Shown one piece after another: positions 1 to 64,000 of a stretch of DNA of 64,000 nt (the first letter of the stretch is position 1; each line of letters starts with the position of its first letter). Source of the stretch: Azolla caroliniana (Eukaryota > Plantae > Polypodiophyta); contig JBHGNT010000021.1 of assembly GCA_043228905.1 (NCBI GenBank), positions 3,782,001 to 3,846,000 on the forward strand, in the 5' to 3' direction. The notes below the pieces were generated by a model. That model ran no database searches. It was not told where the DNA came from and saw nothing but the letters and a program-made list of their open reading frames with translations. The position numbers and the translations under genes were made by a program.

Positions 1-2945
1 TCGACCGTCGGCATATACCCTGTCACCGAGCTATGTGTCGTTCTATCGGCCCACAAGGCATATGCCCGTACGATGGCTTTAACGATAGGTCCATGCCCTC
101 GCTCGATCTTCCCATTTGCTTCCGGATTGTAGGCAGTCGTGAGGGAGAGTGTCACGCCTAGTCTTTCGAAGAGCTCCGTCGCTTCGTGCGCGTCCAACTC
201 CCCTCGGTCGGCCACTATCTTCCCTACACATCCATATCGGCAAACAACATCTTCAAGTAGAAATTTGCAAACGGCTGAAGTCGTCTTATTTGTCAAGGCT
301 CGTCCTTCCACTTGATTTGTCAAGTCTTCCCTTGCCAACGCTAAGTACTTCATTTGTCCCACTCCCATTGGCATCGAGACCAGATCCACCATCCATTTGA
401 AGTGTATGGTGAGTGGGTATGTCGGCTTTAACTCATCACGATGACGTATATTTGAATATATTTGGCAAGTTTCGCATGTGGACACGAAATGGAGTACATC
501 TTTGTACATGCTTGGCCACCAGTACTTCTCCTTCAATTTTTCGAACGTCGCCCATGTTCCTCTATGACCTGCCCAAGCACTCTCGTGGAATTCGGTCATC
601 AGCGTCTCTTGCTCTTCTTTCTTTACCACCACTCGACGTGGTATTCCTGTCCTTCTTTTTGGATGTCGCCAAAGGAATCCTCCCTTCAAGAAGTATCGAT
701 AAGCTTTCTTTCGGATTCGTAGGGCCTCCTCCTTTGTCAACGAAGCATCTGTCGTCAATGTTCTTAGGAATCTACCGATGAGTAGCCACTCTCCTTCGTA
801 CTCGTTCTCGTTGAAGGCGTGGAGGGTTTACGTGTCCTGGTCTTCCGCCGACAATCGAGCCATCTTGAAGAAGTCGAGGGCGACATCTTCATCTTCCGAA
901 ACCATGTTACTTCCATTTGAAAATCTTGCCCTCGAGAGAATGTCAGCCATGGCGTTCTTCTTCCCTGCGATGTGACGGATCTCTGGGTTTAAAGACTTGA
1001 TGTAGGCGATCCACCTTAGCATAGCAAGATCTGGGGTCGCACATCCCGAGACCATTCCAAGAATTGGGAGACAATCTGTCTCTATTATCACTTCTGACCC
1101 GATCAGGTAATCTTTGTCCGTCTTCACTGCCGACACAATACCCCAAAGTTCCCGCTTGACTTGGGCATATCTTTGTTGCCGTTCGCTGAGAACCTTTGCT
1201 CCGAACCAGACGGCATATCGCGCATTATCTTCACCTTCTTGATTGATGACCCACCCGATTCCGGTTGGGCTCGTATCTACGGTCACCTAAATTGGTTTCC
1301 CTTCAGCATAGTCGGCCTTCCTTAGTGCCGGAGCTTCAAGAAGCAGTTTCTTTAATCTTCGCATCGCCTCTGTGTGCTCGTCTCGCCATTCGAACTTTAT
1401 TCTTTTCTTTAGTAGTCCATATAACGGTTCGGCGACATGAGCGTAGTGAGGAATCCATATATGATAAAACGCGCACGCTCCAAGGAACCTTCGAACCTCC
1501 GTTTGGTTTTCGCATTCTTCTTTCATGTCTTGGATTGCGTTCACTTTGGATGGCGAGGGCTTTCGGCCGTATGCTCCACACAAGTGACCTACCACCAAGA
1601 TCTCCGGTTGCCCGAATGCGGATTTTTCTCCCGAAAATGTCAAATTCGCATCTTCTAGCCTTTGAAGCACCTTCTCGCAATCTTTCATATGATCCGCAAC
1701 GAACTTTCTACAACCTTCCTTATCTTTCGATTCATCTTTCTCCTCATCTGAACATCCTTTTATCGGAATATCATCCAAGAATGGCATCGTGATGTCCGGA
1801 ATGCAATCCTTCAAGACTTTATTCATGGCATTCACCATATGAGCCACCGAGTTTGTTGCGCCTTGGGGTAAGGTACACATCCGCACAAGCCCGATCGGAG
1901 TCCTCATGGTTGTAATGTCCCGACTGTCGATCGCCAATTGGAATTGGTCATATCCGGAGTAGAGATCGCCAATGGAGTAGATGGACCGGCCCGCAAACGC
2001 TTCGGCAAATTCGTCCACGCTCGGACCGATTCCGGCATTTCGAATTGTCACCTTGTTGACAGGTTGAAGATCTTGGATGAATCGCAATGATCCATTCTTC
2101 TTCGGCACCGTGAACCACCTATTGGAATAAGGAGCATTCGACGGTTCTAGAATTCCCATACTCACCTTCTCCTTTAAGAGCTCGATCAGCTTCGGAAGGT
2201 GTGCTCTCGGAACCGGTATCGGTTTCAAATTCCAAGGCACATGAGGCACCGTGAAGATCACCATTGGCTCTATAACCTTTGGGTCGGCGCATCCGATTTC
2301 TCGTGTGAAGAATGCGAAAGCCTTCCCATGTCTCTCAAGCATATCGCGAAACATTCGCTCCTCTTCAGGGAGAAGGAAATCCTCCTTCCCAACTCGTAGC
2401 TTCCCCTTCGTCTCTTTGGTGAAGTCATGACCTATCTTCTTCGGATCTCTTAAGCTTGGATCGTTAGCGACTTCCTTCATCTTTTGCCAGCTATCTTCCG
2501 GTAGCGGAACCGCAACTGGCTTGATCTTCTTATCCACCGTTTTATATTTCGTGTTGATGTCAGCTTCCTTCATCGAGATGCCACGACGGTATTCATCGAT
2601 GATAGCATACATGTTGACGGAGTTAACCGAAATCACGCATTGGTTGTGAAGATAGCTCAATTCCACGACGTCCTCGATTTCGCCGATGGTGTTGTTAAAT
2701 GAGGCTTCTTCCATAATATGAGTCACGAACCCTCCTTCTTCTATTATGTTCTCTTCTTTCAGCATCTTCTCGAATTCTTGTATCCGGCGCTTGTGCTTCT
2801 TGTCGGGTAGTACTAGTTTACATGCGCCACTAGGTGTGACACATGTTGCTTCTCCTTGCAATCCACGCATTCTTCTTTCTTGTGGGGTCTTGTGATTGCT
2901 CGGACTATTTGTGCCCCATGCTTCAATAGTCCACTCTAAAAATCC
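1..2945 (-). pseudogene. pol (RT-RNase H-integrase) of element 1, disrupted and truncated by the window edge
   Basis: ORF 1287-2870 (RT) and 828-1286 (RNase H) are separated by an in-frame TAG; integrase homologous to elements 2-4 lies in 1-780. Confidence 0.9.
2881..2945 (-). promoter_or_regulatory. Putative -1 ribosomal frameshift signal (G GAU UUU + H-type pseudoknot), element 1
   Basis: Heptamer 2945-2939 directly before the gag-PR stop; 6-nt spacer; stem 1 GGACTATT/AATAGTCC; loop TGGGG can pair with downstream CCCCA; the -1 frame is open into the RT ORF at 2870. Confidence 0.8.
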
Positions 2946-5100
2946 GAGGATTCGCCTCCGAGACTATCTCGATTCCTTTCATGATTGGCTCGCACCGTTA
3001 GGAATTGGACCGATCTTTGGTTGTCAAGACTCTTTATTCGTGCGAAGGCTGCTCCATTATCGAACACTTTGGTCTCCATCCGAGATGATGTGATATAAGG
3101 TTGCCCTAGGATGACAGGATGCGACGCCGATTCTTGTACGAAGAAGTGTTGATCCATCTCCACATCCCCAATCGTGACTTTGACATTGGGACAAGCTCCG
3201 TACAAGTCCTCCGTAGACTTTGTTGCCGCGCGAATCTTCCATCCGTGGTTTGTATTGATTGGCCATCTTCCCTTTTTGTAGAAGTCGGTTGACATGAGGT
3301 TGATCTCCGAGCCGTGGTCGATCAAGGCTATGACGGTCTCTTTCTTCTCCCCGATCTTCACCGGCGTCTCCGTTGTCGCTCGTGCCCAATGAGGTCGAGT
3401 GTAGTGGCTGTCCACCATATCTTCATCGATTTCATCTCTTGCCATCGTTATGGCATTCGTTTTTGCTTTTTGCGGCTTCTCTTTTTCCTCGTCCGATTGT
3501 TGTCTCTTTCTCTTTACAAGGTCCACGATCGTGTCATGGAACTCCTTCTTCGTAATGCCAAGCAATTCCCTCAAGGACAAAGTTACGTGGCTATCAAGAA
3601 CTCGTTCTTCGAGAATCTTCTTTAGATCCGTCGTCTGCTCTATGTCCGACCTTAGCTTATAGGTAGGTATGGTCCTTGTCCTCTGAGCGGGGTCTTCGAC
3701 ACCAACCTTCACGGGCCGAACCGTTTCTTCAACTCGTATGCTCGGCTCCCCTTTTCAGCTTGATTCTCGTTCCTCCGTTTGTAAAGGTCGACTCGTCTCT
3801 GCATCGTCCTTCTTTTTCGCGTTCCTTGTTTCATGTCTTTTTGATGGGCCTTGCTCTTCTATTCTCTTTCTCTTTTCTTCGACGAACACCTCGTGGTTGT
3901 CGCACATCACCTCTACGAGTATGGTGTTGTCGTCCACCGGATCCGACCACCCGGTTATGCTTTGCACGTTTTGGTCCGCAAGCTCTACCTCGTTCGATGT
4001 GACTTTTCCCTTCTTCTCATATTCGAGAACGGAAGTCCAAAACTTTGCTCCCGCTCTAGCAGCTTCAGTCTTGTCTTTCCCGACTCTTATTCCGGCCGAC
4101 GCAGCATAGTGCATCGCATCCACATGAGTCGCATCGGCATCCTCCATAGATTTCTTCATTCCTCCTCTTCCGAAATTCACCCGTAGGGGTCTTCTAGTCT
4201 CGCTTGAGCAGATCATATTGTCCTCTATGTATACGATATTTTGTCGAATCGCCTCTCGAAGGCTCGCACAATCCCTTCTCATGTGGTCCATGCTATCGCA
4301 CCACACGCATCTAAAGGGTTCTTTTCCTTTAGGGCCCCGACGATTCATGTTGGCTAGAGTGACCTTCTCGAACTTCTTCGCTAGCTCTTCAATGATGTCG
4401 TCATCAATCTTCTTTTCTTCCACGTTACTTTGTCTCAGCGGCTCAGCTACTTTCGGCGGTCTTGCTTTCTCCGTGGTAGTCGGTCCCGTCAAGTCGGTGT
4501 CATCAACCCATTGGCGACGCTTGTCGAGCCTATTGCATGCCCGCTTCACCGCGATCCAGTCCGCTACGAGCCCATTTGCTTGGGTATCATCTTCGAGAAG
4601 AGTCCCCAACTCCCGTCTATCCTTTATGTCCACGGCCTTCAAGAAGTACAAAGTCTTGTCCTCTTCAAGCAACACTTGGTCCGTATTGGGGAGACGACTA
4701 AACACCCTCGAATTCGTCGTACACCCTCGAGACACTCATCTTCTTATTCTTCTTCTCTATCCACTTCATCAGGGCATGTCGAGTCATCCTCGTTGAGTCT
4801 TCAGTCACGAACTCCGCTAGTATCGTTTTCTCGAACTCGAACCATGTTGTCTTTCCTTCTTGAAGCTCGATGACGCGTCTTTGGATGTTGTTGGCGACAA
4901 CTCTCTTGAAGCTTGCGATTTGACGTGCCTCGGACACGTCCCTTTGATTCATCTCCCTCTTATATGCATCAAGGAACTTCGTAACGTTCCTTCCATCGAA
5001 TTGGCCCTCGAGCTCTACGACACGATCGAGTTGTCTCGAGATCTCATCATTTGCTCGACGATTAGCATCATCCTTTCGAGCTCTCCTGCTTGGTTGCTGA
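2936..5100 (-). pseudogene. gag-protease of element 1, disrupted
   Basis: ORFs 4698-4952, 3755-4735 and 2936-3712 join via one frameshift (~4700) and one in-frame TGA (3755-3757). CX2CX4HX4C knuckle and DHG aspartic protease motif present; 5' limit approximate. Confidence 0.85.
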
Positions 5101-5150
5101 GGACGCCATCTCCAAGTATTAATCTCGACTTGATCCTTCCTACCGCCTCG

Positions 5151-5168
5151 TTCACGTCGGGTTCACCA
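5151..5168 (-). promoter_or_regulatory. Primer-binding site complementary to tRNA-Trp
   Basis: Plus strand reads TTCACGTCGGGTTCACCA, matching the 3' end of plant cytosolic tRNA-Trp(CCA) including CCA (sequence recalled); adjacent to the LTR end. Confidence 0.85.
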
Positions 5169-5569
5169 CTTTATTATGTCGTGAAGATCCGTCACTACGC
5201 GCGGATCGTGAGGCGGAACCGTCGGGGTTCTGGACCAGAAGGATTTAGAGTGGATACAAGCTTTGGCGAGAAAGTACTTAAGATAGATTGGGAAAGAGAG
5301 AAGATGAGATTACACGATTGATTTCAAAACGAATTTCTTCCTCTTAATTTTCATAAAAAAAACCGTGTTTTTCTCCTCCCCCTTCCCTCTTTTATAGATG
5401 CTCTCATGCATATGATGCATGTGAGGGTACAAGACATGCATAAATTGCATGTTTGCCATTTGGCGCTTAAGTATTACATGTGGTGCATGCTAACCATGTC
5501 ACTCATTTTAGCACTCATGGATGAGAATTTACATGTAAAAGTACAATGATAGAAATATAATTTCAACTA

Positions 5570-5642
5570 AATACCATGGCTTGATGGTAAGCCATTTGAC
5601 TCCTAACTTGGAGGTGCAAGGTTCGAATCCATACTTGTCCTC
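5570..5642 (+). other. Degenerate tRNA-like (Pol III A/B box) sequence inside LTR1
   Basis: A-box-like TGGCTTGATGG (5577-5587), D-stem GGCTT/AAGCC, B-box GGTTCGAATCC (5620-5630); acceptor and anticodon stems do not pair well. Confidence 0.6.
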
Positions 5643-5692
5643 CTTCTTGTATATGTAAATATGAATATATTTTTATATTTTTATTTTATCTA

Positions 5693-5845
5693 GTCGCCGG
5701 TTCGCCGGATACCGGTGCCGTCGCCGGATACCAACGCCGGATACCGGTGCCGACGCTGGATGCCGACGCCGGATACCGGTGCCGCATGCCGCCGCCGGAT
5801 TGTGGTCGGATGTCGTCGGATCACCGGCTCCATCGCCGGTCCGGT
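5693..5845. repeat. GC-rich short tandem repeats (GCCGGATACCGGTGCCG-type) in LTR1
   Basis: Several imperfect copies of gccggatacc(ggtgccg) visible directly. Confidence 0.8.
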
Positions 5846-7145
5846 TTTGGTTGGCCAAAACCCTTTTCGAGTAGCTAGCCACCTCCACTCTAAGTTCAAG
5901 TTACCTTGAACTCTCTATGCTCCACACATAGAGTGCATTCGAAACCTCCATCATTTTGTACTTAGATATTAAAAATGTTATCTTCACAATTATTGTATTA
6001 CGTGATTCATACTCGATTTTGTACGTTTTATGGGATTTTCACACTATTGCCGAAAATCTTCACGACAACGTGGAGGCCATCCACTACTCGGCGTCAGCCG
6101 GCATTCGGGTCGGGGGCAGCGAGGCCCGGAAGGAGGGCAAAGACGGATTCTGGTCGGCAATGCTGGAAGGTCTTGCCGGCGCACGACTAAGGAAAGATGA
6201 AACGGACCGCGCTGAGAGACGGGTCCGGGAAATAACCGGGTGGAGCGATCCGGTCGAGGAGAAGACGGGCTTCGTAGAAGCCGCCTGCCGGAACTACGAG
6301 GCTCTGGTAGAAGACAAACGAGTGGGAAAATCCGGAGCGGCCGGGCCCTCACAACGGTACGAGACCCGATTCGGGCAACGACGGAACGATGCCGGTGGGT
6401 CCAGCTCGCAAGATAACCCCATGAAGGGCGGATACTGACTGGGGACGGAAATAGAAAGGACTACGGACCTACGAAAATTCCTAGAAGAACGGATCCTCGA
6501 CAGCAAAGTGGAGTTGTCATTGCGGGAGGTGCTAGGAATCGCCAAGAAGGAGTTCCACGACTCCATTGTGGATCTGGTGAAACAGAAGAGGCTGTCGATG
6601 GAGACGGAACCGGAAAGACCGGTGGAAGTGCGGACGACGCACATCCACGACATGGCGCTGGAAGATGAGTGGGCGGAGAGCCACTATTCAAGGCCGCACT
6701 GGGCCCGAGCGACCACGGAGACCCCGGTAAAGATCGGAGATGTTCAGGAACCGGTTGTGGAATTGGTGGACCACGGTTCAGAAATAAACCTGATGTCCAT
6801 GGACTTCTATAAAAAGGGAAAGTGGCCGATCAACACCAAGCACGGGTGGAAGATACGGGCGGTGACGCGCGCCACCGAGGAACTGCACGGGGCCTGCCCA
6901 AACGTGCGAGTCAAGATTGGCGACGTCGAGATTGACCAGCACTTCTTCGTACAGGAGACGTCCTCGCACCCGGTCATATTAGGGGAACCATACATCACGG
7001 CGGCGCGGATGGAGACCAAGGTGCTAGACAACGGTTCGGCCTATGCGAGGGTCAAAAGCCAGGACGGGCGCCATTCGGTCCAATTTCTGACGGTGCGACC
7101 GAACCACGAGCGAAACCGCGAATCCCTCGGTGGCGAGAACCGGGA

Positions 7146-7211
7146 GGATTTTTAGAGAGGGCTGCCAAGGCGTGGGGCTGAGACAGTCCGGACACTCGGG
7201 AAAGACCCCAC
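7146..7211 (+). promoter_or_regulatory. Putative -1 frameshift signal, element 2
   Basis: GGATTTT 7146-7152, TAG 7153-7155, stem GGGCTG (7159)/CAGTCC (7184), loop GTGGGG (7172) pairing with CCCCAC (7206); the -1 frame is that of ORFs starting 7290 and 7563. Confidence 0.75.
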
Positions 7212-10200
7212 AGCTGTACGATAGAACCGAAACCGAAGAAACCTTGTAAGATAGGTAGAAAATTCTGCTTCTCCAACAACGGAGGGTGTATGATAGTCGG
7301 CATCGTTGGCCGAGAAAGGGCAAGGGCGGAGGAGCGACTTCGAGCGTGCGGAGTTCTCGGCCCGGACGAGGAAATTAGCGGGGCCGTGGAGGCGGTCTCC
7401 TTCGACGACACCTTGGGGATGCTGAGGAAGGTAGCCGGAGAAGACCTTAACGAAGACCGGACGATACCGGTATGGTCCAAAGAGATGTACGAAGTCATCG
7501 CGAACTTCAGCCAGGGGCTCCGGTCGGATCGGACGGCCTGAGTTAGCACGAAGTACAAGACTGTGGACCGGAAGGTAAGGCCAGTCGCGGCACCCTTACC
7601 GGAGGGCAGCGAGTCCCGAATCAGAGGGGTTGCGTCGGACCCCAGTTTACGAGATCCGGCCTGCATAGGACACACCTTCACCGAGGGGACGCTCCGGGAG
7701 CTCAAGATCGGTGGGGGCGGGTTCCTACTGCCGGCGGAGGAAGACCGGTTTCGGAGAATGCTCGGAAGGCACGGAAAGGCCTTCGCATTCTCACCGGAAG
7801 AGATCGGGTGCGTAGACCCGACGATCGTGGAGCCGATGGTGATATTCACGGTACCGCATGTGCCGTGGAATCTCAAGCCGATTCCAGTACCGACAGCTCA
7901 CATCCCGGAGTTGATGGAGCTACTGAGGCAGAAAGTCGATATGGGTATTCTCGAACCGTTGAGCGCGCCATACTCGAACCGATGGTTTACCATACCAAAG
8001 AAAAATGGAACATTGCGCTTCATTCAGGACCTGCAGCCGGTCAACAGAGTGACCATTCGGAACGCAGGAATCGGACCGACCATAGACGAGTTCGCGGAGG
8101 CCTTCGCCGGAAGGTTGATTTACTCGGTCGGTGATCTGTACTCGGGGTACGACCAGTTCTAGCTAGCCGTGGAGAGCAGAGACATTACGACGATGCGAAC
8201 CCCCCTCGGCCTAGTGCGAATGTGTACCCTGCCGCAAGGAGGGACCAACTCAGTGGCCCACATGGTGAATGCAATGAACAAGGTACTGAGGGATTGCATC
8301 CCAGACATCACCATGCCATTTCTAGACGACATCCCTATCAAAGGGTGCCCGGTGGAAGAGAAGGACGAGACACTCGGGCCGGACGGATGCCGGCGATTCG
8401 TGGCAACACACATAGACGACTGCGAGAAGGTGCTACAAAGGCTAGAGGATGCAAGGCTCACCTTCTCCGGGGAGAAATCGGCCTTTGGGCAATCAGAAAT
8501 CCTGGTGGTCGGACACCTATGTGGACCATATGGCCGGAAGCCGTCTCCGGCAAAGGTAGAAGCCATCTCCGCGATGAAGACCGACTGTAGCTCGGTTACG
8601 GAAGTTCGGAGGTTCCTGGGGGCATGCACGTTCTACCACATATGGATCCCGCATTACGCCCACGTTGCGGAGCCACTATACGGGTTGCTGAAGAAGGGGC
8701 GAAAATTCGAGTGGCGAGACGAGCACACGGAGTCGGTCCGGAAGTTGAAGGAAGCTCTTGCGACAGCACCGGCGCTCCGGAAGGCTGTCTACGAGAAGGG
8801 TACCCCGGTATACATAACGGTGGATACGAGCCCGACCGGGATAGGATGGGTCGTCAACCAAGAAGACGAGGATGGCATTCGGTTCCCGATCCGATTCGGC
8901 GCGAAGGTCCTCAGTGAGCGACAACGAGGGTACGCCCAGGTTAAACGCGAACTCTGGGGTATCGTTTCGGCAGTAAAGGCCGACAAAGACTACCTGATCG
9001 GGACAGAAGTGATTATCGAGACGGATTGCCTCCCAATTCTCGGCATGGTTTCCGGATGCGCGACACTGGACCTCGCGATGCTCAGGTGGATAGCATACAT
9101 CAAGTCCCTGGACCCGGAAATACGACACATTTCCGGAAAGGACAATGCCATGGTGATGAGGGCGGCATGGTGATGAGGTTTGATGATGAGGGCGGCATGG
9201 TTTCGGAGGACGAAGAAGTCGGCGTGGACTTCTTCGAGGCAGCATACGTGACGACCGATGGGACGAGCACTCTGGCGCTTAACGGCTTCGACGAGAGCAA
9301 GTACGACGGCGAGTGGCTCCAGATCGGTGGTTTCTTGAGGACAATGACGTCGGATGCGTCGTGGACGAGGGACGAGGCCAACCGGATCCGGAAGAAAGCA
9401 TACTGATTCTTTCTCCGGGACGGATACTTATGGAAGCACCCGAAGAAGAGGAACGGCGTCCCGCTCCGGGTGGTGACGATGAAGGAACAACAGGAGGAGC
9501 TGCTGACGGCCTACCACGACAGCCCTTGGGCTGGACACCGTGGAACGTGGGCCACGTTCGAGAAGATAAAGGGGAAGTACTGGTGGCCGGGACTGTACCG
9601 GGACGTGCATCGGTTCGTGACAACTTGCGAGAGCTGTCAGATGCACTCTGTAGTCCGACATCGGGACGAGCTTCACCCTACATACCCTCCGACCATCCAC
9701 TTCAAATGCATGGTAGATCTGGTGACGATGCCGATGGGAGTAGGACAGATGCAGTATCTGGTCCTGGCTCGGGAAGATCTGACGAACCAGGTAGAAGGCC
9801 GAGCCCTTCAGAACAAAACGACCACGGTCGTATGTCGGTTCCTGATTGAGGACGTGATATGCCGGTACGGGTGCGTCGGGAAGATCGTGGCTGATCGTGG
9901 GGAGTTGGACGCCGAAGAGGCCGAAGAGTTGTTCGACCGGCTAGGAGTCAAGCTCTCGCTTACCACTGCGTACAATCCGGAGGCGAATGGGAAGGTGGAG
10001 CGCGGACACGGACCGATCGTCAAGGCGTTAGTTCGGGCATGCGGAGGTCAAGTCGGGAACTGGCCGCGGCTGCTGCCTTACGCGTTGTGCGCAGACCGAA
10101 CTACGCACAGTTCGGTAACCGGATTCATGCCGGCAGAGCTCAAGTTTGGGCAGAAGCCGATCATGCCGATGGAACGTACGATCTCCTCATGGGCAACCGT

Positions 10201-10651
10201 GGACTGGAGAGACGAGATGAGCCGGGAGGAAATGTTGGCGGCGCGCATATGACAGCTCGAGCGAAGACCGGAGGACGTGGAGCAGGCTGCGGGAAAGCTT
10301 CAGGTGGCAAGGACGAGGAACAAAGCCCGGTTCGACCGGACGGACCGGCTCCGACCAAAGAAGATCGAGGAAGGCGATTGGGTGCTAGTCTACGACAGCA
10401 GCCTCGACAACCAGCACCGAACGACACGGAAGTTCGCAAGAAGGTGGTTCGGGCCTTACGTGGTACGAAGCGCCAACGACAACAGGACGTACCATCTGGC
10501 GGAACTCGACGGCACGAGAATGGCGATACCGGTAGCTGGGAAGCGGATCAAAGCGTTCAAGAAGCGTCACGACGACGAGTCGGATCCGGTTAACCTGGAC
10601 CGGAACGACGAACGATTCGAAACCGAGGAAGAACCGACGGGAGGGGAATGA
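7146..10651 (+). pseudogene. pol of element 2, disrupted
   Basis: RT (PFLDDIPIKG), RNase H and integrase (HHCC zinc finger, core ADRGE...GKVER, C-terminal GPY) broken by stops and a short internal duplication at ~9152-9200. Confidence 0.9.
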
Positions 10652-10724
10652 AGGCTGGACCGGTTTTCTCCGTCCCAACTCAATTTGGCGCATGCCGATG
10701 GATGCGCGGTTAGGTGGGGGCGGA

Positions 10725-11352
10725 TGTCGTGAAGAAAACCGTCCACGAGCGGAATCGGTGCGCCGGAGCATAGGAACCGGCTCTTCATGCACGTACGCCT
10801 TGTGTTGTACATAAGAGAGAATTAGGGACATGGAAGATCCTAGGTAGGTAGATTCGGTAGGTAGGAAGTTAATAGATTCGGTAGGTAGGGAGACGAGGAG
10901 GAGGAAGGGGATCGCGAATCAGAGAGGACGAAGTGTTGTCGGGTTGTCGGCCAAAGGCGTCTCTCTCTTCCAAACTCCATAGCTTCTTTCTGTGCAGGTT
11001 TCGGGAGGCTCGCGCTGCTCTGAGGAATGCCCGAGTGCTTCCGACAGCACCTCCAACCTACTCCTTTCTTTCTGTGCGTTTACGAACAGGCATCGGCATC
11101 TGTTCGCCGGCCTGTTCGGTTGTAACCGACTTCGTGTTTTTGTTGTTTGTCTCTGTTGATATATACTTACATACCGTTGTGCCTCTCTGTGTTGTTTTCC
11201 ACGCTCGCGTCTTCGTGTCGAAGGGCCGTGTCCCTGTGGATCTACGCCCGCACGTAGTGGGTTCCTTCCCTTCTCCTTTCCCTATTTGCTCTTCGGTACA
11301 AGACCCCCGAGGTCCCGCCTCATTCCACGCATCCGCGAGGAGTACCTCGACA
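10725..11352 (+). repeat. 3' LTR of element 2 (preceded by PPT TAGGTGGGGGCGGA)
   Basis: Starts TGTCGTGAAG after a purine-rich tract, ends TCGACA; RT coding of element 3 resumes at 11353. Confidence 0.85.
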
Positions 11353-14300
11353 ACAGGACGTTGCGCTTCATTCAAGACCTGCAACCGGTCAATAGAGTGA
11401 CCATTCGGAACGCAGGAATCGGACCAAGGTCGATCTACTCGATTGGTGATCTGTACTCAGGGTATGATCAGTTCCAACTAGCCATAGAAAGCAGAGACAT
11501 TACGACGATGCGGACTCCTCTCGGCCTAGTGCAGATATGTACCCTGCCACAAGGAGGGACGAACTCGGTGGCCCACATGGTGAATGCGATGAACAAGGTG
11601 CTGAAGGATTGTATCCCGGACATCACCATACCGTTCTTGGATGACATCCCGATCAAGGGATGTCCGGTGGAGGAAAAGGACGAAACGATCAGACCGAACG
11701 GATGCCAAAAATTCATAGCGACACACATTGACGACTGCGAGAGGGTGCTGCATAGGCTAGAGGATGCGAGGCTCACCTTCTCCGGGGAGAAATCGGCCTT
11801 CGGGCAATCGGAGATCATGATCGTCGGACATCTATGCGGAGCGTATGGCTGGAAACCGTCTCCGGCCAAGGTAGAAGCCATCTCTGCTATGAAGCCCGAC
11901 TGTAACTCGGTCACGGAGGTACGGAGGTTCTTGGGAGCATGCGTGTTCTACCACATATGGATCCCGCATTACACCCACGTTGCCGAGCCGCTATACGGGT
12001 TGCTGAAAAAGGGGCGAAAATTCGAGTGGCGAGACGAGCATGCGGAGTCGGTCCGAAAGATGAAGGAGTCGCTTGTTGCGGCTCCGGCACTCCGGAAGGC
12101 TGTCTACGAGAAAGGCACTCCCATCTACATAACGGTAGATACGAGTCCGACCGGGATCGGATGGATCGTCAACCAAGAAGATGAGGACGGCATTCGGTTC
12201 CCGATCCGGTTCGGCGCGAAGGTCCTCAACGAGCGGCACCGAAGATACGCCCAGGTTAAACGCGAACTCTAGGGTATCGTTTCGGCGGTAAAGGTCGATA
12301 AAGACAATCTGATTGGGACAGAGGTGATTATCGAGACGGACTGCCTGCCGATTCTCGGCATGGTTTCCGGATGCGCAACCCCGAACCTGGCAATGCTCAG
12401 GTGGATAGCGTACATCAAGTCCCTGGATCCGGAAATACGACACATTTTCGGGAAAGACAATGCCATGGCCGACATGCTTTCGAGGGCGTGATTCGACGAC
12501 GAGGGCGGCATGGTTTCGGAGGACGAGGAAGTCGGTGTAGACTTCTTCGAGGCAGCTTACGTAACAACCGAGGGGGGGGGGCATTCCGGCGCTTAACAAT
12601 TTTAACGAGAGGAAGTACGACGGGGAGTGGCTGCAGATTGGGGGATTCTTAAGGACAATGGTGCCGGACGCATCGTGGACAAGGGACGAGGCCAACCAGA
12701 TCCGGAAGAAAGCGTACCGATTCTTTCTCCGGGACGGATACTTGTGGAAGCACCCGAAGAAGAGGAACGGCATCCCGCTCCGAGTAGTGGCGACGAAGGA
12801 GGAACAGGAGGAATTGTTGAAGGCCTACCACGACAGCCCCTGGGCTGGGCACCGTGGGACGTGGGCCACGTTCGAGAAACTAAAGAGGAAGTACTGGTGG
12901 CCGGGACTGTACCGGGACGTGCAACAGTTCGTGACAACTTGTGAGAGCTGTCAGATGCACTCCATAGTCCGACATCAGGACGAGCTTCACCCCACATACC
13001 CTCCAACCATCCACTTCAAATGGATGGTAGATTTGGTGACGATGTCAATGGGCGTAGGGCAGATGCGATATCTGGTGCTGGCTCGGGAAGACCTGACGAA
13101 CCAGGTGGAAGGCCGAGCCCTGCAGAACAAAACTACCGCAGCCGTGTGTCGGTTCCTGATCGAGGACGTGATATGCCGGTACGGGTGCGTCGGGAAGATC
13201 GTGGCTGACCGCGGGGAGTTGGACGCCGAAGAGGCCGAGGAGCTGTTCAACCGATTAGGGGTCAAGCTCTCGCTCACCACAGCGTACAATCCGGAGGCAA
13301 ACGGGAAGGTAGAGCGCGAGCACGGGCCAATCGTCAAAGCGCTAGTCCGGGCATGCGGAGACCAGGTCGGGAACTAGCCACGGTTGTTACCTTACGCCTT
13401 GTGGGCGGACCAGACAACGCACAGTTCGGTAACCGGGTTCATGCCGTCAGAGCTCATGTTCGGACAAAAGCCGATCATGCCGATGGAACGGACGATCTCC
13501 TCTTGGGCGACGGTAGACTGGAGTAACGAAATGAGTCGGGAAGAACTGCTAGCAGCGCGTATACGGCAGCTCGAGCGGAGGCCGGAGGACGTGGAACGAG
13601 CAGTGGAGAGACTTCGAGCGGCTAGGATGAAGAACAAAGCCCAGTTCGACCGAACGCACCGGCTCCGACCAACGAAGATCGAGGAAGGCGACTGGGTGCT
13701 AGTCTACGACAACAGCCTCGACAACCAGCACCGAGCAACACAGAAGTTCGCGAAGCGGTGGTTCGGGCCTTACGTGGTAACAAGCGCCAACGACAACGGG
13801 ACGTATCACCTGGCGGAACTCGACAGTACGAGGATGGCGATGCCGGTAGCAGGGAAGCAGGTCAAAGCGTTCAAGAAACGCCACGACGACGAACCGTATC
13901 TAAGAGGCCTGGACAGCGAAGACGAACAGTCCGAAACGGAGGGCAAACCGATGGACGAAGAAACGGAACCCAGACCGGTTTTCTCCAACCAGAAACCAAT
14001 TTTGGCGCATACCGGTGGATGCGCGGTCAGGTGGGGGCGGATGTCGTGAAGAAAACCGTCCCCTGGCACAATCGGTGAATAGCGCACATGAACCGGCCCT
14101 TCACGTGTGCGCGCTCTTAATGTATATAATAGAGAAGAAGGTACAGAGAGAGATCCGGGGTAGTTAGATTCGGTAGGTAGGAAGTAAATGAGGGAGACGG
14201 CTCCCTTCTTGACGCTATAAAGGAGGGGGAGACGCAGGGAGAAGATATCGCGCATTGAGGAGGACGAAGTGTTGTCGGACCGGAACCGAACGCTTCTCCT

Positions 14301-14690
14301 CTGTCTGTTCTTTGTTGCTCTTCTCTGCAGGTTTCGGGAGCCTCGCGCTGCTTCGAGGAACGCTCGTGTGCTTCCGGCAGCACCTCCATCCTATCCCCAT
14401 TTCGTGCACATACGAACAGGCATCGACATCTGTTCGCCGGCCTGTTCAGTTGTAGCCGCTCTCGTGTTCTGTTGTGTACTTGTTATTCGTTAATATACAA
14501 ACACTTGTGTTTCCCTGTCTCTGTGTCCATTCGCGTTTTTTGTGTCAACGGGCCACGCCCCTATGTTTCTTTGCTCATACGTGACCGGGCGTCTCTCTCC
14601 TTCTCTTTTCCCCTTCTATCATCTACTCTTCGGTTCAAGACCCCGGTGGTCCCGCCTCGTTTCCTCACACACGCGCGTAGTAATGCGACA
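11353..14690 (+). mobile_element. Ty3/Gypsy element 3 (from mid-RT to 3' LTR), interrupted by element 2
   Basis: RT-RH 11353-12600, INT 12658-14040, PPT, LTR; in-frame deletion of 11 RT residues near 11427 relative to element 2. Confidence 0.92.
14042..14690 (+). repeat. 3' LTR of element 3
   Basis: TGTCGTGAAG start after the PPT, CTATAAA TATA-like motif near 14215, ends GCGACA; similar to LTR2. Confidence 0.85.
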
Positions 14691-16630
14691 ACGTCTGGAA
14701 GCACCCAAAGAAGAGGAACGGCATCCCGCTCCGAGTGGTGGTGAAGAAGGAGGAGCAGGAGGATTTGCTGGCGGCGTACCACGATAGCCCGTGGGCTGGA
14801 CACCGTGGAACATGGGCTGGACACCGTGGAACGTGGGCCACGTTCGAAAAGCTAAAGGGGAAGTACTGGTGGCCGGGACTATACCGAGACGTGCATCGGT
14901 TCGTGACGACTTGTGAAAGGTGTCAGGTGCACTCCATGATCCGACACCGGGACAAGCTTCACCCGACCTACCCTCCGACCGTCCACTTCAAATGGATGGT
15001 GGATTTGGTGACGATGCCAATGGGGGTAGGACAGATGCGGTATCTGGTGCTGGCTCGAGAGGATCTAACAAACCAGGTTGAAGGCCGAGCCCTGCAGAAC
15101 AAGACGACTGCAGTCGTATGCCGGTTTTTGATTGAGGACGTGGTATGCCGATACGGGTGCGTGGGGAAGATCGTGGCTGATCGTGGTGAGTTGGACGCAG
15201 AAGAGGCCGAAGAGTTGTTCGACCGGCTAGGAGTCAAACTTTCGCTCACCACAGCGTACAATCCAGAGGCGAACGGGAAGGTAAAGCGCGGACACGGGCC
15301 GATTGTCAAAGCGCTAGTTCGGGCATGTGGAGGCCAGGTCGAGAACTGGCCACGGCTACTACCTTATGCCTTGTGGGCGGACCGGACTACGCACAGTTCA
15401 GTGACCGGGTTCATGCCGGTCGAGCTTATGTTCGGACAGAAGCCGATCATGCCAATAGAGCGGACGATCTCCTCGTGGGCCACGGTGGACTAGAGGGATG
15501 AGATGAGCCGGGAGGAACTGTTGGCGGCGCGGATTCGACAGCTCGAGCGGAGGCCGGAGGACGTAGAGCGAGCCGGGGAGAAACTTCGGGTAGTGAGGAT
15601 AAGGAACAAAGCCCGGTTCGACCAAACACACCGGCTCAGGCCAAGGAAGATCGAGGAAGGCGACTGGGTGCTAGTCTATGACAGCAGCCTCGACAATCAG
15701 CACAAGGCCACGCGGAAGTTCGCAAGGAGGTGGTTCGGGCCTTACGTAGTAACAGGCGCCAACGACAATGGGACGTACCATCTCGCGGAGCTCGACGGTA
15801 CGAAAATGGCGATACCGGTAGCGGGGAAGAGGATCAAAGCGTTCAAGAAACGACACGACGGTGAGCCGGAGCTAGGGGGCACGGACAGCAACGACGAGCA
15901 ACCCGAGGCGGAGGACGAACCGGTAAACGAGGAATAAAAGCAAGGACCGGTTTTCTCCAAGTAGGAACCCAATTTTGGCGCATACCGGTTGATGCGCGGT
16001 TAGGTGGGGGCGGATGTCATGAAGAAAACCGTCCCCATGCGCAAACCGTGTATAGCGTGTGTGAACTGGCCCTTACACGTGGGCACGCCCCTTGTGGTAC
16101 AGTAGATAGGTAGGCACAAAGGTCAGATCCTAGGTAGCAATATTCTATAGGGAGAATCGAGGAGTATCTCTGTTCGAAAGGACATAGAATTAATGTGATG
16201 TAAACGGGTAAGGCGGCCTCCCTCCTTGAGCTATAAAAGAGAGGGAGACGGGGAGAGAAGGGTATCGCGCGCTAGAGGGAAGGAAGTGTTGTCGGACTGG
16301 GACCGAGCTCTTCCTCCCTGTCGTTCTCCATAGCTTTCTTTTGCGCAGGTTCTTAGGAGGCTGATTCTGCTCCGTGGAACGCCCATGTGCTTCCGGCAGG
16401 ATCTCCATCTTGCTCTCCTGTGTGCGTGGGTGATCAGGCGTCGGCATCCACCTCACCGACCTGATCGGCTGTAACCGTTCGAGTCGTCTGCATACACACA
16501 AATACATGCATATTGTTACATACATACTCTAGTGTTCTCACCTCGTGTCTCCTGTGTTGTTGTGCCGCGCGTTCCCGTGCGCTTCTTTGTCTATACGTGA
16601 GTGAGTGTCTCTCTCTCTCTCTCTCTCTCT
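14691..16630 (+). mobile_element. Ty3/Gypsy element 4 (integrase to truncated 3' LTR), interrupted by element 3
   Basis: Integrase ORFs 14735-15493 and 15503-15937, PPT, then an LTR starting TGTCATGAAG at 16015 that ends in a (CT)n tract with no CGACA terminus. Confidence 0.9.
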
Positions 16631-17115
16631 CTTTTGACATGAATTATCAGTCCATTTTTAAAGTGTAATGAATTCTATCATCTACATCATTTCTTTGTAT
16701 TTTTTAGTTTTGTATGCCAATTGAATTATTATTTTTTGAACAACCCTTTCCATACCCATGGTTCCCCAAGGAGAAGTGATCCAATCTCATAGAGTAGGAA
16801 CATATATGGGCATCTATATAAACTTCACAAGGAAATTATGTGTTTGGACATTTTCAAACTCTTTTGACATGAACTATCAGTCCATTATAAAGTGTAATGA
16901 ATTCTATCATCCACATCATTTCTTTGTATTTTTTAGTTTTGTATGTCAATTGAATTATTATTTTTTGAACAACCCTTTCCATACCCATGATTCCCCAAGG
17001 AGAAGTGATCCAATCTCATAGAGTAGGAACATATATGGGCATCGATATAAACTTTACAAGGAAATTATGTGTTTGGACATTTTCAAACTCTTTCGACGTG
17101 AACTATCAGTCCATA
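16631..17115. repeat. Local ~229-bp tandem duplication next to the retroelement cluster
   Basis: cttttgacatgaa(t/c)tatcagtcc recurs at 16631 and 16861, with a variant near 17090; intervening sequence nearly identical. Confidence 0.9.
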
Positions 17116-18365
17116 ATCCAACCTAACCTTATTGAGCATCTTAGTGTTACGAACATGTCAAATAGTTGTTTCTTAGGAACCAAAAGTTCATTTTTCCTTC
17201 CTAATAGTAAGCCCTCACACCCCCTTCCAAGTAGCAATTTTAATAGAACGCTTAAGTTGTTTCTTGGAGTCTCATTCAAAGGCATACTTTTCGTCTTGGA
17301 GATATTAACACTCCCTTTACCCTCCCTTGATCACTCCCATTCATTTAAACCTCATTCTCTAAAACATCTCTCTTTTTATCTTCTATGGTCTCTTGTTTTT
17401 TTGTTTTTTGTTACATCTATTCCTCCCCTTCTTGTGACACTACGATGTTTCGTATCACTTCTTGTGTTTGAACATATCCATATGGACCTAAAAGCGCTCT
17501 TCTTCCAAAATTTTGTTGCCTTTGCATCACATCAATGGACCATCAGGGTTTTCTTAAATATATACACACATGCATACATATATACATATATATAATTGTT
17601 TCATTTTCCATATTTGGTTTGGGTCTAATTCATAGGCATAAATTTCAGCTTGGAGACGTTAACACTTCATTTACTTGCATACAAAAGTTTTCCACAAGAC
17701 TTAAAAGCTTATGGGTATCTTCTAAAGTATTTGCAAAATGCATCACGTGGGTTGTGTATAACAAAAGCATGATTATTACATTTTAGACTTCCTATTTTAT
17801 AGAATCATCAACTATTTGTTTTGATTCATCAATGCATAAACCAAAGTGAGTCGTTGAGAGTGACCATAGCTTAGCTCAACAAACATCCTACTAGTTCAAA
17901 AATCTTAATTTACTTAAAAACAAAAGGTGTTATACAAAAGACCATGACAAGAAGTAAGACTAACCAAAACTTGGTTCATGATGAAGAGAACAAGGGCATG
18001 TTTGTAATGCTCTAAGGGCTTATTTAATCTATGCTTAGAAGAGAAAGCTTTTTGAAATCACTACTATTAAGACTTCATTGGATAGTATAGAGTGTAATGG
18101 GTTCAATGGTAGCTTCAATACACATATTTGAAGAAATCATTACTTAACCTCCCACTCACTCACGATATAAAGCACCATGGAAACACTACTAGAGTAAGTT
18201 TTCCATTGCTAGCTTGTCCGCCCGATAATTCACTTAGAAAACTATACCACATCATCACTCACTCAGGAGAAAATATGCACCATGGAAATGACATGTCTTT
18301 GCCCCTAAAATTTCACTTAGAAAGAACCACACCACATCAAAGGTGTTGCTAACCTACAAACCAGA

Positions 18366-19925
18366 CTACATCAAGTGAATTGTCCGTGGGATGCCTTTCT
18401 TTTCTTGTTTCCGGTATGACATCTCCCACTGATTGGTACCTGCACCTGTTTTTAGGGTATCCGCGGAAGTCCGAATCTCTTCGATGACGGCTTTGAGCAT
18501 GGCCTCGGGATTACCTCCTCCCCGGTATCTGATGAATGTCTCGGCCATGGTCGCGGGAGTGACCGTGTTCTGGCCACACGCCACCTCCTCCAGCTCAATG
18601 AACAATTCCGGGTGGGTTTCCCGGGACGTGCCATCAAGGTAATTCACCGCTAGTTTCTCCACCACCGCGGGGGTGCAATAGGAGAGGTGGATATGCATAT
18701 CCATGCGGCCCGGTCTCAGCAATGCCGGGTCGAGCCTCTCCTTGAAATTGGTGGTGAAGATGAAGATCCGCTCCTCGGCGCACCCCGACCATAGCCCGTC
18801 GGTGAAATTCAGCAGTCCCGAGAGCGTCAGTTTGGAGGCGGTGGGGTCGGTTGCGGTGATCCCATGGGAGTTGTTAGTGGTGGAAGTTTCCATGGTATTA
18901 TTACCATTGGATTCGGGTCCATTGATGACATTGCTCCTCCGGTCCGCAAATTGGAACGAGCAATCGATGTCTTCTATGACGATGATCGACCTGCGAGTGG
19001 TGCTCATGAGGAGCTTTTTGAGCTCGGCATTGTCCCAGACATTCGTGAGCTCGAGGTCATAGATGTCATAGTGGAGGCGGTTGGCTATGGCCGCAATGAG
19101 GCTGGACTTGCCCGTCCCGGGGGGGCCATGGAGGAGGTACCCACGCTTCCAAGCCCGGCCCAGATGGCGGTACAAGTCCTGGTTCTCGCGGAAGCTGTCG
19201 AGGTCATCGAGGAGCTTAGAGTGGAGGTCCGTGTCGAGGGCTATGCTATCAAAGGTGGAAGGATGGGTGAAGGGGGCAGATTCCCAGTGGCCGTTCCTGA
19301 ATTTGGAGTTCGAACAGATCTTGAGCTGGGTGTTCTTATGTTGGATCTCCATAGCCGTGCGTGTAACGTGCTCCAGATAGCCGGGCACGATGGCCGACCG
19401 GCCCGATGCCGGAAACTCGAGAGTGAAGTACTCATTATCACTGCCCCTACCATTTATCCGGCCTCCCCCACGAGGATTACCTCCTCCTCCATACCTTCCG
19501 GAGCCACCATTGGAATCTTCTTTCATTTTTTTCCACTGGACCACGACACCATGGAAGGTGTCCTCGAGGATCACTCCTAGGGGGAGATGGAAACGGAGCG
19601 GGTCCCCCTCGTGGACCCTCACGACATCTAGGCTCTTGTGGTTGCACAATGCATTGTCGAGGGAGCTGATGTATAGAACCGAGTGGCGGTAGACATGGTT
19701 GATGCACTCGTCCGATCTCTCCGGGATTCGGAGAGTGACAGTGTCGGGAGCCTCGTGATGGAGGAGCCACTGCCAGAGTGCATCCATCTTCCGGCTGAGC
19801 CACTGCTGGAGGGGGGGTGGCAGAAACCTCTCGAGGAGGGCATACATGCCCATCCAGTACATGGCAACCGACATGACATCCATCCTGTTGCCGCCCCCGC
19901 CCTCGCCCCCGACCCCGACCGCCAT
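18366..19925 (-). CDS. BCS1-like plant AAA ATPase (N-terminal AAA-associated domain + AAA domain), copy 1, intronless
   Basis: HPSTFDSIA, AWKRGYLLHGPPGTGKS (Walker A), IIVIEDIDC (Walker B), TLSGLLNFTDGLWS, LDPALLRPGRMDMHI; first ATG at 19925. Confidence 0.93.
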   Translation of the reverse strand: MAVGVGGEGGGGNRMDVMSVAMYWMGMYALLERFLPPPLQQWLSRKMDALWQWLLHHEAPDTVTLRIPERSDECINHVYRHSVLYISSLDNALCNHKSLDVVRVHEGDPLRFHLPLGVILEDTFHGVVVQWKKMKEDSNGGSGRYGGGGNPRGGGRINGRGSDNEYFTLEFPASGRSAIVPGYLEHVTRTAMEIQHKNTQLKICSNSKFRNGHWESAPFTHPSTFDSIALDTDLHSKLLDDLDSFRENQDLYRHLGRAWKRGYLLHGPPGTGKSSLIAAIANRLHYDIYDLELTNVWDNAELKKLLMSTTRRSIIVIEDIDCSFQFADRRSNVINGPESNGNNTMETSTTNNSHGITATDPTASKLTLSGLLNFTDGLWSGCAEERIFIFTTNFKERLDPALLRPGRMDMHIHLSYCTPAVVEKLAVNYLDGTSRETHPELFIELEEVACGQNTVTPATMAETFIRYRGGGNPEAMLKAVIEEIRTSADTLKTGAGTNQWEMSYRKQEKKGIPRTIHLM

Positions 19926-20124
19926 TGGAACTCTTTTTAACCTAAAAAAGATTTGTCCCAATTTGCTCTAAAGCAAATTCATCAGATGATGAATGCAAAC
20001 TTGCAATTGCCAATTCATGAGATGGATGAGGCAATGAATATATGCACACACCCGGCCAACATATATATAGTTCCTTAAGAAGCTCTCTCAAAAGCAAAAA
20101 GCTACTTACTTGCAAGGCCCGGCG

Positions 20125-20167
<43 letters not shown>

Positions 20168-20175
20168 GCTGCCTA

Positions 20176-20370
20176 GATGGATGTAGCTCGGTTGGTAAGG
20201 TTGCCCAATGGAGACCGGGTGGTCATGGGTTCAACACCCCTACATTCCAGGGGTGGCATCTAGAGAATTATATAAGAGTATATGAAGTATATAATAGAGA
20301 GGTGAGGAAATTGGGTTTCGAACCCATGATGTAGTGCTTGTAGTGTTAACAACTTACCACTAGGGTAAGG
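20176..20370. other. Inverted pair of degenerate tRNA-like heads (SINE/MITE-like segment) upstream of AAA copy 1
   Basis: Plus strand: TAGCTCGGTTGG (20184) and GGTTCAACACC (20228). Minus strand: TAGTGGTAAG and GGTTCGAAACCC (20313-20362). Absent at the matching position of copy 2. Confidence 0.55.
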
Positions 20371-23300
20371 TAATTACGAGAAAAAGGAAAAGAGAGAGAC
20401 TTGGTCTCTCTCGAGTTTCGCTTTTGCTATTCACAATCATTGTCCATATTTCATTCGAAATTTTTATTTTATTCCCTTATATAACATGCTCCAAAGTTGT
20501 CTATTGTCGAACCCATGTGAGAAAAGAAAGGCCCAACAACTTTTTGACGAAATGGGCACTCAAGATTCTAACTTTTGACCATATAAATTCTCTCCAATGT
20601 CCATCAAGATGGTATACACAACATTTTGACGTCAATTCTCTTCAAATTCCCATGTTAGGAGGGTTAAGGGTGCCGTTCCGAGAAGATCCATGTAAAGAAA
20701 TCCTTTGGTTTCACAAATTGGACAACCTAGGCTTTGTCTACCAATAGTTCACAAATACAAGATCCTTTGGTTTCACAAATTGGACAACCTAGGCCTTGTC
20801 TACTCAGAAGCTTGAATGTTACCCTTACCATCAATGGGTTCAACCAAGGCGTTTACAACGACCTAAGAAAGAGTCACCAACTGGTGTTTGGGAAATCTTT
20901 CCCGTTTATCCATAGTTAACAATTTCAAGATCCTTTGGTTTCACAAATTGGACAACCTAGGCTCTATCTATCCATAGTTCACAAATACAATACGTAAACA
21001 TGGACAACCAACATTTCCAAAGCAACCCATAAGAGACAAAAGCAAAATTCTATACTAGAGATCTAGAGTTTGCTTCATTTGATTCTCTTTACTTTTTTAT
21101 AGCTCAAAACAAAAGATTTTAACAAGAAGAAAAAACACAATGCTTCCTTTATTCTCTTTACTTCTTTACAACTCAAATAAAAGATTTTAACAAGAAAAGC
21201 ACGTTTGACATCGGAAGGTTCCGAAGAGGAGAGAAAGTGCCAATGATTTGAAACATCTATACCCATATAAAGTTGCTCCACAACTATCACCACACCTTGG
21301 TGGTATACCTCAGCTATTAACCTTTGAAAGCACCAAGGATTTGAAACATCTACAGTAATAAAGTTGCTCCAGAAGTACATTAGATTCATCCTTGATACAT
21401 GGGTTCCATAGGATACATTGACTGAGCCAGGTAGGTTCGGATCTCAGTTGATCACACTTGAGCCCTCAACGAATGTAACACCATGCCTTCCACATGGATG
21501 CACTGAATCTATCCTCCAATTGGCGGGAGAAACTAGGTTTGAGATCCATGTTTAGAATCCATCCCGTTTGGGGGACCCAATTGACCCCTTTTCGTGGCCT
21601 AAAGTAAGCGAAATGTAACCTCAATAGTATTTTCCAACTGTCATTTCTTGGTTGGAGTCCGATATCACGTTGTTGTGAGAAAGGAATAACAATCATGAGA
21701 GATGGGTATTAGGTATATAGATCTTATTTCATCCTCAAAGGTCAAATACAACCGTAAGAACTAAAGTGAAACATTTTCACATGGAATATGTGGGGTTGAG
21801 TAGAAATAATTGATGTCCAAGAATTTACTAATGGACATTGTAATTGAGAGTGCACATCGTAACCATAGAATGAACCATACGTATCATACGTGCATTCACA
21901 TTCGCGTTTGATTCAATAAAACGTGAATGGTAAATCAACTAAAAGTTGGATTGGTTTGACACGTTTGATTGGATTAACTGTGGTCTATATTATGGGCTAA
22001 ATTTGCAATGAAAACAAATGAAAAAAAGAGAGAGAAAAAAAAAAGGAGCACGTATTTTTCCCCTTTCAAACGTGTACGTTTTCAAACGTTTGAATGCCTC
22101 CACGAACACGAATATTACGTTCTATGATCGTAACTGTGAGAGAAATGTTTATCATATTTATTATTGACAATGTGTGGAAAACAAAGTCAAATTCTGATAT
22201 TCAAGCTCAAGAACTTGTTCAAGGCAAAATATGTATAATCAATTAGTCTCTCCTTTTTTGTCCCCATGCCTCATCTCACATCAAAGAGAATGTGAACAAA
22301 TTCGTATGGAAATGAAGGTGTGGGTGCAATCAAAGAGATGGGGTTTAGCATATATTAGTGAGTGATTTGCCCATTCATAGAAGCTAGTTGGTAATTCCAT
22401 GCTACACATGTAATATAATGTGTGAGACGTGAACCTCCACGTCTTTCCCAAATTATGATTCAGTAGCCCTGTAAACAAATTCAATCATGGAGGAATCTAC
22501 TGATGCATTATAAAGTGTAATGAATTCTATCATCCACATCATTTCTTTGTATTTTTTAGTTTTGTATGTCAATTGAATTATTATTTTTTGAACAACCCTT
22601 TCCATACCCATGATTCCCCAAGGAGAAGTGATCCAATCTCATAGAGTAGGAACATATATGGGCATCTATATAAACTTTACAAGGAAATTATGTGTTTGGA
22701 CATTTTTAAACTCTTTCAACATGAACTATCACTCCATAATCCAACCTAACCTTATTGAGCATCTTAGTGTTACGAACATGTCAAATAGTTGTTTCTTAGG
22801 AACCAAAAGTTCATTTTTCCTTCCTAATAGTAAGCCCTCACACCCCCTTCCAAGTAGCAATGTTAATAGGACGCTTAAGTTGTTTCTTGGAGTCTCATTC
22901 AGAGGCATACTTTTCGTCTTGGAGATATTAACACTCCCTTTACCCTCCCTTGATCACTCCCATTCATTTAAACCTCATTCTCTAAAACATCTCTCTTTTT
23001 ATCTTCTATGGTCTCTTGTTTTTTTGTTTTTTGTTACATCTATTCCTCCCCTTCTTGTGACACTACGATGTTTCGTATCACTTCTTGTGTTTGAACATAT
23101 CCATATGGACCTAAAAGCGCTCTTCTACCAAAATTTTGTTGCCTTTGCATCACATCAATGGACCATCAGGGTTTTCTTAAATATATACACACATACATAC
23201 ATATATACATATATATAATTGTTTCATTTTCCATATTTGGTTTGAGTCTAATTCATAGGCATAAATTTCAGCTTGGAGACGTTAACACTTCATTTACTTG

Positions 23301-23988
23301 CATACAAAAGTTTTCCACAAGACTTAAAAGCTTATGGGTATCTTCTAAAGTATTTGCAAAATGCATCACGTGGGTTGTGTATAACAAAAGCATGATTATT
23401 ACATTTTAGACTTCCTATTTTATAGAATCATCAACTATTTGTTTTGATTCATCAATGCATAAACCAAAGTGAGTCGTTGAGAGTGACCATATCTTAGCTC
23501 AACAAACATCCTACTAGTTCAAAAATCTTAATTTACTTAAAAACAAAAGGTGTTATACAAAAGACCATGACAAGAAGTAAGACTAACCAAAACTTGGTTC
23601 ATGATGAAGAGAACAAGGGCATGTTTGTAATGCTCTAAGGGCTTGTTTAATCTATGCTTAGAAGAGAAAACTTTTTGAAATCACTACTATTAAGACTTCA
23701 TTGGATAGTATAGAGTGTAATGGGTTCAATGGTAGCTTCAATACACATATTTGAAGAAATCATTACTTAACCTCCCACTCACTCACGATATAAAGCACCA
23801 TGGAAACACTACTAGAGTAAGTTTTCCATTGCTAGCTTGTCCGCCCGATAATTCACTTAGAAAACTATACCACATCATCACTCACTCAGGAGAAAATATG
23901 CACCATGGAAATGACATGTCTTTGCCCCTAAAATTTCACTCAGAAAGAACCACACCACATCAAAGGTGTTGCTAACCTACAAACCAGA

Positions 23989-25599
23989 CTACATCAAGTG
24001 AATTGTCCGTGGGATGCCTTTCTTTTCTTGTTTCCGGTATGACATCTCCCACTGATTGGTACCTGCACCTGTTTTTAGGGTATCCGCGGAAGTCCGAATC
24101 TCTTCGATGACGGCTTTGAGCATGGCCTCGGGATTACCTCCTCCCCGGTATCTGATGAATGTCTCGGCCATGGTCGCGGGAGTGACCGTGTTCTGGCCAC
24201 ACGCCACCTCCTCCAGCTCAATGAACAATTCCGGGTGGGTTTCCCGGGACGTGCCATCAAGGTAATTCACCGCTAGTTTCTCCACCACCGCGGGGGTGCA
24301 ATAGGAGAGGTGGATATGCATATCCATGCGGCCCGGTCTCAGCAATGCCGGGTCGAGCCTCTCCTTGAAATTGGTGGTGAAGATGAAGATCCGCTCCTCG
24401 GCGCACCCCGACCATAGCCCGTCGGTGAAATTCAGCAGCCCCGAGAGCGTCAGTTTGGAGGCGGTGGGGTCGGTTGCGGTGGTAACATGGGAGTTTTTAA
24501 TGGTGGAATCTTCCATGGTATTATTACCATTGGATTCGGGTCCATTGATGACATTGCTCCTCCGGTCCGCAAATTGGAACGAGCAATCGATGTCTTCTAT
24601 GACAATGATCGACTTGCGAGTGGTGCTCATGAGGAGCTTTTTGAGCTCGGCATTGTCCCTGACATTCGTGAGCTCGAGGTCATAGATGTCATAGTGGAGG
24701 CGGTTGGCTATGGCCGCAATGAGGCTGGACTTGCCCGTCCCGGGGGGGCCATGGAGGAGGTACCCACGCTTCCAAGCCCGGCCCAGATGGCGGTACAAGT
24801 CCTGGTTCTCGCGGAAGCTGTCGAGGTCATCGAGGAGCTTAGAGTGGAGGTCCGTGTCGAGGGCTATGCTATCAAAGGTGGAAGGATGGGTGAAGGGGAC
24901 AGAATCCCATTGGTCGTTCCCGAATCGGTGTAATCCGGCGTTCGAATAGATCTTGAGCTGCGTGTTCTTATGTTGGATCTCCATAGCCGTGCGTGTAACG
25001 TGCTCCAGATAGCCGGGCACGATGGCCGACCGGCCCGATGCCGGAAACTCGATAGCGAAGTACTCATTATAACTGCCCCCACCATTTGTCAGGCCTCCTC
25101 CATAGCCACCGCCTCCCCCCCATGGATTACCTCCTCCTCCATACCTTCCGGAGCCATCATTGGAATCTTCTTTCATTTTTTTCCACTGGACCACGACACC
25201 ATGGAAGGTGTCCTGGAGGATCACTGCGAGGGGGAGATGGAAACGGAGCGGGTCCCCCTCGCGGGCCCTCACGACATCTAGGTTCTTGTGGTTGCACAAT
25301 GCATTGTCGAGGGAGCTGATGTATAGCACCGAGTGGCGGTAGACATGGTTGATGCACCCATCCAATGTCTCCGGGATTCGGAGAGTGACAGTGTCGGGAG
25401 CCTCGTGATGGAAGAGCCACTGCCAGAGTGCATCCATCTTCCGGCTGAGCCACTGCTGGAGGGGGGGCGGCAGAAACCTCTCGAGGAGGGCATACATGCC
25501 CATCCAGTACATGGCAACCGACATGAAATCCATCCCGTTGCCGCCTCCGCCCCTGCCCCCACCCCCGCCCCCGCCCGCGCCCGCGCCCCCGCCCGCCAT
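23989..25599 (-). CDS. BCS1-like plant AAA ATPase, copy 2, intronless
   Basis: Same motifs as copy 1; longer Gly-rich tracts; first ATG at 25599. Confidence 0.93.
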   Translation of the reverse strand: MAGGGAGAGGGGGGGRGGGGNGMDFMSVAMYWMGMYALLERFLPPPLQQWLSRKMDALWQWLFHHEAPDTVTLRIPETLDGCINHVYRHSVLYISSLDNALCNHKNLDVVRAREGDPLRFHLPLAVILQDTFHGVVVQWKKMKEDSNDGSGRYGGGGNPWGGGGGYGGGLTNGGGSYNEYFAIEFPASGRSAIVPGYLEHVTRTAMEIQHKNTQLKIYSNAGLHRFGNDQWDSVPFTHPSTFDSIALDTDLHSKLLDDLDSFRENQDLYRHLGRAWKRGYLLHGPPGTGKSSLIAAIANRLHYDIYDLELTNVRDNAELKKLLMSTTRKSIIVIEDIDCSFQFADRRSNVINGPESNGNNTMEDSTIKNSHVTTATDPTASKLTLSGLLNFTDGLWSGCAEERIFIFTTNFKERLDPALLRPGRMDMHIHLSYCTPAVVEKLAVNYLDGTSRETHPELFIELEEVACGQNTVTPATMAETFIRYRGGGNPEAMLKAVIEEIRTSADTLKTGAGTNQWEMSYRKQEKKGIPRTIHLM

Positions 25600-26187
25600 T
25601 GGAACTCTTTTTAACCTAAAAAAGATTTGTCCCAATTTGCTCTAAAGCAAATTCATCAGATGATGAATGCAAACTTGCAATTGCCAATTCAACTTGCAGA
25701 TGATGAATGAGGCAATGAGTATATGCACACACCCGGCCAACATATATATAGTTCCTTAAGCTCTCTCAAAAGCAAAAAGCTCCTTACTTGCAAGGCCCGG
25801 CGAAAAAGGAAAGAAAAACACTACTCGTGTTCACACACGAGAGAGAGAGCACGACGCGCGAGAGAGAGAGACACACACTTGCTTTCTCTCTCCACTCTCG
25901 AGGTTCGTTTTTTCTATTCACAACCATTGTCCATATTTCATTCGAAATTTTTATTTTATTCCCTTATATAACATGCTCCAAAGTTGTCTATTGTCGAACC
26001 CATGTGAGAAAAGAAAGGCCCGACAACGTTTTGACAAAATGGGCACTCAAGATTCTAACTTTTGACCATATAAATTCTCTCCAATGTCCATCAAGATGGT
26101 ATACACAACATTTTGACGTCAATTCTCTTCCAATCCCCCATGTTAGGAGGGTTAAGGGTGCCGTTCCGAGAAGATCCATGTAAAGAA

Positions 26188-26420
26188 ATCCTTTGGTTTC
26201 ACAAATTGGACAACCTAGGCTCTGTCTACCCATTGTTCACAAATACAAGATCCTTTGGTTTCACAAATTGGACAACCTAGGCTCTTGTCTATGCATAGTT
26301 CACAAATACAAGATCCTTTGGTTTCACAAATTGGACAACCCTGTCTATCCATAGTTCACAAATACAAGACAAATTGGACAACCTAGGCTCTATCTAACCA
26401 TAGTTCACAAATACAAGACA
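26188..26420. repeat. ~62-bp tandem repeat, ~4 copies
   Basis: atcctttggtttcacaaattggacaacc recurs at 26188, 26250, 26313 and partially near 26370; paralogous units at 20700, 20762 and 20930. Confidence 0.85.
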
Positions 26421-26665
26421 GTAAACATGGAAAACCAACATTTCCAAAGCAGCCCATAAGAGAAAAGCAAAATTCTATACTAGAGATCTAAAGTTTGCGT
26501 CCTTTGATTCTCTTTACTTTTTTATAGCTCAAAACAAAAGATTTTAACAAGAAGAAAAACCACAATGCTTCCTTTATTCTCTTTACTTCTTTACAACTCA
26601 AATCAAAGATTTTAACAAGAAAAGCACGATTGACATTGGAAGGTTCCGAAGAGGAGAGAAAGTGC

Positions 26666-27122
26666 CAATGATTTGAAACATCTATACTCATATAAAATTG
26701 CTTCGCCACTATCACCACACCTTGGTGGTATACCTCAGCTATTAACCTTTGAAAGCAGCAATGATTTGAAACATCTATACTCATATAAAATTGCTTCGCC
26801 ACTATCACCACACCTTGGTGGTATACCTCAGCTATTAACCTTTGAAAGCAGCAATGATTTGAAACATCTATACTCATATAAAGTTGCTCCGCCACTATCA
26901 CCACACCTTGGTGGTATACCTCAGCTATTAACCTTTGAAAGCACCAATGATCTGAAACATCTATACTCATATAAAGTTGCTCCGCCACTATCACCACACC
27001 TTGGTGGTATACCTCAGCTATTAACCTTTGAAAGCACCAATGATTTGAAACATCTATAGTAATAAAGTTGCTCCACGGACTATCACCACACCTTGGTGGT
27101 ATACCCAAGCTTTTAACCTTTA
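26666..27122. repeat. 93-bp minisatellite, ~5 copies
   Basis: caatgat(t/c)tgaaacatctata recurs at 26666, 26759, 26852, 26945, 27038. Confidence 0.95.
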
Positions 27123-27424
27123 AATGTTAGCTCCCGAAAGGACTGAAATATTTACACTTAGGTTTGACAACTACAACTATACCTAGGTAGATAAACAAGC
27201 TATTCACGTTTAAATGATATTACACCCCTCAACACCAATTCGGTAAGAGTAGTTATGATTCATGAACAATGCTCAAGTACATGCACACAAGTTTACTACT
27301 AGCCCTTTTCACATTGTCGTGGTTTTCTAAGCGCGCTATATACAAACATGTAACAAAAACCACGAAATGGCTCCCTCTTGCCAAAGTACGCAAAAAGGGC
27401 ACAATAATGAAGACAATCCCATGA

Positions 27425-28867
27425 TTAGACTCCCGTCGGCCATGCCTCTGGAACTTCGTGAATATCGTACTGATCCGATAGAGGTAGGAGAGCTTGGGAC
27501 GAGTCGAAGAAGACAAAGGCATCATAGCGACGAGCGAGGCAAGTCGGAACATAGTTTCCCCATCGCTCCGTCAAAGGCTCATAAACCACTCCGATGGCTC
27601 GGTTACCCCGCCACTCTAACAGGACACTTGGAGATGTATTCTTACTATCCATGGCATCCACAACCACATTGTCATCATTATTGGTGTCCTTGGACCTTTT
27701 GCCCTTGGGAGGCCCAAAGAGGAGATAGAACTGTTGGAGATGCCCTGCAGCCTTATGCAAGATGTCCTCGAACGAGTCCGGCTTGGCCTCGGGCACACGT
27801 AGCTTCTGCACGGGACCCGTCCACTTGTTAGACGCGACTACCGAACCCTTGTAGGTCCCAAACCCCACTAATGCAACCTCTTCTTCACCGTACCGGAGCC
27901 GGGCCAAGCCCCCAATATTCACGCTCCCTTGCTTCTCCATGCTTGTGTAGCGATAATCCCCGATGTGCGTGTTATGGGCCCACACGATGGCGCGCCCTTT
28001 GTCCGGCGTGTGTCGGACCAACAGCTCCAAAGTCTCCATCATGTGCCGGTCCCTCACATTCCATGACTCCGAGCTGCTCCCGAACATGACCGTGCGGTAG
28101 TACTTCTCGGCATCCACAGCAACCTTTGCGTTTTGCTTTATGTCTCTCACGACCTCTTCCTCGTCCTCGGACTTGATCCTAAACCGCTTCTTCCTTACCT
28201 CTTGCAAGACCCGGATCACCTCGGCTTTACACCCCTCGGGGCACTCGGCCAAAAGGTTCATGTATTCTTGTTCGTCCCGATTGGACTGGTGGAAGCACGC
28301 ATATTGCGCCTTCGCCTTCTCCGCGAGGTCCGGGTCAAGCTTCTCAAGCTCCGATATGACCACATCCATGGACTCGAAGAGCGAGTAAAGGTCAAGGCCG
28401 TAGAATCGCACCTTCCGTCCGCTTTCTTCATTGTAGGACTTGAGCCAATTGATGAATGATTCGGTCTCTTTGTTTGCCCACATCCAAGTGGGCCATCTTC
28501 GGAAAGCCTTCTTCAAAACCTCCCCGGCAGGAGGTGATGTTTCACACTTGTCTAGCTTCTCCGTCTTCTTGCTGGCCGCGGTGGCGGCGGACGAAGAGAA
28601 GGCGCCCAAGAGTTTCTTATTGACCGTCTGAGATGCCGGCCAATCGCCTTCGATCGCAACGAACTCGAATCCGTGCTCCGAGATGAGGCGTTGGGATATG
28701 AGACTCCGCCACTCGTAGAAATCATGGGTGCCATGGCTCGCCTCGCCCAGCATGACCACCCGAGCTTTGCTAATGAACTCTACGAGCCCCGAGAGGCTAT
28801 TATTCTGGTCATGGAGTGGGACCGCCCGCTTCGCCACTTCCTTCAGGAGCCCTTCACCCACTGGCAT
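27425..28867 (-). CDS. Erythromycin esterase (Ere/ChaN-like superfamily) protein, intronless, ~480 aa
   Basis: Family motifs VMLGEASHGTHDFYEWR, FVAIEGDWP, RWPTWMWAN, FYGLDLYSL, SWNVRDRHM, IVWAHNTHIGD, RAIGVVY, YDAFVFFD and C-terminal PEAWPTGV. Confidence 0.92.
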   Translation of the reverse strand: MPVGEGLLKEVAKRAVPLHDQNNSLSGLVEFISKARVVMLGEASHGTHDFYEWRSLISQRLISEHGFEFVAIEGDWPASQTVNKKLLGAFSSSAATAASKKTEKLDKCETSPPAGEVLKKAFRRWPTWMWANKETESFINWLKSYNEESGRKVRFYGLDLYSLFESMDVVISELEKLDPDLAEKAKAQYACFHQSNRDEQEYMNLLAECPEGCKAEVIRVLQEVRKKRFRIKSEDEEEVVRDIKQNAKVAVDAEKYYRTVMFGSSSESWNVRDRHMMETLELLVRHTPDKGRAIVWAHNTHIGDYRYTSMEKQGSVNIGGLARLRYGEEEVALVGFGTYKGSVVASNKWTGPVQKLRVPEAKPDSFEDILHKAAGHLQQFYLLFGPPKGKRSKDTNNDDNVVVDAMDSKNTSPSVLLEWRGNRAIGVVYEPLTERWGNYVPTCLARRYDAFVFFDSSQALLPLSDQYDIHEVPEAWPTGV

Positions 28868-29154
28868 GATCAATCAATGTATGTAGTTATAGGAGTCCTT
28901 TTTTTTAAAATTAAATGATGATGAGCAATTAACTATGGCTAAAACCTGGCCGTTAACTAATTATGATGGTTATTATGTATGTAGTAGAAATCCCTCTTTT
29001 TGTTTTACCTATGATTAATTTAACTATGGCTAAACCTGGCTGTTAACTAATTATGATGGCTAAAAGGAAATGTATTAACAAAAATGTGTTTCCTAATAGA
29101 TTTCCTTTTATTTATTCGTATGCTGATGTGGCACTTACCATATTTAGCAAACCA

Positions 29155-29192
29155 TTCTTCTTCTTCTTCTTCTTCTTCTTCTTCTTCTTCTT
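29155..29192. repeat. (TTC)n microsatellite
   Basis: About 12 TTC units read directly. Confidence 0.95.
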
Positions 29193-30014
29193 GATGCTTC
29201 CAGATGAAAATCCCCAAATTCATTTCATTCTTTACATCTCAATACATTGAGGAAGATGGAAGCACAGAAATGAATGAATGATTAAAGGAAGTAGATTGTT
29301 CACCCCACTAGGGAGTTTGAATAGTATTTTTGGATCCATTTTTACCACATTTGTCCTCAACCCCAATCGTGGGAAAGGATAGTGTGGATGGGTGAATATA
29401 ATGTGTTGCTCCATGGGGACATGTGTGGGGAACAAAATTTTAAAAAAGGTTATGGCCTATATCACCACAACTATGAATCAAATACCTTGCATGGTTCCTC
29501 TAACATGTCAATGTGTGACTAATCTTTCAAGAAAAATGTTACATAGATGTCGATTATCAATGATTTTCTTGAACTCTGGCTTGCTATATGTGTATTGCGG
29601 TGTCACGAAAACTTGATCCATGCATGAATATATAAGTTATAAACTGATTTCGGCATCATCAATTGATATGACACCAATAGTATCAATCGTGAATGTTGCA
29701 ACAATAGATCATCAATTGAAGAATTGAAATATTTGCACTTGCATATAAGTTTGTATAAAAAAAGGCACTCCGAGAAAAAACAAAAGGTTTCTTATTTTAA
29801 AAGACATGTGTTCAAAATATTCATCTTTAAACTAGTGTATGACTATTTTCACCTTTAGTTCTTGTAGTTAAGTATTTATAGTTTGGCATGCTACTACATT
29901 ACATTTTCGGTTATCGAGTTGAGACAAGCTATGATCAAATGAAATTGCACTCGAGATATTGTTTTAACTAGATTCGAGCTTGTGCATAGGTCCTCAAATT
30001 GTACACCTGCAGAT

Positions 30015-30542
30015 CACTATTAACAATCAGCAACGGAACTGCGATACCACGACTGAACAACTTAACGGTTCAATTTGGTTTGGTTCAGTTCTAGTTTTTT
30101 TAACGGTTCGGGTTTGGTTCGGTTTGAATGGTTTGAATCCATGGTTTAGGGTTGCTAGTTCATTATTATTTTTAATATTTTTTTAAACAACCTTTTCAAT
30201 AGGAGGGAGGAACAAAGGAGAGCCCACACACGGGCGCTTAGGAATTCGCTATACCCACCAAATTTTGGTTTTTTAAGTCTATTTCTCACATTTTAGAAAA
30301 AAATCTTTAAAATTTTGAATTATTTAAAATTTAAAATAATGAAAATTTAAAAAGTTTGAATTTTGACCTAATTTGATAACTGAAATTGAACCATGAAACC
30401 ATAACTTTAATAGTTTGAACTTTTCCTAACGGTTCGGTTTAAACAGTTTTGGTTTTAATGGTTGTCGTTCAAGTTTCAAATTTTTAAATGGTCTGGTTAT
30501 GACACTCTCGAACCAAACCGTTGCCAATTGTTAATCACTATG
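30015..30542. mobile_element. Non-autonomous TIR element (MITE-like)
   Basis: Imperfect TIRs attaacaatcagcaacgg (30019-30036) and ccgttgccaattgttaat (30518-30535), 16/18 match; subterminal GGTTC/GGTTT motifs; no coding capacity. Confidence 0.6.
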
Positions 30543-31837
30543 CCAATATGTCTTGAATCAAATTGTTTGTAATGACTACTCTAAAAGACATGTGCCAATT
30601 CATCTACATCCAACTTGATTCCTAACTATCACACCCCTCATCAAAATTGTTGGAGATGTAACCGAAGATTGATGAAATAATGAAGACTTTCCACATTTTG
30701 ATACTTAAGTACAAAGCATTAGAAAGCAGCTCCTAGAAATTGTCGCCAATGACAACAAAAGAGGAATAGTTGATACAAGTGCAAATGACCTTCAAAAATC
30801 ACGAAAGAAATTTGGCCTAGCCCCCACCCCATCTTGGCTTCCATGATACTTTAAAAAGTGTACGGATGGAATAATTTCTATTACCAAAAGAGTTTCAATG
30901 AGATCAAGAGTTTGTGGATCACTTGTTCAACAAAAACATTTAAGAATCTCTACGTTTTCAACTCTTACCATTCACTTTTTCTAATATGCCTACAAACATG
31001 ACACACTTTTCTTCGCCAAACCCAATAAAGAATTATTATATCACTAGTGCCCCAATCTACATGAAGAGATACCTAAATACGTCCCATCAGAAAGCAAAAC
31101 AATCATGGTCAAGAATCTTTGTTCATGAGATGTATTAGACTACGTAATAGGAGTTGGTAGATGGAATGCTAAAAATGATTCATTCAATTAGCTTTAGGAC
31201 CAAGATTCATTAAAATGCACAAAAACATTGAACAAAACTTGGAAACCAACTTTACTTCTCATAGGTTTATTACATCATCAAGTTACTGTTGAATGCTATA
31301 CAGCTCAATCAAGGAACATGAGGCATAAAATGTGATCACAAATACAAATTACAAACTGGTAACTGGCAAGGGAGAAGGACTTCACATTCAAATCCCCCCC
31401 CTTCCTACTTGTTTGTGGAGACACTTGATGAGTTTTTTAATTGTGTATTCTGTTACTACCTCTTTTCACCACTCACAAATCCTCAAATGATTTGAACTGA
31501 TTCATATGAACTGGACAACATAATAAAAAGTTTGCATTGCATCCACATTGTAAGCGGTTATTCATTTCTAGATTACATGAAAATATGAGATGGTGAATTA
31601 ACGGGGAAACAGGCATCTGCACATCAGAAGTGGATGTTTCATAAACATCAAAAAGATCTTGATTCGTTACAAAACTTCATGCAATGTAGGGAATATGCAT
31701 AACATTCATTAACACAATAGCATGAAAATGCAGGAAACAAAGCATTAATCTTGCCAAGAGATTTTATACGAATACTATATACGTTACGTAGTTCAGCAGG
31801 ATAGATATAAAAGTGAGAATATATCTACCTGACTTGG

Positions 31838-31940
31838 CTTCTCTACAGTGTATGGTACACCTTTAAAACAAGTCTTCTCTACAGTGTATGGTACACCTTT
31901 AAAACAAGTCTTCTCTACAGTGTATGGTACACGTTTAAAA
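31838..31940. repeat. 36-bp tandem repeat, ~3 copies
   Basis: cttctctacagtgtatggtacac at 31838, 31874, 31910. Confidence 0.9.
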
Positions 31941-32869
31941 ATGTTGTATTATATCAATAAAGCTATGTTATATCCACAGTTGATCACCTCTTAAAAGTAG
32001 GATTAGCCCACAAACAGTCAAGTTATACATGCAAATACATTGACAATCATGCCCGTTTACTGTTGCCAGAAAATTCCAGGTTATATCCGTAGACCAAAAA
32101 TGATTAGTTTAACAGAATTCATGTTATATCAGCAAATACCCAGACTATCATAGCCATCACTCAAATCATATATTTCACACTATGTTCATTAGGAAATCCC
32201 TGTTCAATTCATAACTAGACTAAAGAAAGTTCGCTAATCCAATTACATAAAAAAAAGCTCAACATAAATAGCTCAACACTATCCCAATCACATAAAAATA
32301 GCTGCAACATAACCGTATATCCACCCCATGGCTGGAATGAAAAAGACATGAGTGGCCAAAAACATTTTGAAAGTAAAATTAGCCTAAAAAGCGTCACATT
32401 TCATCATCATCGAATACAAAAATTGTTATCCATCAGATGCCTCTACCCTTGATAAAAAAAAAGGCAGTATCCTACACCATAAGATACCTCTACAGCGCAT
32501 GAATAGCATACAGAAAGTCATGTCACACCATGACATACATCAACAAATCATACCCATATTACATTATCAAACATCTCAACCATAGCATTGAAAGAGAGAG
32601 AGAAACATAATATGCTATATCATCAAATATCTGATCACCTCAAAAAGAAACAAATGTTATATATCAACACATACATCTAGCCTCAGGACAAAAAAAAGTT
32701 TGACATGTTACATGACCAAATACATCTCGAAAGCATGATTAGCTACAAAAAACAAGTCAGAATTATATCGGCAAATGAACCGCCAATCATTCGCTATCCA
32801 GCGCATTAAACAAGCCATGTTATATATTGGACATATACCCTCTTAGGGAGAAGAAAAACCCCAAACATA

Positions 32870-33433
32870 TTATACCACCACATACCTCTTCAAAGCGTGC
32901 TTTCCACCGGCAGCTGCGGCCGCGGCAATGCCACCAAGTGCGCCGGCAAAGGCGGCGGCACGAGGCCCAGCCCCGACTCTAAACAAAGCTCCAGTCCCAA
33001 GCCCAGCCACCACACTATTGAGTATATCATCAGTTCCACGTTGGTGTGTAAGCCCACTCTCTAGTCCTGCATACAGTAGCCCCACAACCCCCATCTTGTT
33101 CCCATATGAACGCCCCCTATGTCCAGACGCATTTAAGAGGCGGTTCACACGCAGCTTGAGGGTATCATCATGCTCGGCAGCTCGTAATCCGTCAAAGAAC
33201 CCTAATGTGCCTCCGGTGAGAGATCCTGCTAAGTATCCACACCCAGTATAGTATGTCAGATTTTCGCTCCAATTCCGATGCTTCACTGCAGCCTCCTCAG
33301 GGAAGAGGTATTGGGGTGAGGATGGGAGCTTGTAGAGGGAGTTGATCGATTTCTGGTCAAACGATGTGCCTTTATATTCTGCAAATGGGTTGTAATAGCG
33401 ACCATCTTCACCGTTGCCAGTTGAAGATGCCAT
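32870..33433 (-). CDS. TIM23: Mitochondrial inner membrane translocase subunit Tim23 (Tim17/22/23 family), 187 aa
   Basis: RYYNPF, LYKLPSSPQYLFPEE, WSENLTYYTGCGYL, KLRVNRLLNASG, DDILNSVVAGLGTGALFR resemble plant TIM23; first ATG at 33433. Confidence 0.92.
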   Translation of the reverse strand: MASSTGNGEDGRYYNPFAEYKGTSFDQKSINSLYKLPSSPQYLFPEEAAVKHRNWSENLTYYTGCGYLAGSLTGGTLGFFDGLRAAEHDDTLKLRVNRLLNASGHRGRSYGNKMGVVGLLYAGLESGLTHQRGTDDILNSVVAGLGTGALFRVGAGPRAAAFAGALGGIAAAAAAGGKHALKRYVVV

Positions 33434-33773
33434 GGATGTTGCGAATCGAAGGTGGAACAACAGAGGATAGTATTGACGAAATTCAGAACAAACAGAAAAA
33501 AAAAAAAAAAAAGACAGAGAACGATTCTATTCGAGGTTTGGACTGAAGATCCCCGCCCCCACCTTACAGATTTCTTGTGAAAGAGGAGGATAAAATCTCA
33601 ATACAGAGATTTCCCGTGTCCTCTCTCACTCTCTGTGTCTGTGTATATGAGTCTCTGTGTCTTCCTTTCCCCTGTCTCTGTCAAAACCCTCCTCAAGCAA
33701 GGGTCAAGGGTTTTAGCATTTCTCTGAGGTATATGCCCAACAAATGCAAAACCCTTTTCACACTTGGGCGCCC

Positions 33774-34028
33774 AAACATCCTGACCACAGATCAAAAGCC
33801 TTTTGGCTTCCACCCGAAAGCCCTCCGCACCCATTCACCGGTCATATTTATTACATATATTATTATATACATATGGCCTTTGCCTCTGTTACCGACCTTT
33901 CACAAGCCAAACATCCCGACCACAACACAAAATGCCTTTGGCTTCCATCCGAAAGCCTTCACTCACTTTCAATTATCAGATATACATACATATGGGCTTT
34001 GCCTCTGTTATCGACCTTTCACAAGCCT
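33774..34028. repeat. Imperfect ~130-bp tandem duplication upstream of TIM23
   Basis: aaacatcc.gaccaca...ttggcttcca.ccgaaagcc...tttgcctctgtta.cgacctttcacaagcc occurs twice. Confidence 0.75.
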
Positions 34029-35815
34029 CGCTCACATTCAATCATCTTGTGTGGTTCTGATTCCACCATTGAGACGGGCTTTCTCTCTCTCTCTCTCTCT
34101 CTCTCTGATTGGATAAATGCCCATTTTGTAAACCTACTGTCTCATGGGCCAATTTTGGCCTTAGAAGACGTTAATATTTCTTTCTTTCTCTCTTTTATCG
34201 GCACGTGTAAGGTGTGTATATGTGTAGGAACGACATCGGTATCTACCTCGAACATTTAGCGTGCTTGCTCCGCCCCCGGTTTGTGAATTCATTGTCCATC
34301 TACTTCTCCAACTCAACAAAAAGAGGAAATGGTGTGTGCATGCTTACCGATTTGTGGGGACAAACAAGTGCCACAAATAATAACAGTTTGTGCAAAGGGT
34401 CTGATAATTGATCTCAGTGGATCTTTGCATTTCAAACTATGTTGTACAGTGAAAGCCTTATCATATAAGAAAACAAAAACCACCAAATTAGAGGTACAAC
34501 ATAATTTTGCTAGCTTTAGATATAAAAAGCTATAAAAACATAGAAACGAGCTCTTATTATGAGCTACCAACATATGTTTTTACTACACAAGCATTTTGTT
34601 GGGTTCAAGAAAGGGTTTTGAATAAACCCTAATTAGAACAGCTTCCTCTATGCCTCTATTGGTCCCTGGATATTTTGATTGGAAATATAAAGCATATATT
34701 TGGATTTAGTCTTCCTAGTGGCATGTGTGACAAGATGAATGTGCTTTCTCTTATAAGTGAAAGGATATGTTGGGAACAATTTGCACTTGAGACTCAAGCA
34801 ACAATGCTCTCAAGAGCTTGAAAGATGGAGTTGGATCTTAGACCTTTGATCTTTTTTGAATCTTTGGGTCTCAACTATATTGACTATAAGATAAATTTAT
34901 TCTGATTGAACCCTAATTAAGAGCATCCATGACTAACACCATCCATCAATTAGGACTGATCAACACATGACTAACACCATCCATCAATATGACTCCTCAC
35001 TAATCACATCTTACATATAAGAATGATAAAGTATTCATAACCCATTCAAAATCTTGGAATGATATTTGGAAATGATATCCCTTTGTTGGATGAATGAAGA
35101 ATGGTTAAAACTTGCAAACACTTTTTTCAACACTGACTCATAAACATGACATGAAGACAACTTTTTTTCAATACCAATACATAAACTCTTTAATTTTAAT
35201 CTTCCACTTCATCCCAAATTAGTATACACTTATGCCAATCCTACATTACCACAAAGGTTCCCAAAATAATTCTAGATCGATGAGTCATGAAGAAGACTAG
35301 CCATGAATATGGGATGAACAGAGAAGTTGTATTGAACAGAGAAGTTGTATTGGACATAGAACGAACAAGATTCTGGTAGGCACAACCCCAGACAAGTGCT
35401 GAAAACCGAATTGTCATAACTCCAATGAGATGGAAGCCTTGTAATCCCTGAGGACCTCTTACCCCCACCATATGCAACTTACGTCCAGTTCCTCAGCACT
35501 TTCCCCTTTAATGTTTCCCATACTACTAAATCATATTTTCTACTGCCTAAAGTGGACCTTGAACCATTTGTAATTGGTGAACACAAAAAGTTCCCCTATC
35601 TACCAAGTGTAATGACCAATCATTCCTCTCTCACTAAGTCAAATTACTACTGCAGCACCATGAAGCAGTTCAGATCTAAATCTAGCCATTTCCCATATCA
35701 ACATGTGTAGGATTTACATCCACCCAATGCAGAGGAAAGAAAGAAAGAAAAAATATTTTCCTTGTCATAACACCTGGATCCATAGGAACAAGAAATGCTG
35801 TGTTAATCAAGCCTA

Positions 35816-37263
35816 CTAAGTCTTTGACGTATCTATCCGGCTCTTGTGAAGTTGGAAGGCAGGAACAACCCAAGTTCCACAGCTGCATTGTGCACCAGCC
35901 CAGTCAAAACTACCAAGCCTCGCACTACATACAATACAAGAAAGCTTTCCCATAACATCACCTTCTTGGACTGCAAAAATAAGCTCGAGTATTACAACAA
36001 GGCTAAAGAAAACTAAAACTTCAATTACCACATTCAAAGAATGCCATATCCTACCTGGAATCATCCATTTCATGGGCTGAACAAAAATAGAAGTGCAGTC
36101 CAGCGGTGTCTTCTCATTCCAAAGGCTGTCTTTTCCTCTTCTTTTGAAAGACTTCCCACTCTCTTGGTTATGGATTTGCACATTCTCTTGACATGCTACT
36201 ATTTGCCTACATTTTTTACATCGGTAAACCTCTTGATCTCTAGAATCTTGTGGCATTGAAGAAAATTTTGACACAGGGTCAGCTGGAAGTGACAGCTTTC
36301 CAAACTCTTGCACGTAACCAGACTCTTCACCTACATGAGAAGCAATTTAATTGCCTCACTAATTCACTACAATTTACTGTCTCCATTCATGCATGCATGT
36401 ATGCATACTCTATATACATGCATACGCATAATATATATATAATATCCAATAATCACATAGCACATACATATAAAACCATATGCCAAACCCCTGCAAAGGT
36501 TGCAAGATTTGGGATCTCAATCTCAAGATGATAGGCTGTGGGGAAACATTGCATTCTTTAAGTTCTTTACCCCCTCCATTCTACAATATATTTTTCTTTT
36601 CTCTATCAAATAAACATTTTGGCAGTTGTTTTGCCTTGATCTTCTTTGCCATTTTCAAATATTCATTTTCTAGAAGCAACTTTTTTACAGCATCTTATTG
36701 TTCATGCTTTTGCTTCTTTTACATCAAGCAAGAACATTAGTTCCTAAAGTGTTTTCTGGTTTATATAAAAAAATAGGTTTATTTAAGAAACCTCCTAGTA
36801 TGTATGTGTACTGATAAAGCATTCACTATGGTTGCTTCAAAACCACAACAAAAACTGTCTTCCGCATATATAAAGAGAATCATGGCAAGCTTAGCACACA
36901 ATATGAAGGGAGAAGTGTTTTATGACAAAGGAGGGAAGTCAATTTCTTTTCAAATGTTTAATGAATTGTCTGTTTTAAATGAACTTAAAAGGTTAAAATA
37001 AATGCATGTGTGTGCATGTGCAAATGTATAGGTATACATGTATATCGACATGCAGTTGTGCGTGTATGTGTATGTGCAAAAAGCAGATCATAAAGCGATC
37101 GAATCAGATATATAATTGAAATAACCCTGTTTCCTACATTCCGTGATGTGAATCCAAAATTCCATGCATTTAAAGAAAGGGCAGAAGACAGAGATGGAGA
37201 TGGAGATCTGAAGCAGAGAATAAAAGACAGAGAGTTGCTACCTGCAGGTTGGATGGCAGCCAT
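35816..37263 (-). CDS. DUSP12/YVH1 C-terminal zinc-binding-domain-only protein (At4g18593-like); exons 37263-37242, 36330-36055, 35970-35816; 150 aa
   Basis: YRCKKCRQ, CTSIFVQPMKWM, KLSCIVCSARLGSFDWAGAQCSCGTWVVPAFQLHKSRID; GT-AG sites give a continuous frame MAAIQPA-G-EESG. Confidence 0.8.
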
Positions 37264-38215
37264 GGACAATACTTCCTACCCGACCTCACCAATTCTTCAA
37301 ACCTGTATCATGACACATAAAAACTGTGCCTGTGTCTGTGTGTATACAGTCTTAACATGTGTATGCATGCATGCATGCATGTATGTATGTATGTATGTAC
37401 ACGTGTACAGAATGTATTATCAAGGGAGAGGTTTTTTTCTTCTAGTTTATTGAGTTGTGGGAGGATTTGAACTTGTAGTGATAAAGGGGTTTTCTAATGC
37501 TTAAGCTGTTTTGTGAGCATGAGGCTCACATGACAAATAGTTGTCATGAAGACCATATAGAGTATTTTGGAATAGTTGTGTTGTACGGTGGACAATGGGC
37601 AATGGGCAATAGGCATTGGAGTTGATTAGGCGAACTTCTACTTCCATTGACGTGTGTTTTTAATGCTTAGCTTGTTGTAATGACACCCATTAAGAGAGTC
37701 TCTCAATGTGGTTATTGTGTATAATGATCATTGGCATTGATTAGGCTAAATTGTGGAGACTAGGGATTTTATGAATGTGTTTCATTGTGAATAGTTGAAT
37801 CGACAAACATTTGGAGAGGCTTTCGGAGTGGTTGTATTATAAATTGGTCATTACATTGATTCCACAAAAGCGATTCTAGTGTAAAAATTTCATTAAAATG
37901 TGTTGCTTGATAATTCTTTACTGAAAATTAACAAGCCATTTATATTTGGTAATGTTGAAGTTTTTGCTCTAATGCAACAAAAAATTAGGCAAAAGTGTAT
38001 TAATGGAAGTATAGGCTGATGGAAGAAGAAATTAATCTCTACCACACAAACTAAAGAAATCCTCAACTTGCTTGAGGATTGTGACATTAAAGGTATCTAC
38101 AAATTCTCTATGTAAATGTAACTTAAATCTCCTTGATATTGGCAACTTGTGTAATTGTGTTATTTTCTAATCTTTTCTATGTTGATGCTTCAAGTTCAGC
38201 TCACCGTTAACAATG

Positions 38216-40773
38216 TCCTTGTATTCCTCATCATTCTGATGATGACACTTAACAATGTTGCAATAAAATTCATCTTTCAACATAGATTCCTAGTACTTAA
38301 TAACTTTAAATTGAATTTGAGTCATTATAGGTGCTCAAAACTCATTTCTCATAGGAGATCTATAGTGATCAATATTTAAAGTTAAATTTGAGTGAGCCAT
38401 TGTGATTTCCCTCTTTTGGCAATAGCACAACTCGTGCACATACCATGTCCTTGTATTCCTCATCCTTCTGATGATGAGACTTAACAATGTTGCAATAAAA
38501 TTCATCTTTCAACATAGATTCCTAGTACATAATAACTTTAAATTGAATTTGAGTCATTATAAGTGCTCAAAACTCATTTCTCATAGGAGATCTATAGTGA
38601 TCAAATATTTAAAGTTAAATTTGAGTGAGCCATTGTGATTTCCCTGTTTTGGCAATAACACAACTCGTGCACATACCATGTCCTTGTATTCCTCATCCTT
38701 CTGACGATGAGACTTAACAATGTTGCAATAAAATTCATCTTTCAACATAAATTCCTAGTACTTAATAACTTTAAATTGAATTTGAGTCATTATAGGTGCT
38801 CAAAACTCATTTCTCATAGGAGATCTATAGTGATCAATTATTTAAAGTTGAATTTGAGTGAGCCATTGTGATTTCCCTCTTTTGGCAATAACACAACTCG
38901 TGCACATACCATGTCCTTGTATTCCTCATCCTTCTGATGATGAGACTTAACAATGTTGCAATAAAATTCATCTTTCAACATAGATTCCTAGTACATAATA
39001 ACTTTAAATTGAATTTGAGTCATTATAGGTGCTCAAAACTCATTTCTCATAGGAGATCTATAGTGATCAATTATTTAAAGTTGAATTTGAGTAAGCCATT
39101 GTGATTTCCCTGTTTTCGCAATAACACAACTCGTGCACATACCATGTCCTTGTATTCCTCATCCTTCTGATGATGAGACTTAAGAATGGTGCAATAAAAT
39201 TCATCTTTCAACATAGATTCCTAGTACATAATAACTTTAAATTGAATTTGAGTCATTATAGGTGCTCAAAACTCATTTCTCATAGGATATCTATAGTGAT
39301 CAAATATTTAAAGTTGAATTTGAGTGAGCCATTGTGATTTCCCTCTTCTGGCAATAACACAACTCGTGCACATACCATGTCCTTGTATTCCTCATCCTTC
39401 TGATGATGAGACTTAACAATGTTGCCATAAAATTCATCTTTCAACATAGATTCCTAGTACATAATAACTTTAAATTGAATTTGAGTCATTATAGGTGCTC
39501 AAAACTCATTTCTCATAGGAGATCTATAGTGATCAATTATTTAAAGTTGAATTTGAGTGAGCCATTGTGATTTCCCTCTTTTGGTAATAGCACAACTCGT
39601 GCACATACCATGTCCTTGTATTCCTCATCCTTCTGATGATGAGACTTAACAATGTTGCAATAAAATTCATCTTTCAACATAGATCCCTAGTACATAATAA
39701 CTTTAAATTGAATTTGAGTCCTTATAGGTGCTCAAAACTCATTTCTCATAGGAGATCTATAGTGATCAATTATTTAAAGTTGAATTTGAGTGAGCCATTG
39801 TGATTTCCCTCTTTTGGCAATAGCACAACTCGTGCACATACTATGTCCTTGTATTCCTCATCCTTCTGATGATGAGACTTAACAATGTTGCAATAAAATT
39901 CATCTTTCAACATAGATTCCTAGTACATAATAACTTTAAATTGAATTTGAGTCATTATAGGTGCTCAAAACTCATTTCTCATAGGAGATCTATAGTGATC
40001 AAATATTTAAAGTTAAATTTGAGTGAGCCATTGTGATTTCCCTCTTTTGGCAATAGCACAACTCGTGCACATACCATGTCCTTGTATTCCTCATCCTTCT
40101 GACGATGAGACTTAACAATGTTGCAATAAAATTCATCTTTCAACATAGATCCCTAGTACATAATAACTTTAAATTGAATTTGAGTCATTATAGGTGCTCA
40201 AAACTCATTTCTCATAGGAGATCTATAGTGATCAATTATTTAAAGTTGAATTTGAGTGAGCCATTGTGATTTCCCTCTTTTGGCAATAGCACAACTCATG
40301 CACATACCATGTCCTTGTATTCCTCATCCTTCTGATGATGAGACTTAACAATGTTGCAATAAAATTCATCTTTCAACATAGATCCCTAGTACATAATAAC
40401 TTTAAATTGAATTTGAGTCCTTATAGGTGCTCAAAACTCATTTCTCATAGGAGATCTATAGTGATCAATTATTTAAAGTTGAATTTGAGTGAGCCATTGT
40501 GATTTCCCTGTTTTCGCAATAACACAACTCGTGCACATACCATGTCCTTGTATTCCTCATCCTTCTGATGATGAGACTTAACAATGTTGCAATAAAATTC
40601 ATCTTTCAACATAGATTCCCAGTACTTAATAACTTTAAAATCAATTTGAGTCATTATAGGTGCTCAAAACTCATTTCTCATAGGAGATCTATCGTGATCA
40701 ATGATTTAATGTTGAATTTGAGTGAGCCATTGTGATTTCCCTCTTCTAGCAATAACACAACTCATGCACATAT
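38216..40773. repeat. Tandem array, 11 x 233 bp
   Basis: Unit start tccttgtattcctcat at 38216, 38448, 38681, 38914, 39147, 39380, 39613, 39846, 40079, 40312, 40545; units nearly identical. Confidence 0.97.
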
Positions 40774-42537
40774 GAACATAGTTTCCTTGGTTGTTCGAGC
40801 TAAGATTCTCTTCTCATTACACAACTTCCTTTTGCCTCTACAAATCCCCAACTATAATCTTCAATCCATATTTGCTCCATATTGATGATTGCTTCATCCT
40901 TTTTTCATTTTCATTTTCATTTTATTTCTTCCAATAGAGATGCAAGCTTTTTCATGGTTACTATGTGATGAACGTTTGCACCATTTATCTATATGCTAGG
41001 ATTGATGACCAATCTCCAATACAATAAATTATTCCAGCAACATTGATGTTGATTATGGAGACTATTCTAATAACCATAAGAAAATTCTATGCTTGCAACA
41101 CTTTTTTGGGTAGAACAAAGGGAATCCTCACTTGGATGGGTTGTGGAAGCCTTTCCTCTTCCAATAAGTTTGGAATCCGTCTTCGCTTCCCAATACAGGG
41201 TCAAACACCTCTCATGTATATTTCATCTTCCCTCCTTGAAGGTTTTTAAGTACATTCTCTTGCACAAGCTCTTGTCTTGGAATTGTGTCTCTTTTATCAT
41301 ACCACATCCTTGGTTTGTTGTGGCTTTCGGTAGTGACAGGAAACTATAGAGAATATTCCATTAACTGAAGGGTGGATAATCATACCCAATCTCCGTGGAG
41401 ATGATATTTCTTTTAGTGGATAAAGCATCTATTGCTAAAACTCTATGCAATTCTTGTTATGAGCATACACATACCCTTAATTAAAGGAGTTTCATTGGTC
41501 CAGAGATAAGCTCGTCAGTCATGTATAACCATCTGCTTGCACGATCTTTTATTCACTGGAAGCACACAAAGGATATGACTTTATTTGTGTTCAAATGCTA
41601 CAACTGTTCAGAGGGATTGAAACATATATGCAGTATCCCTTCTCTTGAGCATGTACACTTTGGAGCTCCCTACTTACCCAACAGCTTTAGAGCTTATATC
41701 CATCATTCATAGCATGAATTGCATGATTGTAGTAACTTTAGTCTCATAGATCATTTTGCCCTTTTGCAAACATTAATCACATTTCTTTTCTTTTGGCCCA
41801 GGTGTTTGATCTCTTTTTACGACCCCCCTGAATTTGATATCAGTATATTCTCCTCTTCTTAAGAGGGACTTTGTATGTACAAAGGTTTGAGCATCCTGGC
41901 AGTTTTGGCACTCACAATCATGATGTTTTGCCCCATTACAAGCATCCTATCAGTATGCACAACATTTACTTATTGCATCCCAGGTACATCTTACCAAAAG
42001 AAATATGCAAAGCAATATTCGTGGAACTCCTTTTGTTGACATATAACAGGAATTTTCAGCTCTGAAAAACATCAAAATCCAAATCACATTCGAACAAGAA
42101 AGATACTGTAAGGACATCTGAAATTCATATAAATTGACAGTTATATGGCTTCAGACAGAGATCCAGATAATGCGTTGCACATTTGATCCCATGTTTGTAA
42201 CACTATACTCCTCGACTGCATTAGCATTTGTGGCTCATCATTATACCCATCAGTGAAAACACCCATCACACCTTATCTGGTATATTCACTGATGAATTTT
42301 TGTGTTCACAGGACCAGGTTTTATGAAACTCTAGGCCCCATGTCCTGGTAAAATTAGACCGTGCCCTGTTTCCTGGTAAAATGGAGTAGGCCACTTCGCC
42401 TCTCAAAACATTCCTTCATTTTATGATTTATCATTGTATTGTTGCCCTACATTTGTTATGGGGTTTTCGCCTTTTGAGTCTCACTGATCAGATCACAATC
42501 AATTTCCTTAATTATTGTCTGCCCACTCTCCCTACTA

Positions 42538-45500
42538 CTAAGTTTCTTGCAGGACACAAATGCCTTTTTTGCCTATGATGGCATATCTTGGTGATGACGA
42601 TTGCAATGAATTTAATGGAGATGAAACATCTTCCATAAGCATAGATGAAAAGATAGTGGGCCCCTTGCAAACACACTTTCCATCTTCGAAAACATGGAGA
42701 TTGTTGGGATCTCTAATCATAATCTTTCTATTCTCTATTTTTGAGATAAGCGATGTGCCAAAATGGCAGTGACTACATATACATGTGTTATTCACAACAT
42801 GAATAGTTTCCCCTTGGTATGTGTTGATGAGGGCACAAGCAATGGCTAACTTCTCACTATGTCCACAGAGCACATCATTCTTTACATCATCATAAGTGCT
42901 TCGTAACACCCAAAGAGCACTAGATGGATAGCCTGCTTGTTTCATTTTAAGAGCAATTGCTTTTATCTTAGCATGTATGATTTTCCTTTGAGGATGTCTT
43001 GTATCCCCCACAGAAAATGAATGAGCATTTCCACTGACATCAACCCAAACACTGTTTCCCCGATCTTTCCAAACGGCATATTTCAGTCTCATGGCTTCAA
43101 CTTTGTCTGCATCCTCTTGCATACCAGCAGCTGCAAAAATATTAGCTATAAGAACATAAGCTACAGCACAGCTATCATCAAGTTGCACAGCCTGATCAAA
43201 AGCTAATATCCCAAGCTCTACATTTCCCCATTTTCTACAACCACCTAATAATGCAACCCAAACATCATGATAATCAGAAGACGGCATCACTTTAATCACT
43301 GACATTGCCTTATCAAACAGCCCTGCATATCCAAAAACCACCACCATGCAAGTATGGTGCTTCACATTAGGATTGACATCATATTTTCTTGACATATCCC
43401 CAAAAATCGTTTGGGCCTCGTCCAATAGCCCTGAGCGGCCACATGCACTCAAAACACAAAGGAATGTAATTGCATCTGGAGAGAAACCCTCAGTTTGCAT
43501 CAGCTCAAAACAGTTCAGTGCTTCATGACCTTGTCCCTGTTGGGCAAGCCCTGCAATTAATGTATTCCAAGCAACTACATCTCGTGTAGGAAGTGCTTTA
43601 AGAACCTTTTGTGCCTTTCCAAGCTGACCACATTTAGCATACATATCCACCAAAGCAGTACCAAGTACAACATCTTTCTCCAGCAAGTTCCTATTGACAA
43701 TCTGTTCATGAATTTCTTCGCCTATGTCTATAGCGCCCGTGCTAGCACAAGCTCTCAAGATGCATATCAAAGTTACTGCGTCTGGAGAGAAACCCTCACT
43801 CTGCATGCGCTCAAAACAGTTCAATGCCTCGTGACTCTGCCCCCGTTGGACATACCCTGCAATTAGAGCAGACCAAGATACAACATTTCGAACAGGAAGG
43901 CCTTGAAGCACTTCTTGTGCTTTTGCAAGCATGCCACATTTGCTGTACATGTCTACCAAAGCATTGCCAAAAACAATATCCTTCTCTAGTAAACCTCTAT
44001 TTATAATTTCATCATGGATTTTTTTCCCTTTGTCAATAGCTCCTATTTCCCCGCATGCCTTTAAGATTGACGTAAAGGTAACTGCATCAGGCGAGAGGCC
44101 CTCACTCAGCATTTTTTCAAAACAACTCAGTGCTTCATGACCTTCCCCTTGCTGAACGTATCCTGTAATTAGTGCATTCCAAGAAACTACATTGTGAATA
44201 GAAAGATCTTCAAGCACTTCTTGTGCTTTTGCAAGACAACCACATTTGGCATACATATCCACTAAGGCAGTGCCAAGTACAGAATTCTTCTCTAATAGGC
44301 CCCTATTTGCAACCTCTTCATGGATTTGTTTGCCTTTGTCGACAGCTCCTGTGCTACTACAAGCCTTCAATATACATGTGAAAGTGACTGTATCCGGGAA
44401 AAGTCCCTCTCCTTGCATCCGTTCAAAACAGTTTATCGCTTCTTGGCCTTGCCCTTGTTGGGCGTATCCTGCTATAAGTGCAGACCAAGAGACAATGTTC
44501 CGGACAGGAAGCTCATCAAGCACTGCCTGTGCTTTTGCAAGCACGCCACATTTGGCATACATATCAACAAGAGCAGTACCGAGCACAATGTCTTTTTTAA
44601 GACCCCTATTCAGAATCTCTTCATGAACCTTTTCTCCCTTGCTTATAGCCCCCGTACTACCACAGGCCTTCAAGATAGATATAAAGGTGACTGAATTCGG
44701 AGAAAGGCCCTCATTCAGTATCCGTTCAAAACAATGCAACACTTCATGAAACTGCCCCTGTTGAAGATACCCCACAATTAGTGCATTCCAAGAGACTATG
44801 TTGCGAACAGAAAGTTCTTCAAGCACCTGTTTCGCTTTTACAAGCACACCACATTTGGCATACATATCCACCAATGCAGTACCAAGTACAATATCCTTCT
44901 CCAGCAAGTTCCTACCCACAATTTCTTCATGAACTTGGTTGCCCTTCTCTATAGCCCCAATACTACCACATGCCTTTAAGATGCAAATGAAGGTGATGGT
45001 GTTTGGGGAGATGCCCTCTCTTTGCATTTGATCAAAACAGTTCAATGCTTCATGACCTTGCCCCTTTTGAGTATACCCAGTAATCAGTGCATTCCAAGAG
45101 ACCACATTTCTAACCAGAAGCTCTTCAAGCACTTGTTTTGCTTTCGGAAGCATCATACATTTGGCATACATATCCACCAAAGCTGTGCCGAGCACTACAT
45201 CCTTCTTCAGCAAACCCCTACTCACAATTTCTTCATGAATTTGTTTACCCTTCTCTATAGCTCCGATATTGGCACAAGCCTTCAAGATGCAAATGAAGCT
45301 GATAACATCCGGAGAGAGACCCTCACTTTGCATTCTCTCAAAGCAATTCAGAGCTTCTTGACCTTGCCCATGTTGTGCATATCCTGCAATTAATGCATTC
45401 CAACATACTAAATCTCGGACCGGTACATTCTCAAGAACTTCTTGTGCTTTTTCAATCATCCCACATTTGGTATACATACTGATCAAAGTGCTGGCTATGT

Positions 45501-46069
45501 AAGGGTTGTTTTCGAGCAAGCCTCTGTTCAGAATCTGAGCATGAAGATTAATGCCTTTACTAATATCCCTTTTCTGGCCACAAGTCTTCAGCAAGGCCAC
45601 AAAAGTATGAGTTTCGGTGCGGGTTCCATCTGTATGCCTTTCTTGCAACAATCCAATCTCTCTTCTCCTGTGCTGAGACCTAAAATCTGGCAGGATTGAA
45701 CCATCCTGGATTAAGACAAACAATCTCTCTCTCACACAGAATCAAAATGTGGCCTCTCGGATTGCAACATTCATTGGTAAAGTTCTTGCACATTGGGAGT
45801 GGCTATTCACTTTCACATGTATTAGGTAAAATGCAATATTTTTGGCCTCTTAGGTCATATTTGACCCCCAAAGACAATAATAGAATATCTCTCTCTCTCT
45901 TTCTCTTTCGCTCTCTCCCTCCCATTAAACCCTAAACCCTCTTTCTTTCTGTGTGTATGTGTGTGTGAGAGAGAGAGAGAGAAAGCGTGGGTGTATCAGA
46001 GCTTCTTACCTTGATGCTATGAAGAGCTGTTCTTTCAAAGGGCGCATTCGATTTCCTCTGTCTCGCCAT
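42538..46069 (-). CDS. PLS-class PPR protein with E domains and atypical DYW deaminase domain (PPR1); exons 46069-46010 and 45705-42538
   Basis: Seven ~102-aa P-L-S units (DMYAKCG), E region, HSEKLA and CSHCH zinc ligands; in-frame first exon MARQRKSNAPFERTALHSIK with AG|GTAAG donor. Confidence 0.9.
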
Positions 46070-47865
46070 GGAATCATGGGGGCTGGCATGGCATCCTGGT
46101 CATTTGGCATTGGCAGAGAGTTGTATCCACTCCATTATGTGCCCGGCAATGGCAACTGCTCCTGTTGTCCAGCAGCACGGACATCTCCCACACTCACTCT
46201 ATAAGATGATGGATGCTATGTCATAGGCCCCATGTCATGCCCAAAGCATCCCTGAGCATAAATAACATCTTATCGCACGTGTAGACAGACGGACACTTAG
46301 CAATAGACTAGATATTACCCCGCCTATCGACCTTCAATAGATACATTTAGTTCGTCTTTTAAAGTGTGGTTATTAATGTCATTGATCACAAGCAATGACG
46401 CCCATTTCTAACTAGTATCTCCACTAATCTTCCTTTCAAATACTTCCATGTACTAGAGCTTAGTCTACATTCTCTAGTTCTTACATGAGGTTCATCATAT
46501 TTACCTAAGATGGAACATCCAACTATCATGCGAGTTGATTGATTAAGAATGTGATTAATACAATGTTATTTATCAATCACAAATACCATCTTTATATTTT
46601 TATGGGATTTTATCAATTTCTTTAGCCTATTGTAGATATATACATCCCTTCGTCTATTTAGCCTAATGTGAGGGAGATGAGTATTCCTAATAGGATGAAG
46701 TGCATATAAATTGTGCTCTAATAAACATGAACAAAGTGAACCCTTATAGCTTATATGGGAATGCATTGATTCAATAGGTAGAGCCTTGCTTCTAATTACA
46801 AATAGAGACAGAGAGAGAGACAAAGACAGAGACAGAGACAGAGAGAAGTCGAGTTTGCAAGGACATTATATCACTGACACCAACACATAGAAGTATCATA
46901 TCATTTGGCATCTTACTTTCATGGTCATCTCCACCCCACTCTCATCCATCAAGGGCGGTCCCTACGAGATCAAAAGCATTTTGTAATGTCTTCATAGTAG
47001 GATGCAGCGAATTTATGTAGCACATAGGTGAATGTCACACATATCGTCAAATTTTACTTGGGCATTCCAAGTCATGTCCTAGGAATGATCCAAACGTTAT
47101 TTGAATTATACAATAAATCTAATGCATGCATATATGTGACCCACCTACCATTGTCACACTAAACAATGAATTTAATTCATCATTGTCTTTTGCATGGTGT
47201 GAAACATATATTGATGTCAATCTAAACTATCTTTTTAGGAGCACAGCTACATAAGAAGTAAAAGCGTGTCCTAAGACAAGTCATTTAATAGCTTGATGAA
47301 ACATATTAATAGGTAATAAGATGATCCATTTACGTTTAGACAAAAGAGACGGTATTCCAATGGTAACTTTATCCCACAAAGTTACATAAGCACAAACCTC
47401 CAACAACAATGATAGACACTAGAAAATTCTCTTTTATTAGTATGTCTTTCCTTGACAAGATTACAAAAACATTATGGGTTGCATCTCAAGTTCACATGGA
47501 TGGCAGCAATAAAGGAAGAAATTTGAGATACGATGGGACATGCAACTTTTTGTTGGTAGAAACTCTCCCTTCTTGAATCTTTGAGCTTGAATCTAAAATC
47601 AAAATGCTCTCTTTCTCTTGCCTTCATCCATGGATGTAAAGGGATCAATAAATTTGAAGTTTCCCACGCCTCTAATGTCTTGATTTTTTATCCCAAGTGA
47701 CAATCTACTAATAACACAATCCGTGTTAAGAGAGTGTTTTCTTTATTGTAAGGGTAATATCTCAAGCCTAAATATATCTGTTTATTTGTTTATTATACTG
47801 CAAGTTAACATGAACAGCTGAGATCTTGATTGGGTCTCATAGGGCACAATGGCCTTTTAAAGATG

Positions 47866-50800
47866 TTAATATATCCTTTTTCCTTCTTCCATCAACCCAC
47901 ATAGTATTTCCCCCTCCTTGCAACAAGCATACTTCAGTCTACATGCTTCTACGTTGTCTGCATCTTGATGCATGCCAGCAGCACCTAAAATGCTGCCCAT
48001 AAGGACATAAGCTGCAGCATTATCATCTGCTTGTACAGCTTGATCAAAGGCCAATAGACCAAGCCTTATGTTTCCCCATTTCTTACAAGATGCTAACAGT
48101 GTAAGCCAAACCGCTGGATAATCTGAACAAGGCATTGCCTTAATGACCGAAATTGCCTTGTCAAAGTGTCCAGAACATCCGAGAACCATCACCATGCACG
48201 TATGGTGCTCTACCCTTGGAGTTATATCATATTTCCTACTCATATCTCCAAAGAATAGTTGCGCTTTGTCTGAGAGACCAGAGTGACTGCATGCATTCAT
48301 AACACAAAGGACTGTGACCTCATCTGGAGACAGACCTTCAATTTGCATCTCTTCAAAGCAGCATAATGCTTCATGGACTTTCCCTTGTTGGGCATACCCA
48401 GCGATGAGTGCATTCCATGAGATGACAACTCGGATGTCAAGCTCATCGAGTACTTCTTGTGCTTTTGCCAGTACACCACATTTGGCATACATGTCCACTA
48501 AAGCATTGCTGAGCTCGAAATACTCACCAAGGATACCCTTGCTTACAATCTCTTCATGAATTTGTTTGCCCTTGCCTATAGCTCCTATGCTCCCACATGC
48601 CTTCAAGATGCAAATGAAAGTAACAGCATTTGGAGAGAGGCCCTCAGTTTGCATTTGTTCGACGCACTTCAATGCTGCATGTCCTAGCTCGAACTGGACA
48701 TGCCCTGCAATCAATGCATTCCATGTGATGACTCCTCGAATTGGAAGCTCTTTAAGCACCTTTTCTGCTTTTACAAGCATGCCACATTTAGCATACATAT
48801 CTACCAAAGCAGTGCCAAGTGCAATATTTTTAATCAGCAAACCCCTACTCACAATTTCATCATGGATTTGTTTACCCTTCTCTATGGCATCTATACAGCT
48901 ACAGGCTCTCAAGATATGGGTAAAGGTTACTCCGTCTGGAGTGAGGCCCTCACTTTGCATCTGTTCAAAACAGTTCAGTGCTTCATGACCTCGCCCCAGC
49001 TCAGTATACCCTCCAATTAGTGAATTCCATGAAACTAAATCTCGAACAAGAAGCTCTTCCAGGACTTCTTGTGCCTTTGCAATCACACCACATTTAACAT
49101 ACATATCAACCAAAGCCGTTCCAAGCACAACATCCCAATCCATCAAGCCCCTGCTCTGAATCTCTTCATGGATTAGTTTGCCTTTTTCTATAGCCTCTGC
49201 ACTGCCACATGCTTTCAGGATGGAAATGAAGGTGACTGAGTCTGGAAAGAGACCCTCATCTTGCATCCGTTCAAAACAGTGGAGGGCTGCATGGCCTTGT
49301 CCCTGCTCCACAAACCCTGCAATTAGTGCATTCCAAGAAACTATGTCTCGAACAGGAAGCTCTTCCAGTACTTTCTTCGCTTTTCTCAGCAGACCACATT
49401 TCGCATACATATCAACTAATGCAGTGCCAAGCACAACATCCTTCTCCAAAAGACCTATATGCATAATCTCTTCATGAATTTGTTTGCCCTTCTCTATAGC
49501 TCTCGCACTGCCACATGCCTTCAAGATGCAAATCAAGGTGATCACATCTGGAGAGAATCCCACACATCGCATCTGATTAAAGCAGCTTAGTGCTTTGTGA
49601 AGAAGTCCTTCTTGGGCATACCCTGCAATTAATGCAGACCAAGAGACTACATTTTGAACAGGAAGTTCTTCCAGCATCTGCAGTGCTTTTTCAAGCATGC
49701 CACATTTGGCATACATGTCTACCAATCCATTTCCAAGAGCGATATCTTTCTCAAGCAAACCCCTAGTTGCAATCTCATCATGAATTTGTTTGCCCTTGTC
49801 TACATCTCTTGTCTTTCCACAAGCATTCAAGAGACAAATGAAGGTGACCTCATCTGGAGCGAGGCCTTCATTTTGCATTTGTTCGAAACAAGTTAGTGCT
49901 TCTTGACCTTGTCCTTGTTGGGAATACCCTGCAATCAGTGCATTCCAAGAGGCTACATTTTGGATTGGAAGTTCATTAAGCACCTCTTGTGCCTTCACAA
50001 GCAAATCGCACCTGGCATACATATCCACCAAAGCTGTGCAAAGCATGATATCTTCCCCAAGCAGGCCCTTTCTCACAATCTCGCAATGTACTCGGTTTCC
50101 CAGATCTATAGCTTGTGTAATGCCACAAGCCTTCAAGACACAAACGAATGTTACTGCATCTGGAAAGAAGCCCTCATTTTGCATCTTATTATAACACTTC
50201 AATGCTTCATGAGCTTCCCCCCGTCGTGCATACCCCATAATAAGTGCAGACCATGCAACTACATTTCGAGAGGGAAGCCCTTCAAGTACTTCTTGTGCTT
50301 TCTCAACCACACCGCATTTAGCATACATATCCACCAAAGCAGTGCCAAGCACAATATCCTTCGCTAAAAACCCTTTTCTCATAATATCATCATGAATTGC
50401 CTTCCCCTTGTCTATGGCATATGTGCTGCCACAGGCCTTTAAAATGCAAATGAAAGTGACTGCATTTGGAGAGAGACCCTCGCTTTGCATTCGATCAAAA
50501 CACTTTAGAGCTTCATAATGCTGTCCATGATCAGCATACCCAGCAATTAGCGCATTCCAAGAGACTGCATTTCGAATTGGAAGATCTTCGAGCACTTCTT
50601 GAGCTTTTATTACGGCACCACATTTGGCATACATATCCACCAATGCGGTTCCAAGCACGATATGTTTTTCTAGCAAACCCCTGCTTACAATCTCATCATG
50701 AATTTGTTTGCCCTTGTCTATAGTTTTCATGCTACCGCATGCCTTCAAGGTGCAAAGAAAGCTAACCTCATTTGGATTAATACCCTCATTTTGCATTCGT

Positions 50801-52135
50801 TCAAGACATTGCAACGCTGCATGACCTTGACCCTGTTGGACATACCCTGAAATAAGCACATTCCAAGAGACTTCATTTCGGATAGGTAGCCCTTCAAGCA
50901 CATTTTGTGCTTTTGCAAGCAAGCCACATTTGGCATACATATCAACCAATGACGTGCCAAGGACAACATCTGTTTCCAATAAGCCTCTATTTGCAATTTC
51001 ATCATGGATTTGTTTTCCCTTCACTATATCTAGTTTTCCACCACATGCCTTCAAAATAGAGATGAAGGTGACCCCATCTCTGGGGAGGCCCTCAATTTGC
51101 ATCAACTCAAAACAATTAATTGCTTCTCCATATTTCTCTTGTAAGACATACCCAGCAATTAAGGCATTCCAAGACACTGTATCATGAACCGAAAGATTTT
51201 CAAACACTTCCTGTGCTTTAAAAATCATCCCACACTTGGCATACATATTAATCAAAGTGCTGGTGAGGTATGGACTCTTCTCAAGCAGACTCCTTTTCAC
51301 AATATCAGCATGAACTTTGGATCCTGTATAAATATCCTTGCTCTTGGTACAAGCCTTGAGTACGTTTATAGAAGTAAGAACTTCATTGATATGTTCATTT
51401 TTTACTCCTTTGTTACTCCTTTCCTTGAACTGCCCCTGTTTTTCTTGAAGAATAGTTCTTCGTCTGAGTTCATCAAGAACCCAAGAGGGGTTTTTCCATC
51501 CATCAACCCACAAAGGCACATAAGTGACTGTGTGTGTAAAATCGGGTGATCTCGAGGTGGTCTGTATCAAGTTTCAACACAAAAAACAAAAAATCTCTCT
51601 CACTAGTTGTTGGCTTTGATGGTTTACAACATAGCATTAAAACAATAAAATTGAGAGAACTCAAGTTTGGTCCTTTCCCGGACCCCCAGATTGTATTCAA
51701 TCTCCCTGGGATTTTAATAATCTATTAATCTCTCTCATGTGTTTCTTCACGTTAGGCTTATACCTTCTAGTAAGCCAAGCTACTATTTTTCCATGCACTC
51801 ATGCTCAAATCTCACAATGTGTACAATTACAGTGGATGCCATTGGCAGGACATAGGGGTTTCAACAGGTGACCATCAGAACTAACGTAGGGGTTTGAGCA
51901 TGACCTTCAGAACTAAGCTGAGCATCGTTACCAACAGAACTACAATGTCTGGCCATCTCTCTCTATCTATATAGCTATCTATCTCTAACTCATTCACTCA
52001 CTCACAAATCAATATATACATACATACCTTTGTGGTGCGATTGTCTGCCCATAGCAAAGGCTCCCTAAAATACTCCTTCCATAGGAGGTCCGTCCCTTCC
52101 GCAGCAGCCAAACCTGATCTCCTCTGAATCGCCAT
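47866..52135 (-). CDS. PLS-class PPR-E protein (PPR2), DYW lost by frameshift; exons 52135-52028 and 51561-47866
   Basis: Ten P-L-S units and E domains; first exon MAIQRRS...RTTK joins in frame at a CAG acceptor. Confidence 0.88.
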
Positions 52136-53855
52136 AGGATCGGATCGCCATTCATGTCTTCCTTTGCCCGTCAGTAAATCAGAAAGCTGCAAGCATATGA
52201 TGATGGATGGGAGGGGGGCAGGGGAATCACATTTTAACCGGAGTTCGAACTTAACTCATCCATACATATTATTTCTTATAACACGATTTGAAGTGCAAAA
52301 GAGGGAGGCAAATTGCAATAGATTATAGAATCATAAATAGATGAGTTTACACATCCCAATTTTTAATTGAATGATATCAAACAATGAGACCTCTGATAAG
52401 GAATTATGATTTAGGGTTTTAGGGTTTTAGGTTTAGGTTTGCGAGTTCAAATGAGGAATTATGATTTAGGATTTCATTGCGAGATCTTACCTTGATCTAG
52501 TGCCCATCTTATTGCCCGCCTTGCTCATCTCTATAGATCTTACCTTGATCTAGTGTAAAGCTAAAATCCTATGTATATTTCTATCTAGGATAGATAGATA
52601 TTCTCATACCATCATGTTAATTGATCATTTGTCAATTTTCCAAGAGTGAGTGCATTGTGTTACACAATGGTTTGTTAATAATTGGGGTTTCATTATCATA
52701 GTTTTAGATGGTAGAATGTCAAAATGGAGAAAACTATTTAATTGTGTAATATCCATAAACATTATTATTATTTGCGAAGATATAGTATCTTAAAAGCCAC
52801 AATAGCTAGAATCGTGCCTTTTGAAGAAAGAATGAGATTATCATGACAAAAACGTCTCCTCGTGAATGGGGGTAGATTAGACACAGGGAGAGAGGTTCTA
52901 TTATGTCCACAAAATTTACATCTTTCGAATCATTTTGGTTATGTTCCTCTCATGACTCCTCTCAACGTCTTCAATGAGTTCCTCTAATGTCTTCCACAAT
53001 GGCTTTAGATTCCACATTCTCTAGCAACTTCCTTAAAGACTTGTCTTGCAAATAATAAAATCACCCTATTTATAATTTTGTAACTTCTTTGGAGTATGAG
53101 TCATGTTCCATCCAAGAAACCTTCAACAACAACCTTGCACAATCATTTGTGAAGGGAAAGGATCAATCGAAAACTCCTCGATCACTGTGATCAGCTTGGC
53201 CTCTTCGTCTCCACGACCATATTCTCCTATTGCCAACCATGTAGGAATCATCTTCAAAATTTCAAGCTCGGTCATCTGGAATCACCTTTTTGTCCTTGTT
53301 TCCCAAAGTCTTACCCCACATCCTCGATCACAAATATTATGCTTAGTCCAACTAGATGCACAATAAGTCTTCAAAGTGTTCAACTCCAAAAGGTCTATTA
53401 CTTCTCTTGATCTAAAAACACATCAAGATTTGGTCCATCAGCATTTGTATGTTCATTAATGATCTCATTATTTGAGATGCCCAAAGACTCAAAAACTCTA
53501 AATTACAAGTCCTCTACTCTGCCTCAATCTTCCAACTTTTGTTCTCAGACGACCTTCTTTCAGGCTGCACCACAGCCCTCATATCACTACTATTTTCTTT
53601 TTTTTCAGCTATTGATAGTAGTCACTCTTACTCATACAAAGGTTTTACCGATGCATAACATCTCCCTTGCAATAATATAATTTCAAGTTCTTTGCATGTG
53701 ATTCCCTTCAACTCTGAACCTCTCTATCTAGGATACTCCCCATCTTCTCAAGGTTTTCCATGGTGCTCCCAGTTCTGAAGGACATACAGCCCCCCCTCAT
53801 TCAATCTTAAGATTGAGAATGTTTTATATTCCCAAATGAAAATACATTTGGCCAT

Positions 53856-56093
53856 TTATACTTGCATCACACTATTCTGTGAGGCAGCATAGTTTAGCCT
53901 CATGTATTCAAGCTTTTCTGCATCCTTTTGCATGCTAGAGGCCACAAAAATGTTAGCCATAAGGACATATGCTGCCGAACAGCTATTATCTGATTGCATT
54001 ACTTGATCAAAAGACAACCTTCCAAGCTTCACATTTCCCCACTTTCTACAAGCGCCTAGAAGTGCAAGCCAAACATCAGGAGAATCAGTCAGTGGCATCA
54101 CTTTGATAACTGATATTGCCTTGTCAAAATACCCTGCATATCCAAAAACCATCACCATGCAAGTATTGTGCTCTAAGTTTGGAGAAATGCCATATTCCCT
54201 ACTCATAACATGGAAAAGTGTTTGGGCCTCGTACAGTAACCCTGAATGGCTACATGCAGTTAAAACACCTAAGAATGTGACATCATCAGGACGCAGGCCC
54301 TCAGTTTGTAACCGTTTAAAACATTTCAATGCTTCTTGACCTTCTCCTTCATGAGAATAACCTGCAATCAATGCATTCCAAGTGGATACATTTCGGGAAG
54401 GAAGTTCTTCTAGAACTTGGTGCGCTTTTGCAAGTACACCACATTTGCCATACATATCCACCAAGGCAGTTCCAAGCACAATATCATTCTCTAGGAACCC
54501 TCTAGTTATGATGGTATGATGTACTTGTTTGCCTTTTTCTATAGCTCCGGTATTACCACAAGCTTTTAGGATGCAAATGAAGGTGACTGCATCTGGCGAT
54601 AGACACTCTCTTTGCATTTGGTCAAAACAATTCAATGCTTCATTCCCTTGTCCCCGTTGAGCATACCCTCCAATCAATGCAGACCAAGAGACAATATTTC
54701 TAACATGAAGATCTTCAAGCACCTTTTTAGCTTCAGCAAGCATGCCACATTTAGCATAAAAATCCACCAAAGAAGTTCCAAGCACAACATCTTTAACCGC
54801 CAATCCTCTACTTATAATATCGTGATGAATTTGTTTCGCCTTTTCTATAGCTCCAGTGCTACCACAAGCCTTCAAGATGCAAATGTAAGTTACCATATTT
54901 GGACAGTGTCCTTCCTGTTCCATCAATTCAAAACATCGTAATGCTTCATTGCCTTGGTCTTGCTCAACATATCCTGAAATAAGTGCAGACCAGGATACTA
55001 CATTCCGAACCACAAGCTTTTCAAGAACCTCTTCAGCTTTTGCAGGCCTGCCACATTTGGCATACATATCGACCAAAGCAGTTCCAAGCACGATATCCTT
55101 CTCTAATAAACCCCTACTAACAATATCTTCATGTATTTGTTTGCCCCTATCTACATTTCCTTTGCTGCCAAAAGCTTTCAACATGCAAATAAAAGTGACA
55201 GCAGTTGGAAAGAGGCCTTCACTTTGCATTCTTTCATAACAATCCAATGCTTCATTACATCGTCCTTGTTGTGTATATCCATCTATTAATGCATTCCAAG
55301 AGACTATATTTCGAATTGGAAGCTCTTCGAGCACCTTTCGTGCTTTCTCAAGTAAGCCACATTTGGCATACATGTCCACCAATGAGGTGCCAAGCACTAC
55401 ATCTTTCTCCAACAATCCCTTCCCTATAATCTCTTCATGAATTTGTATGCCCTTGTGTATATCTCTTGTATTGCCACAAGCCTTCAATATACAAATAAAA
55501 GTGATAGAATCGGGTAAGAGACCTTCATTTAGCATCATTTCAAAGCATTTCAATGCTTCTTGACCTTGTCCTTGCTGGGCATGTCCAGCAATGAGTGCGT
55601 TCCATGTGACAATATCTCGTATCAAAAGCTCTTCAAACACTTGGTTTGCTTGTGAGAATATTCCACATTTGGTATACATACTGATTAATGTGCTTCCTAT
55701 GACATGATTCCTTTCAAGTACGTTTCTCTTGAGAATTTCAGCATGAATTCTAATTCCTTTACTTAAGTCCTTCTTCTCGGCACAATGCTTGAGCAATGCC
55801 ACAAAGGTCGAGTCTTGTACATATTTTTCTTCGCCATTGTATTTGTCACTAGGTTCTTGTGACGATGAAACAACCATTGTTTTGTTCAACTCTTTCAAAG
55901 CTGAAATTGTATGGTAGCATGCAAACTTGTAGAGATCTGAAGAGATTGTGTACCATAATCAATCAAATCAAACATTCCCTCTCTTTAAAACATAACAATT
56001 CTCTCTCTCTCTCTCTTTCTTTTTTGTCGTGATGTAATCTATTCTGGCTATCAATTCAAGTTCATGGATTCAAATCCTCATTTCCACACAGCA

Positions 56094-56144
<51 letters not shown>

Positions 56145-56229
56145 GCTCACCTTGTTGCTCTGATGTTTCTTCTCTCCAAAAGAACGAAATTGGTTCCATA
56201 GCATGCCCACATCTATGTTGCCTTGCCAT
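53856..56229 (-). CDS. PLS-class PPR-E protein (PPR3), DYW lost; exons 56229-56151 and 55936-53856
   Basis: Five P-L-S units and E domains; first exon MARQHRC...SEQQ joins in phase 1 at a TTCAG acceptor. Confidence 0.88.
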
Positions 56230-59200
56230 GTGTATAATTCGATGAATGGGTGCATTTGAATACAGTTCAGCTGCTTTTGTATTCTCTGTTTTCCCTCTTG
56301 TTTTTTTATTTGCTACTTGTCAGACCCTCCATATGTATACTACTGCTTGATGATTCAACATCTCTTCATTGTTTCTCCATGTAAGGATGCCAATGAATGT
56401 TGCCGATGACCATCGGCAACCAAACTCGAGGGGTTTCATGATTTCGCTTGTTATGCTTTGATGCTTGTGGTTTTCTTAGGCCATTGGCAACCGCGGATTT
56501 GTTTTTGTATTTCCGAGGGAAACACTACAATGACCTCTTTGATGATGAATCACGTCAAATTTTATGATGAACTAGGAGGATACGACTCTTGAGCAAGACT
56601 TCCTTCTTTGTTCGAATGTGAGAGTTCAATTCTTAAAATTGAAAAGTATACATATAGTAAGCATCTATGTAGGAAAATGTCCATGCCCATGATGTCTTTG
56701 CTTGAGCCAACTCACAGATGGGTCCGCAAGGGGCTTCATTGTCTTCCTTTTTGTCACTTCTCTCATCGAGAGTCGTTGCCTATATAAATAGATTTCATAT
56801 TAAACGATTAAAAGTGGTTTTTAATAGATCATAAGGACAATTATGGTTGCAAACCTTGTACATTATAATAGCTATCTAGCAAGTTTAATAATATAATACA
56901 TGAGATTTGACAATATGTAAGCTCTTTTACACAGGGTGAAAGAGGTAAGAGTGAGAGAAAGTTGTGATCAATGTATCCTTCAGTTTCGGTGTGGCAAGTG
57001 TACAATCAATCATCATCGACGTCGTTGCCTTGGTCATCATATACCTCCCCACCAACATCTCTAGCAACAGAATCCATAAACAGAGTTAGCAGCCATTGTT
57101 TCCCAAAATGATGGGAACAATATACATCCATATTATGTGATCTCCATCTTCCCTAAAAATGAGTAAGAGGCTCAACAACTTTGTTATCTCCTAAGGAAAC
57201 ACAGATGTTCCTTCCTCGGTATACATTGGTCATGTTGCCATTTATTTGCTTGTCACAAGTGGCTCAACGACTCGAGTACAAAAGACTTTGCCATTACAAC
57301 TCTTAGAAAACTAGAATAAATGTCTTTTGATCCGAATGTTTTGTAATCATCCACACTTTTATAAATGATACATCATTATTAGGCAATGGTGCGCCTATTT
57401 CTATATTTACATGGAACAATTACATGCAAATGTGCATACAACTTTGAGTTTGCAATGCCCAAAGGAATTCGTGATTGATTTTATGTTCATGCATATTGAA
57501 GCATAGTGCAACACATTACGTGACAACCCTCAACGTGGAATCATTGCCTTTACAACCAGGCAAGACACTTAAGGCTACCAACCATGTCAATAACACAATA
57601 CATCATCCTACATTGTTGTATTTATGTTATTAAATATTGAATTTAATTATCGTCTGCCACAATTTCAAGTGTCAAGTACATGTATAAATTTCAAGATCAT
57701 GCACACCACATTTTACAATGCTACAAATAGTGAATGCATCACACTCATATATTGTAAATTTGGCTTTTCATCTCTAAATGCACTTGAATAAAACATATAT
57801 ATAATTATTTATCACTTTTTGTGCATTTGCATAAAATTCATGCCAATGTAATGCAAAATAGTTAATTGTCTCATTGATAAACATGAACCTCATATGTTTT
57901 ATTACGTTTTAGAATAATTAGTGCACATGGGAGATCCAAAGTGGGGCTTACACTCTATGTGGTGAAGTCAATGTGATTGAGACGGTTTCTAATATATTAA
58001 TCTCATTCATTAAAATTAAACAAATGAGAAACAAGAGATTGTTGTAACTTGTATTCAACCCTTAGTGTCTCGTTATCATCCAAACTTTGATACAATAACA
58101 CACTCATACTTCATAAGTTATAACTTATGTTCATCAACATTGTCCTTTACCTAAGGATTTACTCAATATTTATTATAACATAAATGAAAACCTCAACTTT
58201 ACAATTACATGTACATAATTTGATTCACATGGGATGTGTAAGGGTAGTGAAGTCAACGAAATTGAATTGTTCATCTTAAGATGCACTTTGTAAGATGCAC
58301 TTTGTACAACAATATATTGTTAATTTCTAAAGTAAAACATATCAATGCTCTTGTTATAATCCGGTTTTATAAATTTCTTCATTGCTCCAACATGTTGATG
58401 CACTGCAATGCATCACTTGTTTATGTCCTCGTTTGTACACTTATCTTGATTGTTGCTTCAAATTTATTTGCATATGGAAAGCCTCGACCTTACAATGGGT
58501 AGACATGCATGAGAATGATCCTAACATGAAACTAATTTATTCCTAACATCAAGGGAGACGTGTTTGTGTGCAACCTACATGCATGAGATTCATCCATGAA
58601 AATTGATTAAAATGCTACCCTGTCAAGTCTTGTTGAGTATTCACATTATTCCAATTGCCTATGAAGTAATGCCTTTGTTAATTCTTCAGAAACGAGGCAA
58701 ATATAATTATTTGTGATATGGCAATAAAAATCGAAGTTTTTAGAAAGTGTACTATGGTACAATGACGAGGACAATTGGTGGCAATGATAGGTAGTGACAA
58801 CTTTGTTCTTATGGCAAGATAGTCCCTAAAATTGTTTGGAAACGATATCAAATGAAGGTGGAAATGTATCAAATCATAGGTTCAAACATTCTTCTAATAC
58901 TACCTTGATAAATTGCGCTCTTGGGCAAGTGGTGAGGACATAGTCCAATTTTCCATTAAAGCTACATGCCATATTGGCAAAGAAGCAATAGGAGAATAAT
59001 TGAGACATGGAATTGGTAAATTAAGGGAGTGTAGCGATAATGAATATCATTAATGGGGAAAGGCTATCCATGCTACAATCATTCCATGTGAAAACATATA
59101 GCTTGGTTTATGGAAGAGGCCGATTGTATTAAAAACTTGAGATACATATGCCTAAAGTCAACTACGATCTCCTGCTCTTCGATGGGTAGGTTTTTGATTC

Positions 59201-59502
59201 ATGACAATACTTAACCAGTGTTTCTATTCACAGGATAAACTTAATTATTCAACACATTCCATGGATTAAGGATGATAACAACACATTCTACATTCGAAGA
59301 CTCACAATTTCTCTCAATTATTAGCAAACATTTTCCTTTTGTTAATCTATATTAATCACAGGTCAAAGATTTGCCCTCCTTAGGATGAGCACTTCGAAAT
59401 ATAAAATAGTCACCTTTTTCTATACATGTCATGTACAAGCCACCGAGAAAACTTAAGTAGAATGCTTCATAGTAATGATTGCATAATGGGTTGTGTTATC
59501 AA

Positions 59503-59940
59503 GTTTTGCAGCCAACATTGTCTTAGGATAGATGCGATTTTCTTGTGATGAACACAAACGGGGGTCATACATTGACCATACAACTAGATCCAAATAATAT
59601 GGGAATTGGAATGAGTAGTCTAGTGCTTGTGGGAATGGTCGTGGAAGCGCAACTACTCAACTTTGAGACTGGAATAGGGTTGAGTTGAAAATGGGGGAGG
59701 GGTGGTGGTGGTCCTTCTTGGTTTTGCAGCCAACATTGTCTTAGGATAGATGCGATTTTCTTGTGATGAACACAAATGGGGGTCATACATTGAGCATACA
59801 ACTAGATCCAAATAATATGGGAATTGGAATGAGTAGTCTAGTGCTTGTGGGAATGGTCGTGGAAGCGCAACTACTCAACTTTGAGACTGGAATAGGGTTG
59901 AGTTGAAAATGGGGGAGGGGTGGTGGTGGTCCTTCTTGGT
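59503..59940. repeat. 218-bp tandem duplication
   Basis: gttttgcagccaacattgtcttagg at 59503 and 59721; the two copies are almost identical. Confidence 0.93.
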
Positions 59941-60813
59941 TCTACCATAGATGGAGACAAGACATCTATTTGATGCCTCTTCATTAAAAAAATTGCTCCC
60001 TACAAACACATGCTTTAATTCAAATGACAACGTAACCTCAAAATTGTGTGGAACCAAAAGTTAAGAATGGATTTGCTGAATTCTTTTATTTCATTCAATT
60101 AGCTTTACATCAATGCACATGTAGAGCACCACAAGGATTGCATGATTGACCGTCCCCATTGCTACCCCCACACATTGCCATAGGTGAATCAAGAGAAAAG
60201 GACGAACAAAAAGAAGGAGGATCGCAATTGGTAAAATGAATAAATGATCGGATCGAAACGGTGGACCAAGAGCGAAATGCAACGTTTAATAGAACACATG
60301 TATAGGCAAAGCCGAGTCAATGTCCCGTGCATAGTCAATGGTCTCTGATTGTCGAGATGGAATGGACAACATGCATATGTATAGGGTACATACGAAAAGC
60401 ACGTATCAACATACATGTGTATGTAGAGGGGGTATAGACGAATACGTGCATGACATACGTATGAACATATGCACGTAAGTGCATACATACATGTATACAT
60501 ATGTATGTATGTATTTGCCGATACAAATGCGTAAGACGGGACGGACGGACGGACACCGGACAACCAATGGACGCCGGACAAACCAACCTCCTGCTCTCTA
60601 CTTACTTTTAACATAATAATAATCCTTTTTGATTTTGTTTCTCTTTTTTCTTTTTCTTTTTCTGTGACACATCACAAAAACAGGGAAAAAAAAAAACAAA
60701 AAAAAATTTAACCTAAAAGAAAACCTCTCTCCCCCTCGTCTTCCTTCTTTTTTTTCTCTTTCTCTTCCTTCTCTTTCCTTCCTTCATCTCTCCCTCTTCA
60801 CAGAAATAAACGG

Positions 60814-60944
60814 AAACCCTAATTTCCTCCCCCCCTCCCTGTCACTCGCGACAGGAGGAGGAGAGGGAGGAGGTCGAGGAAGGATAAGTAAGAAGAGGAG
60901 TCTTCGTCATTCCTTCGTCAAGAGAAGGCGGCGAGAAACCCTAA
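60814..60944 (+). promoter_or_regulatory. Two telo-boxes (AAACCCTAA) in the 5' region of eIF4G
   Basis: Exact motifs at 60814-60822 and 60936-60944; telo-boxes are typical of plant translation-machinery genes. Confidence 0.6.
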
Positions 60945-61309
60945 ATCCACAGGTCTTTCTTATTCTACATTCTTTGTTCTCTCAAAACAAAAACAAAATC
61001 AAAAAGAAAAAAAAAAAAAAAAAAAACGAAACCAATCAATTAACAACATTCAGCCAAGCATAGCCGATCAATCGTCGTGCAGGCTAAGGAAAAAGAAAAA
61101 ACCAGCATTTTCTCTATCTATAGATGTAAACAGATCGGTATATATATATATATATATATCTATATCTTATTAAAGGAGAAAGAAATAATTCTTTTGCCAA
61201 AGATCTTCCCTGCAACTACTTTAGGTAGGGTTAACTTTACAGACAGAGAAAGGGATTAAGATAGAAGAAGAAGAAAAATCGAAGAAGGTTTATTCACAGG
61301 CCATTATAT

Positions 61310-64000
61310 ATGTCCCATCATCAATCTAGGGTAGACCGTAACAGCGACTCGCAACCAAAGAGGAACAGTGCGAGGGCTGGAGCTCATCAGAGAGCTTCGG
61401 CAGCAACTACGTTGAAAGGAGGTGGCCACCACGGCCCCTCGGCGGCCACTGCTCCATTGCTTTCTCCTACTGCTCAACCTGCGCCTTTGCCCAGGTTATA
61501 ATTTGTTTTTTTAGTTTTTCTAAAAATAATCTCAGTCTGTTTACCTTTTCTTACCTTTTCAATGATGTTACATCGGGCATATTTGAATCTTTTTAGGGTT
61601 CCTTCGTTACATTTATAATTATGTGTAAATAGTTGTATTTGGTATTTCTGTCAGGTTTTCATGAGCATTCAAATCATGCGAGTCAGGCATATTTGAACAT
61701 CGTGAAGGTTCCTTTTAGGTTTTCTAGTCATTGACATACTTGTTAGGTTATCCTTACCATTCTGGTTCCTTAGGCATATTTGGACATTCTAATCATTCCA
61801 ATCTATCATTCTTGAATATCTTACGGGTTCTTTGCACCGTTGTTAACACCAGCTTAATTTTTAGTGTTCTCATGAGTATTCTACAGATCAAGTCACTCTT
61901 AGCCATTGGCTTATTGCTAGATTTTTTTATGCATGTCTTAATAATGTCTATTAAGTGTATTTGAATCTCTGCAGACTCTATTTTACCTTTTTTATCCTGG
62001 GCTGATTGTCAGATTTTTTACCTGCATTCTGATGATGTCAAATTAGGCTGATTTGAGCTCAGTATGAGTCCTATTATTTGAACATTGTCATCATTGTTCA
62101 GCTGTCGAGTTTTCTTTGGCATTCTATTAATTTCAATCACACATATTTGAGCACACAGTAATAGTCTGGTTTGTGTTTTAGTTGTTTATTCTTGGAGCAA
62201 AATGGTTAATGCTCTGATATATTTTTAGAGATGTTTTTTGGTAATGGGTCTTCACACTCAAGACTGAACCACATTATTGAAATGGTTTGTCCAACTATTT
62301 GCTGTTGTAGAATATATTGGCAATCTTGTTTTTCTGTGATGGTGATAAACACTTTAATACTTTAACCCCTGTCTAATTGTTATGAATTTTTGTAGCATTA
62401 TAATCATGCTAAATCAAGTTTTTGAGCACACATTGGATATTTATGTATGGAACAAAGTGGTTAATGGGAATGTGCATTAATGAAATGCGTTGTTCTCAAG
62501 TGTTTTCTTCTTTAAATGTGTGAATATTTCCTGGAAATAACATTTACTGATGGATCCCATAATGAAGACCTAACTGCATTATTGAAATCGTTTGTCCAAA
62601 GAAATGGCTGCTGTGCAATATATTAGCAATGCATGATTTTGCGTGAAGATGACATCTGTTTTTTGACTGTGCTGATTCTATGGAAGAGTAGAACTTATGG
62701 TCTCAAAACAACCACCCTTAGGGTGATAGGGAGCTTCATAACCAAGGCAAAACTGTATTATCGAAATGATTTGCGCAACTATTTTCTGCTCTAAAACTTG
62801 TTGATAAGTTTTATTTGATTGTATTAATAGTTTGATGCATTACAAAATATATTCTTATTATAAGACTTCACTTAGCAAGTATGAGGCATTATGGCAATGA
62901 CAGTTCAAAGCGGTCCACTGGAGCAAATGGCCAAACAAGAGGACATTCATCTGGTAATCATGAGGCCGACAATCAGAAGGCTCAACAAAACACAACTCAG
63001 TACCAAGGGCAGGCTCATGGTCAGATGATGTTCTCATTACAAGATGTTTTTTGCATGTGAAATGCTGTGTATAATGTTAATATGCTTTTTTCATTATTTC
63101 AGGAGCAAAGTCTTCTACGCCGTCAAGCAATGGGAATGCACCCAGACAATCAAAAACTGTGCCACCATTGACCTCCATTGGTTCCGCAGACCCTATACCA
63201 GCTATCTCAAAGCCAGGTTTGCATAGTTAGCATAGTCTCTTCTTATTACCTATTCATAATGCACTATTAATTGTTTAAATAAAACAGAATCAGCATGGAG
63301 CTCTGCCCATCCTCAACTATCATTCCAATTTGGAAGCATAGGAGCAACTTTCGTGCACACTGGAGTGCAGGTCCGTTTCTATTATAAGTTGAAGGGTTCT
63401 CTTCTTAGTATTGTAATTTTTCATGATTTATATAATCCTTGTATTCTGTCAGATTCCTGCACGAACAAGCTCGGCTCCACCAGACATTGAAGAACAAAAG
63501 CAAGACCAAGCACGATACACGGTAATTAATGCAGTAGGGACAAAAGGAAATGTTCCTTCTGTAGGACAGCATCAAGGAGTAAGGCCACAGTCGCAACAAT
63601 CTGGAGGACATCATCAGCAATCCACGAGGCCTCAGGTTCAGCAAACAGGTGCTGCATTGCCTGCAGGTATACCACAAACACAATATATTCACAACCAGCC
63701 TCATCAGCACCCTGTTCAGATACAGATACCACAGACTAATCCTCATGTACAAGTTCAAACTAATCCCCCACATATGCCAATGCAAACCCATTTTGTTCCT
63801 CCGCAAACTCAGCAACAAGGGCTTGTTCAACTCCCTTACCCACCAGTGCAGTTCCCGGGTCGTAACATACCAAATCAGATGTTGGGGCCACAGTTTGCTT
63901 CCATGCCACCTCAACAAATTCATCAGATACCTCATCAGCTTTCTGGACCCTCTGCTGCTCCATTAGGTCCAGGAATGGCAGGTTCTCCTTATGGAATGGT
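61310..64000 (+). CDS. eIF4G: Eukaryotic translation initiation factor 4G, N-terminal part; exons ~61310-61494, ~62865-63019, 63103-63216, 63288-63370, 63453->64000
   Basis: Start MSHHQSRVDRNSDSQ; conserved plant eIF4G motifs SFQFGSI and IPARTSSAPPDIEEQKQDQAR; GT-AG junctions keep the frame. Confidence 0.85.

What the first reader, a model, noticed from the sequence alone, without database searches (positions are those of the whole stretch)
27425..28867. Intact bacterial-type erythromycin esterase gene embedded in a plant chromosome: horizontal transfer candidate
Seen: an uninterrupted, intronless ~480-aa ORF, GC-richer than its flanks, between clearly plant genes (AAA ATPases, TIM23). It keeps the Ere catalytic-type residues (GEASHG, downstream Arg, AIE, AHNxH) and has two low-complexity insertions suggesting long residence in a eukaryote. 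Known: the family is mainly bacterial (EreA/EreB hydrolyse macrolides) with fungal members, and ferns have documented bacterial transfers. To my knowledge it is not a standard flowering-plant family. Inference: an acquired esterase detoxifying microbial lactones or acting in specialised metabolism; macrolide activity is not implied by family membership.
Basis: partly seen in the sequence, partly recalled or inferred. Interest (0 to 1): 0.85.

Follow-up and report, generated by a model that had tools for sequence, protein, structure and literature searches.

The report
Bacterial-type esterase kept by seedless plants
This is a real, intact fern gene of the erythromycin-esterase superfamily with relatives in other ferns, Selaginella and peat moss, likely taken up from bacteria early in land-plant history and likely lost in seed plants, and its predicted ester-cleaving activity and natural substrate are untested.

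Summary
The ORF is real: 480 aa, intronless, minus strand, PF05139 (E 2e-108), with all five EreC catalytic residues and a confident Ere-fold model. It is no contaminant. Independent DNA runs join it to AT-rich flanks at about single-copy depth, and RNA-like runs cover coding sequence only. It is not a one-off recent fern transfer: relatives occur in Adiantum, Ceratopteris, Selaginella and Sphagnum, and the vascular copies follow plant phylogeny. A published Pfam census finds the domain in 6/300 tracheophytes and 17/115 bryophytes. The plant copies group (SH-aLRT 98-99) with a Bdellovibrionota-dominated subfamily and are rejected as kin of a separate protist-like subfamily (p-AU 0.0008). One origin for moss and vascular copies is not rejected (p 0.46), nesting inside Bdellovibrionota is not shown (p 0.48), and the nearest sisters are unnamed eukaryote-like sequences. 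Best reading: an ancient bacteria-derived, likely cytosolic His/Glu water-activating esterase, kept patchily in seed-free plants. It fails the EreA/B/D cut-offs, so macrolide resistance is not implied. GC content and the two insertions say nothing about origin. My searches found no paper describing it as a transfer, but two large HGT lists could not be read.

The parts
27425..28867 (-). Intronless ORF, 480-aa erythromycin-esterase-superfamily (PF05139) protein
   Evidence: AlphaFold2 model pLDDT 90, pTM 0.90; Foldseek best hits BcR136/BcR135 (E 3e-23 to 4e-21) and EreC (E 7e-18)
28733..28744 (-). Glu42 and His45 (EreC E47 and H50): predicted catalytic base and the residue that orients it
   Evidence: alignment to 6XCQ with a 20-residue numbering offset; roles from PMC7979712 passages; His45 in 138 of 138 rows
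28649..28651 (-). Glu73 (EreC E78): predicted water-binding residue
   Evidence: 138 of 138 rows
28052..28054 (-). Arg272 (EreC R261): predicted to stabilise the tetrahedral intermediate
   Evidence: 137 of 138 rows
27965..27967 (-). His301 (EreC H289): predicted water-binding residue
   Evidence: 138 of 138 rows
28523..28585 (-). Lineage-specific loop insertion 1 (residues 95-115), low model confidence
27635..27700 (-). Lineage-specific loop insertion 2 (residues 390-411), low model confidence

Best explanation
This is an intact nuclear fern gene of the erythromycin-esterase superfamily, likely acquired once from a Bdellovibrionota-type bacterial lineage by (or shortly before) the ancestor of land plants, and predicted to encode a cytosolic ester or lactone hydrolase whose natural substrate is untested. 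Shown: the gene, its plant context, its fold family, retention of the five catalytic residues, relatives in ferns, Selaginella and Sphagnum, and grouping with a Bdellovibrionota-dominated subfamily. Inferred history: direction from bacteria to plants, a single event, vertical descent afterwards with codon usage adapting to the host, and repeated loss in seed plants and most mosses and liverworts. Inferred mechanism, by homology to EreC: Glu42 orients His45; His45, Glu73 and His301 hold a water; His45 deprotonates it; hydroxide attacks the ester carbonyl; Arg272 stabilises the tetrahedral intermediate; no acyl-enzyme forms. The likeliest substrate is a small non-macrolide ester, endogenous or microbial, as for BcR135/BcR136.
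For: Not a contaminant. Runs X1 and X2 (same organism label, two studies) each have one contig over 27015-29147 with 5-6 differences, at depth 44 and 13. Neighbouring pieces are at 46-52 and 17-18, and the duplicated AAA region is at about double (99.5 and 27). A run with another organism label has one 3,552-nt contig over 26015-30026. Likely transcribed: RNA-like runs X6 and X7 cover this ORF, the AAA gene and TIM23 and leave most intergenic bins at zero; X18 covers the ORF at about 90% identity ('RNA' is the tool's guess). Plant relatives: Adiantum nelumboides 58%, Ceratopteris 59%, Selaginella 47%; the Sphagnum cluster at 44% includes S. magellanicum and S. jensenii records on 17-18 Mb contigs, and a 97%-identical copy is intronless in gene-poor DNA. 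Vascular copies form one clade (SH-aLRT 96-97): Selaginella, then an unnamed protein, then (window,(Adiantum,Ceratopteris)). The six best of 80 named prokaryote loci are Bdellovibrionota. In the 62-row clade holding the plants (SH-aLRT 99), 12 of 13 rows from named genome loci are Bdellovibrionota. Plants joined to four protist-like proteins of another subfamily are rejected, p-AU 0.0008. Moss plus vascular monophyly is not rejected, p 0.46; with four unnamed sisters added, the constrained tree is 8.4 lnL better than the free one. Census: 17/115 bryophytes and 6/300 tracheophytes (PMC13069868 supplement).
Against: The free trees place moss and vascular copies apart. Nesting inside Bdellovibrionota is not established: the plants could be sister to all 49 other rows of that clade (p-AU 0.48). 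The nearest sisters of the vascular clade (P0053, P0184, L084, L129, P0338) are unnamed and look eukaryotic: L129 has 1.2 kb without a gene upstream, a GA microsatellite and an AT-rich tail. An algal or other eukaryotic intermediate is therefore open. PMC13069868 lists the domain in algae and treats it as ancestral, not as a transfer. No hornwort, liverwort or algal sequence was identified by name in my searches. No contig bridges this gene to the coding sequence of a neighbour. AU groups were named after seeing trees, under LG+G4; the bootstrap tree did not finish. No activity or location was measured; cytosolic rests on a crude hydropathy scan.
Confidence: 0.55

Rival explanations
1. Two or more independent transfers from related Bdellovibrionota-type bacteria: one into mosses (Sphagnum line) and one into the vascular-plant ancestor.
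For: All free trees separate the two plant groups, each with its own unnamed sister (SH-aLRT 95 each).
Against: Monophyly costs only 2.4 lnL (p 0.46), and a tree uniting both groups with their sisters scores 8.4 lnL higher than the free tree. The backbone is weakly supported.
Confidence: 0.17
2. The bacterial gene entered a microbial eukaryote first, either an algal ancestor well before land plants or an unrelated protist or fungus that passed it on.
For: The sister clade of the vascular copies consists of unnamed sequences on transcript-length or gene-poor contigs. The census lists the domain in algae.
Against: None of these sisters is identified; some could be bacteria or unsampled bryophytes.
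Confidence: 0.2
3. Vertical inheritance of an old eukaryotic gene, with massive loss; the bacterial likeness reflects poor eukaryote sampling.
For: PMC13069868 Table S4 lists the domain only under losses, so it is reconstructed as ancestral, and the paper's HGT table gave no hit. Protist-like PF05139 proteins exist (identity inferred).
Against: That reconstruction is presence/absence parsimony on a Pfam domain, not a gene tree. The plant copies are 42-49% identical to bacterial proteins over the full length and are rejected as kin of the protist-like subfamily (p 0.0008). Both plant genes whose DNA I could read are intronless.
Confidence: 0.06
4. Function rival: the protein is a true macrolide esterase that protects plant organellar ribosomes from soil macrolides.
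For: All five EreC catalytic residues are kept and the fold is the same.
Against: NCBIfam EreA/EreB/EreD scores are 31, 24 and 21 bits against cut-offs of 750-800. It is 16-19% identical to EreC and closer in structure to BcR135/136; BcR136 shares the catalytic residues yet lacks macrolide activity (PMC6109786 passage). Twelve of the 120 best hits are fused to a phosphoribosyltransferase-type domain, PF00156, which suggests ordinary metabolism.
Confidence: 0.06
5. Bacterial contamination or a chimeric assembly.
For: Intronless and GC-rich; no single read-derived piece links it to a neighbouring coding sequence.
Against: Same flanks and roughly single-copy depth in runs of two studies, collinear flanks under another organism label, best hits in other plants, codon usage like the neighbouring AAA genes.
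Confidence: 0.01

Closest known systems
BcR135 / BcR136 of Bacillus cereus (PDB 2RAD, 3B55, 2QGM; 'succinoglycan biosynthesis protein')
   Same: Same two-lobed fold (Foldseek E 3e-23 to 4e-21, TM 0.67-0.69 by query) and catalytic residues; general esterases on p-nitrophenyl butyrate (PMC6109786 passage).
   Different: 18-20% identity. The plant protein belongs to a different, Bdellovibrionota-dominated subfamily and has two extra loops.
EreA/EreB/EreC/EreD macrolide esterases
   Same: Fold (6XCQ E 7e-18) and E47/H50/E78/R261/H289 equivalents.
   Different: 16-19% identity, far below NCBIfam cut-offs; chromosomal plant gene; macrolide activity untested.
Uncharacterised 'erythromycin esterase family' proteins of Bdellovibrio, Bacteriovorax and Oligoflexia
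   Same: 43-46% identity over nearly the full length for the six best loci; same clade, SH-aLRT 98-99.
   Different: Bacterial; some unnamed or Bdellovibrionota relatives carry an N-terminal PF00156 domain, absent in the plant copies.
Known microbial gene transfers into seed-free plants (1,809 HGT families in PMC12513842; repeated metallophore-synthesis gene acquisitions, PMC12454661, title and abstract start only)
   Same: Bacterial-type gene with few introns, patchy in seed-free plants.
   Different: This family is not named in the main text of PMC12513842 or PMC3493653, nor in the supplements I could search; the full HGT lists were not readable.

Membership tests
Erythromycin esterase superfamily (PF05139) | Full-length match above the gathering score | tested here: met
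   364 bits against 26.4; profile 1-357 of 358
Erythromycin esterase superfamily (PF05139) | Ere/BcR two-lobe fold | tested here: met
   Model pLDDT 90; top six Foldseek hits are BcR135/136 and EreC
Erythromycin esterase superfamily (PF05139) | Catalytic Glu, His, Glu, Arg, His | tested here: met
   E42, H45, E73, R272, H301
Erythromycin esterase superfamily (PF05139) | Esterase activity | not testable with these tools
   Needs an assay
EreA/EreB/EreD resistance enzymes | NCBIfam curated cut-off | tested here: not met
   31/24/21 bits against 750/750/800
EreA/EreB/EreD resistance enzymes | Macrolactone hydrolysis | not testable with these tools
   Needs LC-MS with purified protein
Bacteria-to-plant horizontal transfer | Integrated in the plant genome, not contamination | tested here: met
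Bacteria-to-plant horizontal transfer | Groups with a bacterial clade rather than with other eukaryotic homologues | tested here: met
   SH-aLRT 98-99; p-AU 0.0008 against a protist-like subfamily whose identity is inferred
Bacteria-to-plant horizontal transfer | Nested inside the donor clade with an identified bacterial sister | tested here: inconclusive
   p-AU 0.48 for plants outside; nearest sisters unnamed and eukaryote-like
Bacteria-to-plant horizontal transfer | Absent from algal outgroups | tested here: inconclusive
   No named algal hit, but most rows are unnamed and a census lists the domain in algae
Fern-specific recent transfer | Restricted to ferns | tested here: not met
   Selaginella and Sphagnum relatives

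The most novel reading that the evidence does not exclude
An undescribed gene family taken from predatory Bdellovibrionota-type bacteria by the land-plant ancestor, kept for over 400 million years in hornworts, peat mosses, lycophytes and ferns and dropped by seed plants. It would encode a cytosolic hydrolase that opens microbial lactones (macrolides or signalling lactones), giving seed-free plants a chemical defence that seed plants gave up.
Probability: 0.12. Interest if true: 0.75.

Novelty: new member of a known kind. Interest (0 to 1): 0.45.

Why it matters
It adds a likely unlisted family to the bacterial genes acquired early in land-plant history. The apparent donor group (predatory Bdellovibrionota) is unusual, and the gene is retained in seed-free plants. 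Orthologues in tractable species (Ceratopteris, Selaginella, Sphagnum) make the function directly testable, and a plant phenotype could reveal the natural substrate of the large non-resistance branch of the Ere superfamily. It also shows that a published presence/absence reconstruction, which scores this domain as ancestral, may have missed a transfer. Ancient transfers into seed-free plants are common (1,809 families in PMC12513842), which limits the surprise.

Tried and rejected
No whole genome is held for this window, so genome-wide copy number was not tested; tblastn finds one copy in the window. No RNA holder is listed on record; expression rests on runs guessed to be RNA. GC and codon usage as transfer evidence: rejected, since native AAA neighbours match. 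Insertions as an age marker: rejected as lineage-specific. The first fold, from a 7-row alignment, was poor (pLDDT 56) and was replaced by a 138-row one. The bootstrap IQ-TREE run did not finish in three calls, so only SH-aLRT values are quoted; the test 'vascular plus protist-like' did not finish and was not repeated. The search for shorter proteins gave Sphagnum-like and P0003-like fragments but no newly named plant. The 50%-representative search and the ESM Atlas carry no usable organism names beyond 'mostly bacteria'. Earlier scan findings: none by sequence or words. Literature: 'erythromycin esterase' with Selaginella gave 0 papers; with 'land plants' 1 unrelated; with HGT and 'fern' 138, of which the 20 listed concern bacteria; PF05139 gave 2 unrelated; none of the 20 listed held the term. 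Supplements of PMC9477723 (9 files, one scanned PDF unread), PMC6786969 (9 files) and PMC12513842 (1 small file only) had no hit. Main texts of PMC3493653 and PMC12513842 had none. Ma et al. 2022 (Mol Plant) is not held.

Full report
Observation. The window holds an uninterrupted ORF at 27425-28867 on the minus strand, 480 aa. It matches Pfam PF05139 over the whole profile (E 2e-108). With a 138-row alignment AlphaFold2 gives pLDDT 90 and pTM 0.90, and the six best Foldseek hits are BcR136, BcR135 and EreC. Aligned to EreC (20-residue offset), E42, H45, E73, R272 and H301 correspond to E47, H50, E78, R261 and H289, the residues in the mechanism of PMC7979712 (passages). They occur in 133, 138, 138, 137 and 138 of 138 aligned rows. 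Two insertions (95-115, 390-411) are low-confidence loops filled in under a quarter of rows. The neighbours are two AAA ATPases in a 5.6-kb tandem duplication that ends at 26795, a Tim17/22/23-family gene, PPR genes and retrotransposon ORFs.

Is it really in the plant? Yes. Runs X1 and X2 (same organism label, different studies; X1 could be the window's own source) each have one contig over 27015-29147 with 5-6 differences. Depth is 44 and 13, against 46-52 and 17-18 for adjacent pieces and about double over the duplicated AAA region. Run X9, with another organism label, has a single 3,552-nt contig from 26015 to 30026, with 91 differences and 21 gap letters over 27129-28973. In X3 the region is covered in short pieces. 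No piece joins the gene to a neighbouring coding sequence; pieces break at microsatellites. Of four further runs, X6 and X7 cover this ORF, the AAA gene and TIM23 and leave most intergenic bins at zero, X18 covers the ORF at about 90% identity, and X16 behaves as DNA. That is a hint of transcription, since the tool only guesses these runs to be RNA. GC (0.549) and GC3 (0.68) equal those of the native AAA genes (0.57, 0.72), with codon-usage correlation 0.69-0.72, against -0.49 to 0.51 for seven Bdellovibrionota genes. Composition therefore shows adaptation to the host, not foreign origin.

Distribution. Among the 120 best hits, the named plants are Adiantum nelumboides (58%), Ceratopteris (59%) and Selaginella (47%). 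A 35-member cluster at 44% includes Sphagnum magellanicum and S. jensenii records on 17-18 Mb contigs. A copy 97% identical to it is intronless in gene-poor DNA of a 109-kb contig. PMC13069868 (section 9, passages, part 1 of Table S4 and single rows of three other supplement files) reports the domain in 6/300 tracheophytes and 17/115 bryophytes, and lists it as a core-domain loss at nodes N2 and N4. From column order and the stated gain counts I infer these nodes to be euphyllophytes and mosses plus liverworts. That would make the domain core in their 2 lycophytes and in at least 6 of 7 hornworts; this is my inference, as I could not see the figure. The paper also counts the domain in algae, reconstructs it as ancestral, and gave no hit in its HGT table.

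Origin. The six best of 80 loci kept from named prokaryote genomes are Bdellovibrionota, 13 of 80 overall; the scan read 11 of 64 parts of the collection. A 380-row FastTree put all plant rows in a 182-row clade whose 13 named-genome rows are 12 Bdellovibrionota and one unclassified proteobacterium. An 81-row IQ-TREE subsample (LG+C20+F+G4, SH-aLRT only; 62 rows drawn from that clade, long-branch and short rows left out of the sampled part) supports the clade at 99. It recovers vascular plants (96) as Selaginella,(P0003,(window,(Adiantum,Ceratopteris))), and Sphagnum plus P0154 (99) separately. The window is thus a fern outside the Adiantum-Ceratopteris pair; I did not place it further. AU tests under LG+G4, with groups named after seeing trees, gave four results. 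Moss plus vascular monophyly is not rejected (p 0.46). Plants plus four protist-like proteins of another subfamily are rejected (p 0.0008; their protist identity is inferred from transcript-length unnamed contigs). Plants plus four unnamed sisters score 8.4 lnL better than the free tree. Plants outside the other 49 rows are not rejected (p 0.48). So kinship with the Bdellovibrionota-type subfamily is well supported, while nesting, the number of events and the immediate donor are open. The sisters of the vascular clade look eukaryotic: L129 has no upstream gene in 1.2 kb, a GA repeat, a possible short GT-AG intron and an AT-rich tail, and L084 is transcript-sized. An intermediate or older eukaryotic host is therefore a serious rival.

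How it likely works. By homology to EreC, His45, oriented by Glu42, deprotonates a water held with Glu73 and His301; hydroxide attacks an ester carbonyl, and Arg272 stabilises the intermediate. There is no hydrophobic N-terminal signal in seven plant-type proteins (crude scan), so it is likely cytosolic. It is not an Ere resistance enzyme by membership: 21-31 bits against cut-offs of 750-800, and 16-19% identity to EreC. BcR136 keeps the same residues, cleaves p-nitrophenyl butyrate and lacks macrolide activity (PMC6109786 passages). Twelve of the 120 best hits carry a PF00156 domain, which hints at ordinary metabolism in the bacterial relatives. I commit to a small-molecule ester or lactone hydrolase, substrate unidentified, with overall confidence 0.55 for the single-transfer reading and about 0.9 for an ultimately bacterial origin.

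Novelty. Ten full-text searches and supplement searches of four papers found no description of this family as a plant transfer. The HGT lists of Ma et al. 2022 (not held) and of PMC12513842 (data files not held) could contain it. The orthologues are already annotated as erythromycin esterase in UniRef. Verdict: a real, probably ancient bacterial acquisition shared by seed-free plants, a new member of a known kind; interest 0.45.

Noticed in passing
window 16883-21368 and 22506-26795: Recent tandem duplication (94-96% identity, 5.6-kb period) carrying the two AAA ATPase genes and their flanks; it stops about 630 bp short of the esterase gene.
   Followed up: partly
window 26658-27121: Five copies of a 93-bp repeat just downstream of the gene; runs X3 and X9 skip 394 bp there, so copy number varies. 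A 63-bp x3 repeat lies at 26188-26369.
   Followed up: partly
window 30070-30535: A short AT-rich element reaching summed depth in the thousands in three of four DNA runs near 30169-30519 and 1,345 in the fourth: a high-copy repeat, perhaps MITE-like.
   Followed up: no
window 38210-40772: Tandem array with a period of about 233 bp, roughly 11 copies at 95-97% identity.
   Followed up: no
window 42538-55877: Cluster of three intronless PPR genes; the one scanned has E and DYW domains.
   Followed up: no
window 1-16100: Nested, fragmented LTR-retrotransposon pol ORFs on both strands, with internal duplications.
   Followed up: no
window 35816-36256 (-): 146-aa Cys-rich ORF with no Pfam hit; from memory it resembles the zinc-binding tail of Yvh1/DUSP12 phosphatases and is probably part of a spliced gene.
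   Followed up: no
L082:834-2199: A Sphagnum-like second copy with stops and frameshifts, apparently a pseudogene.
   Followed up: partly
P0004 (Selaginella EFJ14202.1): This Selaginella copy has Cys in place of the conserved Arg272 equivalent; P0127 and P0128 keep Arg.
   Followed up: no
L129:1189-2517: An unnamed, eukaryote-looking metagenome gene of the same Bdellovibrionota-type subfamily, sister to the vascular-plant copies; it may mark further transfers into microbial eukaryotes.
   Followed up: partly
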